Assembly: GCA_021776075.1 (NCBI GenBank)
Contig: JAJFGQ010000017.1
Coordinates: 1-52,996, forward strand
Length of the DNA: 52,996 nucleotides
From: Alphaproteobacteria bacterium
GTDB taxonomy: Bacteria; Pseudomonadota; Alphaproteobacteria; Micavibrionales; Micavibrionaceae
Direction of reading: 5' to 3'
Within the stretch, counting starts at the first letter, position 1; the number at the start of each line of letters is the position of its first letter. Below the pieces are notes generated by a model. It was not told the origin of the DNA. It did no database searches and saw only the letters and a program-made list of their open reading frames with translations. Shown piece by piece: positions 1 to 52,996 of the stretch. Both the position numbers and the translations under genes were made by a program.

Positions 1-1926
1 CAGAAGACGTTGTAGCAAGGACGGAAAGTCATTGTTAGGCGTTGTTGAAGAAAGGGAAGAGGGGGGCGTTGCCTCCCTTTTCTTATGGTTGTTTTTCTGG
101 TGAATATCCCGCATGACATCACGCCAGATGGCAGCGGGCAGGGTGCCGCCGGTGACGTTATCCATAGGGCTGTTATCGTCATTGCCCAGCCAGACACCCA
201 TTACATACCGATCTGTATAGCCGATGAACCAGGCATCACGGGAATTCTGTGAGGTGCCGGTTTTCCCTGCGGCTGTAAAAGGCAGTTTGGCGCGTTTGCC
301 CGTGCCTGTGTTAATGGTTTCTTCCAGCATGGCGTTCAGAGTTTTGACGGCTTGGGCGTTAATAGCTTGCCGTGATGAAGTGTTGTTTTTATGCTGGTAC
401 ACAACGTTGTCCTGATTATCTGTAATCTGCGTAATAGCATGAGGTTTAACGGTTTTACCGCCATTGGCCAGAACAGCATAGGCCGTTACCATTTCCAGCA
501 GGGGAATGCCGCTACTGCCCAGAGCCAGACTTAGGTCTCTGTCCAGTTTTGCCTGAATTCCGGCTTTGCGGGCGGTTTCTATGACGGCCTTCATACCTGT
601 TTCTTGTGCGAGACGAACTGTTGCCGTGTTCAGCGAGTGCGAAAGCGCTGTTTCCAGTGTGACCTGTCCTTTATATTTGCCGTTGAAATTTTTGGGCTTG
701 TAAGTGCCTTTTTCAAAGGGCGCGTCTTCAATAAAGTCGTCGGCTTTGTGGCCTTGTGTCAGGGCGGTCAGATACACAAAAGGTTTGAAGGCCGATCCGG
801 GCGGGCGCAAAGCCTGTGTAGCGCGGTTAAACTGGCTGGCTTTGTAATTGCGGCCGCCGACCATAGCGAGGATGGCGCCGTCATGGTTCATGACGATGAG
901 CGCACCTTGTGTGATTTTATGTGTTTTTCCATGGCGGCGCAGGACATAGCCCAGAGCTTCCTCTGCTTCCTTTTGGATGTGGGGAGCAAGGGTCGTTTCT
1001 ACGGTTAAATCAGAGGTCGGCGTGCCGATAAGTTTATTTAAATCGCTGGTGATCCAGTCTGTGAAATAGCGTACGCCACTTCGTCCTTTCAGAGGTTTTT
1101 TGCGGGGGAGGGGATAGGGGGAGGCCTGACTCTCTTTTTCCGCGCCGGCAGTGATATATCCGGTATCCCGCATGGCGGTGAGGACGGTTTGTGCTCGTTT
1201 TTCTGCCAGATCCGGGTTGCTATGTGGTGAATAACGGGATGGGGCTTTGAGCAATCCAGCCAGCAGAGCGGATTCTTTAAGAGTGAGAGTCTGTGCTGTT
1301 TTATTGAAGTAGATACGGGCGGCGGCATCAACGCCATAAGCACCGGACCCTAGATAGACGCGGTTCAAATAGGCGCTCAGTATATCATCTTTGCTCAGTT
1401 TCTTTTCCAGCCACAAAGCGAGGAGGGCTTCCTGTATTTTGCGCTTGTAGGTGCGTTCATGGCTCAGGAACAGATTTTTAGCGAGTTGCTGTGTGATGGT
1501 GGAGCCGCCTTGCGCGATATGCCCTTTTTTCAGATTTGTGATGACAGCCCGTGCCAGTCCCAGAGGGTCCAGCCCGAAATGCTGGTAAAAACGCCGGTCT
1601 TCAGTGGCAAGCACGGCATAGATCAGATGAGGCGGCAGGTTTTCAACGCTGACACTTGTGCCCTTGAAATCGCCGTAGCGGGAGAGTGTCGTGCCATCGG
1701 CAGCCTTAATGGTTAGAGCGGCATGTCGTTCAAAATGGGGGTTTTTCGTGATTTCAGGCAGGTCGGCGGCATACCATGCTGTGAGCAGTCCCAGCCCGAT
1801 GAAGGCCCATAGCCCGATGACCAGCATCCATTTTAATCCGGTCCATAAAAAAGAAGGGTGTTGTTTTGACTGTTTTCTTTTTTTGCGGTGTTTTGGTTTT
1901 TTGTGATTTTTCTTTTTTTTTACCAT
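1..1926 (-). CDS. mrcA: penicillin-binding protein 1A (bifunctional transglycosylase/transpeptidase); 3' end truncated by window edge
   Basis: Manual minus-strand translation is uninterrupted from the ATG at 1926 and runs off position 1. It reads MVKKKKNHKKPKHRKK, then a TM helix LVIGLWAFIGLGLL, the transglycosylase motifs EDRRFYQHFG and GGSTITQQ, and the transpeptidase motif KTGTSQNSRDAWFIGYT. It is absent from the ORF track only because no stop lies in the window. Confidence 0.85.
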   Translation of the reverse strand, partial: MVKKKKNHKKPKHRKKRKQSKQHPSFLWTGLKWMLVIGLWAFIGLGLLTAWYAADLPEITKNPHFERHAALTIKAADGTTLSRYGDFKGTSVSVENLPPHLIYAVLATEDRRFYQHFGLDPLGLARAVITNLKKGHIAQGGSTITQQLAKNLFLSHERTYKRKIQEALLALWLEKKLSKDDILSAYLNRVYLGSGAYGVDAAARIYFNKTAQTLTLKESALLAGLLKAPSRYSPHSNPDLAEKRAQTVLTAMRDTGYITAGAEKESQASPYPLPRKKPLKGRSGVRYFTDWITSDLNKLIGTPTSDLTVETTLAPHIQKEAEEALGYVLRRHGKTHKITQGALIVMNHDGAILAMVGGRNYKASQFNRATQALRPPGSAFKPFVYLTALTQGHKADDFIEDAPFEKGTYKPKNFNGKYKGQVTLETALSHSLNTATVRLAQETGMKAVIETARKAGIQAKLDRDLSLALGSSGIPLLEMVTAYAVLANGGKTVKPHAITQITDNQDNVVYQHKNNTSSRQAINAQAVKTLNAMLEETINTGTGKRAKLPFTAAGKTGTSQNSRDAWFIGYTDRYVMGVWLGNDDNSPMDNVTGGTLPAAIWRDVMRDIHQKNNHKKREATPPSSLSSTTPNNDFPSLLQRLL

Positions 1927-1931
1927 GGTTA

Positions 1932-2465
1932 TTACGTGCAATCCAGCCAGTAACGGCGGCGCGCGGGAAATTGGTCCGTGGCAGGCAGTTCATCTTCAAA
2001 TTCAGCACCGCAGGATTCAATCACACGAATAACGGGCTTATTTTTGGGGTCGGCGGTAAGTAAGGCTTTTTCAATTCCCAGATAATTGGCAATAGGAATC
2101 GCTTTCAGGAGGAGTTTATTGCCAAACCCTTTGCCGCGCATCGAAGGGCGAATAATAAAATGGATATGGCCGCCCCATTTTTCCAGATGCCAGTTCAGAC
2201 GGTGACGAATATCGACTGTGCCGATATAGTCCTGATCCCTGACCAGCCATGCTACGGTTTCCGGTGTGGGTTCTACCCATTCCTGATAAGGCTGGTGAGG
2301 GTATCCCCTGTCAGTGCGCAGGGCTTTAACAAAATCCTCAAAGTCAGACGTTAGCCGGGAGATTTTATTATGCAGATAGACTCCCTCTTTGTGGTATTCC
2401 GCAAGGGCCTCCAGATAGCTGTCTTTGTATTCTACGGACGGGTGGACTAGTTTGGATGCGGACAT
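1932..2465 (-). CDS. GNAT family N-acetyltransferase
   Basis: The ORF is 1932..2540. An internal ATG at 2465 (MSASKLVHP) is preferred as start. GNAT acetyl-CoA-binding motif HFIIRPSMRGKGFGNKLL. The gene ends 5 nt before the mrcA start, so they are probably co-transcribed. Confidence 0.7.
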   Translation of the reverse strand: MSASKLVHPSVEYKDSYLEALAEYHKEGVYLHNKISRLTSDFEDFVKALRTDRGYPHQPYQEWVEPTPETVAWLVRDQDYIGTVDIRHRLNWHLEKWGGHIHFIIRPSMRGKGFGNKLLLKAIPIANYLGIEKALLTADPKNKPVIRVIESCGAEFEDELPATDQFPARRRYWLDCT

Positions 2466-2674
2466 TTTTACTCGGTTACAGTTGGTTATAAAAGCCTCAT
2501 GATGAGTCCCGAGCGTAAAACGAAACCTCTTTTTATGCAATATAGAATGAACAGAATAGTGGGACTTGACGGATTGAGGGTTTTGGGTATTTTTGCAAAA
2601 CTGTTTCTGAAAACTAAATTTGACATATAATTTTCTGTATTGTAGAAGTTATCTTTTTACGCGAGGAATAGAAA

Positions 2675-2983
2675 ATGAACTCACAAGGCTTTAGAGGAAC
2701 TAGAAATGCTACGGCTTTGTCAGGTGCAATCGCACGGTTGAATCTCTCTGCGCGCTTCGGCTACGTGGTCGAGGATGGCTCTAACCGTCAATATATTTTT
2801 GCATTGGAATGTGTTCCTGCCGTAAAAAATGGCACTTTGAAAGCGGAAGAGCCGGGCTTTTTTAAACGGATATTTAACGTAGAAAGTCAGACCATGACGG
2901 GAAAGGGTATCTCCTTGAAACCCGGTTCAAAAGTATTTTTCAATACAGATCAAGAAGGCCGGGTTACAAAACTGACTTTGTGA
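2675..2983 (+). CDS. hypothetical small protein (102 aa)
   Basis: ORF with SD GAGGAA 7 nt upstream. It is preceded by an AT-rich region with a TATAAT box at ~2623. No recognisable motif. Confidence 0.5.
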   Translation: MNSQGFRGTRNATALSGAIARLNLSARFGYVVEDGSNRQYIFALECVPAVKNGTLKAEEPGFFKRIFNVESQTMTGKGISLKPGSKVFFNTDQEGRVTKLTL

Positions 2984-2999
2984 TTAGGGGAGATTTGAT

Positions 3000-3620
3000 A
3001 TGACGAAAGAACTTGGTAATGAAAAGTCTTTAAAGATGAATCCGTTAGAAACGCTACGGGATTATGGAGTTTCTTGTTTTTCCGGCTTTTTCAGTGCTGC
3101 CATGATCGTTCCTACGATTGGTTTGGCTGTTTGGTCGGTGGGGGTTGCTATTCCTCAGGCTTATGCTGTTGGCGGTGGTCTTAATGCTTTTGCCGCCAGT
3201 GTTTTTCTTGGCGCGGGTGTTTCTATTGCTGTGGGATGTAGTGCCGTTGCGGTGATGTGGTCTTCTGCTATATCTAAGGTGTTTCCGTTTAAACTTGTCG
3301 CGTGTTTGGCCGGTGCTGCGGCGGGCTGTGCTCTGATGTTAAATCCCATAGTTAATGATATGAATAATAAAAATAACCTTGCTGTTTCTACATCAGAGGC
3401 TACAAAGCAAACCGTGCTGAAGAAGACATCACTGGATACAGAGTCAGGTAAGGTTTTGCAGGCATTTAACCATATGCGGACAAGCTCTGTTGTAATGCCT
3501 ATATCAAAAACATTTAACGATATCGTAATTGGTATTTGTAACCGTTCCCCACGGACTGCAAAGTGTAAATTTTCGGCAAGTGGAGGTGGTTTTATTCCAC
3601 TGGCAAACGAACGAATCTGA
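3000..3620 (+). CDS. hypothetical membrane protein with glycine-zipper-like helices
   Basis: SD GGGGAG upstream. Three or four hydrophobic helices rich in GxxxG/AxxxA (AVGGGLNAFAASVFLGAGVSIAVGCSAV, LVACLAGAAAGCALML). It starts 16 nt after the 102-aa ORF, so likely an operon. The last ~39 codons overlap the convergent gene at 3504..4148. Confidence 0.55.
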   Translation: MTKELGNEKSLKMNPLETLRDYGVSCFSGFFSAAMIVPTIGLAVWSVGVAIPQAYAVGGGLNAFAASVFLGAGVSIAVGCSAVAVMWSSAISKVFPFKLVACLAGAAAGCALMLNPIVNDMNNKNNLAVSTSEATKQTVLKKTSLDTESGKVLQAFNHMRTSSVVMPISKTFNDIVIGICNRSPRTAKCKFSASGGGFIPLANERI

Positions 3621-4148
3621 TGCTTCGCAGTCGGCCTGACAAGCAGCTCTACTTGCAGAATTACCGACTCCGCTGCCAAAGGAGCTACAATTATGGTTTT
3701 TATTATCCTGCCACAAAGCACAAGGGTCTTTAGCAAAAAGAGAGGTCCAGCCCAACCCATCGCATATTTTAAGAAACCCTACAGAATCATATAACAACAC
3801 ACCTTCATTGGTGCTATTGCATGTCTGTCCTGTATCATTAAACTGAAAAGAACCGCTTCCGCCGCCGCCCGCTGTACCGCAGGCCCATTTTGTACCGTCA
3901 AATACCAGTATTTCACCGCTGGCGCAGACCTGATTACCGATACTGCTAAGTTCACCCGTGCGCTTAAAATCGAGGATTGATTTCCAGTTCGCGCCGTCAC
4001 AGACCAGAAAATGACCGCCGGTAGCAATTTCCGGGCCGCCGGATTGCCTGAAAATGCCTGCGGTCGTACAGGTGTCTCCGGGCAAGGTTTCCTGCGCGTG
4101 AACCTCAACCGCAAAAACCAGAAGAAGAAGAAAAATAACTCTACTCAT
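3504..4148 (-). CDS. secreted cysteine-rich repeat protein (14 Cys)
   Basis: SD GGGAG 8 nt upstream. Sec-type signal peptide MSRVIFLLLLVFAVEVHAQE. Three ~30-aa repeats of pattern G-x-T-C-x(n)-G-x(n)-L-x-C-D-G-x-x-W, then a C-terminal Cys-dense tail. Confidence 0.65.
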   Translation of the reverse strand: MSRVIFLLLLVFAVEVHAQETLPGDTCTTAGIFRQSGGPEIATGGHFLVCDGANWKSILDFKRTGELSSIGNQVCASGEILVFDGTKWACGTAGGGGSGSFQFNDTGQTCNSTNEGVLLYDSVGFLKICDGLGWTSLFAKDPCALWQDNKNHNCSSFGSGVGNSASRAACQADCEASDSFVCQWNKTTSTCRKFTLCSPWGTVTNTNYDIVKCF

Positions 4149-4500
4149 GTCTCAAGCTCCCTTTTTCATTACCAAAGAAAGGGCCGCCAAAGAGAAAATC
4201 TCTTGGCAGCCGGGAGTTCAAAACCGTCACATTAGAAACGGCGTGACAGCCTTTAGCTGACGCCTGGACATACGCTGTCACCTCCCGGCCATAAGACCGA
4301 GCGACAGCATCCTCGATGCGCTTTACTAAAATAACGAAAACGCATCAATAACGGTTGATGCCAACCGCTAATGTGAGAGGTTTTGAAGCCCCGAGCCTGC
4401 CCCTATGGACAGACACACGGCCACAATGAACAGAAACAGGGAAAAAGGCAAATGAAAACGAAAATAAGAAATTATGCGGGTAATTCGTTTCTGCATAGGC

Positions 4501-5895
4501 CTATATCAAAAACAACGCCGCCAGCCCCAGAAATGCAAAGAATCCCACGACATCTGTAACGGTTGTCAGGAGAACGGTTGAGGAAACAGCCGGGTCGCTG
4601 CCCATACGGTGCAGGAGGATCGGGATTCCGGCACCGCATAAACCCGCCATGATCAGGTTGATAATCATAGCTGTGCCCAGCACAAGCCCCAGAATCGTAT
4701 TGTCAAACCACAAAGCGGCAATCACGCCCATGATAGCGGCGAAGGCCGCGCCGTTTAACGTACCGACCAATGTTTCTTTTCCGACAACCCGTAGGGCGTT
4801 CACGGTGGAAAGTTCTTTTGTTGCCAGTGCCCGCACCGCTATGGTTAGGGCTTGCGTTCCGGCATTGCCGCCCATGGAGGCCACAATCGGCATCAGGACA
4901 GCCAGCGCGACAAGCTCTTCGATTGTGGCGCCAAACAGTGAAATGACAAGCGACGCCAATATAGCTGTCAGCAAATTAATAAAAAGCCAACGAAAGCGGA
5001 AGCCGGTGGTTGAAAGAACGGCATGGTATAAATCGCCATGATCGACTCCGGCGAGTTTTAAGATGTCTTCCTGTGCTTCTTCGTGAATAACGTCAACGAC
5101 ATCATCAACGGTAATCACGCCGATCAGGCGTTCTTCTTCATCAACAACCGGAGCGGAAGTCAGGTTCTCCCGGCGGAAAATTTGCGCGACTTCTTCCTGA
5201 TCCGTGCCGGCAGGAATCGGGTGAATGTCACCCAGTGTCAGTGTTTCCAATTTATCTGAACGGTTGGCGCGCACCAGACGACTGAGCGGGATTTCACCGG
5301 CAACGTGGTAAGTGGGCGTGATCACGAAAATATCGAAGAATTCTGCGGGTAGTTCATCTGTGGCAGCGCGCAGATAGTCCATCGTCTTGCCGGCTGTCCA
5401 GAATTGTGGAATAGCAACAAATTCCCGCTGCATCAGGCGCCCGGCGCTATCTTCCGGGAAGTTCAGGCCCTCTTCCAGAGTCAGGCGGGTTTTGGCAGAG
5501 AGTTTATGGATGATGTCGTTCTGGAAGTCTGGAGAGAGGTTTAGGATCATATCCAGCGCGTCGTCACTATCCAGATCCATGATAATCCGGGCGACTTGCC
5601 GGGGTGGCATGTTTTCCAGCGTATCCTTACGTAATTCCGGGTTCAGTTCAGAAAAAACGCCGGGATCAAAGGCGGCGCCGTATTCTTTTAAAAGCCGTTG
5701 CCGGTTTTCTTCGCTGAGTTTTCCCAGAAGTTCGGCAGAATCGGCAATGCTGAGATCGGCAATAATATTCGTTATGCCTTCTTCATAGTCATTCTGAAGG
5801 GCGTCTTCTATTTCATGGATGGTATCGTCGCTCAGTCCGAATTGTCCAACAGCTTCGGCAGAAATGTCGTCATTTTCGTTGCGGATGTTCGTCAT
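4501..5895 (-). CDS. mgtE: magnesium transporter MgtE
   Basis: 464 aa with an N-terminal MgtE-N domain, a CBS pair and a C-terminal 5-TM channel domain (GNAGTQA motif region). The start overlaps the maeB stop by 4 nt. Confidence 0.9.
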   Translation of the reverse strand: MTNIRNENDDISAEAVGQFGLSDDTIHEIEDALQNDYEEGITNIIADLSIADSAELLGKLSEENRQRLLKEYGAAFDPGVFSELNPELRKDTLENMPPRQVARIIMDLDSDDALDMILNLSPDFQNDIIHKLSAKTRLTLEEGLNFPEDSAGRLMQREFVAIPQFWTAGKTMDYLRAATDELPAEFFDIFVITPTYHVAGEIPLSRLVRANRSDKLETLTLGDIHPIPAGTDQEEVAQIFRRENLTSAPVVDEEERLIGVITVDDVVDVIHEEAQEDILKLAGVDHGDLYHAVLSTTGFRFRWLFINLLTAILASLVISLFGATIEELVALAVLMPIVASMGGNAGTQALTIAVRALATKELSTVNALRVVGKETLVGTLNGAAFAAIMGVIAALWFDNTILGLVLGTAMIINLIMAGLCGAGIPILLHRMGSDPAVSSTVLLTTVTDVVGFFAFLGLAALFLI

Positions 5896-8174
5896 CCGGT
5901 TTCCGCATCATTGATTTGAGCGGCAACAGCGGCCAGAGCTGTCACATTGACGATTCCGCGTGCTGTTACCGAAGGGGTCATAATATGAGCAGGGCGGGAA
6001 ACGCCGAGAAGGAGCGGGCCGATAGAAATAGCGTCACCGAGTATTTTGAGCATGTTAAAGGCAATATTGGCTGAGTCGACATTCGGCATAATCAGCAGAT
6101 TAGCCTGCCCCTCCAAAGTGGAGTTTGGCATAGTACTTTGTCGTATTTTTTCTGATAGGGCCGCGTCGGCATGCATTTCACCGTCGATTTCAAGATCGGG
6201 AGCGCGTTGGCGCAGGTCAGCAAGTGCTGCCCGCATTTTGAAGGCGCTGTCTTCGCTATGTGTACCGAAATTGGAATGGGACAGAAGGGCGACTTTGGGT
6301 TTGATACCAAAACGGCTGACTTCTTCGGCAGCCAGCAGGGTCATTTCGCTAATTTGTGCAATGCTGGGATTGGGGTTCACCTGTGTATCACAGATAAAAT
6401 AGGAACCTTTCGCCAGAACGAGAGCGTTCAGGGCGGCGGCTGTTTCTACACCGGGACGCAATCCCAGTATGTTCACAATATCCCTCATATGGCTTCTGAA
6501 CGAGCCTACCGTACCGCAAATAACAGCATCAGCCTGACCTTTAAGGACCATCAAGGCGCCGATAACGCTTGTGTTGGTGCGCAGCGTTGTTTTGGCATCC
6601 GGTGGCGTAACGCCGCGCCGTTCCATGATTTCATGATAGCTTGTCCAGTAGTCGTGATAACGCGGATCATCTTCCGGGTCGATCAACTCAATATCCGTGT
6701 CAATTTTCATACGTAGACCAAAGCGTTCAATCCTTGAAGAAACAACATTCCGCCGACCGATGACAACAGGCAGGGCCAGTTTGTCATCAAGGACAACCTG
6801 AATGGCACGGAGAACCTTTTCTTCTTCACCTTCACAATAAACAACACGTTTTAAATCTTGTTTTGCGCGGGCGAAAATTGGGCGCATGACCATGCTGGTG
6901 CGGTAGGTGTAGCTTTGCAGTTTATGCTCGTAGGCATCCCAGTCTTCTATCGGGCGTGTGGCAACGCCGCTATCCATTGCAGCTTTGGCAATTGCCATGG
7001 GCAGTTCGACAATCAGGCGCGGATCAAAAGGCTTCGGGATCATATAATCCGGTCCGAATTCCAGATTTTCATCAGCATAGACAGCGGCAACCTCCGCAGG
7101 TGTTTCCTTGCGGGCCAATCCGGCAATGGCGTGGACGCAGGCGATTTTCATTTCTTCATTGATTGCTGTTGCACCGACATCCAGTGCGCCACGGAAAATG
7201 AAAGGAAAGCCCAGAACGTTGTTCACCTGATTAGGATAGTCGGAACGACCCGTGCAGATCAGGGCGTCGGGTCTCGCTTTTTTGGCGATCTCCGGCATGA
7301 TTTCCGGCGTGGGGTTCGCAAGGGCCATAATCAGAGGGGCTTCGGCCATTTTTTTGACCATGGGGCCTGTCAGGGAATCAGGGCCGGACAGACCGAGAAA
7401 AAGATCGGCACCTTCAATGGCATCATCCAGTGTGCGGGCGTTCGTTTCAACGAGATAGCCTTCTTTAATGGGGTCCATACCTTCTGTGCGGCCCTTATAG
7501 ATGACACCTTGTCTGTCGCATACAATGATATTGTCTTTCGGCATACCGAGTGTGACCAGCAAATTCAGGCAGGCAATAGCCGCTGCCCCGGCGCCGTTGG
7601 CCACCAGTTTGATGTCCGTAATTTTACGTTCGGAGAAATGAAGCCAGTTCAGTATAGCCGCGGCAACGATAATCGCCGTACCGTGCTGATCATCATGGAA
7701 AACCGGGATTTTCATGCGTTCGCGCAGGCGTCTTTCAATCTCGAAACACTCCGGTGCTTTGATGTCTTCAAGGTTAATGCCGCCGAAAGTGGGTTCCAGT
7801 GACGCAATGATTTCAATAAGTTTATCAGGGTCGGATTCATTAATTTCAATGTCCATGACATCGACATTGGCGAATTTTTTGAACAGGACGGCCTTACCTT
7901 CCATGACGGGTTTGGCGGCGAGCGCACCGATATTTCCCAGTCCCAGAACGGCGGTACCGTTGGTTATTACCGCCACCATATTTCCGCGTGAGGTATAGTC
8001 CAGCGCCTTGAGGGGGTCTTTTTCAATTTCTTCACAAGCCGCAGCGACACCGGGAGAATAAGCGAGCGCCAGATCGCGTTGCGTATCGAGGGCTTTGGTC
8101 GCCTTAATGGCAATCTTACCGGGGCGGGGGGAGCGGTGATATTCGAGGGCGGCTTCTCTCAGATTTTCGTCCAT
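5892..8174 (-). CDS. maeB: NADP-dependent malic enzyme (malic enzyme plus C-terminal phosphotransacetylase-like domain)
   Basis: ~760 aa from an internal ATG at 8174 ([13 protein letters not shown]), which has AAGGA ~12 nt upstream. Malic enzyme NAD(P)-binding and PTA-like C-terminal domains are present. The longer ORF to 8273 is rejected because it would run into the tRNA. Confidence 0.9.
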
Positions 8175-8227
8175 GACTATGTTTCCTTGCAAAAGGCCCC
8201 GGTGAAACCCGGGTCCTGAAATATAGA

Positions 8228-8313
8228 GTTGGTGCGGTCGAGAAGAGTCGAACTTCCACGGGATTACTCCCACAGCGACCTCAACGCTGCGCGTCTACCA
8301 TTCCGCCACGACC
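8228..8313 (-). tRNA. tRNA-Leu (anticodon GAG)
   Basis: The reverse complement folds as a cloverleaf. 7-bp acceptor GCGGTCG/CGACCGC. Anticodon stem CAGCG/CGCTG with loop TTGAGGT. Long variable arm GGGAGTAATCCC. T-loop TTCGACT. Encoded CCA. Confidence 0.8.
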
Positions 8314-8401
8314 GCACTGCCGTGTGGATAGCAAATATAGCATATTTCTGCAAGCAGGAAGAAGCTTGCAATGCAATATCTTCGATACTATTTTTAAGCT
8401 C

Positions 8402-9046
8402 ATGGAAATGAAGATCAGTAATCAGCCGGTGCCTTATGAAACTGCCATTTTAGAAATGGAAGCGCGGGTGGATGGAATCCGGCATGGTGAAGCCGATGAA
8501 CAAATATGGTTGCTGGAGCATCCGGCGCTTTATACGGCGGGGACAAGTGCGAAGCCTGCTGACCTTCTTGATCAACGTTTTCCGGTTCATCAAACAGGGC
8601 GGGGCGGCCAATATACTTATCACGGGCCGGGTCAGCGCGTGGCTTATGTGATGCTAAACCTGAAAAAGCGGCAACAACACCCTGATATTAAAAGATATGT
8701 CTGGCAGCTTGAGGAATGGATTATTCAGACTTTGGCTGTTTTTGATGTGAAGGGAGAGCGCCGGGAAGGCCGTGTTGGGATTTGGGTTGATGCAGGCGCG
8801 GGTGGAGAATCCAAGATTGCCGCTATTGGCGTGCGGGTTCGGCACTGGGTGACCTATCATGGTATTTCGATCAATGTTGATCCTGATTTGTCCCATTTCG
8901 GCGGCATCGTCCCCTGTGGTCTTGGCCAATACGGTGTAACGTCACTGGCTGAGTTGGGTATTAAAGCGACGATGGCCGATGTGGACGAAGCCCTTAAGGC
9001 GTCATGGGCTGGTGTTTTTGAAAGCGTGGAGAAGGCTGTCGCCTGA
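8402..9046 (+). CDS. lipB: lipoyl(octanoyl) transferase
   Basis: LipB family ([30 protein letters not shown] motifs). Start placed at the ATG at 8402 because the longer ORF from 8324 would abut the tRNA. Start is uncertain (8402 or 8408). Confidence 0.85.
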
Positions 9047-9048
9047 TT

Positions 9049-9435
9049 TTACAGCTTTAGCTTTTGTCCGACAACATCAAGGACTTTTTCTGAGATAATC
9101 TGGCGGGCATGATGTCCATTTCCGTAAAACTTTCCATCAGAGACGTGTTGGTCTACTACTTCTTTAATGCAGCCCTTGATATCAGGCATGGCATCTGCGA
9201 CGGCTGTTTGGAATACTTCATTGAGTTCCTGTAGGGTCGGCAGGTCAAGCAGGGTTGTTTCAACGTCATGATATATCTTGGTCGTCAGTACATTGCCATC
9301 GATCGCATCTCGTGCAAATTCGCCTTCTTTGCTTTCAATGCGCCATAATGAGCTATATGTTCTGTTCGATAATTCATTGAAATAGCGTCCAAACTCAGGG
9401 TCTTCACGGAGGTCTCTTAAACGAATATCGGACAT
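9049..9435 (-). CDS. hypothetical protein (128 aa)
   Basis: ORF with an internal ATG at 9435 preceded by AGGA. No recognisable motif. Convergent with lipB, with stops 2 nt apart. Confidence 0.5.
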   Translation of the reverse strand: MSDIRLRDLREDPEFGRYFNELSNRTYSSLWRIESKEGEFARDAIDGNVLTTKIYHDVETTLLDLPTLQELNEVFQTAVADAMPDIKGCIKEVVDQHVSDGKFYGNGHHARQIISEKVLDVVGQKLKL

Positions 9436-9518
9436 GGTTATTATCCTGACTTTGCTAGATTTATGATTAAACGCACGAGCCTTTATATGAAAAACAACGG
9501 GTTTTGTCAAGGTTTTCC

Positions 9519-10364
9519 TTAATCCGCGGCGAGGTCAACAAGATTGCTATGAGCGTAATGGGTGACAAACGAAATGATTTTCTCAATATCTTCTTTTAAC
9601 GCTTTGTAATTGCGTAATTTTATATTGTCTTCTTCATTCCAGTAAAGTGCCTTGTTAATTTCCAGTTGCAGGCTGTGTCGGCCCCGTGTCGGGTCGGCGT
9701 GACGGCGGACGAGTTCCACACCTTTGTATGGGTCATTGATTGCCACGCGATAGCCCAGACCTTTCAGGAAATCACGCAGGCTGTGAGTGAAATCAAGTGC
9801 GCAGCTTGTGCCGTCGCGGTCGCCCAGAACGAAATCCGGCTGTAAGCTGTAGGGAACTTTGCTGAAAGAGGGCATGGAGTGGCAGTTTATGTGCCAGACC
9901 TGCCCGAAATTGTAATGCGCTTCGTTGGTCAGTGCTTGCAGTGTTTCATGATAGGGATTGTAGTAGTTGGCAATGCGGTGCTGTAGCGCGGCAACGGAGA
10001 GTTTGCCGTCATAGACAGGAAAGCCCGGTTTTGCAAGGCGACGGATCAGGCCGATTCCGGCATTGGCACGGTTGGTCGGATTGATGTCTCCGGGCCAGTC
10101 TTCGGCGAGTAAAGCCGTGTCTATGTCATCGGCAGCGCGGTTGACGTCAATATAAGTGCGGGGAAACAAAGCCGTAAGAAGTGTGCCGCCATAATGGGGA
10201 ACGGATTCAAACAGGTCGTCGACGTAATTATCTTCGCCTTTTTGCAGCAGTTCAAAAGGGCAGGCATATTGAAAATCATCCGGATAATGACGGCCACTAT
10301 GCGGGGAGTCAAAAATGACGGGCAGAGCTTGCGCGGGTTGAAATATTTTATAAATGTTCTGCAT
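9519..10364 (-). CDS. N-formylglutamate amidohydrolase family protein
   Basis: FGase-family motifs (VIFDSPHSG, YIDVNRAAD, NCHSMP). AAGGA SD 9 nt upstream of ATG 10364. Confidence 0.75.
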   Translation of the reverse strand: MQNIYKIFQPAQALPVIFDSPHSGRHYPDDFQYACPFELLQKGEDNYVDDLFESVPHYGGTLLTALFPRTYIDVNRAADDIDTALLAEDWPGDINPTNRANAGIGLIRRLAKPGFPVYDGKLSVAALQHRIANYYNPYHETLQALTNEAHYNFGQVWHINCHSMPSFSKVPYSLQPDFVLGDRDGTSCALDFTHSLRDFLKGLGYRVAINDPYKGVELVRRHADPTRGRHSLQLEINKALYWNEEDNIKLRNYKALKEDIEKIISFVTHYAHSNLVDLAAD

Positions 10365-10435
10365 GGAATCCTTGAGTACTCATCATAGCTGTGTCTTATT
10401 ATAATCCTTTGAGATTAACAAAGGCAAAAGCCAAA

Positions 10436-11725
10436 ATGCATGATTTACGCGCGATCAGGAAAAATCCTGACTATTTTGATAAAGGCTGGCGCAGGCGGGG
10501 GCTTGATCCGCAAACGCCTGCTATTCTGAAACTCGATGAAGACCGTCGGGCTTTGCAGACCGAATTGCAGGAATTGCAGCAGAAGCGTAATGAAAAATCA
10601 AAAGAAATCGGCAAGATCAAGAGCCAGAAGGGCGATGCGCAGAGCCTTATGGATGAGGTGGCCACCCTGAAAACTCGTATGGCAGGGCTGGAGGAGCAGG
10701 AACAGACAATAGGTGAATCTCTGAACCAGCATTTGGCGGCCTTGCCGAATATCATGGATGATGATGTGCCGGATGGTGCGGATGAAGACGCTAATATAGA
10801 AGTGCGTAAACATGGCGAGCCGAAACGCCAGAATTCGGAAACGGCGGATCATGTGGCGATTGGTGAAATGCTCGGTATGATGGACTTTGAAACGGCGGCC
10901 AAACTTTCCGGTTCGCGCTTTGTTTTTCTTTGCCGGGGACTGGCGCGGATGGAGCGGGCGCTGGGGCAGTTTATGCTGGATACCCATATTGAAGAACACG
11001 GTTATCGTGAGATTTCACCGCCTTTGCTGGTACGGGATGAAGCCATGTTCGGTACGGGACAGTTGCCCAAATTCGCCGACGATCAGTTTCGTACCACGCG
11101 CGGTGATTGGCTCATCCCTACGGCCGAAGTGCCGCTCACCAATATTGTCGCGGATAGTATTCTTGACGGGGATGATTTGCCGCGTCGTTATACGGCCTAT
11201 ACGCCCTGTTTCCGTCAGGAAGCCGGAGCGGCGGGGAAAGACACGCGGGGTATTATTCGCCAGCACCAGTTTTATAAGGTGGAAATGGTGAGCATTGTTC
11301 ACCCGGATAAAAGTCAGGAAGAGCATGAACGCATGACGGGTTGCGCTGAAAATATCCTCAAGAAACTGGGTTTGTCGTTCCGTACGATGGTGCTGTGTAG
11401 CGGGGATACCGGTTTTGGTGCGCGCAAGACGTATGATCTTGAGGTCTGGTTGCCGGGACAGCAGCAATACCGCGAAATATCGAGCTGCTCAAACTGTGGT
11501 GATTTTCAGGCCCGGCGGATGAAGGCGCGTTTCCGCAAGAAAGACGAAAAGGATACGCAGTTCGTCCATACTTTGAATGGTTCCGGCGTGGCCATTGGCC
11601 GGGCTTTGGTCGCGGTGATGGAAAATTATCACGACCCGGCAGATGGCGGCGTGTTCGTGCCGGATGTCCTTAAACCCTATATGGGCGGGGTGGAGAAGAT
11701 TGTGCCGGAAGCAACGATGAGTTAG
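10436..11725 (+). CDS. serS: seryl-tRNA synthetase
   Basis: 429 aa from ATG 10436 ([12 protein letters not shown]). N-terminal coiled-coil arm plus class II aaRS core (motif 2 [21 protein letters not shown]). The ORF-track start at 10391 is a GTG extension. Confidence 0.92.
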
Positions 11726-11758
11726 TCGGTGTGTTCTGATCTAAAATACGATTACAAG

Positions 11759-12118
11759 CTACTGTGCAGGGGTTATTGATAAGGTTGCATTTGGTATTGT
11801 CCATCCTGCGGATCTTAAGAATTTCTGTTTTTCAACGGGCTCCCCCGTTTTTTCAACGCAATTGCTTTTGATTTTTTGCAGTTCTTCGCTTCTTATTGTT
11901 CTTGTTATTTTTTTGTTTTTAAGTGCGGGTAACACTACATCATTGTTAAAGGCGTCATTGAGTTTTTTATCAACGCATATATCTGCCTTTGTTTCTGATG
12001 TACCTGCAATTTTCTCCCAGATGATGTCATTTGCTGGTGCGCTCGTCTGTGCGTTGGCAGAACCGGTAGCAAGCGCTGTAAATAACAGTGCGATTGTGAG
12101 TGATGTTGTTTTTTTCAT
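11759..12118 (-). CDS. small secreted protein (119 aa)
   Basis: Internal ATG 12118 with AAAGGA SD. Signal peptide MKKTTSLTIALLFTALATGSANAQ. Two Cys in the mature part. Lies just downstream of the paralogous secreted gene array. Confidence 0.55.
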   Translation of the reverse strand: MKKTTSLTIALLFTALATGSANAQTSAPANDIIWEKIAGTSETKADICVDKKLNDAFNNDVVLPALKNKKITRTIRSEELQKIKSNCVEKTGEPVEKQKFLRSAGWTIPNATLSITPAQ

Positions 12119-12148
12119 GATCTTTATCCTTTGTATTGTCAATTCTGT

Positions 12149-13186
12149 CTAAAACCGTGGACCGCTGCGCGGGTTGTCAAAAAGACCGCCGCGCGGGGCC
12201 TGAGGTTTGTTGTCCTCTTGTGGTGCATCGTTATGTTCTTCTCCGGGAACATGATCATGCTCGTTTGAGCAGGAGGCATGATAGGCGCTGTCTAATTCCT
12301 GATTGTTGTGGAACAACTCTCTATAGCCTTCACCGGGTGTTTGTACAAAGTTTTGCAAGACAGTGCAGGCTCCGATGACATCACCGGAAATATCCCGAAT
12401 AGCTTTATTTTCTGCCAATGCTGGTACGGCGCTCCATTGTTCATCGGAGATATTACAAGCTTTGCGGAGGCTGTCGCCAAAAGGTGCCGCGTTGTATTCC
12501 GGTATTTTTTTACTACCCTTGGCCAATACATTGAGGCCTGGATGTTGTGCTATACCGGATGTAAGTTCCGTGCATGCCTTTTTAATGAGGTCCTGCGTAG
12601 AAAGAAGGGCAGGGGTTGTTTTTATATCGGCGCTTTTTTCTGCAACAGGTGCCGGATTAAAGTCAGGAACGGGGCCTTGCTTGCAGGCATATTCATGGCT
12701 GGCTTTGATTTTTGGGTCGGAAAAATACAACACGTTAAATTGTCTTGTTTTGCGGGCCAGTTCCTCGAAGGTATGGCAAGCGTCGCCAACAGTTGAGGAT
12801 ACAAATTCCTTAATCATGTTCTTGTTATGGGGGATTTCCTTCTGCTGATCTTCCGAGAAAGAGCAGGCATCATAGATGCTTCTCTGGAAGTAGCTGGAAT
12901 CGTAATCCGGTACGTGTGTGCTGCCGTTGAGCAGGACGCCAAAGCCGGGATATTCGGGCGCGAAACGTTCTCTCAGATATTTGCAGCCTTTCCTGATGTC
13001 TTTTGCTTTTTTTGCGTCAGAAAGGCCGTGTGTTTTATTCAGCACGGGCGCTTCGGCTTGCGATGGGGTTTGTTGTCCGCCGGAGCCTTCGCGTCTTTGT
13101 TGGGCATCAGCGTCAGAACCGATAGCGGCGATAAATGTGAAGGCAACGGCTAGCGTTCCGAGTGTTTTTGTCAGTGATTGAGACAT
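12149..13186 (-). CDS. secreted protein, two tandem copies of a 4-Cys domain (paralog 1)
   Basis: AGGAGG SD. Signal peptide MSQSLTKTLGTLAVAFTFIAAIGSDADAQ. Two internal domains, each with four Cys. The second domain carries KGSKKIPEYN and the motif KACNISDEQWSAVP, shared with paralogs at 13214 and 13759. Confidence 0.7.
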   Translation of the reverse strand: MSQSLTKTLGTLAVAFTFIAAIGSDADAQQRREGSGGQQTPSQAEAPVLNKTHGLSDAKKAKDIRKGCKYLRERFAPEYPGFGVLLNGSTHVPDYDSSYFQRSIYDACSFSEDQQKEIPHNKNMIKEFVSSTVGDACHTFEELARKTRQFNVLYFSDPKIKASHEYACKQGPVPDFNPAPVAEKSADIKTTPALLSTQDLIKKACTELTSGIAQHPGLNVLAKGSKKIPEYNAAPFGDSLRKACNISDEQWSAVPALAENKAIRDISGDVIGACTVLQNFVQTPGEGYRELFHNNQELDSAYHASCSNEHDHVPGEEHNDAPQEDNKPQAPRGGLFDNPRSGPRF

Positions 13187-13213
13187 GGTGTCCTCCTGTT
13201 AGTTTTATTGTTT

Positions 13214-13720
13214 TTATTTAGGGGTCGGTGTTTTTGGTTCAGCACCGCCCGCGCAGGCATATTGTAGGCTTTTGCCCAGTGCAAATGTGCCGTGGAATAA
13301 ATGGTAAAAACCCGGATCACTGTGGCTGAGGCTCATAAGGTTATTGCAGGCCTCACCGGCAAGGGCATCAATTTGTGCGGGTTCGATAGCGTCCTGTGAC
13401 GGGATGGCGTTCCAGTCAGTATCAGAAATGTTGCAGGCTTTTTTAAGGTTTGTACCGAGATGTACCGCATTGTAACCGGAAAAGACTTTGCTGCCCTTCA
13501 GCATAAGGCTCAGTCCGTCATGTAGGCCTAAAGCTCCTGATAGACGGGCGCAAGCGCCATATTTAACGGCAGTCCGCTCTTCTTTGGACATTTTGTTAAA
13601 ACCGCCGGGGCCTTCGCCTTGATGGTGCGATCCTTCGCTTTGTGCAAAAGCGTTTCCTGTCATGGCGACGGTAAAAGCAACAGCCAGTGTGCCAATCGTT
13701 TTTGCTGATAATATAGACAT
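13214..13720 (-). CDS. secreted 4-Cys-domain protein (paralog 2)
   Basis: AAGGAG SD. Signal peptide MSILSAKTIGTLAVAFTVAMTGNAFAQ. Motifs LKGSKVFSGYN and KKACNISDTDWNAIP. Confidence 0.7.
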   Translation of the reverse strand: MSILSAKTIGTLAVAFTVAMTGNAFAQSEGSHHQGEGPGGFNKMSKEERTAVKYGACARLSGALGLHDGLSLMLKGSKVFSGYNAVHLGTNLKKACNISDTDWNAIPSQDAIEPAQIDALAGEACNNLMSLSHSDPGFYHLFHGTFALGKSLQYACAGGAEPKTPTPK

Positions 13721-13758
13721 AATTTATTTCTCCTTATACGGGATACGAAGCACAGCCT

Positions 13759-14277
13759 TTATTGCGGTTGTGGCGCAGGGGTTTTCGGTTTTTGAAAAAA
13801 TTCCATCGCATCATGAAAGCCGTTATGCAACGCTTCGTTGCCGTGGAAAGCTTTCTCATAAGATGGAATGCTGTAGATGTTCTTATGCACGACGTCCACG
13901 GCACTGGCCGCCGCCGCTTTCAGCGTGTCTTTTGGCGCCTTATTTAGAAATTTTTGCATTGCCGGTAACGGTTTCATGTCATTCCAGGTTTCGTCTGACA
14001 TATTGCATTGTTGCTTTAGGGCGTTACCGAAATCTGTGCTGTCATAATCAGGGAAAGCGCTATGCCCTTTAAATATGAGTGTCAGGCCGGGATGCATTGT
14101 AAAACCTATGGCGAGATTGTCGCACATATTAATGTTTTTGGCTGTTTCCGGTGATATTGTCGGGCCGTTACCATGGCTTCCTTCTGGGTGATGCTGTTCC
14201 TGCGCCAGTGCAGAGCTACCCGTTGTTGCCAGAGCAAAAGCCATTGTTGCTATACTTAAAAGTTTTTTGACAGACAT
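13759..14277 (-). CDS. secreted 4-Cys-domain protein (paralog 3)
   Basis: Internal ATG 14277 with strong SD AAGGAGGAGG. Signal peptide MSVKKLLSIATMAFALATTGSSALAQ. Motifs HPGLTLIFKGHSAFPDYD and KQQCNMSDETWNDMKP. Confidence 0.7.
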   Translation of the reverse strand: MSVKKLLSIATMAFALATTGSSALAQEQHHPEGSHGNGPTISPETAKNINMCDNLAIGFTMHPGLTLIFKGHSAFPDYDSTDFGNALKQQCNMSDETWNDMKPLPAMQKFLNKAPKDTLKAAAASAVDVVHKNIYSIPSYEKAFHGNEALHNGFHDAMEFFQKPKTPAPQPQ

Positions 14278-14447
14278 GATGTCCTCCTCCTTATTCTTAA
14301 TTTTTTTTATGAAACTACGGGCACTTTGCATAAATTGGAATGTTATTGCAAATGGTTTTTTCAGAAAAACAATTATCATAGATTATTCTTCTTGGCGTCT
14401 TGCCGCACAGACTCTACAATAAAATTAGTTCGCTCAAAGGTCATTTC

Positions 14448-15131
14448 ATGAATTCTCAGGATACCCGTAAAATCAGGCTTGTGATGCTTCTGCGCAATGC
14501 AGGCATTACCGACACATCTGTTCTGGCCGCGATGGAAAGAGTGCCGCGTGACTTTTTTGTTCCGGCGGCTATGGCGGATCAGTCTTACGACGATATCGCC
14601 TTGCCTATCGGCAGGGGCCAGACGATTAGCCAGCCTTTGGTTGTGGCGACGATGACAGAGGCTTTGAAGCTGGATGATCGCTGTAAGGTGCTGGAAGTCG
14701 GTACAGGATCGGGTTACCAGAGTTGTGTTTTGGCGCATTTGTGCCGTCGCGTTTATACGATTGAGCGGCATAAGTCCCTTCTGATTGAGGCTTTGAAGAT
14801 GTTTGATGAGTTGAAGCTGCATAATATTACAGCGATTGCCGGGGACGGTATGAAGGGCTGGCCCGAACAGGCACCGTTTGACCGTATCATTGTAACGGCT
14901 GCTGCGCAGGGTGATCCGCCCTCTGCCTTGCTGGATCAGTTGAAAATTGGCGGTATTATGGTGGTTCCCGTGGCAACAAATGAACATCAGGTGTTGCGGC
15001 GCTATAAGAAGGAAGGGGAGGACACGTTTGCCGTGAAGGATTTAATGGGTGTGCGGTTTGTACCTTTGTTGCCAAACCTTGCCGCGCCCAGTGAGGGTTC
15101 GGATGGTGACATCAACAGGAAGCTGGCCTGA
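14448..15131 (+). CDS. pcm: protein-L-isoaspartate O-methyltransferase
   Basis: 227 aa from ATG 14448. SAM-binding motif VLEVGTGSGYQ. Conserved pcm-nlpD neighbourhood. Confidence 0.9.
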   Translation: MNSQDTRKIRLVMLLRNAGITDTSVLAAMERVPRDFFVPAAMADQSYDDIALPIGRGQTISQPLVVATMTEALKLDDRCKVLEVGTGSGYQSCVLAHLCRRVYTIERHKSLLIEALKMFDELKLHNITAIAGDGMKGWPEQAPFDRIIVTAAAQGDPPSALLDQLKIGGIMVVPVATNEHQVLRRYKKEGEDTFAVKDLMGVRFVPLLPNLAAPSEGSDGDINRKLA

Positions 15132-15132
15132 T

Positions 15133-16149
15133 ATGTTATTTTTTACCACCAAGGCACCAAGACACGAAGTTGTTGCTGCGCATGTAGAAAGGTATCCTCT
15201 GCGCTTCTTGGTGTCTTGGTGTCTTGGTGGTTTAATTATCGTATGTATGCTTTCTCTGACCGCATGCTTTGGTACGCAGGCTCCTGCGCCTTATAAGCAT
15301 TACGGGGCGCAAAAGGGTGGATCGGCAGCGGATAGTGCTGGTGTTCACACAGTGGCAAGCGGCGATACGGTGTGGGGTATTTCTCAGCGTTATCACATTG
15401 CCATGCGGGATGTCATCGGTGCGAATAAATTGCGGCCGCCTTACCGTTTGGCGCGCGGTCAACGTTTGAAATTACCGCCGCCGCAGGCTTACAGAATCAA
15501 GCCGGGTGATACGCTGTATGGTATTTCACGTACTTTTAACGTGAGCGTCACACAACTGGCGCGGCAGAACCATTTAAGATCACCTTATACCATCCATCCG
15601 GGGGAGACATTGCGTCTGCCGTCTCGTTATAGTGTGTCAAAACCAGCCTCACAGCCGCGGCAGTTTGCTTCTGTGGCAAAGAAAAAGTCGCGTGCATCGT
15701 CATCGTCTTCCAAACAGACCAAAATTGCGAAAAAGCCGATTATCTCCCGGTCTACGCCGAAAAGGGCGGGGAGCAAATTTGAGTGGCCGGTTGAGGGGCA
15801 GCTTTTGTCTTCTTACGGCCCTAAAAAGGGCGGTCTTCATAATGATGGCGTGAATATTAAGGCCCCGAAAGGAACGCCGGTCCGCGCGGCGGAAAATGGT
15901 GTGGTTGTTTATGCCGGACGTGAGTTGAAAGGGTTCGGTAATCTGGTGCTGGTTCGTCATGCTGATCGCTGGGTTACGGCTTATGCTCATATGGATCGTT
16001 TGCATATCAAACGCGGGCAGGAAATCAAGCGCGGCCAGACTTTGGGAACGGTGGGCTCAACAGGAAGCGTTAGTGTACCGCAGCTTCATTTTGAAACGAG
16101 GCGCGGGACAAAGGCCCTCAATCCAAAAAAATATCTACGGAAATCCTAA
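15133..16149 (+). CDS. nlpD: LysM-domain M23 family murein endopeptidase lipoprotein (NlpD-like)
   Basis: Lipobox LSLTAC. Two LysM repeats (HTVASGDTVWGISQRY..., YRIKPGDTLYGISRTF...). C-terminal M23 domain (HNDGVNI..., YAHMDRL, LHFE). Exact start uncertain (ATG 15133 chosen). The 5' region contains a long inverted repeat. Confidence 0.85.
   Translation: MLFFTTKAPRHEVVAAHVERYPLRFLVSWCLGGLIIVCMLSLTACFGTQAPAPYKHYGAQKGGSAADSAGVHTVASGDTVWGISQRYHIAMRDVIGANKLRPPYRLARGQRLKLPPPQAYRIKPGDTLYGISRTFNVSVTQLARQNHLRSPYTIHPGETLRLPSRYSVSKPASQPRQFASVAKKKSRASSSSSKQTKIAKKPIISRSTPKRAGSKFEWPVEGQLLSSYGPKKGGLHNDGVNIKAPKGTPVRAAENGVVVYAGRELKGFGNLVLVRHADRWVTAYAHMDRLHIKRGQEIKRGQTLGTVGSTGSVSVPQLHFETRRGTKALNPKKYLRKS
15145..15231. 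repeat. imperfect inverted repeat (~25-bp arms) containing a triple tandem GTCTTGGT unit, inside the nlpD signal-peptide region
   Basis: 15145-15169 ACCACCAAGGCACCAAGACACGAAG is nearly complementary to 15205-15231 CTTCTTGGTGTCTTGGTGTCTTGGTGG. The second arm holds 3 copies of GTCTTGGT. Confidence 0.5.
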
Positions 16150-17786
16150 TGGATAAGGCGTTCGATACAGCATTTGATGCCATGATGGCCTGGAATCAGG
16201 TCGGCTTGTTCGTCGGTGGGCTTATTTGTCTCGGCATAGGGCTGTTATTTATTGCTGATTTTGTGCATTGGCGTGTTGTAGCACAGCGCGTGAAAGGTCG
16301 TATTGCGGCTGTGCGGGTTACAGGGATTAATAAGAAAAAAAGCGGGACGGAAGACTCTCCTGCTGTTTCGGAAAAACCGGAAGATCTGACAAGTCTGGCG
16401 GATGAGCTTAAAAAATCACCGGGCCGTTTGTTTGGTAATATTTTTTTGTCGCTACTATCTGTTGTTCCATTGGTCCTTCTTTTTTCCTTTGCTGCTTACA
16501 CGGCTTTTGATTATCTGCATTTGAAGGCTGATGGTTATCAGGTGGAAGCCGCGGTTATAGATAATGAAATCAGCGGTGAAAATGCGGACAACTATCGTGC
16601 TGTTGTGTCTTTTGAAGGCCATGACGGACAATATTGGGAATTGCGGGATAGTATGGTAGTTCCGGCTTCCCGTTCTTATGAAATCGGTAGAAAAATAGAT
16701 GTTTATTATGATCCTGCCGATCCTTCGCATTTCAAAATTGTGGGTTTCTGGCATTACCAGATTTTCCGTATCGCGCTTTCCCTTATTGTGACAAGCTTAA
16801 TTGTTGGGGTGTTTATCGTGATAGCTGCCCGTTTTGAAGGCCGTCTGAGGAGCACAGGCAGCAGCGAGAAGAAGAAAAAGAAGGTCAGTTATGCTGGGGA
16901 AATGTATTCTGCCGTCATGGAATATGCGGTGCCGGACGGGGAAACGATTCAGGCTGAAACGGATTCAAGCAGCAACTGGCTGGCGGACAAGATACCGGGA
17001 ACGCCCGTTAAGCTTCTCGTGAAACCTCATGACCCGGAGTCGGTCAGGAAAGTCGGGTGGCTGGGCTTGATTGCTGGTTTAATCTTTGCTGTGCCGGGGG
17101 CTCTTTTACTATTTGTCGGCATCGGTATGGGAATGAATATTTTTACGATTGTGATCGGTGCGGCGGGACTCGGCTATCTGGGGTTTAAACTGTTTAAAAC
17201 GTTGAGGCCGCGTGGTGAGTGGGACAGTATCGCGGATTTCCAAAAACGCATGAAAGCGAAAAGTGCTGATAAGAGTAAACAGGGACGTATTCTGACGCAT
17301 CAGGAAATACGGGATCGTTTGCGTTATCATGACAGGGTGGCGCAGCTCTGGCAGCCTTTTCTGGTTTTGATGGCTGCCGGTTTTATCGGGGGCGGAATTT
17401 ATATGGCGCAGGATATGGAAGGCTTGCTGGCCGTGGCTGAACGGACGGAAGGTCATGTCGTGCGCGTGGAAAGTGTTTATAATGCGAGTGCGGAAGGGTC
17501 GTCTTATACCTATTATCCTGTCATTGAATATGCTGACTTTACAGGCCGGGTTTCTACATTTCGCAGCAAAGTCGGCTCCAATCCGCCCACGAAGAAAATC
17601 GGAGATAGTGTAACTGTTATGTATGATCCTGACAGGCCGGGCCAGGCGCAGGTGGATCGCGGTATTTTAAACTGGCTGATTCCGGGTGGTTTATTGCTGG
17701 CCGGTTTATGGTTGTTGTGGGTTTCTCTGAAAATCCAGATGGGTATTTTTCATCGAAAGCCTCTTGTCCGTCGCCGGGGTGTTTGA
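16149..17786 (+). CDS. polytopic membrane protein with three DUF3592 domains
   Basis: The ATG overlaps the nlpD stop (TAATG). Three repeats end in the DUF3592 signature (IDVYYDPADPSHFKIV; LLVKPHDPESVRKV; VTVMYDPDRPGQAQVD). Each is preceded by TM helices. Confidence 0.7.
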   Translation: MDKAFDTAFDAMMAWNQVGLFVGGLICLGIGLLFIADFVHWRVVAQRVKGRIAAVRVTGINKKKSGTEDSPAVSEKPEDLTSLADELKKSPGRLFGNIFLSLLSVVPLVLLFSFAAYTAFDYLHLKADGYQVEAAVIDNEISGENADNYRAVVSFEGHDGQYWELRDSMVVPASRSYEIGRKIDVYYDPADPSHFKIVGFWHYQIFRIALSLIVTSLIVGVFIVIAARFEGRLRSTGSSEKKKKKVSYAGEMYSAVMEYAVPDGETIQAETDSSSNWLADKIPGTPVKLLVKPHDPESVRKVGWLGLIAGLIFAVPGALLLFVGIGMGMNIFTIVIGAAGLGYLGFKLFKTLRPRGEWDSIADFQKRMKAKSADKSKQGRILTHQEIRDRLRYHDRVAQLWQPFLVLMAAGFIGGGIYMAQDMEGLLAVAERTEGHVVRVESVYNASAEGSSYTYYPVIEYADFTGRVSTFRSKVGSNPPTKKIGDSVTVMYDPDRPGQAQVDRGILNWLIPGGLLLAGLWLLWVSLKIQMGIFHRKPLVRRRGV

Positions 17787-17876
17787 TCCTGTGAATGATT
17801 CTGTCTTGCCTCTTGTTTTTGCTATCTATCCCGCTATAGTCCTGCTTTAAAGAGGATTTAAAGAGGGATATACGAT

Positions 17877-18236
17877 ATGTTGATTTCTACAGCTTACGCT
17901 GCCGCAGGTACTGCCATGGCTGATGCGCCAAGTCCATGGGAAGCTTTTGCCCTGAACATGATGCTGATTCTGATTTTGGTCTTCATGTTTTATGTGTTGC
18001 TGATTATGCCGCAGCAAAAACGCTTTAAAAAACACAGGGAAATGCTTGATACTTTGCGCAAGGGAGACAAAGTCGTGACCGCAGGCGGGCTTGTTGGCAA
18101 AGTTGATAAAATTCTGGATGGCGCGGATGAAGTCGTTGTTGATCTGGGAAATGACGTCAAGGTGACGGCCTTGCGTTCCACGATTCAAAATAAGGTCGAT
18201 AAGCTGGACAATAAAGTAAAAAAATCAGATAGTTAA
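17877..18236 (+). CDS. yajC: preprotein translocase subunit YajC
   Basis: 119 aa with a single TM helix plus the conserved KGDKVVTAGGLVGKV motif. GAGGGA SD. Confidence 0.9.
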   Translation: MLISTAYAAAGTAMADAPSPWEAFALNMMLILILVFMFYVLLIMPQQKRFKKHREMLDTLRKGDKVVTAGGLVGKVDKILDGADEVVVDLGNDVKVTALRSTIQNKVDKLDNKVKKSDS

Positions 18237-18245
18237 ACAAAAGCC

Positions 18246-19814
18246 ATGATCCATTTTACCCGCTGGAAAATTACTCTGATCCTGATTATATGTGCTTTGG
18301 CCCTTGCCTATAGTCTGCCAAATGCGTTGAGCCCCGGTGCGCGGGCATGGATGCAAACGACATTGCCTTCTGCTTTGCCGGGGAAAACAATCAATCTGGG
18401 TCTGGATCTTCAGGGCGGATCTCATCTTCTTTTGCAGGTAGATGTCAGTAGTGTTGTTCAGGAACGGTCTGAAGGGCTCGTACAAGCTGCTCGGCCTGAT
18501 TTGCGCAAAGAGAAAATCGGTTATACGCGTATTTCCAGTATTCCCGGCGGTATGCGTCTGCTGTTGCGTGACGGGCAGGATATAAGTGCAGTGAAGAAGA
18601 TTTTGCGGGCTCTTGACACTGATATTGATGTCATCATTAGTGCAGATGAAAAAATGGCCGAAGCCCGTTATAATGATGTGGCTGTTAAAAAAATTCAGGA
18701 TCAGACGATTGATCAGTCTATTGAGATTGTACGCCGTCGTGTCGATGAAACAGGAACGCGGGAACCGGTTATCCAGAGGCAGGGCACAGATCGTATCATT
18801 GTTCAGCTTCCCGGTTTGGAAGACCCGGCGGAAATTAAAGATTTGCTGGGCAAAACGGCCATGCTGTCCTTTCATCTTGTCGATACGGGAACAGGAAAGA
18901 CACGCGGTATGGGCGGCTCACGGACTTTGCCGTTGGTGGAAGAACCGGGGCAGAGCTTGCCGGTTGCCCGGCGTCCTATGATTACGGGCGATATGCTGAC
19001 CAATGCCCAGCCTTCATTTTCACAAGGTTTGCCGGTGATCAGCTTTAGTTTGAACGGTGTCGGTGCACGGCGTTTTTGTGACGTAACGAGCAAGAAGGAA
19101 AATATCGGCCAGCCTTTTGCCATTGTTCTGGATGATGAGATTATCAGCGCGCCCAATATCAGGGAGCCAATTTGCGGAGGAGCAGCGATCATTTCCGGCC
19201 GTTTTACGGTGAAGGAAACAACGGATCTGGCCTTGCTTTTGCGGGCGGGTGCTTTGCCGGCGCCGTTGGTGGTTCTGGAAGAACGGACTGTTGGGCCGTC
19301 TTTGGGTGCTGACTCTGTAGAAGCCGGGAAGAAAGCGAGCCTTGTGGCTCTGTTGATGGTTCTGGTCTTTATGGCGGGGGCGTACGGTTTGTTCGGCATT
19401 ATGGCCGATGTGGCCTTGCTTGTTAATGTGGCATTGATTTTTGCTTTGCTGTCCGGTTTGCAGGCAACGCTGACGCTGCCGGGGATTGCCGGGATTGTTT
19501 TGACCATTGGTATGGCCGTGGATGCCAATGTCCTGATTTTTGAGCGAATCAGGGAAGAGGTCAGACAGGGGCGTTCCCCGATGTCTGCTATTGACGCCGG
19601 TTACAGCCGGGCGATGGGTACAATTATTGACTCTAACCTCACAACGCTGATCGCGGCCATTATTCTTTATTCGTTTGGTACGGGGCCAATCAAGGGGTTT
19701 GCTGTCACGCTGGGTATCGGGATTATAACGTCTTTCTTCTCAGCCATCTGGGTGACACGCCTTATCGTGGTGACGTGGCTGCGGAAGAAACAACCAGATG
19801 CTTTGCCGGTGTAG
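18246..19814 (+). CDS. secD: protein translocase subunit SecD
   Basis: 522 aa with a periplasmic domain plus the SecDF TM bundle. yajC-secD-secF synteny. Confidence 0.92.
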   Translation: MIHFTRWKITLILIICALALAYSLPNALSPGARAWMQTTLPSALPGKTINLGLDLQGGSHLLLQVDVSSVVQERSEGLVQAARPDLRKEKIGYTRISSIPGGMRLLLRDGQDISAVKKILRALDTDIDVIISADEKMAEARYNDVAVKKIQDQTIDQSIEIVRRRVDETGTREPVIQRQGTDRIIVQLPGLEDPAEIKDLLGKTAMLSFHLVDTGTGKTRGMGGSRTLPLVEEPGQSLPVARRPMITGDMLTNAQPSFSQGLPVISFSLNGVGARRFCDVTSKKENIGQPFAIVLDDEIISAPNIREPICGGAAIISGRFTVKETTDLALLLRAGALPAPLVVLEERTVGPSLGADSVEAGKKASLVALLMVLVFMAGAYGLFGIMADVALLVNVALIFALLSGLQATLTLPGIAGIVLTIGMAVDANVLIFERIREEVRQGRSPMSAIDAGYSRAMGTIIDSNLTTLIAAIILYSFGTGPIKGFAVTLGIGIITSFFSAIWVTRLIVVTWLRKKQPDALPV

Positions 19815-19826
19815 AGGAAGAAGAAT

Positions 19827-20771
19827 ATGAAATCCATACGTTTAGTACCGGAAGAAACAAATATCGATTTTATCGGGAAGCGTTTTATCGCTTTTGCCCT
19901 GTCTTTTCTTATCATTGTGGGCTCCTTTGGGTTGGTTTTTAGTAAGGGTCTGAATTTCGGCATTGATTTTACCGGCGGGACGGTAATTGAAATTCGTGTG
20001 CCGGAAACCCCTGATCTGGGTGCTATGCGCGCCTTGTTGAACGGTTTGGAACTGGGCGCGATTTCTATTCAGGAATTTGGAGAGGAAACGGATATTATGA
20101 TCCGCTTGCCGCAGCAGGACGGCGGAGAAGAGGTTCAACAACTAGCCATTGGTAAGGTTCATGAAGCGCTGGATAAGAATTTTTCTTCTGCGGGAGCAAT
20201 TGATTACCGCCGGACGGAGTTCGTAGGGCCACAAGTCGGTGAGGAACTGAAAAAAGCTGGAGGTTTGGCCGTTTTATGGTCCCTGATCGGTATTTTGGCC
20301 TATATCTGGATACGATTCGAATGGCAGTTCGGCGTGGCGGCTATTGTGGCTTTGACTCATGATACGGTGGCGACGGTAGGTCTTTTTGCCCTGACGCAGA
20401 TGGAATTTAATTTGTCGACACTGGCTGCTGTTTTGATGATCGCCGGTTATTCTATTAACGATACAGTTGTTGTGTTTGACCGCGTGCGGGAGAATTTACG
20501 CAAATATAAGAAAACGCCGCTGGTAGAGTTGTTCAATATGTCTGTGAATCAAATGCTTTCGCGGACTTTAATGACATCGTTGACGACTTTGCTGGCGCTT
20601 GTCGCTTTGTACTTGTTTGGCGGTGCTGTTATTCAGGGCTTTATTTCGGCTCTGATTTTCGGCATTGTGATTGGTACATATTCCTCCATTTACGTGGCTT
20701 CTCCTGTTTTGCTCTTTCTCAATGTGCGCAGAAACCCTGAGGAAACAAAGGAAACTGTTAACGTAATGTAA
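19827..20771 (+). CDS. secF: protein translocase subunit SecF
   Basis: 314 aa, with GIDFTGG and the SecF TM region. Confidence 0.92.
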   Translation: MKSIRLVPEETNIDFIGKRFIAFALSFLIIVGSFGLVFSKGLNFGIDFTGGTVIEIRVPETPDLGAMRALLNGLELGAISIQEFGEETDIMIRLPQQDGGEEVQQLAIGKVHEALDKNFSSAGAIDYRRTEFVGPQVGEELKKAGGLAVLWSLIGILAYIWIRFEWQFGVAAIVALTHDTVATVGLFALTQMEFNLSTLAAVLMIAGYSINDTVVVFDRVRENLRKYKKTPLVELFNMSVNQMLSRTLMTSLTTLLALVALYLFGGAVIQGFISALIFGIVIGTYSSIYVASPVLLFLNVRRNPEETKETVNVM

Positions 20772-20832
20772 ACATTCTTGTCATATAATCGTCTTGTCTA
20801 ACATATATCGATGAAAAGACCGGGGGATTACG

Positions 20833-21000
20833 ATGGCAGGCTCAGTAGGGGACATTTTTAAAAGCGCAGCATCCGGTGCCTTGCCAAAAGCCAGTATACC
20901 GCCCGTAGGAAGCGCTTTTGCTTTGGCTGCTTCTGCCGGCAGAGGTGGCGGAACCCACGCTCAGGCCTCACCAAAAGCCCCGCAAGCACCGACACGGTAA
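20833..21000 (+). CDS. possible small protein (55 aa, Ala/Gly/Pro-rich); not in ORF track
   Basis: ATG 20833 preceded by GGGGGA SD. A TATAAT box lies at ~20783. An intrinsic terminator lies 30 nt downstream. No homology recognisable. Confidence 0.25.
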   Translation: MAGSVGDIFKSAASGALPKASIPPVGSAFALAASAGRGGGTHAQASPKAPQAPTR

Positions 21001-21030
21001 AAAGAGAAGGTTATTCTGGCCTTTTTATAA

Positions 21031-21061
21031 ATCACTCTGATAGTCTCAGGGTGATTTTTTA
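21031..21061 (+). terminator. rho-independent terminator (10-bp stem with 1 mismatch, 5-nt loop, T6 tail)
   Basis: ATCACTCTGA-TAGTC-TCAGGGTGAT followed by TTTTTT. It lies downstream of the secF/small-ORF transcription unit. Confidence 0.45.
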
Positions 21062-21079
21062 TGCAGGGAAGGTAGAATA

Positions 21080-21457
21080 ATGGATATCACGCCCCTTATA
21101 CGTGCCGATCAACAGGTGATTCAGAGCTATAAAGCGGGCCGTTTCAAGGTCAGTAGCCGGTTCTATGAGTCCGGTATTTTCGTGTTTCCCGACAGGACGG
21201 AGTTGTGGCCCGCGGATAAAGGCGTGTCTGATCTTGTCGTGTCGGATTTCCAGTCCTTGATAGAGCAAGCGGGCGCACTTGATGTGGTTTTACTCGGTTG
21301 TGGTGCCAAAGCCGAGTTTTTGCCCTTTTTAACGCAGGATTTGAAAGCGCACGGACTGTTTCTGGAGGTTATGGACACGGGTGCAGCTTGTCGGACTTAT
21401 AACGTCCTGATGGCTGAAGGCCGCCGTGTTGTCGCAGCGTTGTTGCCTGTTACTTAA
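21080..21457 (+). CDS. Mth938-like domain protein (DUF498 family)
   Basis: 125 aa, with the conserved VVLLGCGAKAEFLP region. AGGGAAGG SD. Confidence 0.7.
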   Translation: MDITPLIRADQQVIQSYKAGRFKVSSRFYESGIFVFPDRTELWPADKGVSDLVVSDFQSLIEQAGALDVVLLGCGAKAEFLPFLTQDLKAHGLFLEVMDTGAACRTYNVLMAEGRRVVAALLPVT

Positions 21458-22302
21458 GGGGCTTGCCGGACCTGTAGTTTATGGTGTTTGCGGACCTTGC
21501 CCCGTAGGCGGAAGCTGATCTTGTTGTCATCAAGCTCTACGAAAGAATAAGCGCCGCTGGGGACACGGTAATGTTTTTTCCAGGCATGGGTTAAAGATTG
21601 CTGGGTGATGTAGTGAATGCCGTTGACCTCGCGGTGCTGGTTTCTATGAAGATGGCCGCCCATGCATAAAATAACGTTTCCGGCTTTTTCAAGAATGCTT
21701 CTAATGCGGGGGACTTCTTCCAGATAAAAACGCCCGGCAATATCGTGGTTTTCATTGGCAAGCTCGGGACCGTTGGTCAGTGGTACGTGAGAGAAAAGAA
21801 CCGTGGGCTTTTTTGTTTTGTTTATGTCCTGTTCCAGCCATTCAATATCTTTATCGTCGATTTCCAAACCGCCTGTTATGCCCTGACTTGTTTTCGGATT
21901 CCAGAAAACCAGATGATAGCCGTTCATATCGCGGCTGTAGGATGTTTCCGGCGTGCCCATGATTCTTGCGTTTTCGGAACGGCTTAAATTTTTCTCATCA
22001 TGATTGCCGATGACGGAATGAAGCGGGGCCGCGATTTTGTTGAAATGCTGCTTCAGTTCATACATGTAACGGGCGTCTTCTGCGCGGTTGCGGCGTTTTT
22101 GTATGAGATAACGATCGTCATCTTCGTTTTTATTACTCCGGGCGACAACACGGTCCCCCATATCAACAACAAGGTCGGGGGCGTAATCGTTGGCAGCCTT
22201 GACGAATCCCTTCATTAGCCGGGGGGCTTTGGAGCCGAGTTTAGCACGGACATCAATGCCATAATGGATGTCCGTAATGACAGCAATACGTAGCTTTGCC
22301 AT
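21454..22302 (-). CDS. metallophosphoesterase (calcineurin-like)
   Basis: Motifs DIHYG, GDRV, GNHDE and GHLH, typical of the Mn/Fe phosphoesterase fold. Confidence 0.8.
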   Translation of the reverse strand: MAKLRIAVITDIHYGIDVRAKLGSKAPRLMKGFVKAANDYAPDLVVDMGDRVVARSNKNEDDDRYLIQKRRNRAEDARYMYELKQHFNKIAAPLHSVIGNHDEKNLSRSENARIMGTPETSYSRDMNGYHLVFWNPKTSQGITGGLEIDDKDIEWLEQDINKTKKPTVLFSHVPLTNGPELANENHDIAGRFYLEEVPRIRSILEKAGNVILCMGGHLHRNQHREVNGIHYITQQSLTHAWKKHYRVPSGAYSFVELDDNKISFRLRGKVRKHHKLQVRQAP

Positions 22303-22347
22303 ACGGAGTCTTCCCTGTTTTATCTTTTTATTATATGTGCGCCCTTA

Positions 22348-22971
22348 TCAGGCCGCTATTTTCATCGGTCCTTTTTCAAGCAATGCAGCGACGAAATCCC
22401 AGTTAATCATGCTGTCGACAAAAGTTTCGACATATTTTGGCCGCGCATTGCGGTAGTCGATATAATAAGCATGTTCCCATACATCACAGGTCAAAAGCGC
22501 CGTTTTGCCTTCGGTGAAGGGAACGCCGGCATTGCCGGTTTTCATGATTTCCAGTTTCCCCGTGGCGTTATCCATGGCTAGCCAGCCCCAGCCGGATCCG
22601 AACTGTGTCAGGCAGGCATTAGAGAAATCAGCTTTAAATTGCCCGTACCCGCCAAGATCGGAGTCTATTTTCGCTTCCAGAGTACCGGGAAGGGATGTGC
22701 CCCCCCCTTGCGGTTTCAGACAGTTCCAGAAAAAAGAGTGGTTCCAGTGTTGGGCGCCGTTATTGAATAGCCCGGCATTTTGTTCCTTTTGCGCGTTCAT
22801 AACAACGGCTTCCAGTGTGCTGCCCTGATCCGGCAGGCCTTCCAGGATTTTATTTCCGTTGGTGACATAGGCCGCATGATGCTTGTCATGGTGAAATTCA
22901 AAGGTTTCTGCTGACATATAAGGGGCCAGAGCGTCATAGGCAAAGGGCAGTTCCGGAAGATCAAAAGCCAT
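22348..22971 (-). CDS. sodB: Fe/Mn superoxide dismutase
   Basis: 207 aa. Metal ligands in FHHDKHH and DVWEHAYY. Confidence 0.92.
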   Translation of the reverse strand: MAFDLPELPFAYDALAPYMSAETFEFHHDKHHAAYVTNGNKILEGLPDQGSTLEAVVMNAQKEQNAGLFNNGAQHWNHSFFWNCLKPQGGGTSLPGTLEAKIDSDLGGYGQFKADFSNACLTQFGSGWGWLAMDNATGKLEIMKTGNAGVPFTEGKTALLTCDVWEHAYYIDYRNARPKYVETFVDSMINWDFVAALLEKGPMKIAA

Positions 22972-23134
22972 TTATATTCTCCTGTTTGTGTATTTAGGGA
23001 ATAGGATACGCGCTGAGGGCATGATTTTGAACTTTTTTCTTTACAATTTTAACGATTTGGAAAATAGATAGCTTCTATAATAGGGAACATAGGGAATTGG
23101 GAGTTCACATTTCTTAACGGTTAGGACAAAGAAT

Positions 23135-23407
23135 ATGGCTTTACCACCAATTATTGCGAATAATCCGCTTGTGAAAGCGCTCAAGACAGAATCATCTTCC
23201 GATACGCCACCTCCGGCAAAGGGGCCGGAAGGAGGAAGCTTGCCTCAGGATGTTGTGGAAATTTCTTCAGCGGCTGTGCAGCGTCTTGAGGAATCACGAC
23301 AATCGGAGATATCCAGTCAGGAGCAGGCCAGAGAAACCGCCGTTGAAACACGCAGTTTACTGGAAGAAAGCGGCGCGTCACTGGGCCTTGACTCAGAGTT
23401 TTCGTAG
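23135..23407 (+). CDS. possible small acidic protein (90 aa)
   Basis: ORF with a weak SD (AGGACAAAGA). Ser/Glu-rich with low complexity. Convergent on the FecR-like gene. Confidence 0.3.
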   Translation: MALPPIIANNPLVKALKTESSSDTPPPAKGPEGGSLPQDVVEISSAAVQRLEESRQSEISSQEQARETAVETRSLLEESGASLGLDSEFS

Positions 23408-23429
23408 GCTGCTGTATCGCCGACAGCTT

Positions 23430-24452
23430 CTAGCGTGATCCCCGTTGCCGGGAATTGCTTCTTAGATGATGTTTTTCGTTGTTTTCCTGTTGCCGGGCGG
23501 GGTCCCCTGTCTGGTGTTCCCGCTCATTTTCCGTCCGTTTTTGAGGAACTGGCCGGGGGGCAGGTCGCTCTAAGCTGCCTTGCTTTTCACGATAATTTTG
23601 TCGGTTTTGGCGCATATCGTTTTTCTGTTCCTTGATTTTATCACGATATTCTTCCCGTCTATCCTGAATGTTGTCACGCTTGTTGCCACGGCGCTCCTGA
23701 ATGTCATTACGCTGGTTCTGTTTGCGGTTTTGAATGTTTTCCTTGTGGTGCCTGTATAAGGCCTTGTGACTTTCTTTTCTTTGGGCAACACGTTGTTTGA
23801 TATGGTCACGGCGTTTCATAGCGACCACTTTTTTGGCGCGCTCGAGTTTTATTGTCGGCCATGTTTTAGCTCGGGAGGGGATGGCATTGCGGCTGCGGAT
23901 TGTTGTGCCCTGTCCTTTGCCGACACGGATACGACCGCGGTTTGTTTCAACGGAGACTTCCCCGTTATCGACAAAAACGGCATATTCATTATCAATCTCA
24001 CCGCCCCACACGGTTGTTCCCCGCAGGCCGATAGAGCCGTAGGTCGTATTAATCTTGATATCCGGTTTTTCCCGTTTGCCTAGTAAACCGCTGACGAATA
24101 GGAAGGGCCCGCGTGTAATGGAGAAACGGCCTTTATTCTCGGAAGCTTCATCCGGGTCAAAAACGTAATCATCAACGGTCAGGAGCGCCTTTTCACTCAG
24201 TGTTAATTCTGTGTCGTCAATAAACAGGATATGCATTTTAGATTCTGAACCGGTTTCCAGCCTGTCATCCAGATGGATAGGCATATCGGGTTTGGCTGCT
24301 TCTGGTGTTTTTTCTCCATATTGGATGGTCGCAGCGCCTTCTATCTCGATGATGGTGCCAATAACGGAGTAATCTATATCCTGCGTGGCATAAGTGGGCG
24401 TACTATTCAGTAGAAGACCAAAAACCAGTAAAGACAGTATTCTGATAGCCAT
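23430..24452 (-). CDS. secreted FecR-domain protein with a highly basic low-complexity C-terminal tail
   Basis: Signal peptide MAIRILSLLVFGLLLNSTPTYA. FecR-like beta-rich domain (LRGTTVWGG). The C-terminal ~110 aa consist of R/K/Q/N/E repeats (NIQNRKQNQRNDIQERRGNKRDNIQDRREEYRDKIKEQ). Confidence 0.7.
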   Translation of the reverse strand: MAIRILSLLVFGLLLNSTPTYATQDIDYSVIGTIIEIEGAATIQYGEKTPEAAKPDMPIHLDDRLETGSESKMHILFIDDTELTLSEKALLTVDDYVFDPDEASENKGRFSITRGPFLFVSGLLGKREKPDIKINTTYGSIGLRGTTVWGGEIDNEYAVFVDNGEVSVETNRGRIRVGKGQGTTIRSRNAIPSRAKTWPTIKLERAKKVVAMKRRDHIKQRVAQRKESHKALYRHHKENIQNRKQNQRNDIQERRGNKRDNIQDRREEYRDKIKEQKNDMRQNRQNYREKQGSLERPAPRPVPQKRTENEREHQTGDPARQQENNEKHHLRSNSRQRGSR

Positions 24453-24534
24453 CTTTTTCTCTCCATGCGGGAATCAACGAAAAACAACAGCGTCTATACT
24501 GGCATGCTAAAGAGCTATGTCAATACGTGCTAAT

Positions 24535-25182
24535 TTAGCGTTGGAACTGTCCGTTTTTCAGGAAATTCAGCGTTTGTTTCCGCGCTTTGCGGTTATTCAT
24601 GATGAATGTGTGTGTGGCATCAATGACGATGTGATCTTTCATGCCGTTGAGTTTTGTGCTTTCAACAGAAACCAGACCGTCATGCGCGCTGGTGAAAAGA
24701 TGGGAAAAATAGGGGTGACTCAGGATGGATGTGCCGGCAATAATGCCGAGATCATAATCAATTTTTATCTGTGCGGTGGCGGCTTTCTGAAATGTAGTCG
24801 TGAGTTGCTGGCCTGTTATGCCGAATATCTTTTTATATAAAGTAACGTCTTTCAGCCGGTCCGCGACTTCACTGCCGCCATGGGGCGGGGCCAGCATAAC
24901 AACGCGGCCAAGGTTATCGGGCTTGAACTGTGAGAGCAAATCGCGGGTGATAATGCCGCCCAGAGAGTGGGTCACAATATGAATGCGGTCATAATGATCG
25001 CCGACTTCGGAAATCCGGTCTTTGACACAACTTATTAAATCATCATGGGTGTTGTTACAGGAGCGGTATCCGATATTATGCGTGTCATAGCCACCATCTC
25101 TTAAAAACCGGGCAAGCCATGCCATAGAGAGTTTTGGCTGAGCCATGCCGTGTAGCAGGATAACAAGTTCTTTGTTTTTCAT
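24535..25182 (-). CDS. alpha/beta hydrolase (esterase/lipase-like)
   Basis: Nucleophile elbow VTHSLGG. LHGM oxyanion region. Confidence 0.75.
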   Translation of the reverse strand: MKNKELVILLHGMAQPKLSMAWLARFLRDGGYDTHNIGYRSCNNTHDDLISCVKDRISEVGDHYDRIHIVTHSLGGIITRDLLSQFKPDNLGRVVMLAPPHGGSEVADRLKDVTLYKKIFGITGQQLTTTFQKAATAQIKIDYDLGIIAGTSILSHPYFSHLFTSAHDGLVSVESTKLNGMKDHIVIDATHTFIMNNRKARKQTLNFLKNGQFQR

Positions 25183-25187
25183 TTGTG

Positions 25188-26519
25188 TTACGCGGCTTTT
25201 TGTTTTTGTTGAATCCAGTTATCAAGATCGTTTAAGGCTCGGCGGCTCATAGCCGGTTTACGCTCTTTCTTTTTGAATTTACCCTCCAGCGGTGGAAACA
25301 GGCCAAAATTAATATTCATTGGCTGGAATGTTGCGGCATCCGCACCGCCGGTAATGTGGTTCAGGAGTGCGCCCAGAGCCGTTGTCAGCGGTGGCAGGGT
25401 AGCCGCTTGTTCATTGTCGGTAGCCATCCGTCCGGCCATGAGCCCGACGGCCGCGCTTTCGATATAGCCTTCACAGCCGGTAATTTGTCCGGCAAAGCGC
25501 AGGCGCGGCATGACTTTCATGCGAAGTTGTTTATCCAGAAGTTTGGGCGAATTTATGAAAGTATTGCGGTGCAGGCCGCCAAGACGGGCAAAGTTGGCAT
25601 CTTCAAGGCCGGGAATTGTTTTGAAAACAGTGGCCTGTTCGCCATATTTCATCTTGGTCTGAAAACCGACCATGTTATAGAGCGTGCCGAGCGCGTTATC
25701 CTGTCGTAACTGTACTACCGCATAGGGCTGTTCATCTGTGTGCGGGTTACGTAGCCCTACCGGCTTCATCGGTCCGAAACGTAGCGTATCTATACCGCGC
25801 TCTGCAATAACCTCAATCGGCAGGCAGCCTTCAAAATAGGGCGTATCTTTTTCCCAGTCCTTGAATTCCATTTTATCTGCGGCGAGCAGGGCATTGATAA
25901 AAGCGCCATATTGCGCTTCGTTCAGCGGACAGTTGATGTAATCAGCACCTTCGCCTTTATCGTAGCGGGACTGAAACCAGCAGACATCCAGATTGATGCT
26001 GTCTTTATCAACAATGGGTGCAATGGCGTCGAAAAAGGATAGCGCCTCTTCTCCGCTTAAGGCACGAATAGCTTCGGCAAGGGCCGGAGAGGTCAGTGGT
26101 CCCGTGGCAATAATCACATTGTCCCAGTCTTCCGGGGGCAGGCCGTCAATCTCACCACGTTCAATCGTGACAAGGGGATGGTCTTCCAGCGCCTTTGTCA
26201 CGCCTGCTGAGAAAATATCACGGTCTACGGCGAGTGCTCCTCCGGCGGGAACGGCCGCTTTATCGCCTTCACGCATAATCAGCGAGCCGCAGCGCCGCAT
26301 TTCCTCATGCAACAATCCGACGGCGTTGTTTTCCGCGTCATCGGAACGGAAGGAGTTGGAGCAGACAAGCTCCGCAAGTCCGTCTGTTTTATGGGCGGCG
26401 GTCTCGCAGGTGGGGCGCATTTCATGGAGTATCACAGGCGTACCAGCTTGTGCAGCTTGCCACGCGGCCTCACTCCCGGCTAATCCGCCGCCGATAATAT
26501 GAACAGGTTTGTTTGTCAT
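25188..26519 (-). CDS. trmFO: methylenetetrahydrofolate--tRNA-(uracil-5-)-methyltransferase TrmFO
   Basis: 443 aa from the ATG at 26519 ([22 protein letters not shown]-binding). GidA-like fold. Confidence 0.9.
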
Positions 26520-26572
26520 GAGGGGCTTTTTATTAGAAGATGCCCTGAATCGCAAGAGAAAATGATTTACGG

Positions 26573-27526
26573 CTACTCAAAGAAGTAATGAATAGCGAGC
26601 ACAAGTGCCACAGAGACGGCGAGGCCAAAGATCATTTTCATAAAATCCTTGCCGACCAGCGGGAAGATATAACCGAATTTATATTTTGCCCGGTAAGTGT
26701 GAGCAATCGCGATTTCCCGCCCGGTCAGGACGCCGACAAATACCCAGGTCGTGGACATGGGAATGTCGTTATACTGCTTGAAATAGAGCAGGATGAACGC
26801 ATAAACCAGATCAATGATGGTGGCGGAACGCATGAAACGTGTGCCGCTTTTTTCCAGAACGATTTTCTGGATTTTACCGCCGTGTGAGTAGAATATATAG
26901 CCCAGCCAGCCGCACAGAATGACGATGGCGCCGGCAAGATATTCCAGAGGTAATTGCCGCGGTAGATAGACAGCGATATTCGCCATGTCGTGTGAGAGCC
27001 ACGTGAACCACAGGAATCCCGTAGAGAACCACTGCAGGGTACGCCAATAGATACGATGTTCCTTTTTAACCTTGTTGAATTTTTCATTGATAAAGCGGGC
27101 AATGACCATCCAGAGGGCAAAGGCCACGATGGCAGCAAGGCCGTAACCGATCATGCTTTTAACTAGCATTTTTTCCAGTACAAATGTAGAGGCAAAAACA
27201 GAGAGCACAAGGAATGTCGTGGAAACCGGTATACCGAAGCGCGTTAGCAGGACAAGGACAGCCGGGGCCGCTGCGTGATACCATTGAATTTCCTGATAGG
27301 GGATTTTATTCAGGCGGCCATAGGATATATCACCGTCATTGACCACCCAGCCATAGCCCAGTGTAAAGATAAGCACCACAGAGGCCGCCAGCCAGAGCCA
27401 GTACCATTTGAAAACTTTGATATTTGAAGCGATGAACGTGCCGAGTGTCTGGACTGAGTCGTTGGCGATAACGGCGTAGGCGGCGAGCATAAAGCCAATA
27501 AAGGCGTAGAGTGCGTGAATATCCAT
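26573..27526 (-). CDS. PiT/PHO4-family phosphate-transporter-like membrane protein (short form)
   Basis: 317 aa polytopic protein. The N-terminal [12 protein letters not shown] resembles the PiT GANDVANA motif, and the C-terminal [12 protein letters not shown] resembles the second PiT repeat. Confidence 0.55.
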
Positions 27527-27606
27527 GAATAGTTTCCCTCTATATTTCGTTATTCAGCAGACTTCTTGCTGCACTGCATAAAGAGTTTTTTTCAGGATTT
27601 CAAGCT

Positions 27607-28431
27607 TTATTGGGGACGAATTTCCTTCATGATTTTTTCCCATGTTTTGCTACGTAAATTCTCATGTTTTGTGAGCTCTTGCGAAAAATCCGTTGCGGAT
27701 TCAATGCCGGATATCAGGTGTTCTTTTTCGACATGGGTGATCTCCAGTCCGCCAACTTCCGGCAAGACCCCGCAAAATATGGCTTTGCCTGCTCCGAATC
27801 GACGGCTGGCGATGGCAATGGGATTTCCCTGAACGTCGGCATAGCAGGCAATAATTTTATGTCCTGTTTCTTCCGCGTCATCCGAGAGATCAAGCCAGGG
27901 ACCTTGCGCATAACAGGCAGCACCGAGAATACCGATTTCACAGTCTTCTGCAGCATTGTTGAAATGAAGGCGGACAACGGCATGATTGGCCCACGGATTA
28001 TCCGGTTGCTGTCCGGCTTTGGAGTAGTCCGGCAGGGGGCCATAGGCTGTGCCTTTGAAAAACCCTAAGGGTTTAACTTCGTGTGTATCGTTTGCGGCGC
28101 GGCCATTGTAAAAAAACTGCTCGGCGGCCAGATAAGCTCCCGCACATATGCCGACATAGATGCCGCCGTTTTGTACATATGTCTTTATATTTTCCATACC
28201 TTTGTGGCCAAGAGCTTCCCGGTAGCTGCTGTCATCCCGTGTTGTGCCGGGCAGGAAAAAGGCGTGCGTGTTTTCTGTCAGGGCGCGTCCATGGATAATA
28301 TCCTCTGCCGTGACTTTCCTGATAATAAAGGCTTGTTCATTAAAGCTTTGACGTAGATTGTCCATCAGGGCGCTGACGGCTGCCGGTTTTTCTGCGTAAA
28401 CAGCGATAATTTTTGGTTGTTGTGTTGTCAT
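27607..28431 (-). CDS. class I glutamine-amidotransferase-fold (BPL_N-like) domain protein
   Basis: 274 aa with GGIYVGICAGAY, a nucleophile-elbow-like Cys. Function unknown. Confidence 0.5.
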   Translation of the reverse strand: MTTQQPKIIAVYAEKPAAVSALMDNLRQSFNEQAFIIRKVTAEDIIHGRALTENTHAFFLPGTTRDDSSYREALGHKGMENIKTYVQNGGIYVGICAGAYLAAEQFFYNGRAANDTHEVKPLGFFKGTAYGPLPDYSKAGQQPDNPWANHAVVRLHFNNAAEDCEIGILGAACYAQGPWLDLSDDAEETGHKIIACYADVQGNPIAIASRRFGAGKAIFCGVLPEVGGLEITHVEKEHLISGIESATDFSQELTKHENLRSKTWEKIMKEIRPQ

Positions 28432-28445
28432 AGCTGTATCTCCTT

Positions 28446-29240
28446 CTAGAGAATTTTTTCACCGACCATAATAATAATTTCAACCAGAATCAGGATCACG
28501 ATATACCATTCAACATGAAGTGTCCGGCGCTCTTGAAGCATGCCGAGCATCGTTTCAGCGGTACGGTAAATAAGGTCAAGTTTGTGTCTTAAGGCTGTAT
28601 GGCGTTCCCGCAATTCATATTCATCTTCCAGCCTGACATAGAAACGTTCCAGTTCCGGGTTGTCCCAGAGGAGTTCCGGTTTTTCCTCAATTTCCACATG
28701 GCCGACCATTTTACGCTGGATAGAGAGCGTCAGTCCGATATGGCGCATTAAACCCCGTGTCTGCCGGCCCCCTATTTTCCCGGTTTGCATGTTCGTTGTA
28801 ATGGGTTCAATCCGGTCAAAAATTTCTGTCATACGGGATTCATAATGGGACAGCATAAGGCTGGGAGCTATAATTTCGGCCACAAGCTGCAGGCGCTCTA
28901 TATTCCATTGGCTAACATGGATAAATTCGGGTTCCGTACCGTCTGCCTTGTTTTTATCCAGTTTGATTTCAGTTTCTTCCGTTTCCGGTGTTTCAAAGGG
29001 TTCAATGATGAATTCTTTTATGTCTTTCAGAAACGAGGATTCTTCCAGCATATTTACGCCGAACAGGACCGCGATGCCATAGCGAAACAGAACGGCATAG
29101 CCATTTTCTCCTACTTTTATAATAAAAGGAGAGGTTCCCAGCTGCTTGCTTTTTTCCAGTGCCTTCATATTGAGTCTTTGCCCTAAAAAGAGGGCGCGGA
29201 CATTCATTTTCGTGCAGTCGTCGGAAAAGGCGTGTTCCAT
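28446..29240 (-). CDS. RMD1/DUF155 family protein
   Basis: Similar to the DUF155 core (YGIAVLFGV, ERLQLVAEIIAPSLMLSHYE). Start chosen at the ATG at 29240. The longer TTG extension would overlap the next gene. Confidence 0.65.
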   Translation of the reverse strand: MEHAFSDDCTKMNVRALFLGQRLNMKALEKSKQLGTSPFIIKVGENGYAVLFRYGIAVLFGVNMLEESSFLKDIKEFIIEPFETPETEETEIKLDKNKADGTEPEFIHVSQWNIERLQLVAEIIAPSLMLSHYESRMTEIFDRIEPITTNMQTGKIGGRQTRGLMRHIGLTLSIQRKMVGHVEIEEKPELLWDNPELERFYVRLEDEYELRERHTALRHKLDLIYRTAETMLGMLQERRTLHVEWYIVILILVEIIIMVGEKIL

Positions 29241-29284
29241 TCTGTCGATCCAATTGTTTCTACAGAGTGCTTTTTTATCTGATT

Positions 29285-30385
29285 TTATGAGGGGAGGCAA
29301 ATATGGGGATGTTCATGAAAGATATTCAGGACGTTTTCTCTTATAGAAGAGGGAATGTGAATGAAGCCGTCGCCATGATCTGCATAGAAGCTGCGGTCTG
29401 ATACTTTATCAAAGAGTGTCTTCACATCGGGCGCGGTCATTTTATAGACAATATCATGCATGTCTTTTATCGCATCGTCAGGAGTCTTTTTACCTTTGTG
29501 GACAGCTCTCGCATTGCGGTAGAAAAGTTCACGGAACTGGACATTGTGTGAATGCCCCATACGAATACTGCCGTATTTATCACCATAGAGTTCAAGCATG
29601 TCACCGTAGATACGGGGGACTGTATCGAGCCAGAACTCAGAAATATTTTCTTCTTTCAAAGATTTTGTCAGCCGGTTGATTTCGCGGACAGCCTGTTTAT
29701 CGCTGTTGAATTCTATAAAATCGTTATCGGTTTTAAATTTTTGCAGCAAGTCCTGATCAATCTGCTTTGTAAGGGAAGCCGGTATTTCAATGCCCTGTGA
29801 TAAAAGGGCAGCCCATAATTCATGGTTATTTGCGGGCATTATGCCATGTTGTTGATAGGCATTAACAAGGATCGTATGAAGCCGTGCCTGAAATTCGCAT
29901 TCATCACTAAGATAGTTCAGGAAAAGGTCTGTTTCCTTTAATTGAGATACGATAGCGTAGCGCTTGTTTTGCAGAGAAGAGGCCAGAGAGCTTCTGTAAT
30001 CATCCCATTGCAGGATATGCAAATGTTCGTGGGAGATTGTGTTAGCCAGATAGTCACTGCTTTTATTAAATATACGCGCAAGGCCAAGGACTTCATGGAT
30101 ATGGATATCTCTTTCTTTGCGGGCGTCTGCCTGTCCAGCGGTAAAAAATGACAGGAAGAGTTCCTGATAACTATTCAGGCTCTTCCAGTTTGTAGATTTT
30201 TGAAATTGTGACGCGATCACCGGTTTGAATCGTACAGTCCCTTCCGGGGGATGAATGATTTCAAGTCCTTTGGGTGGCCAGTGCCCAAAATCAGCAGTCA
30301 GCAATTCAAGAGTCGATGCCTCTCTCTTCGCATAAAGAGCGATGAGTTGCCGTTCGCGGGTTTTATTCGTGGCACGTGACTCCAT
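29285..30385 (-). CDS. hypothetical protein with HExxH motif (possible zinc metallopeptidase)
   Basis: 366 aa with no signal peptide. HEHLH at ~aa 120. Otherwise unrecognisable. Confidence 0.55.
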   Translation of the reverse strand: MESRATNKTRERQLIALYAKREASTLELLTADFGHWPPKGLEIIHPPEGTVRFKPVIASQFQKSTNWKSLNSYQELFLSFFTAGQADARKERDIHIHEVLGLARIFNKSSDYLANTISHEHLHILQWDDYRSSLASSLQNKRYAIVSQLKETDLFLNYLSDECEFQARLHTILVNAYQQHGIMPANNHELWAALLSQGIEIPASLTKQIDQDLLQKFKTDNDFIEFNSDKQAVREINRLTKSLKEENISEFWLDTVPRIYGDMLELYGDKYGSIRMGHSHNVQFRELFYRNARAVHKGKKTPDDAIKDMHDIVYKMTAPDVKTLFDKVSDRSFYADHGDGFIHIPSSIRENVLNIFHEHPHICLPS

Positions 30386-30456
30386 TTTTCGTCTGTTTTT
30401 GTTATCTTTCCAGCCTTATTGTTTAACATAATTCAATGGCGTTTGCAAGACTTATG

Positions 30457-30622
30457 GTCGTTCTCATTAGGAATAAGACATTGTCATGCCCGCCTTGTGC
30501 GGGCATCCGGCAAAACAAAGTGCGCAGCTGTTCTGCGCTCATAACCAGACCCCCGCCGTTCTTATCCTGCTATCGCAGGATCGCGGGGGTGACGAGAATG
30601 TCTTATTTTTAACGAGAACGAC
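30457..30622. repeat. MITE-like structured intergenic element with ~30-bp terminal inverted repeats
   Basis: Left arm GTCGTTCTCATTAGGAATAAGACATTGTC (30457-30485). Right arm GACGAGAATGTCTTATTTTTAACGAGAACGAC (30591-30622) is its near-perfect reverse complement. Internal nested hairpins GCCCGC/GCGGGC, GCGCAG/CTGCGC and CCCCCGC...ATCCTGC/GCAGGAT...GCGGGGG. Confidence 0.45.
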
Positions 30623-30638
30623 TATATGAAGAGGCCAG

Positions 30639-31196
30639 TTAAGGGAAAATCCGTACGCCGTTTGTTACGTTGCTGGCATAGGTTCCATGCTGGAAAGCCG
30701 GCTGGGCCGGATAGGTGTGGCCGTTGAATTGCAAGGCAACATCCTTTGCATTGAATCCGGTGCGGCCTGAAACCCGAACGATGATATCCCGCCAGCCTTT
30801 TGTTTTATGATCGCTGATGAGGAGGGGGCCACGCACCGGGGCGATTTCTGAAACCAGTTTGAAATCATCATTATAGGCCTTGAAAACGGCCATGTTACAT
30901 CCGTTGTCGCCGCACCAGAATTTATGAGGGGTCTTCATAATCACAATACCTTCGCGGCGCCCGTCATTATCCAGATCAATGCGGGTAAACTCGTAACGGG
31001 TATTCGAAGGGCCCGCCTTGGCATGTACATATTGTGTAATGGCGGCCATGAAATCCGTATTATCAGGATCACGCAGGGTGGTGTAATCCGTAGGTAAAGG
31101 CAGAAGGGGTTCACGGGCATAGTCCTGCTTTCCGCTACTGCATGCGGTGAGTGCTATGCTTACAAAAATCAGAATGAAACACGTTAGCCGCGTCAT
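30639..31196 (-). CDS. lipoprotein, hypothetical
   Basis: Lipobox ALTAC after the TM signal MTRLTCFILIFVSIALTAC. 185 aa. Confidence 0.6.
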   Translation of the reverse strand: MTRLTCFILIFVSIALTACSSGKQDYAREPLLPLPTDYTTLRDPDNTDFMAAITQYVHAKAGPSNTRYEFTRIDLDNDGRREGIVIMKTPHKFWCGDNGCNMAVFKAYNDDFKLVSEIAPVRGPLLISDHKTKGWRDIIVRVSGRTGFNAKDVALQFNGHTYPAQPAFQHGTYASNVTNGVRIFP

Positions 31197-31320
31197 GTGA
31201 TTGCCCTGTTCCGAGAAAGTTTCTTTCTTTCATTATCGACACAGATGCACCGGCGGGCAAATATTATCTGCCAGCCATACACAAGTAGTTTTGGGCACAG
31301 GTAGTTTTTTTTAATATGTC

Positions 31321-33933
31321 CTATTTAAGAAACGGCAAAGCCTTGTAAAACAGTTTCGTGGCAGCGGAGAGGGCGCAGAGTTTTCTTCCGTCCTCGCCAT
31401 GTACAGGTTTTCCATCAGGGTTTCTGCGGGGTAGCGTTATTTCATCCCGCATAGCCCGGAGTTCATCCAGTGTTTTTGGTTCCGTCAACGGTTTTTCCCG
31501 CAGCGGTTTTCCTTTGGCAATCATATGGCCGACACGTTTCTGTGTTTGCCGTGTTTTCAGCAGGGACATAAAATTTTCGCGCTCCAACTGCTGAATATCA
31601 TTTTCTGTCAGAGTCTTGCCGATATGCGTATCGCCACCAGTGAGGACAGTTGCCAGTGCCTCGGATACGACGACATCATGCCATGTGGCGCTGCCATTGG
31701 CATAGAAATCATCTATCGCCATGCGCAGGGTCGCTTTACCGCTTTCTCCCGGTAGCTGGAAGACAGCCGGTTCAGGTGGTTTGTAACCTTCGATCAAAGA
31801 AACAGCCTTGGCTTTGGCATCGGTCAGCAAGCGGTCCGTATTCATGGAAATGCCGTCATCAGGGTTAAGCCATAGCTTTTTCCGGGCATCCTGAGCCGAA
31901 GTGGAGATAGAAAATTGTGGCATCATTAAAGCCTGAAAGGCTGTCTTAGCCGACAGAAACGGGCCTTTTCTTGCTCCCGGTTTTTCCTGCGCCTTTTGAG
32001 CGCGTTCCAGATAACGGGCACAGCCGTTCCAACCCGGAATTAAGCCGACACCGCTTTCTACCAGCCCGATATAGCTCTCGGCCCCGGCTTGCACAGCATC
32101 ACAATGCAGAAGAACTTCACAGCCACCGCCAAGTGCCATGCCGTTGGGCGCGCCGACAACAGGGAAGGGTGACTCGCGCAGGGCTTTGTAAACGGCTTGA
32201 CCGGAATAGACCATGCTTTCCACGGTATCCCACATCCCGGCTTTTACGAATGCCTGAGCCAAGGCAAGGTTAGCCCCGGCGGAAAAATTAGGCGCTTCGT
32301 TATGAATGACCATGGCTTTGTATTTGCCGTTGCTGTTGCTCACTTTTTTGATGGCTTCATTCATTTCGTTCAAAATAGAGCCGTCAATCGTGTTCATCAG
32401 GGAGTGAAACTCAAGACAAACCACACCGTCGCCAATATCCCACAGGCTGGCTGACTGACCGGAGAGGATCGGTTTGCTGTTCAGTTTGACATCAGAGAGT
32501 TTCAGAACGCCATTCTGTTTGGGGACATCCTTGTAAACGCCGAATTGCTTGCCGTGATGGAAGGTGAGGTGCTGCATCTTACCGTTTTCTTTGCGGTAAA
32601 AGGGCCGGCCCCGTGCCATTTTCAGGACAGGCGGAATAGGGCGGCCTTCTTTTTCCAGCTTGTTGGTAAACCACTCAATGCCAATTTTGTCGAGTAGTTC
32701 AAATGGCCCGTATTTCCAGTTATAGCCTTCGCGCATGGCGGCATCAATTTCCGTGATTTCATCGGAAATTTCAGGCACTAGAGAGGCCGTGTAGAGCAGC
32801 GTATCCCGCATGACAGTCCAGGCGTAATCACTGGCTCTTTCGCGTCCTTCAAAAACGGCGCGCGGGCCGTTCTTTTTCGCTGCTTTTACGCTTTTCAGGC
32901 GTGGCCTGTCCGCATCGCGATATTTTCCGATATATAAATCAACAGCTTTTTTCGTTTTGCTGCCGTCTTTGTTTTTCTGCATGTTGTAGAAACCGCCTTT
33001 ACCGGAGCGTCGCCCGGTGCGGCCTTCTTCTATCATCTGGTTGATAATCGGTGGAATAACGGAGCAGTCGCGGTGAAAGGCATCGCTTTTCGGTAGGCTA
33101 TCCAGAAGGCTTTTAGTCAAATGCGGGATCAATCCGATTCCGACCATATCAACCAAACCAAACACACCTGTTTTGGGCATGCCCATCGGGGCGCCGAGAA
33201 CGGCGTCGGCTTCTTCAATCTTCAGGCCGTTATCAATAGCTTCGATGATGGCACGGAACAGAAAATATGTGCCGATACGGTTGGCAATAAAACCGGGTGT
33301 GTCTTTGCACTCTACAACGTTTTTACCGAGTTCTTTGTCGCAGAAATCACGGAGCGTTTCCATGACTTCGGGGCTTGTCTGCTCGCCGCCAACCAGCTCC
33401 AGCAGGCGCATAAAACGCGGCGGGTTGAAAAAATGTGTGATGGCGAAGTTCTTTTTGAACTCTTCAGAGAGCCCTTCGGACATATTCTTCAGGGGAATAG
33501 ACGATGTGTTGGAGGAGACAATCGCGCCGGGCTTTTTAAACTGGTCTATTTTTTTAAACAAATTGCGTTTGATGGTCAGGTCTTCCAACACGACTTCGAT
33601 AATCCAGTCGGCGTCTTTTAGAGCGCTTTCCAGATGGTCTTCCGTATTGCCGGGCGTCACGAGCTTTGCATTGGCCGGGTCCATGAATCCCGCACTCATG
33701 GGATCTGTCGCCGGGTTGGCTTTTTTCATGCGTGTGATAGCACTTTTGGCGATCACATCACGATCTGTGGCGTCTTTGGGCACGATGTCCAGCAAATCAA
33801 CTTTGATACCGGTATTGGACAGGTGTGCGGCAATGCCGGACCCCATAATTCCCGCACCGATAACGACGACCTTTTTGATATCGCGTGTTTGGATATTGTC
33901 CGCGTCATTCCGCACTGCTTTTGATGATGGCAT
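31321..33933 (-). CDS. fadN: FadN-type 3-hydroxyacyl-CoA dehydrogenase/enoyl-CoA hydratase (dehydrogenase N-terminal, crotonase C-terminal)
   Basis: 870 aa. Rossmann VVVIGAGIMGSGIA at the N-terminus. Crotonase-fold segment (APNGMALGGGCE) in the C-terminal half. This is the reverse domain order to E. coli FadB, as in Bacillus FadN. Confidence 0.85.
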   Translation of the reverse strand: MPSSKAVRNDADNIQTRDIKKVVVIGAGIMGSGIAAHLSNTGIKVDLLDIVPKDATDRDVIAKSAITRMKKANPATDPMSAGFMDPANAKLVTPGNTEDHLESALKDADWIIEVVLEDLTIKRNLFKKIDQFKKPGAIVSSNTSSIPLKNMSEGLSEEFKKNFAITHFFNPPRFMRLLELVGGEQTSPEVMETLRDFCDKELGKNVVECKDTPGFIANRIGTYFLFRAIIEAIDNGLKIEEADAVLGAPMGMPKTGVFGLVDMVGIGLIPHLTKSLLDSLPKSDAFHRDCSVIPPIINQMIEEGRTGRRSGKGGFYNMQKNKDGSKTKKAVDLYIGKYRDADRPRLKSVKAAKKNGPRAVFEGRERASDYAWTVMRDTLLYTASLVPEISDEITEIDAAMREGYNWKYGPFELLDKIGIEWFTNKLEKEGRPIPPVLKMARGRPFYRKENGKMQHLTFHHGKQFGVYKDVPKQNGVLKLSDVKLNSKPILSGQSASLWDIGDGVVCLEFHSLMNTIDGSILNEMNEAIKKVSNSNGKYKAMVIHNEAPNFSAGANLALAQAFVKAGMWDTVESMVYSGQAVYKALRESPFPVVGAPNGMALGGGCEVLLHCDAVQAGAESYIGLVESGVGLIPGWNGCARYLERAQKAQEKPGARKGPFLSAKTAFQALMMPQFSISTSAQDARKKLWLNPDDGISMNTDRLLTDAKAKAVSLIEGYKPPEPAVFQLPGESGKATLRMAIDDFYANGSATWHDVVVSEALATVLTGGDTHIGKTLTENDIQQLERENFMSLLKTRQTQKRVGHMIAKGKPLREKPLTEPKTLDELRAMRDEITLPRRNPDGKPVHGEDGRKLCALSAATKLFYKALPFLK

Positions 33934-33967
33934 GATCTTTTACCTCTTCATATATCGTGAAGTGAAA

Positions 33968-35164
33968 TTAGATTGTTGGTTTCGGTGCTTTTGTGTAATT
34001 CGGATTTTCCACCAGAACCGCGCCACCTTGTCCGCCGCCCATGCAGGCCGCAGCAACTCCATAGCGTTCGCCCGTGCGTTGCAGGATTTTAGCAAGATGA
34101 CCAATCAGACGTGTGCCGGATGCACCGAGTGGGTGACCGAGAGCAATGGCGCCACCGTCAATATTGAGTTTGTTGGTATCAAGAGTCATGTTTTGTATTT
34201 CCATTTCCTCCAGAACGCCGCCGATTTGTCCGCCGAAGGCTTCATTGACCTCGAAACGCGCAATGTCAGCCATGGTCAGACCTTCGCGATCCAGTAATTT
34301 TTTGATAGAGTCTACCGGACCAAGCCCCATAACTTCCGGAGCGCAGCCAGAACCGGCATAGGCTTTTATGACGGCCAGAACCGGGAGGTTGTTCTTTTTC
34401 GCATATGACTCAGAAGCCAGAAGAAGTGCGCCCGCACCATCTGTTAGCGGAGACGACGTCGCCGCGGTGACCGAACCGGATTCTTTGAAAGCAGGGCCCA
34501 GTTTGGCTATTTGTTCTTTGTTAGTATCAGGGCGGATATTGTCATCTTCACTGACTCCGCCAACGGGAACGATTTCATCTTTATAATACCCTTTTTCGCG
34601 CGCCAGAGCAGCTTTTTGATGAGACTTAATCGCGAAGTCTTCCTGCCACTCACGGGAAATTCCATATTTTTCGGCCAGGTTTTCTGCCGTAAGCCCCATA
34701 TTCATGAAGCTTTTGGCGTTACCCTTATAGACTTTTTTATTCATAAGGAGATTCCAGCCACCCATCGGAATACGGCTCATGGATTGTACACCGGCGGCAA
34801 TGATGAGGTCCGCTTCACCGGCCAGAATGTCATTCTTCGCCATGGCGATTGTGCGTAGTGAAGAACCGCAGAATTTATCAACTGTATCGCCCTGAACGGT
34901 CAAAGGTAGTTTGCATTCTTCATGAAGAACGGCAAGACGGGCAAGGTTCAGGCCTTGTTCTGCTTCCTGATGAACGCAGCCGAGGATAAGGTTTTCAATA
35001 TCCTTGGGGTTTGCGCCCGTGCGTTCCAGAAGGGCGTTGACCGTGGCGACAACCATATCGGCGGGATCAACATGGGCCAGCTTTCCCGGTGCCTTGCCGG
35101 ACGTTGGATCGGCGGCACGGGTAAAAGGTGTGCGGACATAATCAACAATGACGACGTTTTCCAT
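33968..35164 (-). CDS. fadA: acetyl-CoA C-acyltransferase (3-ketoacyl-CoA thiolase)
   Basis: 398 aa. Thiolase active-site Cys regions (CGSSLRT, NEAFG, CMGGGQG). Confidence 0.92.
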   Translation of the reverse strand: MENVVIVDYVRTPFTRAADPTSGKAPGKLAHVDPADMVVATVNALLERTGANPKDIENLILGCVHQEAEQGLNLARLAVLHEECKLPLTVQGDTVDKFCGSSLRTIAMAKNDILAGEADLIIAAGVQSMSRIPMGGWNLLMNKKVYKGNAKSFMNMGLTAENLAEKYGISREWQEDFAIKSHQKAALAREKGYYKDEIVPVGGVSEDDNIRPDTNKEQIAKLGPAFKESGSVTAATSSPLTDGAGALLLASESYAKKNNLPVLAVIKAYAGSGCAPEVMGLGPVDSIKKLLDREGLTMADIARFEVNEAFGGQIGGVLEEMEIQNMTLDTNKLNIDGGAIALGHPLGASGTRLIGHLAKILQRTGERYGVAAACMGGGQGGAVLVENPNYTKAPKPTI

Positions 35165-35174
35165 GGTTTTTCTC

Positions 35175-37085
35175 CTACTTCATGTTCGGTTTGTTATTAT
35201 CAGGGTTCTGTTTTTTCGACTGTTCGTATTTACGGCGCTCTTCATCCTGAAGGGTTTTCCAGTCGGGTTTGCCTACGGCAGTTTTGGGAAGTTCCTCTTC
35301 CACGAATTCAAAATGTTTCGGTGTTTCCATCCGGTTGATATGCGGTTCCAGAAACTTTTTCAGTTCTGCGATGTCCGGCGGATTTGTAACACCTGCTTTG
35401 AAGCGAATAAAGGCTTTGGCGGATTCTCCCGAGCGGTCATCCGGTACGCTGACGACAACACATTCGGCAATGTCGGGATGGTTGGCAATCGCGTTTTCAA
35501 CTTGTGCAGGATAGACGTTAAAGCCGTTGATAATCACAAGGCGTTTCTTGCGGTCGACAATGTGCAGATACATATCATCATCCAGATAGCCTAAATCGCC
35601 GGTATGGAGCCAGCCGTTTTTAATCATCTCGCCTGTTGCTTCCGGTTGGTTGTAATAGCCTTTCATGACCTGCGGGCCCTGCACGCAGATTTCACCAAGT
35701 TCGCCAATCTTCATGATCTTTTCGGGATTGTCGGGGTCGGCGATTTTAACAGTCGTTTTCGGATAGGGCATTCCGACGGATTCAGGCTTGTTTTTACCGT
35801 GGGGCGGATTACAGGAGATTACAGGAGATGACTCCGTCATACCGTAACCCTGTTTGACAACACCTTCTGTCCCAACGGCATCTTCAAAATCTTTATGGAC
35901 CCCGGAGGGTAGGGCAGCGCCGCCTGAAATGACGGCTTTTAAACTGGAGAGGTCTGCTTTTTTTGCATTTTTATTTTCAGCAATACCCTGTTGCTGCTTG
36001 GGAACAGACGGGAAGAAGGTCGGTTTCTTTTTATTGATGGCGTCAATTGTCATCTCCATATCACGGGGATTGGGGAGGATAATGATTTCCGTTCCTGTTT
36101 TCATGGCCGTCAGCATGGCAACCGTCATGCCGAAAACATGGAAATAAGGAATAGCGGCCAGTGTGCGTTCTTTGCCGTTTCTGACATAGGAACTGTCTTT
36201 CGGCTTGTTAGGGCTTTCGCCATAGAACTCAGCCGTCTGGAATAGATTGGCCACCAGATTAAAATGGGTCAGCATTGCCCCTTTGGGGATGCCTGTTGTG
36301 CCGCCCGTATATTGGAGGACGGCAACTTCATCCGGATCAATGGCAACGGAATGAAAATAACCGTTATTGTCGATGATATCCCTGAAATCGACGATGGCCG
36401 GTTTGTCGTCCTTTAAAGGGCGGATTTCCTGGGTTTCCTGATTGCTGCAAGGCCATTTACAGGCTTTGCGCATCATAAGATTCCCCATCTGCCAGTTCGT
36501 CATGTCCGGTTTGTCGGCTTTGGCTTTATCATAAGTCTCTTTAATCCGGTAGGCTTTGGCTTTCATATAGGGCAGGGCATCGCCCATCTGGCACTTGATA
36601 ATATGTTTGAGAGCGCCGCTTTTTTGCAGTGTTTCGGCTTTGTCAAAGAAGTCATGCTTGTCAATCGTGACCATGATTTCAGTGCCACTATCTTTAATCT
36701 GCGCCGCCAGCTCCTCAGTCGTGTAAAGCGGGCTGTAATTGACGACAGTTGCGCCAACGCGCAAGGCTGCAAAAAACATGACGGGATAAAAGGTCGTGTT
36801 GGGCATATACAGGCCAACCTTCGTTCCCTTGCCAACGCCCATATCCTGTAGCCCCGCAGCGGCGCGGCTGATCAGGTTCCCAATTTCCGTGTAGGTGAAC
36901 TTTTTACCGAGAAAGTCGACGCAGGGCCTGCTGCCGAACTTCACAATGGATTCGTCGATAACACGGACGAGGTCCACATGCGGGATGCCGATATCCCACT
37001 GTATACCTTCCGGGTAGTGCGCGGGTAACGACTCACCATTCGCAAGAGCCGGTTTTTTTTCTTTTTGTTTTTCGTCTTTCTGCAT
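35175..37085 (-). CDS. fadD: long-chain fatty acid--CoA ligase
   Basis: 636 aa. AMP-binding motifs (YTGGTTGIPKGAMLTH, GYGMTE) and an insertion typical of FadD-type enzymes. Confidence 0.9.
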   Translation of the reverse strand: MQKDEKQKEKKPALANGESLPAHYPEGIQWDIGIPHVDLVRVIDESIVKFGSRPCVDFLGKKFTYTEIGNLISRAAAGLQDMGVGKGTKVGLYMPNTTFYPVMFFAALRVGATVVNYSPLYTTEELAAQIKDSGTEIMVTIDKHDFFDKAETLQKSGALKHIIKCQMGDALPYMKAKAYRIKETYDKAKADKPDMTNWQMGNLMMRKACKWPCSNQETQEIRPLKDDKPAIVDFRDIIDNNGYFHSVAIDPDEVAVLQYTGGTTGIPKGAMLTHFNLVANLFQTAEFYGESPNKPKDSSYVRNGKERTLAAIPYFHVFGMTVAMLTAMKTGTEIIILPNPRDMEMTIDAINKKKPTFFPSVPKQQQGIAENKNAKKADLSSLKAVISGGAALPSGVHKDFEDAVGTEGVVKQGYGMTESSPVISCNPPHGKNKPESVGMPYPKTTVKIADPDNPEKIMKIGELGEICVQGPQVMKGYYNQPEATGEMIKNGWLHTGDLGYLDDDMYLHIVDRKKRLVIINGFNVYPAQVENAIANHPDIAECVVVSVPDDRSGESAKAFIRFKAGVTNPPDIAELKKFLEPHINRMETPKHFEFVEEELPKTAVGKPDWKTLQDEERRKYEQSKKQNPDNNKPNMK

Positions 37086-37213
37086 GACCGTGTTCAGGAC
37101 GCAAGGACGCGCCTTTCTCCCCCATTTATTATTAACGAGCCAAATGTTATGGCAACGATTACTTTGCGGTTATTATGTTAGATACCAACAGGAAAGTAAT
37201 AAGTAAAGTGACT

Positions 37214-37234
37214 TTGTGTGCTGCGCGCGCACAA
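37214..37234. promoter_or_regulatory. 21-bp palindrome TTGTGTGC-N5-GCGCACAA upstream of fadD; candidate operator
   Basis: Inverted repeat with 7/8 matching half-sites, ~130 bp upstream of the fadD start in an AT-rich promoter region. Confidence 0.3.
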
Positions 37235-37455
37235 TGCTTTATGTATATATTTTGTTTTCTTAAGTTTTTCTTGAGATATGACAAGGACGTAAATATAGAA
37301 AATAAAAAAATACGTTAAAATGTTCTTGGAATATATTCCTATTTATGCTATGGTTTAAAAATCAACGGGAGCTGTGCGCCAAAATTCAAAAGGGCGAACG
37401 GCTTTTTTTTATGCATAAATTTTTTCCCAAACAAAACAAAAAAGGACAATAAGTT

Positions 37456-37737
37456 ATGGCACTTTTCAGTGGTTTTTCTGATTTCCTGAAGAAATCGGTT
37501 GGCAATAATATGGAGAATAAACCGGAGGACGTCCGCACGGCCAAACGAAATCTGAGCGGGCTTAGGTTGATGGATGAGGATGACGCGGCGGAGAACGATA
37601 GGCGTATGGAGACGGAAGGAAAGGCAAAACAGTTTCGTGTCTTTGGTTCCAGATTGCAAAAAGTAAAAGGGTTTATTGAAATTGATAATGGAAAACTTAA
37701 AAGCTCTAATTTCGAATGGGAAGACATTAACCAGTGA
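37456..37737 (+). CDS. possible small protein (93 aa) at the edge of an AT-rich island
   Basis: ATG with AAAGGA SD 6 nt upstream. Charged, no recognisable motif. Confidence 0.3.
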   Translation: MALFSGFSDFLKKSVGNNMENKPEDVRTAKRNLSGLRLMDEDDAAENDRRMETEGKAKQFRVFGSRLQKVKGFIEIDNGKLKSSNFEWEDINQ

Positions 37738-37767
37738 GCGTTGGCAAGATTTAAATAAAAGTTTTTC

Positions 37768-38492
37768 ATGGAAACACTTGATGATATTTTGGCCCGTTTA
37801 TTGTTATTGGCTGGCCATTATAATGGCAGGCGGTTTTTCCCCCTCTCTGATGGATATGGAAATTATGATGTTACCAAGGGAATAAAAGCTTATTCTGATA
37901 TCTTTGTTTATCTGATTGCTCTTTATTTTCTTTATTTTTATGTCATCAGAAGTTGGAAAAGAGCAGCTCAATTCGGAGGGCATTTTATTGCAATCTGGCT
38001 ACTAATGCCCATTTTTAAAAATCTGGCCATTTTCTATTTGACGTTCAGTCGCGCATGTTCATTTGATCTGGACTGTGCGTGGAGTGACTTCTTTTTTATG
38101 GTTTCGAAAGAAGGATTCTTCTAACAAAACTGTCTCTAATTTTGATCCCAAGGACGATCCCAAACTTGATAAACTGATACTGGATACAGCAGTAAGCGAC
38201 CGGCTTTTGGATAACCGGTTGCGTGTGGATGTCCGCGATCTGCGCCGGAAATTCCCCGGTTTTGATTCCGCACCGGTGGAGGCACAGCAGGCGCTTTTGG
38301 ATATGGCGTTCAATCTTGGGTAATACACAGTTTCAGGAAGCAAACTGGCCCACCCTTTTTGCGGCTGTGAAAGCAGGAGACTGGGTAACGGCGGCGCGGG
38401 AGTCGCAGCGTAAAGATGTTGGTGCTGATAGAAATCAGAGAATCCGTAAATTGTTTGAAGACGCGCATAAGCGGCAGCAACAGCAACCCTGA
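37768..38492 (+). pseudogene. T4-type (GH24) lysozyme remnant, split across three reading frames
   Basis: Frame of 38063-38323 ends ...SAPVEAQQALLDMAFNLG*. Frame of 38223-38492 continues NTQFQEANWPTLFAAVKAGDWVTAARESQRKDVGADRNQRIRKLFEDA. Together these align to the T4 lysozyme C-terminal ~110 residues ([64 protein letters not shown]). A single extra T after GGG at ~38313 breaks the frame. The upstream frame at 37768 (DGYGNYDVTKGIKAYS) weakly resembles the N-terminal TIGIGHLLTKSPSL region, but the catalytic part is degraded. Confidence 0.5.
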
Positions 38493-38500
38493 TAGAGCTA

Positions 38501-39016
38501 TTAACGGGTATAGGTGCTAAGATTATGGAATAAATTGTTTCTGTTATACTCACATACGTTGTTGGTTTCGTTTTGAAGCCGCTCCCAATGGATATGGGCT
38601 GGTAAATACCAGTCTTTTTGGAATAGATCGCAATGTTGGTAGGTTACCCATACAGTATTATCAGGTCTTGTATGTGGTGGGTCAATAATGTACCGGACAT
38701 ATTTCCAGCGTGGATTAATCAGGGTAGAATTTGGATCTGTGTCTTCTTCCCGCACGATTGTATAGACATAGCCATTTTCGATATGGAACACCTTATAATA
38801 CTGTATCATGACAAGCTCTTTGGTGTCATTATTTACGCGGTGTTCAATAATGCCGTCAGGTCGTACGTCTATGCCAATAATACCGGAGGCCCTGCCGCGA
38901 GGTCTCCAGTACCCCAGAAACTCTTCGGGCATAGGCAAATAGCCGTTATCCTGCGGCGGCGTCGTGACGCAGGCGGTGAGGGATAACAGCAATATGACAG
39001 TGAGTAGTAATCTCAT
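38501..39016 (-). CDS. lipoprotein, hypothetical
   Basis: MRLLLTVILLLSLTAC lipobox. 171 aa, Trp/Tyr-rich, no known motif. Confidence 0.6.
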   Translation of the reverse strand: MRLLLTVILLLSLTACVTTPPQDNGYLPMPEEFLGYWRPRGRASGIIGIDVRPDGIIEHRVNNDTKELVMIQYYKVFHIENGYVYTIVREEDTDPNSTLINPRWKYVRYIIDPPHTRPDNTVWVTYQHCDLFQKDWYLPAHIHWERLQNETNNVCEYNRNNLFHNLSTYTR

Positions 39017-39077
39017 GCGCTGAGCCTATCCATAGACTGCGGCGATATCAAGGAGAACACCAAGATCTTTATTGCTT

Positions 39078-40013
39078 TTAGGCCGGGTAAAGCATGGAGA
39101 GATATTTTTCACCGCGGTCGCAAAGCAGGGTTAGGACGGTTTTGATCTCCGGGTTATCCTGCTTTATCTTTTTGGCTGCCCAGAAATTACCGCCGGAGCT
39201 GGGGCCGACGAACAGGCCGCGCTCGGATGTCAGGCGTTTGGATTCTTCAATGGCCATGTTGCTGTCTACGCTGATCACGCCGTCTACTTCATCCTTGTGC
39301 CGTCCGTATATGGTGGGCACAAAACCATCCGAAATGCCTTCAATCTTGTGATCGGCAACCATGCAGCATTCGATGGTGCGTGATTCCGTCGGCTCCATGG
39401 CGAATGCTTTGACGTCCGGGTTATGCCACTGACGCAGGGCTTGTGTAATGCCGATCAGAGTACCGCCGGTGCCAACGCCTTGCACGATGGCGTCTATCTT
39501 CAGACCCTCCGGTAACTGGGCGATAATTTCACGGCCCAGCCATTCCCGGTTTTCTTCTACATTCCATTCATTATCAAACTGGGCGGGGCAGTAGAACCCG
39601 TCTTCCTGTCCCATTTTAATGGCCGCAGCACGCGCTTCATTGACCTGAAAATGACCGACGAAACGGATTTCTGCGCCAAAACCCCGTGAGATTTGCGTGC
39701 GTTCACTGGTGTAACCTTCCGGGATCATCACGATCATCTTATAGCCCTTGACGGCGGCAATCATGCTCATGGCATTGCCGGTATTGCCGCTGGTGGACTC
39801 AACGATTGTGTCGCCGGGTTTCAGGAGTCCTTCTTCCTCGGCCTTTTCGATCATGTAGTTCGCCATACGGGCCTTGATCGAACCGGACGGGTTCAGAAAT
39901 TCGGCCTTGGCATAAATGCCGTCACCCATATCAAGAAGCGGCGTATTACCGATACTGTCCAGAATAGTTTTCGGCGTACCGTCTGTCGTATGTTTTATCA
40001 CAGGCTCACCCAT
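39078..40013 (-). CDS. cysK: cysteine synthase family PLP-dependent enzyme
   Basis: 311 aa. PLP-lysine region NPSGSIKAR. Glycine-rich PLP phosphate loop GVGTGGT. Confidence 0.8.
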   Translation of the reverse strand: MGEPVIKHTTDGTPKTILDSIGNTPLLDMGDGIYAKAEFLNPSGSIKARMANYMIEKAEEEGLLKPGDTIVESTSGNTGNAMSMIAAVKGYKMIVMIPEGYTSERTQISRGFGAEIRFVGHFQVNEARAAAIKMGQEDGFYCPAQFDNEWNVEENREWLGREIIAQLPEGLKIDAIVQGVGTGGTLIGITQALRQWHNPDVKAFAMEPTESRTIECCMVADHKIEGISDGFVPTIYGRHKDEVDGVISVDSNMAIEESKRLTSERGLFVGPSSGGNFWAAKKIKQDNPEIKTVLTLLCDRGEKYLSMLYPA

Positions 40014-40019
40014 AGATTT

Positions 40020-42596
40020 TTACTCCAGAGTAAAACGGCGTTTCTTCTCTTTCTTGATGTCGGACTGGTCATTGGCAGGAACAGGTGTTCCTCTGCCCAG
40101 ATCAATCGGGAAGTCATCAACTTTTACGGCTTCTATCCGGCTGGCATCGGCTTTATGGATCAGAGCCTCTTCGTCTTCCGTGATAATGCCTTTGATTATC
40201 GCTTCTTTCATGATGTCTTTCATGTCCCTGGAAATAATTTTTTCCTTTTCGGAGACGTTTTGTTTGCGGGCAAGACGCCGCGCCGCGTTGATTTTGTCTT
40301 CAACAGGTTCGGCGGCCAAAGCATCGTTAAAGGCTCCGGTTATCTCAGCGACATGATCGTTAGCAGCCGTGGGCATGAAGATTCCTTCGGCAAGCCTGTC
40401 CCGCGCATCATTTTTATTCAGGAGGATTTCGGCCACTTTTTTCTCCAGCCTGTCAGAAGGCGGATGGAGGCGTTTGCCTGACATAAAGGGCACGGCAGAC
40501 AGAGGTGAGGTTAGAAGGCTCATGCCTATATTTGCCGCTTTCATTATGGCCCCTGCCACGGGCATCATTAAAGGAAGAGGGATTTTCAGCAAGGGCATAA
40601 CTCCCTTAAATGCTTTACCAAGTTTCAATGTTAGCGTGTTTTTAGCGACTTTCAAAAATTGCGTTTCCTTAATCGCTTTAGGAATATTTGTGAAAGTTTT
40701 TTGTACAGCTTTCCCTACGCTCTTAACGCTGAATTCCGGACGGGGATAGTTTCTGATCAATTCACTCATCGCTGTTTCGGCTTGCGACAAGGCGTGTTGA
40801 CAGGCCCAATGCATCAGAGGCTCATCTTCTTTTTTGCAACCTTGCACCTCGAAGTGCCGCAAAGTAGCGGAGGCCAGATAAAGGTGGCTCATGACATCGC
40901 CTAGTCGTGCCGTAACCCTTTCAGCTGTTTTCATTTTAGCGCCCAGAAGCAGATACGTTGTGTCAGCCATGGTCGCAAGACCGGAACTAAGACGATCAAT
41001 TTGTTGGTAATAGCGTTTACCCGGTCCTTTAACCGGCGTTTTACCAAAATGGCCATCGGTTACACCCATCCAGAGGGTGCGCACGCCATTATTCATGCTC
41101 TGCCGGACATGTTCTGCCATCAAGGTCGTGAATTTCTCTTTGTCTTTGGCTATAGCCTCCTTGGTTTCACCCAGTAAGAAGTTATGAGAGCGCATGGATG
41201 CCTGATTGAAAATAATCATATTTCGGGTCAGAATGTTAGCACCTTCGACGGTAATACCGATGGGGACGCCTTGATACATACCGGCAAGGTAGTTTCTTGG
41301 CCCCAGACTGAGGCCCTTTCCGCCGTGAATATCCATGGCGTCGTTGACGACATCGCGCATAGCCTCGGTCAGGTGATATTTAACGACAGCCGATAAAACA
41401 CTGGGTTTTTTACCCTGATCGACCATTTGTGCTGTAGCTGTACGGGCCGCATCCATCATATAGGTCGTTCCTGCCATACGGGCCAGCGGAGAATGAATAC
41501 CTTCAAAAGCACTTAAAGGCACTTTGAATTGTCGGCGTACACGGCTGTACATGCCCGTGACCCAGCTTGCGAATTTCGCACCGCCCGTGGCCTGTGCGGG
41601 AAGAGAAATAGAGCGCCCGACGGCCAGACATTCCATCAACATACCCCAGCCTTTACCGGCTTTTTCTTCACCACCGATAATATTTTCAATAGGGATCACG
41701 ACATCTTTGCCTTTCACAAGGCCGTTATGAAAGGGATGGCCCAGAGGGTTATGCCGCCGTCCGGTTTCTATGCCGGGCGTGTCATGGGAAACAAGCGCAA
41801 CGGTAATGCCTTCCTTGCCCTTTTTCAGCAGGTCGTCAGGGTCCTTCAACTGGAAAGCGACACCCAGAAGGGTCGCAACAGAGGACAGTGTGATATAGCG
41901 CTTATCTATATTCATACGAATTTTTATTTTTCCGTCTTCATCCTTGAAGACCGTGCCGCTTGATGTCATGCCGCCGGCATCAGAGCCTGCATTTGGTTCG
42001 GTCAGAGCAAAGCAGGGGATTTCACGGCCATTGGCAAGGCGCGGTAAATAATGGTGCTTTTGCTCGTCTGTGCCGTAACGCTCCACAAGTTCAGCCGGGC
42101 CGAGGGAGTTGGGAACCATGGCCGTAACAGCCGCCGTGACGCTACGGCTAGAAAGCTTTTGGACAACAGCCGAGTGAGCGAGGGCAGAAAACCCGAGGCC
42201 CTCATGTTCTTTCGGAATAATCATGCCGAAAAATTTCTGGTCTTTCATAAATTGCCAAACGTCTTCGGGAAGGTCTGCTTCTTTGCTGTTTCTGACTTCC
42301 CAATCGTTAACCATGGCGCATAGTTCTTCAACCGGACCGTCAAGGAACGCCTGTTCTTCGGCGCTCAGTTGCGGAGCAGGGAGTATCTTCTTGTTCAGGA
42401 GGTTGTTCCAATCCGGCTTACCGTTCAGGAGGTCCGCTTCAAACCCGGCGTCGCCTGCTTCTAGTGCTGCGGATTCTGTTTCCGAGATTCTTGTCCTGCT
42501 GACCTGACTATAGATAACATCTCTCAGAAGTCTGACTGGTGTGTATCTGACGACAGCGTCGTAAAAAATACGAGTGAGCTTTTCGTGCGTGGACAT
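40020..42596 (-). CDS. fadE: large acyl-CoA dehydrogenase (FadE-type, with C-terminal DUF1974-like extension)
   Basis: 858 aa. ACAD N-terminal, middle and C-terminal domains plus a ~250-aa C-terminal extension, as in gammaproteobacterial FadE. Confidence 0.88.
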   Translation of the reverse strand: MSTHEKLTRIFYDAVVRYTPVRLLRDVIYSQVSRTRISETESAALEAGDAGFEADLLNGKPDWNNLLNKKILPAPQLSAEEQAFLDGPVEELCAMVNDWEVRNSKEADLPEDVWQFMKDQKFFGMIIPKEHEGLGFSALAHSAVVQKLSSRSVTAAVTAMVPNSLGPAELVERYGTDEQKHHYLPRLANGREIPCFALTEPNAGSDAGGMTSSGTVFKDEDGKIKIRMNIDKRYITLSSVATLLGVAFQLKDPDDLLKKGKEGITVALVSHDTPGIETGRRHNPLGHPFHNGLVKGKDVVIPIENIIGGEEKAGKGWGMLMECLAVGRSISLPAQATGGAKFASWVTGMYSRVRRQFKVPLSAFEGIHSPLARMAGTTYMMDAARTATAQMVDQGKKPSVLSAVVKYHLTEAMRDVVNDAMDIHGGKGLSLGPRNYLAGMYQGVPIGITVEGANILTRNMIIFNQASMRSHNFLLGETKEAIAKDKEKFTTLMAEHVRQSMNNGVRTLWMGVTDGHFGKTPVKGPGKRYYQQIDRLSSGLATMADTTYLLLGAKMKTAERVTARLGDVMSHLYLASATLRHFEVQGCKKEDEPLMHWACQHALSQAETAMSELIRNYPRPEFSVKSVGKAVQKTFTNIPKAIKETQFLKVAKNTLTLKLGKAFKGVMPLLKIPLPLMMPVAGAIMKAANIGMSLLTSPLSAVPFMSGKRLHPPSDRLEKKVAEILLNKNDARDRLAEGIFMPTAANDHVAEITGAFNDALAAEPVEDKINAARRLARKQNVSEKEKIISRDMKDIMKEAIIKGIITEDEEALIHKADASRIEAVKVDDFPIDLGRGTPVPANDQSDIKKEKKRRFTLE

Positions 42597-42714
42597 TTTT
42601 TATCTCCCCTTATGTTTCCCCGATTCGGCACAAATATTTTTAAATGTGGACACCGAGTATTTAAAACGGGGAGGGGTTTGTCAATGCACCATGTAAAAAA
42701 ACGATGATGCATTG

Positions 42715-42742
42715 CCGCGACAGAACGGCGCGTTCGGGTTTT
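42715..42742 (+). terminator. hairpin CGAACG-GCG-CGTTCG followed by GGTTTTTTT (plus-strand orientation)
   Basis: Perfect 6-bp stem with a 3-nt loop and a T7 run. It is preceded by an A7 run. It lies in the fadE/grxD intergenic region where both flanking genes are on the minus strand. Confidence 0.4.
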
Positions 42743-42743
42743 T

Positions 42744-43064
42744 TTATTCGCCGAAAGCCGTTTTTAGCAGAGGGTCAATTTCCCCGTTTTCTTCCATCTT
42801 GTCGAGAATGTCGGTGTCGCCGTAAAACTCGCCATTGATGAAAACTTTGGGGAGAGTTGGCCAGTCCGTCATTTGGCTCAGCACTTCACGTTTTTCCGTG
42901 TTATGCAGAACATCAATGACTTCAAAGGGGCGTTCGTATTTGCTAAAAAACTGGATCGTTTCCATGGTGAATCCGCATTGCGGTTGCTCTTTCGTTCCTT
43001 TGGCGTAGATCAAAATTTTATTGGCTTCTACTTCAGTTTTGATTTCATCTTCGATTGTAGACAT
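42744..43064 (-). CDS. grxD: Grx4-family monothiol glutaredoxin (CGFT active site)
   Basis: 106 aa. KGTKEQPQCGFT motif. Conserved pairing with bolA. Confidence 0.9.
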   Translation of the reverse strand: MSTIEDEIKTEVEANKILIYAKGTKEQPQCGFTMETIQFFSKYERPFEVIDVLHNTEKREVLSQMTDWPTLPKVFINGEFYGDTDILDKMEENGEIDPLLKTAFGE

Positions 43065-43075
43065 TGCAAGATTCC

Positions 43076-43309
43076 TTAAGCTGGTGTTTCTGTTTTAATT
43101 TCCAGTGCATGGATACGGCCATCGGCCATGGCTTCATTCAGGGATTTTTGTACCAGCCTGTGTCGGTTCAGTAAACCCATACCGTCAAAAACATTGGATA
43201 CGACATGAACGGCGAGGTGATCTCCCGTTCCTGTTGTGTCCCTGATGCTGACTTCCGCATCCGGGATTTCTTTTTTGACCAGTTCTATCAGAGCAGCGCT
43301 ATCCATCAT
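43076..43309 (-). CDS. bolA: BolA family protein
   Basis: 77 aa from the ATG at 43309 (MMDSAALIELVKKEIP). BolA helix-turn-helix region VVSNVFDGMGLLNRHRLV. The longer ORF to 43393 would overlap the upstream gene. Confidence 0.8.
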   Translation of the reverse strand: MMDSAALIELVKKEIPDAEVSIRDTTGTGDHLAVHVVSNVFDGMGLLNRHRLVQKSLNEAMADGRIHALEIKTETPA

Positions 43310-43328
43310 TGTCTTTAAAACCCTCTTG

Positions 43329-45218
43329 TTACTTTTTTGTATCGGAAAAACTGGCGGGATTAAATTTGCTGCCAATAATAGCGGCGGCTCCACTCAGACC
43401 AGAACTTTCTCCGCCCATAACAAAAGTAGCGGGCAGTTTCAAACCGGTCAGAAGCTGAGGCTTTTCCTTGATGGCATCTATAATCAGTTCCAGAGCGCGG
43501 AGATTGGCAACTTTGTCCTGACCCAGTACATCGGCCTGTGCTTTCTGTCCGTCAGCGACTTGCGTCAGGTAGGATTTCTCAGCCTCTCCTTCGTTGTTCC
43601 GTCGGATTTTGAACTGTTCGGAAACCTGCACACCGATTTCAGCTTTTACGAGTTCTTTTTGCTGGTCGGCGGTTGCCCGTGACTTTTCGGATAGTATGCG
43701 TTCGTCCTGCGCCAGTTTTTCCTGTCTATAGGCTTTAGAAAGCTGTTGGGCCAGTTGTTCCCGGCGGCGTGATACGAGAAGCTCCGGCGGGATGGATGGT
43801 TCACCGATTTTGACTTCCAGAATAGTGATGCCTGCTTTTTCGCCTTCGCTTTTAATCGCTTTTTCAAAAGCCGTTTCCATGTAGGAACGGAAATCTTGAA
43901 AATCGAGGGCGCGGGCAGCTCTGACGGCAAGAACAGGCTTACCCTGTTCATCCTTTAATATTTTGCCGTTTTCATCGAGCAGGGGAGCCAGATAGGTGCC
44001 GCCACCGATATTGCGAACAATGGAACGGATGGCCGGCGTTACAATACGGTCTTCGACTTCCCGGACGCTGCCAACGGCGGCAACAACAGCAGCCGCATCT
44101 TCCGGGTTTACCTGAACCAGAATACGAAGCTCAACGGGCACATCCCAGCCCTCTACTTTCACAAAAATAGCATGATCGGCATGTTGGGATGGTGAAAATT
44201 CAACGGGTTCGCAAGTCCGTTGTTGGGAAAAGCTGCCATCATCACCGAGCGTCAGGTCAATCCGGCATTTGTCAAAGCCGCCTTTATAAGTCCAGCGTTG
44301 GGCGCGAGTTGGAATTTGTGTGACTTCATAAACATCAGGGTTGAAGAAATAAGCACCCGGTTCAAAGATGTCTTTCCAGACACCCTTGCAGCCGGAGTAA
44401 ACCAGGACAGCTTTTAAGTGACCTTGTTCGACCTGAACGCCGCCTTTCTGACAGGCCGGGTTCCAGCCTTCATCCAGATTGGACTTCACGACACCGACAT
44501 AACCGGTCGGAATTTCCGTGATAATAGTAGGGCGTCCACCCACGGACATGGGGCGTTTACCCCATCTGTCATAGAGATAGCTTTTGCCGCTTTCATCCGT
44601 AATACGGACATTAAATAGGAAGAGGTTTAGACGGTGGATGCCGGGTTTCAGGACGGAGGATTGAAGACCTTTATAGCCGTTAATCCTCTGTGAATCGAGA
44701 AAGGCATCGGCGTCGAATAAAGAGTCTTCGTCGCCGCCCTTTGGAGCGCCAAAGGCCAGCGATGTGCCGGGGAGAGGTGGGGCAATAACGGCATCTTCGG
44801 GCAGAGTGCGCCCATCAAGAGCCAGAACTTCTCCGAAATGGCCGGGTGGGATTTCCACGGCGGGCAGAATAGTAACCTCGCCCCAGATACGGATAAACCA
44901 GTCCAGATGCCAGCCCGGTCCATAAATCTTGGACATCGGGCCGTTTTCTCCCGCTGTCGCTATAATTTGTCCACCGTCCAGATTGGATCCGCCGAATTTT
45001 TTTGCTATATGACCCGTTTCATATTTATCGACATAAAAGAGGCTGGTCGAAAGAATAGACCAGACTAGAAAGAGCCAGCCCACGAGATAGAATGAGGTGG
45101 ATATTACAGGGTTTTTGGCCATGTGTATAAATCTGGAAGTGTCATTATTGCTTTTTCTCATCTTGGCAAAAGCAAATAATATCAAGGCATTAAAGATGAT
45201 TGTTAGGACGACTTCCAT
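43329..45218 (-). CDS. SPFH/band-7 domain membrane protein with large N-terminal extension
   Basis: 629 aa with two N-terminal TM helices. The C-terminal half is SPFH-like (a FNPDVYEV...IDLTLGDDG...ILEVKIGEPSIPPEL-type region, then coiled coil with EQLAQQ/KELVKAE repeats). GGAG SD. Confidence 0.65.
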   Translation of the reverse strand: MEVVLTIIFNALILFAFAKMRKSNNDTSRFIHMAKNPVISTSFYLVGWLFLVWSILSTSLFYVDKYETGHIAKKFGGSNLDGGQIIATAGENGPMSKIYGPGWHLDWFIRIWGEVTILPAVEIPPGHFGEVLALDGRTLPEDAVIAPPLPGTSLAFGAPKGGDEDSLFDADAFLDSQRINGYKGLQSSVLKPGIHRLNLFLFNVRITDESGKSYLYDRWGKRPMSVGGRPTIITEIPTGYVGVVKSNLDEGWNPACQKGGVQVEQGHLKAVLVYSGCKGVWKDIFEPGAYFFNPDVYEVTQIPTRAQRWTYKGGFDKCRIDLTLGDDGSFSQQRTCEPVEFSPSQHADHAIFVKVEGWDVPVELRILVQVNPEDAAAVVAAVGSVREVEDRIVTPAIRSIVRNIGGGTYLAPLLDENGKILKDEQGKPVLAVRAARALDFQDFRSYMETAFEKAIKSEGEKAGITILEVKIGEPSIPPELLVSRRREQLAQQLSKAYRQEKLAQDERILSEKSRATADQQKELVKAEIGVQVSEQFKIRRNNEGEAEKSYLTQVADGQKAQADVLGQDKVANLRALELIIDAIKEKPQLLTGLKLPATFVMGGESSGLSGAAAIIGSKFNPASFSDTKK

Positions 45219-45352
45219 GGCAAAAACTCCGTATGGCTTCTATTGTTTTCATTATAATGTCTGCGCTATTCTATAGTAGGAGACTTGCTTTGGCTAACGG
45301 CTTTTTTGCAGAGGTTTTTCTGTGTTTGATAAAAAAATTATAAAAAATCGGC

Positions 45353-45386
45353 TTGACAGAATATCTTTTCCTTTCTAGGTTACGAA
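45353..45386 (+). promoter_or_regulatory. candidate sigma70 promoter for the ABC transporter operon
   Basis: TTGACA (45353-45358), 17-nt spacer, then TAGGTT. The GTG start at 45418 follows, preceded by GGGGAGG SD. Confidence 0.3.
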
Positions 45387-45417
45387 AATACCATACGGAA
45401 ATCTGGGGAGGTTTACA

Positions 45418-47178
45418 GTGGCAGGTCCGCTAAAGAAGTTGCGTGATATTTTTAGTCTTCAGTCAGCGATTGATGAGGGCTTTAACTATAAGCATAAAGC
45501 GCCAGTAATATCGCCGGAGAGAAAAAAAGAGCTGATGGAGTCTGCTGCTTTGACAACGCCACGGAGTAATTTTCGTGCGGTTGTCGGGGTTTTGGAGCCC
45601 TATATAAAGAAATCCAGTGTAAAGGAAAAGCTTCTGGTGACGACTTTTCTGGCGGGTACTTTATATCTCAATCATTTTTCAGTTGATATGATGGGTGCTT
45701 TTGGTGACTGGATCGGTGGGCTTGTGAACCATGTGGCACATTTGTGGAACGTTGTCGTTGAAAACAGACCAGATATGATTGCGGACATGATCGGGAATTA
45801 TCCTGCGTTACAGGATTCTTTGACGGCTGATCCTATGTTGAATAAGTTACTTTTGGCCTATCCCGATGAAACAGCCGTGTTTCGAGATCCTCAATATCAA
45901 GCGTTATTGCAAGAGTTAGAGACGTTAGATATGGATAGCCCAAGGTTTAAGGCAATTAAAGAGTTTCAAAGTGTTTTGCAGCAGAGGTTGCCTGTAGAGG
46001 AATGGTTTAAGGCTTTTCCCGGGTTACAAGAAGGCGCGGGCTTTAAAGAAAAGTTTTCTACAGGTACGGAAAATATTTTAAACCAGCTTACCGGACTTAA
46101 GGATACTTTGGGTCTCCAACTTCAGAAGTTGCCTGAAATCATAAAAACCTTGCAGACGATGTTGATGACGTCCGGCGGTGACTTTTTGTATAATGTGGGA
46201 AACACTCTGAGCACAGCATTTAATAGTGTGGCTGAAAAAGGGACTTTGTTTAACGCTGACTTAAAGGCAGCATTAAGCAAAATGTGGAACAGCAATGATA
46301 TGGCCACAATTGCTTTGAAATTCACAGGGGCAGCCATTGCGGCGTACAAGATGGCACAGTACGTTGTTTTACGGTGGCGTAGTTGGACAACGGGATATTA
46401 TGACGGCAAATACAAAACCAGCAAAACTTTTGCCCGTATAAAAAATATGTTCAATAACATTGATAACCCGGGACAGCGTATTCAGGAAGATCCCGAAAAA
46501 TTTACAGCAGCGAGTGTTTCATTGCTCACAGGGGTTACAACCGCAATATTTACGCTCCAGAAGTTTTCCGGAAAGCTCTGGAATATGGGGCCTGTGCAGG
46601 GTGTTGATGGCGGGTTTTTCATGATTGGAGCCGCGTATGCCGCAGTGCTTTTGGCTGTGACTGGCGGTGTTGGTTATAAGTTGGCCGAGATTTATCGTAA
46701 TAAACAACGTGTTGAGGCCAATTTAAGGCGTGCGACAGATAATGTGCATAATAATGCCGAACAAATAGCCTTAACGGATAGTGCTGAAATAGAAAAAGAT
46801 ATTGTCCAGAAGCGTGTGACGCCTGTGATGGAAAATGCGTGGAGAGAAGTAGGAACCCAAGTCAAAATGACGATTGTTGATTCCACAGTGGGTAATGTGT
46901 CCATTCCCCTTCCTTATCTTGTCGCTTCGTTTGCTGCCGTGGCCAGCGGAACAGCATCGTTCGGTATGGTTCAATCTTTGAATTATGCTTTTAACCGTGT
47001 GAATAGCTCCCTTAGCTTTATCGTGAACCGCTTTGACCAGATTTCAAACTGGATAGCGACTGGATCCCGTATGTATACGTTTGATAAAGCGATGGATGCT
47101 TCCTTGTATATTGAGGAAGAAAAACGGCAAGCCGGTTTGAATGCTGTGATTCCACAACAAGCACCGAAAATGTCGTAG
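45418..47178 (+). CDS. SbmA/BacA/ABCD-family ABC transporter permease (transmembrane domain only), with expanded N-terminal half
   Basis: GTG start with strong SD. VVLRWRSWTTGYYDG and NPGQRIQEDPEKFTAASVSLL match the SbmA VFRWRTAMNEYY...EGAAQRVQEDTMRF block and the ABCD NPDQ motif. KQRVEANLRR matches the SbmA KNQRVEAAYRKEL. Six to eight hydrophobic helices. A ~190-aa mainly helical segment (aa ~110-300) has no counterpart in 406-aa SbmA. Confidence 0.75.
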   Translation: MAGPLKKLRDIFSLQSAIDEGFNYKHKAPVISPERKKELMESAALTTPRSNFRAVVGVLEPYIKKSSVKEKLLVTTFLAGTLYLNHFSVDMMGAFGDWIGGLVNHVAHLWNVVVENRPDMIADMIGNYPALQDSLTADPMLNKLLLAYPDETAVFRDPQYQALLQELETLDMDSPRFKAIKEFQSVLQQRLPVEEWFKAFPGLQEGAGFKEKFSTGTENILNQLTGLKDTLGLQLQKLPEIIKTLQTMLMTSGGDFLYNVGNTLSTAFNSVAEKGTLFNADLKAALSKMWNSNDMATIALKFTGAAIAAYKMAQYVVLRWRSWTTGYYDGKYKTSKTFARIKNMFNNIDNPGQRIQEDPEKFTAASVSLLTGVTTAIFTLQKFSGKLWNMGPVQGVDGGFFMIGAAYAAVLLAVTGGVGYKLAEIYRNKQRVEANLRRATDNVHNNAEQIALTDSAEIEKDIVQKRVTPVMENAWREVGTQVKMTIVDSTVGNVSIPLPYLVASFAAVASGTASFGMVQSLNYAFNRVNSSLSFIVNRFDQISNWIATGSRMYTFDKAMDASLYIEEEKRQAGLNAVIPQQAPKMS

Positions 47179-47193
47179 GGAGAGGATTGGAGA

Positions 47194-48783
47194 ATGACAG
47201 ACGTAAAATCAGATTTTGACCAGTCTCAAAAACAACAGGAAGAAGTTCCTTTCATCGTTGTGACTAAGCATAAGGACGGTACAGAGGAGATTCATATCCA
47301 TGATTTAGTTGTAAGAGTTCCCGGAGATAATGGCCGCGTGCTTGTACAGGACGTGAATTTAGCTCTAAAGCCGGGTGATAAAGTTGCTTTAATGGGAGAG
47401 TCAGGATCGGGTAAAACGACTGTGGCTAAAGCGATCCTTAATAACTGGGACCATGGCTCCGGGTTAATTGTGATGCCCTCCGGCCTGACAATCGTAAGTA
47501 TGTCGCAGCAGGCCTATTTTCCTGACACGACACTACGCGCGATTATGAATTTGAAACCTGAAGAAAAATGCGTATTTGAGGATAAACAACTAACGGAAGT
47601 TTTACAAAAAGTCGGTTTGGAGCAGCTTGTTCAACATATTCCGGGGCAGCAGGTTAAGATTTTGATGGATGATCTTTTGGAGCAGACTCAGAAAATTATG
47701 GAATCCTATGCCGAACAGGAAATATCGGATGATGATTTCCTCTCGGTCAAAAATGATATTTTATCCCGTGTTGCGCCTTTGGTGAAAGAGCAATTTGAGG
47801 TTGTTCAATTTATACCGCAGGAACAAAAAGATTATTTCAAGGAAAAGCTTTCTGCGCAGTTGACCGGGGCGCTTAAAAAGCCTTTAGCACAGCCCAAAGT
47901 AAAAGAATTAACGAATGCTATTCTTGATGATATCGATATAAAATTGGCGCAGCCTTTATATACTCAGTTAGCAGCAACCCTTCCGGAGATGGCGCACAGA
48001 AAACGAGGAAAAATTATTCCCTACACGCCGGCAAAGGCTAAATTTCTTGCTAATAGTTTTGAAGAAAAACTGCGAAAATATTTGACGTCTTATATGAAGA
48101 ATGAAGATACGGATGATATTTATAGGGATATCAGAATTAATGACAAACAAGCCGATTACATTTGTAAGGCTGTCAGTGATAAATTGAGGGAAGAGATGAA
48201 ACCTTACATCAGTGGGGGAACTCTTACGCAGACTTTTAATGCTGTTACATGGGCCGTTACTCTTCCCGCTGCGTTGTTATGGATAGCTTCAAGTGCGATG
48301 AGAGACCTTATCTTTACCCGGAAGATAACGCCTTCTGAAGTGACGCGGACGACCAGTCTTCCCCCCGTGCTTCTTCGGAGAGCCTCGAATATGGCGAAAG
48401 ACCTTGTCCAGAATACAATGCATTTCATGGAGCGTCAGCTCGTAAAGGGCACGGCATTCACAACACAGCTTTCGGGCGGACAAAAGCAGAGACTGATGAT
48501 TGCTATCGGGCTGCTACATGATGCTGATTTATACGTGCTTGATGAGCCTACGGCAGGACTGGATCCAGCAAGTAAGGAAAATATTTATCGTGAAACGATG
48601 GAGGCTGTTCCAAAAGGTGGGATTGTTCTGTGTATTACTCATGATGAAAGCATCATAAAATATCATACACACCTTGCTGTTCTGGAAGATCAAACGATCA
48701 AAATGAAAAAAATTAATCCAGATGCTTATCCTTCTGTAAAGCAACCTTGCGTAGATCACATATGTCCGAATTGCACGCCCTGA
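47194..48783 (+). CDS. ABCD-type ABC transporter ATP-binding protein with ~260-aa insertion between Q-loop and signature motif
   Basis: Walker A GESGSGKTT (aa 68-76). Q-loop SMSQQ (aa ~104). Signature LSGGQKQR (aa 426-433). Walker B LYVLDEPTAGLD. H-loop CITHD. ABCD-family hallmark SIIKYHTHLAVLEDQ (ABCD1 has SLWKYHTHLLQFDGEG). Q-loop to signature spacing is ~320 aa versus ~60 in ABCD1. The insert is charged and helical, with a 22-aa hydrophobic segment FNAVTWAVTLPAALLWIASSAM (aa 347-369). Confidence 0.8.
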   Translation: MTDVKSDFDQSQKQQEEVPFIVVTKHKDGTEEIHIHDLVVRVPGDNGRVLVQDVNLALKPGDKVALMGESGSGKTTVAKAILNNWDHGSGLIVMPSGLTIVSMSQQAYFPDTTLRAIMNLKPEEKCVFEDKQLTEVLQKVGLEQLVQHIPGQQVKILMDDLLEQTQKIMESYAEQEISDDDFLSVKNDILSRVAPLVKEQFEVVQFIPQEQKDYFKEKLSAQLTGALKKPLAQPKVKELTNAILDDIDIKLAQPLYTQLAATLPEMAHRKRGKIIPYTPAKAKFLANSFEEKLRKYLTSYMKNEDTDDIYRDIRINDKQADYICKAVSDKLREEMKPYISGGTLTQTFNAVTWAVTLPAALLWIASSAMRDLIFTRKITPSEVTRTTSLPPVLLRRASNMAKDLVQNTMHFMERQLVKGTAFTTQLSGGQKQRLMIAIGLLHDADLYVLDEPTAGLDPASKENIYRETMEAVPKGGIVLCITHDESIIKYHTHLAVLEDQTIKMKKINPDAYPSVKQPCVDHICPNCTP

Positions 48784-48863
48784 TTGTTTGGCGTGATCTT
48801 CTATATTGACCATTGTAGCGAGAGCTAGTAACAAGGATGGTTATAAACAGGGAGATATAAATA

Positions 48864-50822
48864 ATGAAAAATGAAATACGGCCAGAGAAGCCGGAAAATT
48901 ACAATGGAAATCAAAAACGAGGAAAAAAGGCAGGTCTTTTCTCTGCTTTTGTTCTGGCTGGTGCGTTGGGTGTAAGCGGATGTCTTCCGGGGGCGCCGGT
49001 GCAGGAAATGCCTTATAACGATCTGGTGGATAAGGCAAAATCAGGCCAGATTTCGACAATCACTGTGCAGGGGAATGATATAACAGGCCGCACGGAAACG
49101 GGTGAGGACTTCCATTCTTATGTTGTGGGGAATGATAATGTCTTTGAGCGTCTGAAAGGCTCGAATGTTCCTATAACGGCGAAACCTGTCGAGGGGCCGA
49201 GCGCTTTGGGGCAGATAGGCGGCAGCCTTGTTTACATGGTTGTGTTTATCGGGCTGTTTGTTTTTATCATGCGCAAGATGCAGAGTGGCGCCGGTGGTGC
49301 CGGGGCCTTTGGCAAATCCAAAGCGAAGCTGCTCACGGAAGATAAGGATAAGAATACTTTTTCCGATGTTGCCGGTATTGATGAAGTCAAAGCAGATTTG
49401 CAGGAAATTGTTGAATTTCTGAAGGAGCCGCAAAAGTTTCAAAAACTGGGCGGAAAAATTCCTAAAGGTGTTTTATTGGTAGGCTCACCCGGTACGGGTA
49501 AAACTCTGACGGCGCGTGCTGTTGCGGGGGAAGCCAATGTGCCTTTCTTTACGATTTCCGGTTCTGATTTCGTGGAAATGTTTGTGGGTGTCGGGGCATC
49601 CCGTGTAAGGGATTTGTTTGAGCAGGCCAAAAAGAATGCGCCTTGTATTATCTTTATTGATGAAATTGACGCCGTGGGCCGTCGTCGTGGTGCCGGTCTC
49701 GGTGGGGGGCATGATGAGCGGGAACAGACACTGAACCAGCTTCTTGTTGAGATGGACGGTTTTGAGGAATCGTCTGGTGTTATTCTGATTGCGGCCACAA
49801 ACCGGCCTGATGTTTTGGATCCGGCTTTGCTGCGTCCCGGTCGTTTTGATCGGCAAATAGTGGTGCCGTTGCCCGATGTTATCGGACGGGAGGCTATTTT
49901 AAAGGTTCATACACGGACGGTTCCTCTGGCGGACGACGTAGACTTTAAAGTTATTGCCCGCGGTACACCCGGATATTCAGGTGCGGATATGGCCAATCTG
50001 GTTAATGAAGCAGCTCTTCTGGCTTCGCGGCGTAATAAAAAACGGGTTGATAAGGACGATTTTGAAGGGGCCAGGGACAAGATTTTGTTGGGTGCCGAGC
50101 GGCCTTCCATGGTGATGACGAAAGAGGAAAAAAAGGTAACGGCCTATCATGAGGCCGGGCATGCTCTGGTTGGTTTGAAAATGCCGGGCAACGACCCGCT
50201 CCATAAAGTTACGATTATTCCACGGGGCCGGGCTTTGGGGGTCACAATGAACCTGCCGGAACGCGATCGTTACAGTATGGCCTTTTCTGAGCTGAAAGCG
50301 CGTCTTGCCATGATGTATGGTGGACGGATAGCGGAAGAAATACTTTTGGGACCGGAACATGTGACGACAGGGGCGTCTAACGATATTGAACAGGCTACGA
50401 ATATGGCCCGGAAAATGGTAACCGAATGGGGCATGTCTGATAAACTGGGCTTACTACGTTATGGCGCGGATCAGGAACAGGTCTTTCTCGGCATGTCGAT
50501 GGGGCAATCTCAAAACCTGTCAGAGGAAATGGCCAAACTTGTGGATACGGAGATCAGACGGTTTTCAGATGAAGCTCTTGCGCAGGCCCGAAAAATTCTG
50601 ACAGAAAACAAGGAGCAGTTGGAAACGATAGCAAACGCTTTGCTGGAGTATGAAACGCTCTCCGGTCAGGAAGTCCGGGACCTTCTGGAAGGTAAGCCGG
50701 TTTCACGGCCTGTTGCTCCCCCTGTTGAGGAGAAGAAACCGGAAGAAGCTGTTGTTCTTCCTCCACCGGAGGAAAGGTCGGCACCGCCGCCTTCGCCCCG
50801 TCCGCCGCAATTGGGACCGTAA
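48864..50822 (+). CDS. ftsH: ATP-dependent zinc metalloprotease FtsH
   Basis: 652 aa. AAA+ Walker [12 protein letters not shown]. Zinc site HEAGHA. Pro-rich C-terminal tail. Confidence 0.93.
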
Positions 50823-50892
50823 CCCTAATTATTTGTGAGCATCTGTAGAATCGCATAGACTTCCCTCTCATGGAGAGAAGGGGACCGGGTAC

Positions 50893-52500
50893 ATGACTCA
50901 AATTAACAGCACTGTCAAAGCAGAAGATAAGGCCTTCAAAGCCAACCGGCTTCATATGGAAGGGCTTGTCGCTGACCTGAAGGATAAACTCACGACCATT
51001 GAGATGGGCGGCGGAGAGAAGGCACGGGCGCGTCATACAGGGCGCGGTAAGCTTTTGCCGCGTGAGCGGATTAACCGTTTGCTTGATCCCGGTTCACCGT
51101 TTTTAGAACTTTCAGCATTGGCTGCGCATGATGTGTACAGCGATAACGTGCCTGCTGCCGGTATTATTACGGGTGTTGGCCGCGTATCGGGGCAGGAATG
51201 CGTAATCGTCTGCAATGATGCGACGGTGAAGGGCGGTACCTATTATCCGTTAACCGTGAAAAAGCATTTACGGGCGCAGGAAATTGCCGAACAGAATAAC
51301 CTCCCTTGTGTTTATCTGGTGGATAGTGGTGGCGCAAATCTTCCTAATCAGGATGAAGTTTTTCCCGACCGGGATCATTTCGGCCGTATCTTTTATAATC
51401 AGGCGAATATGTCCGCAAAAGCTATTCCGCAGATTGCTGTTGTGATGGGGTCTTGTACGGCGGGCGGTGCTTACGTTCCCGCGATGAGCGATGAAAGCAT
51501 TATTGTGAAAGAACAAGGCACGATTTTTCTTGCCGGACCGCCTTTGGTGAAGGCGGCAACGGGTGAAGAAGTGAGCGCCGAGGATCTTGGCGGTGGGGAT
51601 GTTCATACGCGGGTTTCCGGTGTGGCGGATCATTTGGCCGATAATGACGACCATGCGCTGGAACTGGCGCGGAAATCTGTTTCCCATTTAAACCGCCGTA
51701 AGATGGGAGCCTTGAATTTTCAGGAACCGAAAGAGCCTTTGTACGATCCTGCAGAAATTTACGGGATTATTCCACCTGACCTGAAGACTCAGTATGATGT
51801 GCGCGAGGTGATTGCGCGCCTTGTTGACGGCAGTGAATTCGACGAATTCAAGGCGCGTTACGGCACGACTCTTGTGACAGGTTTTGCCCATATTATGGGG
51901 ATGCCGGTCGGGATTGTGGCCAATAACGGTGTGTTGTTTTCCGAGAGCGCGCTTAAGGGGACGCATTTTATCGAGCTGTGTAATCAGCGCGGTATTCCGC
52001 TTGTATTTTTGCAGAATATTACGGGTTTCATGGTGGGCAAAAAATATGAAAGCGGCGGCATTGCTAAAGACGGGGCGAAGATGGTAACGGCTGTTTCCTG
52101 TGCCAAGGTCCCGAAATTTACGGTGATTATCGGTGGCTCGTTCGGGGCCGGGAATTACGGCATGTGCGGACGGGCCTTTAATCCGCGCTTTCTGTGGATG
52201 TGGCCGAATGCCCGGATTTCCGTGATGGGCGGGGAGCAGGCCGCCGGCGTTCTGGCAACTGTGACACGCGCGAAAATGGAACGTGACGGTCAAAAATGGT
52301 CGGCAAAAGAAGAGGCCGCTTTTAAAGCGCCTATTCAGGAAACTTACGAGAAAGAGGGGCATCCGTATTATGCTTCGGCGCGCCTGTGGGATGATGGCGT
52401 GATAGACCCGGTGGATACGCGGAAAATACTGGGGCTGGCCATGTCGGCTTCGCTCAATGCCCCGATTGAGGACACGACTTACGGCGTGTTCAGGATGTGA
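50893..52500 (+). CDS. acyl-CoA carboxylase carboxyltransferase beta subunit (methylcrotonyl-CoA carboxylase beta-like)
   Basis: 535 aa. Two carboxyltransferase subdomains. Length and N-terminal region ([24 protein letters not shown]) are typical of MccB/PccB. Confidence 0.88.
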
Positions 52501-52530
52501 TGTTTTTAGAAATATGAAAGGGGAAGAGAT

Positions 52531-52996
52531 ATGAAAGAAGAAGAGTTTTCTGATTTGTGTGGTGCGTTTCTTAAAGCATCTGAGAATCGCATGGATGAGG
52601 TGTCGGCCTATGATGAGAAAATAGGGGATGATTTTTATGTTGAGGCAGAAAGAAACAAAGAGTATGTCAGTTCCACTTTTGCCGCAGATATATCAGCAAT
52701 TGCCGGCGTTACCTGGATATTTGCTAAATACGCGGTGCTTGCAGCAGGCAGATACTTGCCAGATATGATGGGGGGTGAGTATTGTAAAGAAAAATGTAAC
52801 GCAAAAAGCCCTGATCCATTAGCATATGTCTTTGCTAATCATGCTGCCAGAAGACAATTGTCTTATGGTCTGCATCCCATGAAGGTTGGAGAGAGCATGC
52901 CAGATAAGATGAAAACAAAAGAGGCTCTTGGCTGGGCTGAGAAAAATAAGTTGTCTGGTATAAAAACCGTTATTAAATATTATACGGATAGGCAGC
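52531..52996 (+). CDS. hypothetical protein, 5' partial (runs off window end)
   Basis: ATG 52531 with GGGGAAGAG SD. Open frame to the window end (>155 aa). Contains a hydrophobic segment ISAIAGVTWIFAKYAVLAAG. Not in the ORF track because there is no stop. Confidence 0.45.
   Translation, partial: MKEEEFSDLCGAFLKASENRMDEVSAYDEKIGDDFYVEAERNKEYVSSTFAADISAIAGVTWIFAKYAVLAAGRYLPDMMGGEYCKEKCNAKSPDPLAYVFANHAARRQLSYGLHPMKVGESMPDKMKTKEALGWAEKNKLSGIKTVIKYYTDRQ

Follow-up and report, generated by a model that had tools for sequence, protein, structure and literature searches.

A split ABC transporter of the ABCD/BclA/Rv1819c lineage with an additional helical domain in each half in Micavibrio-like bacteria

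Organization of the gene pair

The window (the whole 52,996-nucleotide stretch of DNA that was analyzed) carries a permease gene and an ATPase gene that are separated by 15 nt (47179–47193, from the ORF coordinates), and both open reading frames lie where a first-pass annotation of the sequence had placed them (Table 1). The GTG start of the permease was backed by an N-terminal alignment of 17–18 homologues and by the GGGGAGG upstream, while the Shine-Dalgarno sequence in the 15-nt gap would fit coupled translation of the pair. Independent expression of the pair had been proposed from a TTGACA-N17-TAGGTT promoter and a strong Shine-Dalgarno sequence. Both sequences are present, but the promoter argument is weak: the −35 element is perfect, the −10 element agrees with consensus at only 3 of 6 positions (T1, A2, T6), so that the site fails the criterion of the consensus scan, and promoter-like sites in the region did not exceed chance (7 found, 7.5 expected).

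Table 1. Coordinates of the gene pair and its features in the window
Feature	Position	Strand	Description
Promoter-like TTGACA-N17-TAGGTT	45353..45381	+	In 199-nt divergent intergenic region; weak
Shine-Dalgarno GGGGAGG	45405..45411	+	6 nt 5′ of permease GTG
Permease gene (586 aa)	45418..47178	+	GTG start; TMD of type IV ABC transporter, PF06472/PF05992 lineage
Cytoplasmic N-terminal region, aa 1–67	45418..45618	+	Near-invariant ETPRS..R motif
TM1, aa 68–127	45619..45798	+	Single 60-residue helix, far beyond membrane (AlphaFold2, pLDDT 84–90)
All-helical insert, aa ~108–292 (~185 residues)	45739..46293	+	TM1–TM2 loop; net charge about −10
TM2–TM6 core, aa 295–576	46300..47145	+	LRWR, NPGQRIQED of intracellular loop 1, broken TM6
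Shine-Dalgarno GGAGAGG	47179..47185	+	Within 15-nt gap, 8 nt 5′ of ATPase ATG
ATPase gene (529 aa)	47194..48783	+	ATG start; ABC nucleotide-binding domain with internal insertion
NBD insertion domain, aa ~154–410	47653..48423	+	Basic, all-helical; between HIPGQQ and X-loop/signature motif
Window-specific 36-residue segment, aa 359–394	48268..48375	+	Inside NBD insert; partly hydrophobic

Pfam searches, alignment to Rv1819c and fold matches agreed in identifying a split permease and ATPase of the BacA/Rv1819c/ABCD lineage, as had been suggested, and from its sequence the pair is assigned to the two halves of one type IV ABC transporter of the ABCD/BclA/Rv1819c lineage. The genes are separate, and the single TMD–NBD polypeptide of Rv1819c, BclA and ABCD proteins was not found here; that Rv1819c and BclA are fused, also claimed earlier, was borne out by the Rv1819c alignment and by the literature (PMC12003926).

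Permease and periplasmic insert

ABC_membrane_2 (PF06472) matched permease residues 276–505 with 101.2 bits (cut-off 24.4) and SbmA_BacA (PF05992) only residues 294–558 with 55 bits (cut-off 24); both Pfam models were matched by all 18 homologues. The AlphaFold2 model contains the six TM helices of the type IV ("exporter") fold, with core helices at residues 295–333, 359–388, 399–445, 456–493 and 515–537 plus 539–576. This core aligns residue by residue with Rv1819c 98–402, and the VVLRWR and NPGQRIQED motifs recognized in the first-pass annotation are both present and aligned to Rv1819c. The eight-TM SbmA fold expected there was not found, the model being a six-TM core without TM0a/TM0b; that expectation was mis-specified, because the count of eight belongs to proton-driven SbmA/BacA and is not shared by ABC members of the lineage (PMC8442886).

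Residues 1–67 were modeled as short soluble helices and residues 1–70 include 13 K/R; T47, P48, R49, S50 and R53 were near-invariant in the homologue alignment, and the ETPRS..R motif was also present in a fused relative (P0164) and in the permease of locus L015. TM1 is the sole hydrophobic segment ahead of the insert. With one hydrophobic helix (aa 68–127) before TM2 and a K/R-rich N-terminus, a TM0 helix of the Rv1819c type is absent by AlphaFold2 model and composition.

The extra permease residues, put at about 190 (aa ~110–300) in the first reading, were delimited by Pfam bounds and the model to the ~185 residues listed in Table 1, which follow TM1. Since the insert lies within the TM1–TM2 loop, it is predicted to be periplasmic; the single preceding TM, the homology of TM2 to TM2 of Rv1819c, the K/R-rich N-terminus and the acidity of the insert place it on the same side. 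Its pLDDT is mostly 85–90, falling to 63–71 at aa ~201–220, and it is kept in 18 of 18 homologues with a mean column identity of 45%.

Assignment to STI1/ubiquilin-type domains was judged by the gathering scores of either PF23195 (UBQLN1) or PF17830 (STI1-HOP_DP). PF23195 matched the equivalent region of 17 of 18 relatives at E ≤ 1, and three of these exceeded the gathering score of 27 (P0007, 31.8 bits; P0013, 28.5 bits; P0003, 27.6 bits). Reversed or shuffled insert controls gave no matches to STI1/ubiquilin-type models (0/10). The window's own insert had no PF23195 or other STI1-type match in Pfam, the motif having been lost in this copy. The top PDB sequence matches of the insert were RAD23 XPC-binding domains, individually non-significant (E 0.1–0.6). 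STI1-type domains take the form of a five- or six-helix "hand" with a methionine-rich hydrophobic groove; a Met-rich groove is not evident in the all-helical insert, because Met makes up only 3.3% of it. By the matches in relatives, the insert appears there to consist of STI1/ubiquilin-like "NP-x-L" helix repeats. Neither its periplasmic position nor its STI1-like nature was noticed in the first-pass annotation.

ATPase and NBD insert

The catalytic motifs of the ATPase are intact (Walker A GESGSGKT at aa 68, Q105, LSGGQ at aa 426, Walker B LYVLDE and H-loop ITHD), and all motifs, including the Walker B catalytic Glu, were present in 13 of 14 members of the NBD-insert clade, the exception (P0033) being a truncated protein; by sequence, the ATPase is catalytically intact. 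Its ABC_tran match in Pfam is split between aa 52–152 and ~400–490, and 272 residues separate HIPGQQ (aa 148) from LSGGQ, compared with ~22 in Rv1819c. The insert occupies ~270 residues here and ~230–290 across the clade, between the helical subdomain and LSGGQ, and was modeled as a confidently folded, all-helical domain. No sequence or fold relatives of it were found outside its own clade; a profile of the insert retrieved 42 proteins from 1.84 billion representative proteins, always within an NBD.

Within this domain, the 36-residue segment of the window copy was missing from the other 13 family members in the alignment, and no DNA repeat accounting for it was found. The ATPase has a hydropathy peak at aa 347–369, and the loop after the segment has low pLDDT.

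Atypical accessory domains in both subunits had been reported, and each proved to be conserved throughout the family members; since both inserts occur in every family member aligned, they are not chance or assembly artefacts. An extra helical domain of this kind has not been described before for either half.

Distribution and order of the derived features

Judged from sequence, the clade is very small and confined to Micavibrio-like predatory bacteria. It is rare and carries only generic annotation. At least 10 independent loci, a complete M. aeruginosavorus genome among them, show the split with its short gap, and the two genes are adjacent in every locus reaching far enough downstream. Two relatives (P0164, P0167) are fused 875-aa forms with the NBD insert and a short TM1–TM2 loop, and L015 is a split pair with a short loop; in fused and L015-type members this loop is ~40 residues long and is not accompanied by TM0. 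The three derived features are nested in the sequences compared, with the NBD insert in all members, the gene split in most and the periplasmic domain in the Micavibrio-like subset only, and the NBD insert is placed before both of the others. The clade offers natural intermediates (fused without the periplasmic domain, split without it and split with it) suited to exploring how direction or specificity in the type IV fold is shaped by accessory domains. The precedence of the NBD insert over the gene split and the periplasmic domain was missed in the first-pass annotation.

Expression and direction of transport

The M. aeruginosavorus orthologues GMV_893 and GMV_895 have GEI values of 0 in the attack phase and of 1.1 and 1.0, respectively, in the attachment phase, levels that are low and a pattern of attachment-only expression that is common to most Micavibrio genes (80% versus 33% transcribed). 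M. aeruginosavorus cannot make seven amino acids and reportedly lacks any known transporter for amino acids or peptides (PMC3189940). The host-interaction setting proposed earlier does not fit the carriers, which prey on bacteria and are not host-associated symbionts or pathogens (PMC3189940). The pair had also been called an importer. Import of peptides, bleomycin and B12 by lineage members is documented (PMC8442886, PMC12003926, PMC10960864), but this label is not established for the pair, the closest characterized relative transporting both ways (PMC10960864). We know of no sequence feature that distinguishes importers from exporters of the type IV fold.

Proposed function and alternatives

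The explanation we favor, tentatively and at somewhat less than an even chance when taken as a whole, is that a core BacA-type transporter has acquired a periplasmic receptor or gate for prey peptides and an NBD coupling insert. By analogy with Rv1819c, two permease and two ATPase subunits would presumably assemble, and the core, with its large cavity, would use ATP to transport bulky solutes of a hydrophilic or amphipathic kind. In the dimer, the paired periplasmic domains would cover the mouth on the periplasmic side, the place taken by the TM0 cap in Rv1819c and by the extracellular domain in BmrD. As a receptor or gate built into the transporter, they would capture peptides from prey, probably amphipathic or cationic ones. 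Such capture would bias the intrinsically bidirectional BacA-type mechanism toward uptake in the feeding phase. The NBD insert would lie at the NBD–TMD interface and probably regulates or stabilizes coupling, or may dock to the membrane or a partner. In favor of uptake are the import documented for lineage members, the seven amino acids that M. aeruginosavorus cannot make, its reported want of any known amino-acid or peptide transporter, and the attachment-phase expression of its orthologues; the low level and the commonness of that expression pattern weigh against it.

A possible, though rather doubtful, alternative is export or extraction of a hydrophobic, aromatic or acyl metabolite supplied by neighboring enzymes. 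Genes for indolepyruvate:ferredoxin oxidoreductase (IOR), a PaaI/EntH/YdiI-type hotdog thioesterase and a SAM methyltransferase flank both fused and split forms in most loci, and were counted against peptide uptake as pointing to aryl- or acyl-CoA metabolism. IOR would make an arylacetyl- or acyl-CoA, the thioesterase would free the acid, the methyltransferase would modify it and the ABCD-like transporter would export it, with the hydrophobic-groove domain as its shield in the periplasm. At L015, methyltransferase, thioesterase, permease and ATPase genes are co-directional with gaps of 9–58 nt, a run that looks like an operon; the ABCD-type TMD model PF06472 scores above SbmA_BacA on the permease, and among solved structures the plant acyl-CoA transporter ABCD1 ranked second as a relative of the fused form. 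STI1-type domains, moreover, bind hydrophobic segments (PMC13083928). Against this, none of the three neighbors was found near the window pair within 53 kb, and at L001 they are 8 kb off. The flanking genes are 66–77% identical and the transporter 43–54%, a difference to be expected if a single lineage simply inherited the gene order. TIGR00954, the model of the ABCD subfamily, gave 51.7 bits for the permease and 63.9 bits for the ATPase, far below its cut-off of 918.9, and the Rv1819c cavity is polar, for hydrophilic cargo (PMC10960864).

An unspecialized BacA/Rv1819c-type generalist, through which cobalamin and further hydrophilic compounds would diffuse both ways, driven by ATP, is improbable in our judgment. 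Here the inserts would be structural embellishments that add no specificity, the periplasmic one replacing the TM0 cap and the NBD insert helping the separate ATPase to dock. Rv1819c is indeed the closest solved relative, its periplasmic cap is formed by TM0 (PMC8442886), which the permease here lacks, and bidirectional generalist transport is documented for mycobacterial BacA (PMC10960864). However, fused members carry the NBD insert too, which therefore did not arise for docking a separate ATPase, and since fused and L015-type members manage with a ~40-residue loop and no TM0, a cap alone would not call for a domain of 185 residues. The conservation of the periplasmic insert, its confident fold and its recognizable ligand-binding-type repeat also speak against an embellishment.

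Defensive uptake is less probable again: the acidic domain would capture cationic amphipathic peptides, among them antimicrobial peptides and bacteriocins of prey or competitors, for import and degradation, protecting the predator membrane during attachment. BacA and BclA protect rhizobia and pathogens through antimicrobial-peptide import (PMC12003926, PMC8442886), the predicted charge and STI1-like amphipathic-helix-binding signature of the insert would suit such ligands, and the M. aeruginosavorus orthologues were expressed only when attached to prey, but at a low level, and the prey of Micavibrio are not known to use peptides of this kind. Defensive and nutritional uptake differ only in purpose, and the data do not separate them. 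A frameshift, an assembly artefact or the decay of a fused transporter into a pseudogene was refuted as the source of the split: fused relatives with the same flanking genes exist, but the split recurs with its own Shine-Dalgarno sequence in the loci counted above, both ORFs are full length with intact motifs, and both orthologues are transcribed in M. aeruginosavorus.

Within the favored reading of prey-peptide capture, a stronger version, which we regard as unlikely, is that an STI1-like graft, capturing peptides or helices at the periplasmic mouth, made a generalist BacA-type transporter directional and selective, that the X-loop domain of the NBD is a new regulatory or coupling module and that the pair is the missing nutrient gate in epibiotic predators of the Micavibrio-like group. 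The pair is a concrete candidate for a question posed since 2011, how Micavibrio takes up nutrients from prey. If the nutrient-gate reading is true, it would account, through prey-derived peptides, for the feeding of a predator with no known amino-acid or peptide transporter, and the insert would be the first STI1-type domain to bind clients in a bacterial periplasm, extending the range of a domain described in the literature from eukaryotic chaperone systems. Mycobacterial BacA has been described as an "ATP-driven diffusion" generalist that might evolve into specialized transporters (PMC10960864). The ~270-residue NBD insert has no detectable relative and is inserted at the X-loop, which would put it at the coupling interface where an ABC transporter is most sensitive.

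Comparison with known systems

Rv1819c (PDB 6tqe) was the best solved relative, with E 4.7e-18 for the permease and E 3e-60 for fused P0164 over TMD and NBD. It shares with the pair the PF06472/PF05992 TMD, LRWR, NPxQRIQxD and the broken TM6, as well as, by prediction for the pair, ATP-driven transport and a capping structure on the periplasmic side; Rv1819c is a single polypeptide with a TM0 cap and the short NBD segment noted above, whereas the pair is split, without TM0 and restricted to predatory bacteria. BclA, compared by description only, belongs to the same lineage and combines TMD and ATPase; it is a BacA-like ABC importer with a documented role in peptide import, its cargo including NCR and other antimicrobial peptides, and its ATPase is needed for transport (PMC12003926), but it is a fused protein for which neither a periplasmic nor an NBD insertion is described. 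SbmA has eight TM helices (TM0a/TM0b plus core), lacks an NBD and coupling helices and takes its energy from the proton gradient (PMC8442886), unlike the pair with its dedicated adjacent NBD gene; its alignment to the permease spans only SbmA residues 161–397, and the SbmA equivalog model NF008306 gave 46 bits, below its cut-off of 492. For the permease TMD, PF06472 was the best-scoring Pfam model, and ABCD4 and ABCD1 were among the top fold and sequence matches. ABCD1–4 and plant ABCD1 (peroxisomal acyl-CoA, lysosomal cobalamin) come from eukaryotes, however; they are fused, form half or full transporters and lack both inserts.

[quoted passage not shown] That domain is mostly β-stranded, sits in an ABCB-type multidrug exporter and has no sequence relation to the permease insert. 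STI1, ubiquilin and RAD23 XPC-binding domains appear to share with the insert of the relatives short "NP-x-L..." helix-turn repeats and an all-helical build; in STI1 domains a hydrophobic groove binds TM or amphipathic helices (PMC13083928). The characterized STI1 domains discussed in the literature are eukaryotic cytosolic proteostasis factors, whereas the insert is acidic, predicted to be periplasmic and part of a transporter loop.

Reading frames and expression signals

Both ORFs of the pair were found exactly where the first-pass annotation had placed them, and the permease start agreed with the N-termini of 17 homologues upon alignment. The sequence GGGGAGG lies 6 nt 5′ of the permease GTG codon, and the 15 nt between the two ORFs read GGAGAGGATTGGAGA, which therefore places a Shine-Dalgarno sequence in the gap, 8 nt 5′ of the ATPase start. 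The promoter previously proposed for the pair was an over-reading, as its −10 element matches 3 of 6 positions and fails the scan criteria, and promoter-like sites occur at chance level. No terminator was found on the + strand between the ATPase gene and ftsH. A pseudogene, a frameshift or an assembly artefact was excluded as the cause of the split, since the split recurs across loci and the motifs are intact.

Coordinates of the gene pair, of other features of the window and of related features at homologous loci (L001, L015)
Feature	Stretch	Coordinates	Strand	Remarks
Permease ORF	window	45418-47178	+	GTG start, 586 aa
ATPase ORF	window	47194-48783	+	ATG start, 529 aa
36-residue segment of the ATPase	window	48268-48375		aa 359-394
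SPFH/Band 7 ORF	window	43329-45218	-	629 aa
BolA ORF	window	43076-43393	-	GTG start, 105 aa; overlaps 3′ end of SPFH/Band 7 ORF
~320-aa protein	window	26585-27526	-	no Pfam/NCBIfam match
~320-aa protein	L001	8803-9768		
tRNA gene	window	8233-8315	-	single tRNA gene; sole Rfam match at gathering threshold in whole window
Methyltransferase, hotdog thioesterase, 456-aa permease, 452-aa ATPase	L015	1279-5390		one direction, 9-58 nt gaps

Family and fold

In Pfam searches, PF06472 (ABC_membrane_2, 101 bits) and PF05992 (SbmA_BacA, 55 bits) matched only the C-terminal half of the permease (aa ~276-558), while ABC_tran matched the ATPase in two pieces (aa 52-152 and ~400-490). The motifs VVLRWR and NPGQRIQED, reported from the first reading, were recovered in a residue-by-residue alignment to mycobacterial Rv1819c (PDB 6tqe), which was also, by sequence, the closest protein of known structure to the permease (E 4.7e-18), followed by plant ABCD1, ABCD4, ABCD1 and SbmA. 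None of the NCBIfam equivalog or subfamily models came near its cut-off for the permease (SbmA model, 46 bits against 492; ABCD model, 52 bits against 919), and on the features tested the pair belongs neither to SbmA/BacA proper nor to the ABCD subfamily. The ATPase and its relatives keep Walker A, the Q-loop, LSGGQ, Walker B with the catalytic Glu, the D-loop and the H-loop.

Kyte-Doolittle hydropathy alone fails to resolve long amphipathic type IV helices, and topology was taken from homology, the structure model and charge distribution. The model contained a single long helix (aa 68-127) ahead of the insert and five after it (295-333, 359-388, 399-445, 456-493 and 515-576, the last of them broken at 538), giving six TM helices for the permease; the 8-TM SbmA fold expected beforehand was wrong. 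We conclude with high confidence that the pair is a split, catalytically competent ABC transporter of the BacA(Rv1819c)/BclA/ABCD lineage, in which each subunit has an accessory domain specific to the clade. The first-pass annotation was correct on the split, on the family and on both insertions.

The permease insert

The insert (residues ~108-292) was placed between TM1 and TM2. Because TM2 is homologous to that of Rv1819c, which runs from periplasm to cytoplasm, because only one hydrophobic helix precedes the insert, and because the N-terminal 70 residues contain 13 K/R while the net charge of the insert averages about −10, we assign the insert to the periplasm. It was kept in 18 of 18 family members upon alignment and was modelled as an all-helical bundle atop a 60-residue TM1 helix, with pLDDT mostly 85-90 (63-71 at aa ~201-220) and confidence above that of the membrane core.

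The consensus of the insert is a row of short NP/DP/YP-x-L-x3-L helix repeats. The Pfam model PF23195 (ubiquilin-1-like, STI1-type) matched 17 of the 18 members at this position, above the gathering score in three (P0007, P0013 and P0003), and the STI1-HOP_DP and XPC-binding models gave weaker matches to the same region. When an insert-only profile was run against PDB sequences, the top hits were RAD23 XPC-binding domains, each non-significant (E 0.1-0.6). Reversed and shuffled inserts gave no STI1-type match in 10 trials, so the signal is not compositional. Against the STI1-type assignment, the window's own insert, which has extra residues at that position, gave no STI1-type Pfam match, and the Met content is only 3.3%. 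In STI1 domains the helices form a hand, with a hydrophobic groove in which TM or amphipathic helices are bound (PMC13083928); the literature search found no paper tying these domains to the bacterial periplasm.

The ATPase insert

HIPGQQ closes the helical subdomain, and from there to LSGGQ the distance is 272 residues in the window ATPase and 230-294 in its relatives. When the fused homologue P0164 was aligned to Rv1819c, ~240 residues replaced 22 right before the signature motif, at the position of the X-loop, on the side facing the coupling helices. The insert is basic (net charge about +3), with strongly conserved motifs (QFEVVQ, NEDTDD..R.IR.N..Q and FNAV.WP), and modelled alone it gave a confident fold of nine to ten helices (pLDDT 81.6, pTM 0.73). 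No relative was found among Pfam models or PDB sequences, and when 1.84 billion representatives were searched exhaustively with HMMER, the insert turned up in only 42 proteins, every time within an NBD.

The window ATPase also contains a 36-residue segment, AALLWIASSAMRDLIFTRKITPSEVTRTTSLPPVLL, absent from all 13 relatives. With its flank it is the sole hydrophobic stretch of the protein, and it might be a helix that touches the membrane. A DNA repeat that would account for the segment was not found.

Distribution and order of events

Full-length permease homologues formed 18 clusters among 5.8 billion. A GTDB scan placed the pair in the complete genome of Micavibrio aeruginosavorus, in an uncultured Micavibrio and in Alphaproteobacteria or Rhodospirillales MAGs; NCBI taxonomy puts Micavibrio in Bdellovibrionota/Pseudobdellovibrionaceae, and the MAGs with the closest homologues are labelled Alphaproteobacteria or Rhodospirillales. 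Permease and ATPase genes adjoin, in that order, in every locus reaching far enough downstream.

Two homologues of ~875 aa, P0164 and P0167, are fused TMD-NBD proteins that bear the NBD insert and have a short TM1-TM2 loop. At locus L015 the genes are split and the loop of the 456-aa permease is short too, while the 667-aa permease of L016 has the repeats. The fused gene and the split pairs share flanking genes, encoding an indolepyruvate:ferredoxin oxidoreductase (IOR) family protein, a PaaI/EntH/YdiI-type hotdog thioesterase and a class I SAM methyltransferase, with 66-77% identity between loci. From these nested forms and common neighbours, we infer that the NBD insert came first, followed by gene fission and then by gain of the periplasmic domain in the Micavibrio-like subset.

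The IOR (about 1150 aa), the PaaI-type thioesterase and the SAM methyltransferase stand beside the transporter in nearly all other genomes (L001, L002, L004, L006, L008, L010, L011, L013, L016). The L015 gene set looks like an operon; its transporter is split and has no periplasmic domain. The set is the strongest hint that the transporter and the two enzymes are functionally linked.

The ~320-aa protein, present also at L004, L008 and L016 (77-81% identity), lies directly 5′ of the permease in several genomes and 18 kb off in the window. The SPFH protein has a ~270-residue N-terminal extension ahead of its Band 7 domain. The Pfam match to BolA starts at aa 54, so the true start is probably an internal ATG.

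Possible function

For seven amino acids, M. aeruginosavorus is reported to have no biosynthetic pathway (Wang et al. 2011, PMC3189940). Within the transporter lineage, uptake of peptides, bleomycin and cobalamin is documented (PMC8442886, PMC12003926). As the likeliest of the readings considered, we tentatively suggest that the pair takes up prey-derived peptides or similar bulky solutes, in which case the paired periplasmic STI1-like domains may form a receptor or cap built into the transporter and so bias the direction of transport, and the NBD insert may modulate coupling or docking. The M. aeruginosavorus orthologues of the pair, GMV_893 and GMV_895, had a GEI of 0 in attack phase, rising in attachment phase to 1.1 for GMV_893 and 1.0 for GMV_895, a modest level and a pattern common to most genes of this organism.

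In the main rival reading, which we regard as rather unlikely, the transporter would be linked to the IOR, thioesterase and methyltransferase genes that recur beside it and would handle an aryl or acyl metabolite, perhaps as an exporter. The window is the exception in context: its pair sits between the SPFH gene and ftsH, and none of these neighbours was found within its 53 kb (40020-52500 compared with other loci), so the locus has been rearranged. The importer label and the host-interaction framing of the first-pass annotation were both premature. An unspecialised BacA-like generalist is improbable, and import of antimicrobial peptides for defence is more improbable still.

Comparison with known systems

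The genes carry generic annotation in public genomes. The literature search found no paper treating the pair in Micavibrio beyond such annotation, and none describing either accessory domain, the nested set of fused and split forms or any connection with the nutrition of Micavibrio. SbmA has eight TM helices, with TM0a and TM0b added to a six-helix core, and Rv1819c has an extra TM0 (PMC8442886); the permease is without TM0a/TM0b and without TM0. BmrD likewise has a domain in the TM1-TM2 loop, where it caps the outer gate, but that domain is beta-rich (10.1101/2021.03.13.435271).

Follow-up and report, generated by a model that had tools for sequence, protein, structure and literature searches.

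The window (the whole 52,996-nt stretch of alphaproteobacterial DNA that was analysed) carries on its forward strand a gene for the membrane subunit (TMD) of an ABC transporter, followed by a gene for its ATPase subunit (NBD), in which a large helical domain interrupts the nucleotide-binding cassette (Table 1). The 529-aa ATPase reading frame reported in the preliminary description exists as described, and an identical protein is present in NCBI (P0001). Because no terminator was seen between the two genes (in a promoter/terminator scan with results at chance level) and the NBD gene has its own Shine-Dalgarno-like sequence, the pair constitutes a two-gene operon. A second ABC half that could act as a heterodimer partner was not found among the ten other large ORFs of the window that were scanned.

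Table 1 Coordinates of the transporter genes and their features in the window.
Feature	Position (nt)	Strand	Length, evidence or remark
Membrane-subunit (TMD) gene	45418..47178	+	586 aa, GTG start; partner of the NBD gene
N-terminal extension of the TMD protein, aa 1-275	45418..46242	+	Family-specific; outside the Pfam TMD match
Transmembrane domain ABC_membrane_2 / SbmA_BacA, aa 276-560	46243..47097	+	Pfam, NCBIfam, hydrophobic peaks; type IV-like
Intergenic spacer	47179..47193	+	15 nt; Shine-Dalgarno-like GGAGAGGATTGGAGA ahead of the NBD ATG
NBD (ATPase) gene	47194..48783	+	529 aa + stop; ORF list, Pfam, NCBIfam
NBD N-terminal half, aa 20-153	47251..47652	+	Beta-subdomain, Walker A, Q-loop, helical subdomain, invariant VQHIPGQQ end
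Inserted all-alpha domain, aa 154-415	47653..48438	+	Alignment to insert-less relatives
Acidic loop N303-E-D-T-D-D...R311.IR.N316	48100..48141	+	Most conserved insert element, between helices 279-301 and 317-338
Hydrophobic stretch, aa 347-369, FNAVTWAVTLPAALLWIASSAMR	48232..48300	+	Conserved FNAV.WP motif + start of the private block
Private lineage-specific block, aa ~363-399 (~37 aa)	48280..48390	+	Hypervariable loop of the insert
NBD C-terminal half, aa 416-505	48439..48708	+	Signature, Walker B/D-loop, H-loop, KYHTHL
NBD C-terminal tail	48709..48780	+	Poor conservation; alignment columns 590-610, pLDDT <50

A domain inserted ahead of the ABC signature

Every catalytic motif of the NBD is intact, including Walker A (GESGSGKT, aa 68–75), the Q-loop (Q105), the signature (LSGGQ, aa 426–430), the Walker B/D-loop segment (LYVLDEPTAGLD, aa 444–458), and the H-loop (H483), which is followed by KYHTHL (aa 489–494). 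Across the family, Walker A, Q-loop, LSGGQ, Walker B with its catalytic Glu, D-loop, and H-loop are invariant or nearly so, and mean pairwise identity is 0.51 in the N-terminal and 0.52 in the C-terminal half of the core. A C-x2-H-x-C-x2-C / CxxC motif in the tail is shared with the closest relatives only. The Pfam profile ABC_tran (PF00005) is well above its cut-off (E = 5.1e-21; 76 bits vs 25), with the match split in two: aa 52–152 correspond to profile positions 2–104 and the remainder lies at aa ~400–500. Thus, the protein does not form a contiguous ~200–220-aa cassette with the canonical Q-loop-to-signature spacing of ~55–65 aa. From Q105 to S427 we measured 322 aa, in agreement with the ~320 reported previously, compared to 58 and 54 aa in the two closest insert-less relatives; the distance from Walker A to the signature is 358 aa, against a median of 108 aa in 106 other ABC ATPases. 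When aa 154–408 are removed, the NBD aligns uninterrupted to normal NBDs (211 residues vs 211 of ABCB19).

When the protein is aligned to insert-less relatives, the indel falls between ...GLEQLVQHIPGQQ and VKGTAFTTQLSGGQ, and the insert therefore comprises aa 154 to ~415. The C-terminal end given in the preliminary description stands, whereas the start at aa 140 does not, making the domain slightly narrower. Relative to the exporter X-loop, the insertion has an ambiguous register, with either flank alignable to the FI..LP.GYDT element. The insert (262 aa in the window, ~220–370 aa across the family) occupies the short linker that leads from the last helix of the helical subdomain to the signature and ends at most 17 residues before LSGGQ.

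A profile of the insert matched only 38 clusters among 1.84e9 representatives of 50% identity clusters, in all cases at the same NBD position or in fragments of such an NBD. The nearest insert-less relatives, P0139 (a fused protein) and the ordinary pair of L020, are of Rv1819c/BclA/YddA type. Identity in the insert is 0.32, between that of the NBD core (0.51) and that of the tails (~0.2), and an alignment of the window NBD with 13 other sequences (A1) has invariant motifs within it; the insert is under purifying selection. The NBD with a ~260-residue helical insert is a rare, real architectural variant.

The insert is charged (28% DEKR, with 13 prolines) and helical, as had been described. 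AlphaFold (AF2) models it as a multi-helix domain of about nine helices, 17–34 residues each, without a single long antiparallel arm, and gives good confidence both in the context of the NBD and in isolation (pLDDT 80 and 79, pTM 0.67) from shallow alignments of 14 and 11 sequences. The acidic loop, a non-helical and confidently modelled element (pLDDT blocks 83–88), is marked by conservation, with N303, D305, T306, D308, R311, and Q319 invariant in A1; the motif is found in most family members, not all, and on the basis of alignment and model it is a candidate functional or contact site. Searches with the insert alone identified no relative: Pfam gave no consistent domain match in 11 insert-bearing members, the best PDB match of the insert profile was apolipoprotein A-I (E = 0.026 over 82 columns, treated as compositional), and Foldseek returned only weak matches (E > 0.5, TM < 0.3). 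No sequence or fold likeness to known domains was detected in these searches. Comparison of the insert with itself, for internal repeats, and with the N-terminal extension of the TMD protein yielded nothing beyond a 19-column motif at 9% probability. The insert appears to represent a new all-alpha fold family without a Pfam entry.

Membrane partner and relation to known transporters

The upstream ORF matches ABC_membrane_2 (PF06472, E = 8.5e-29) and SbmA_BacA (PF05992, E = 1.2e-14) over aa 276–560, together with sub-threshold NCBIfam matches to SbmA, PRK12369, and TIGR00954. Its N-terminal extension is mostly helical and soluble-looking, with no peak of at least 1.2 in the 19-residue Kyte-Doolittle average (KD19) before aa 362, and is kept at 248–297 residues across L001–L004 and P0121–P0138. 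The TMD family is as small as that of the NBD, with 18 full-length relatives followed by a cliff; the nearest outside relative has E = 5e-15 and 23% identity. A homolog of 473–667 aa adjoins the insert-bearing NBD upstream in L001–L004, L016–L019, L022, L026, and L027, and at all loci whose flanks can be read the two genes lie side by side. The window and most loci encode them separately, and fusion is seen only in P0166 and P0167, in which TMD, NBD, and insert form one chain of 874 and 876 aa with a short N-terminal extension only. The insert is confined to this NBD site, and wherever context is readable the NBD is paired with or fused to this type of TMD.

Because the upstream partner is an ABC_membrane_2/SbmA_BacA TMD, and because fused TMD-NBD forms with the same insert exist, the NBD is a transporter-type ATPase, a subunit of a BacA/Rv1819c-like ABC transporter. 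This agrees with the transporter-type motifs that had been recognized earlier. The narrower assignment to the ABCD/BacA clade is suggested by the partner TMD, by KYHTHL, and by the nearest insert-less relatives; the KYHTHL-type motif after the H-loop and an LW motif after Walker A are shared with ABCD1. The core itself points elsewhere, since a single-sequence PDB search placed it among generic exporter-type NBDs, with hits led by ABCB, ABCC, and CFTR NBD2 rather than by Rv1819c or ABCD. With family profiles, Rv1819c (6tqe) was among the best single-NBD PDB matches to the N-terminal half, and ABCD1 (9wfg) was among the PDB matches.

Comparisons with known systems reveal both shared and distinct features. 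Rv1819c, BclA, and YddA have TMDs of the same families (PF06472/PF05992) and are ATP-driven and presumably dimeric, as the present system would be. They differ in having the canonical ~55–60 aa between Q-loop and signature, where the family described here has an inserted domain of 220–370 aa, and in lacking the ~275-aa TMD extension; in addition, they are single TMD-NBD chains (PMC13316013), whereas the subunits here are mostly separate genes. The literature groups this TMD type with the NBD-bearing transporters YddA, BclA, and Rv1819c, whose imported substrates are peptides, cobalamin, and hydrophilic compounds (PMC13316013, PMC12003926, PMC10960864). Uptake of bleomycin-type compounds also counts among the traits of this group. 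SbmA/BacA proper, the proton-driven peptide importers (SLiPTs), have a related TMD fold of the same Pfam family and work without an NBD and without coupling helices (PMC13316013); in contrast, a dedicated, motif-intact NBD gene with its own Shine-Dalgarno sequence lies here 15 nt downstream. ABCD1-3 and PXA share the ABC_membrane_2 TMD, but are fused, eukaryotic proteins with NBDs of canonical length, and the peroxisomal ABCD model TIGR00954 scores below threshold on both subunits (63.9 bits for the NBD and 51.7 bits for the TMD vs a cut-off of 918.9). We found in the literature no described family or paper with a transporter NBD carrying such an insert, consistent with the preliminary description, and the insert-bearing family was not found in surveys of SbmA/BacA/BclA.

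Possible role of the inserted domain

Few known protein modules are as uniform as the NBDs of ABC transporters, and in these the segment that precedes the signature (the X-loop region of exporters) plays a central part in closing the ATP site and in NBD-TMD coupling. Accessory domains in ABC proteins include the ABC-F arm in NBD1, the eEF3 chromodomain in ABC2, the UvrA insertions, and the regulatory insertion (RI) of CFTR, whereas the C-terminal domains of MalK, MetN, and ModC regulate transport, showing that domains grafted onto an NBD can provide partner binding or regulation. The inserted examples either occur in soluble ABC proteins or, in the case of the CFTR RI, are short and disordered, and those of the transporter NBDs (MalK, MetN, ModC) are C-terminal appendages, not insertions by the signature. 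No likeness of the insert to any of these accessory domains (ABC-F, eEF3, UvrA, CFTR, MalK/MetN/ModC) was detected by sequence or fold. The presence of a folded, conserved domain of 220–370 residues in a bona fide transporter with intact motifs shows that the pre-signature site tolerates a large graft, and the insert-bearing NBD offers a natural system for studying how the signature region could receive signals. As the hosts are uncultured, the practical importance is limited at present.

We consider it probable, with appreciable room for other explanations, that the operon encodes a YddA/BclA/Rv1819c-type transporter in which the insert is a cytoplasmic regulatory or docking module near the signature. 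The separate membrane subunit and ATPase would assemble as a (TMD)2(NBD)2 homodimer that hydrolyses ATP normally, and the substrate, by homology to BacA/BclA/Rv1819c, is probably hydrophilic or peptide-like. The insert would be anchored at the X-loop/signature region, which is expected to move relative to the RecA core upon ATP binding and to face the intracellular loops of the TMD. This position suggests that it most likely serves as a regulatory or docking module, through which closure of the ATP site could be linked to a ligand, a partner protein, or the ~275-aa TMD extension. By analogy, it may be functionally comparable to the regulatory domains of MalK, MetN, and ModC, but inserted rather than C-terminal. 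The suggestion of a regulatory or dimerisation arm in the preliminary description may hold.

Considerably less probable is the idea that the insert serves as an NBD-NBD dimerisation or tethering domain, like the C-terminal domain of MalK, keeping the two separately encoded ATPase subunits joined throughout the transport cycle without ligand sensing. The fused P0166 and P0167 keep the insert even though they need tethering less, and an invariant acidic loop within 220–370 aa of conserved sequence exceeds what simple tethering needs.

A more specific version of the regulatory reading, which we regard as rather doubtful, is that insert and TMD extension together constitute a new cytoplasmic module below a BacA-like transporter, which would gate ATP-site closure directly via the signature/X-loop region when a metabolite or partner enzyme is sensed, with a recurrently adjacent POR/DUF6537 oxidoreductase or 4HBT protein as candidate partner. 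If true, it would represent a new insertion-based regulation, or a coupling to catabolism, of an ABC transporter in uncultured Alphaproteobacteria.

In favour of the main reading, a cytoplasmic regulatory or docking module, the conserved extension co-occurs with the insert; against it, P0166 and P0167 keep the insert with a short extension only. No sequence homology between insert and extension and no clean co-variation of their length or motifs was found; a correlation between the acidic NEDTDD loop and extension length was rejected, given that P0161 and P0163, which lack the motif, pair with TMDs of 654 and 667 aa. Recurrent neighbours of insert-bearing loci are genes for POR/DUF6537 (2-oxoacid:ferredoxin oxidoreductase), 4HBT (thioesterase), ACAD, HMG-CoA lyase, and MCCase. 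This neighbourhood is absent from the window, L001, and L003. A setting of amino-acid/2-oxoacid and acyl-CoA catabolism is compatible with nutrient uptake, and it may be synteny inherited within one lineage rather than a functional link.

It is unlikely that the insert is an amphipathic helical domain that binds ligands or lipids, such as acyl chains or acyl-CoA, or that captures or releases substrate on the cytoplasmic side. Several observations point in this direction: the best PDB match of the insert, apolipoprotein A-I, consists of Pro-punctuated amphipathic helices, the MP1 helical domain, which binds fatty acids, is among the weak Foldseek matches, the ABCD fatty-acyl-CoA transporters have TMDs of the ABC_membrane_2 family, and beta-oxidation/acyl-CoA genes lie near the insert-bearing NBD in the window and at several loci. 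All of these similarities are non-significant, however; AF2 packs the helices as a bundle, not as an open lipid-binding belt. Since alphaproteobacterial genomes are rich in acyl-CoA genes, their presence nearby is poor evidence.

The hydrophobic stretch had raised the idea of a re-entrant or transmembrane anchor that ties the NBD to the bilayer, which we now view as very improbable. The 23-residue run is present, but its KD19 peaks at 1.52 (aa 360), below the usual transmembrane threshold of 1.6, and AF2 confidence over it is only 53–65. Its hydrophobicity is largely due to the private block, which is gapped in 13/13 other A1 sequences and largely disordered in the model (pLDDT <50 for aa 374–388); in none of the 13 homologs does the most hydrophobic 19-residue window fall at this position. 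Most members show moderate hydrophobicity in the conserved FNAV.WP..L motif (KD19 up to 1.46), but with ~10–13 residues the conserved part is too short for a bilayer span. Across the inserts of the family KD19 reaches at most 1.53, and the insert has no transmembrane-grade segment.

There is similarly little chance that the insert is a coiled-coil arm like those of SMC/Rad50/RecN or PtuA/GajA/AriA, and the protein a DNA- or defence-related ATPase rather than a transporter subunit. In SMC/Rad50/RecN/RecF, GajA, PtuA, and AriA, the ABC cassette is likewise interrupted between Q-loop and signature, and partial or sub-threshold matches to Pfam SMC_N and AAA_21 and to PADLOC AriA and mad3 were obtained. 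The site proposed earlier as the SMC/Rad50 coiled-coil position is correct as to this interval, but here the insert follows an intact, canonical helical subdomain, which the long antiparallel coiled coils or dimerisation arms of those proteins replace. SMC_N reaches 31.6 bits against a cut-off of 40 and covers the generic ABC core only, and the PADLOC matches (mad3, mad8, AriA) are restricted to the halves of that core. The longest modelled helix has 31–34 residues, the insert is a bundle of short helices with 13 prolines, and a crude heptad score equals that of shuffled sequences (0.57 vs 0.60 ± 0.08; GCN4 control 0.72). Those proteins act on DNA or with nucleases, whereas the NBD described here always adjoins or is fused to a membrane domain, and there is no conserved nuclease neighbour (an HNH gene occurs in L016–L018 only).

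That the additional ~800 nt are a sequencing or assembly artefact or derive from a chimeric contig, as the unusual length and the slightly lower GC content at 46–48 kb (0.435 vs ~0.49) might suggest, is practically negligible, because the insert occurs with an uninterrupted frame and invariant motifs in the 38 clusters, which come from separate assemblies and different samples (NCBI, JGI, ENA, Logan), and no repeats flank it. The private 37-aa block is known from this one sequence alone, and no DNA repeats that would explain it were found. Just upstream of its position, different expansions of their own are found in P0002, P0003, and P0006.

Architecture of the ATPase and boundaries of the insert

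The reading frame at 47194-48783 (+) encodes a 529-aa ATPase, as the preliminary description had proposed, and Pfam ABC_tran (E=5e-21) matches it in two pieces: profile positions 2-104 correspond to aa 52-152 and the rest of the profile to aa ~400-500. The set of catalytic elements is complete (see table). The long gap between Q-loop and signature, previously put at ~320 residues against ~60, was borne out: Q105 and S427 are separated by 322 residues, compared to 58 and 54 in the two closest insert-less relatives found (in locus L020, an ordinary 264-aa NBD adjoining an SbmA_BacA TMD; and P0139, a fused TMD-NBD protein). Likewise, the distance from Walker A to the signature is 358 aa, whereas the median is 108 aa in 106 other ABC ATPases that the homology search returned. 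When aa 154-408 are removed, the ATPase aligns in one stretch to canonical NBDs (211 residues vs. 211 of ABCB19). Alignment of carriers with insert-less relatives mapped the indel between ...GLEQLVQHIPGQQ and VKGTAFTTQLSGGQ, therefore the insert spans aa 154 to ~415 (nt 47653-48438); its end was as first described, whereas its start, formerly aa ~140, was revised.

Features of the ATPase, its relatives and the gene neighbourhood (motifs of the insert are invariant in the family alignment)
Feature	Location	Remark
Walker A GESGSGKT	ATPase aa 68-75	
Q-loop Q105	ATPase aa 105	
Signature LSGGQ	ATPase aa 426-430	
Walker B/D-loop LYVLDEPTAGLD	ATPase	
H-loop H483	ATPase aa 483	
KYHTHL	ATPase aa 489-494	ABCD-like
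Insert helices	aa 152-170, 179-200, 209-227, 233-251, 253-269, 279-301, 317-338, 343-373, 391-414	AlphaFold2
VQHIPGQQ	insert entry point	invariant
QFxVVQ	insert	invariant
D..L..PL	insert	invariant
N-E-D-T-D-D..R.IR.N..Q	insert	invariant; acidic loop
FNAV.WP	insert	invariant
FM..Q.V.G	insert exit	invariant
SbmA_BacA TMD, 420 aa	L020:3775-5037	ordinary split pair before P0166
Canonical NBD, 264 aa	L020:5048-5842	same pair; closest insert-less relative found
POR/DUF6537 gene	L002:2616-6083; L004:1632-3947; L016:2021-5575; L019:1-2977; L020:9307-13110; L022:312-3815; L026:5027-8620; L027:1-1704	L017 like L016
FadB-like	window 31321-33933 (-)	
Thiolase	window 33968-35164 (-)	
Acyl-CoA ligase	window 35175-37085 (-)	
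FadE-type acyl-CoA dehydrogenase	window 40020-42596 (-)	
tRNA	window 8233-8315	one tRNA

Conservation and predicted structure of the insert

A search of 5.8 billion proteins found 13 full-length relatives of the ATPase (32-46 % identity), followed by a sharp drop from E=1e-68 to E=1e-26. All 13 carry the insert with its invariant motifs, and the HIPGQQ-LSGG spacing across the family ranges from 220 to 370 aa. Judged from mean pairwise identity (insert: 0.32; NBD core: 0.51-0.52; tails: ~0.2), the insert is under purifying selection. An exhaustive insert-only HMM search of 1.84 billion representatives returned only 38 proteins, each with the insert at the same NBD position or a fragment of such a protein. 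The family is represented in assemblies from NCBI, JGI, ENA, and Logan; within the species-representative genome set, its only hosts are MAGs labelled Alphaproteobacteria, uncultured Micavibrio or uncultured Rhodospirillales. Because this small family keeps the same insert across independent assemblies, a sequencing or assembly artefact, once considered as the source of the extra ~800 nt, is ruled out for the insert as a whole.

The AlphaFold2 model of the ATPase (14-sequence family alignment; mean pLDDT 80, pTM 0.67) places most of the insert at pLDDT 80-94 and gives nine helices, in line with the helical character first predicted. The acidic loop (aa 302-316) was modelled as structured and non-helical, and aa 374-390 as disordered. 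Modelled alone, the insert showed the same helices (pLDDT 79, pTM 0.67). The proposed SMC/Rad50/RecN-like or defence-ATPase coiled coil did not survive: helices of 17-34 residues, 13 prolines, and an a/d-heptad score, by a crude measure, of 0.57 vs. 0.60 +/- 0.08 for shuffled sequences (GCN4 zipper: 0.72) mark the modelled insert as a helical bundle rather than an SMC/Rad50-type antiparallel coiled coil. Moreover, Pfam SMC_N fell under its cut-off, matches to PADLOC defence models were confined to the generic ABC halves, and the ATPase belongs to neither the SMC/Rad50 nor the defence-ATPase families.

None of the searches identified the insert. Pfam searches of 11 family members gave no consistent match in it. 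The best PDB profile match was apolipoprotein A-I (E=0.026 only), which we read as Pro-punctuated amphipathic-helix composition; Foldseek of the insert against PDB yielded E-values of at least 0.54 and TM<0.25, and a structure search with the full-length model matched NBD cores only. The insert probably represents a new all-alpha domain family.

The hydrophobic segment noted in the preliminary description exists (nt 48232-48300, aa 347-369), but the membrane re-entrant idea attached to it gained no support. It starts with the conserved FNAV.WP and continues into a private block of ~37 aa (aa 363-399, including the disordered residues) that is absent from every homolog; the loop holds different expansions in other members. 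Its Kyte-Doolittle 19-residue average peaks at 1.52, the maximum of any family insert is 1.53, and the most hydrophobic 19-residue window is the Walker B strand in 8 of the 13 homologs and lies at this position in none. These values do not support a conserved element that spans or re-enters the membrane; the short FNAV.WP helix may have an interfacial role.

The C-terminal tail of the ATPase (48709-48780), modelled with low confidence, ends in C-V-D-H-I-C-P-N-C. Its CxxC(P) motif is common to the three closest relatives (P0002-P0004) and missing in the rest, and the tail may form a small metal- or redox-active knuckle.

Membrane partner, transporter class, and proposed role

The upstream ORF (45418-47178; 586 aa) matches Pfam ABC_membrane_2 (E=8.5e-29) and SbmA_BacA (E=1.2e-14), its membrane domain being preceded by a ~275-aa N-terminal extension. 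Its stop lies 15 nt before the ATPase gene, which is preceded by a GGAG-rich Shine-Dalgarno sequence; a terminator between the two genes was not found. In all related loci whose flanks could be read, the TMD gene is likewise followed directly by the NBD gene, and the TMD family is equally small and isolated (18 relatives; next match E=5e-15). P0166 and P0167 (874/876 aa) combine TMD, NBD, and insert in single chains, a Rosetta-stone fusion that links the NBD with the insert to a TMD of the ABC_membrane_2/SbmA_BacA type. The insert-bearing ATPase is a transporter subunit.

The two window ORFs share a reading frame, with only a TAG stop and four codons between them (47176-47193). The related loci L001 and L003 share this arrangement, whereas L002 and L004 do not. 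Taken with the natural fusions, it suggests recent gene fission or fusion, or possibly stop-codon read-through. In L020 (3775-8625), P0166 (6001-8625) is directly preceded by an ordinary split pair; these could be tandem paralogs or make up a heterodimeric system. The SbmA_BacA-family TMD homologs P0127 and P0172 (MCD8525785.1, MCD8496874.1) are named ‘bacilysin biosynthesis protein BacA’ in NCBI, which looks like an annotation error via the shared gene name BacA.

TMDs of this type are assigned in the literature to the YddA/BclA/Rv1819c group, type IV transporters that bear an NBD and are related to the SbmA/BacA importers, which lack one (PMC13316013, PMC12003926). The window transporter works like this type and is best filed beside the group; however, it is remote in sequence, its TMD and NBD are not a single polypeptide, and the insert makes its NBD non-canonical. 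The former assignment of the NBD motifs to the ABCD/BacA clade was upheld in part: KYHTHL, the TMD partner, and the nearest relatives fit, but the insert-deleted NBD core ranks ABCB, ABCC, and CFTR NBD2 first in a PDB sequence search. Rv1819c and a plant ABCD1 were among the best single-NBD matches of the N-terminal half when the family profile was used.

The insert branches off directly behind the final helix of the helical subdomain and rejoins the chain at most 17 residues ahead of LSGGQ. The segment just before the signature forms the X-loop in type IV exporters; it is located between the NBD dimer interface and the TMD intracellular loops, and shifts upon ATP binding. In the HMMER alignment, the exporter FI..LP.GYDT element pairs with the post-insert HFMERQLVKGTAF and the QVGERG X-loop is missing, while the pre-insert LVQHIPGQQ resembles the same element; the exact register of the insertion relative to the X-loop is ambiguous. 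A folded insert anchored near the signature would be in a good position to sense ATP-site closure or modulate it, or alternatively to dock something beside the transmission interface, with the conserved, apparently cytoplasmic extension of the membrane subunit as candidate partner. We infer a putative function, most likely as a cytoplasmic regulatory or docking module of a BacA-like ABC transporter; NBD tethering and ligand or lipid binding are the rival roles.

No homology between insert and TMD extension was found beyond a 19-residue G.LS..FN[AS]V motif, and a test of motif and length co-variation failed. This motif, G-x-L-[ST]-x-x-[FY]-N-[AS]-[VA], occurs as NVGNTLSTAFNSVAEKGTL (TMD aa 259-277, window 46192-46248) and SGGTLTQTFNAVTWAVTL (NBD aa 339-357, window 48208-48264); hhalign gave 19 columns, 42 % identity, and a probability of only 9 %.

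Accessory domains on NBDs include the ABC-F arm, the eEF3 chromodomain, UvrA insertions, CFTR RI, and the C-terminal domains of MalK/MetN/ModC. No transporter NBD with a large folded domain inserted beside the signature motif was found in the databases or literature searched. The insert-bearing NBD is rare and mechanistically intriguing, without the SMC-like or membrane-embedded character that had drawn initial interest.

Gene neighbourhood and substrate hints

BacA, BclA, and Rv1819c move peptides or other hydrophilic compounds (PMC10960864, PMC13316013), and by homology the window transporter may do the same. A large POR/DUF6537 oxidoreductase gene (indolepyruvate:ferredoxin-oxidoreductase-like, ~1150-1270 aa) lies a few genes from the TMD+NBD cassette in eight independent loci, including those of the most divergent family members, and is absent from the window, L001, and L003; this adjacency could reflect either deep synteny or a link in function. 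Other recurrent neighbours are genes for 4HBT thioesterases, acyl-CoA dehydrogenase, HMG-CoA lyase, and methylcrotonyl-CoA carboxylase, and in L004, L022, and L027 the cassette has genes of leucine catabolism (ACAD, HMG-CoA lyase, MCCase alpha) on its flanks. In the window, a beta-oxidation cluster (31321-42596, -) lies upstream, and downstream (50893-52500, +) is what we take, from reading its sequence, to be a carboxyltransferase resembling the MCCase beta subunit. Such a neighbourhood would fit a transporter that takes up nutrients for the catabolism of amino acids and acyl-CoA; inherited synteny is an equally possible explanation.

In a single lineage (L016:10291-10884; also L017, L018), an HNH endonuclease gene is located two genes downstream of the cassette; it was not accepted as a defence-system partner because it is not conserved outside that lineage. 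Divergent from the TMD gene, window 43329-45218 (-) encodes an unusually long SPFH/Band 7 protein (629 aa; Pfam match at aa 272-498 only) with an N-terminal hydrophobic region; such a gene was not seen beside the cassette in the other loci examined. No Pfam match was obtained for the window ORFs 12149-13186 (-) and 29285-30385 (-) (345 and 366 aa), and DUF3592 was the sole match for 16149-17786 (+; 545 aa). GC content over the cassette (46001-48000) is 0.435, compared to ~0.49 in the rest of the contig, which carries ordinary chromosomal housekeeping genes (SecD, SerRS, malic enzyme-PTA, MgtE, a GidA-family protein, FtsH).
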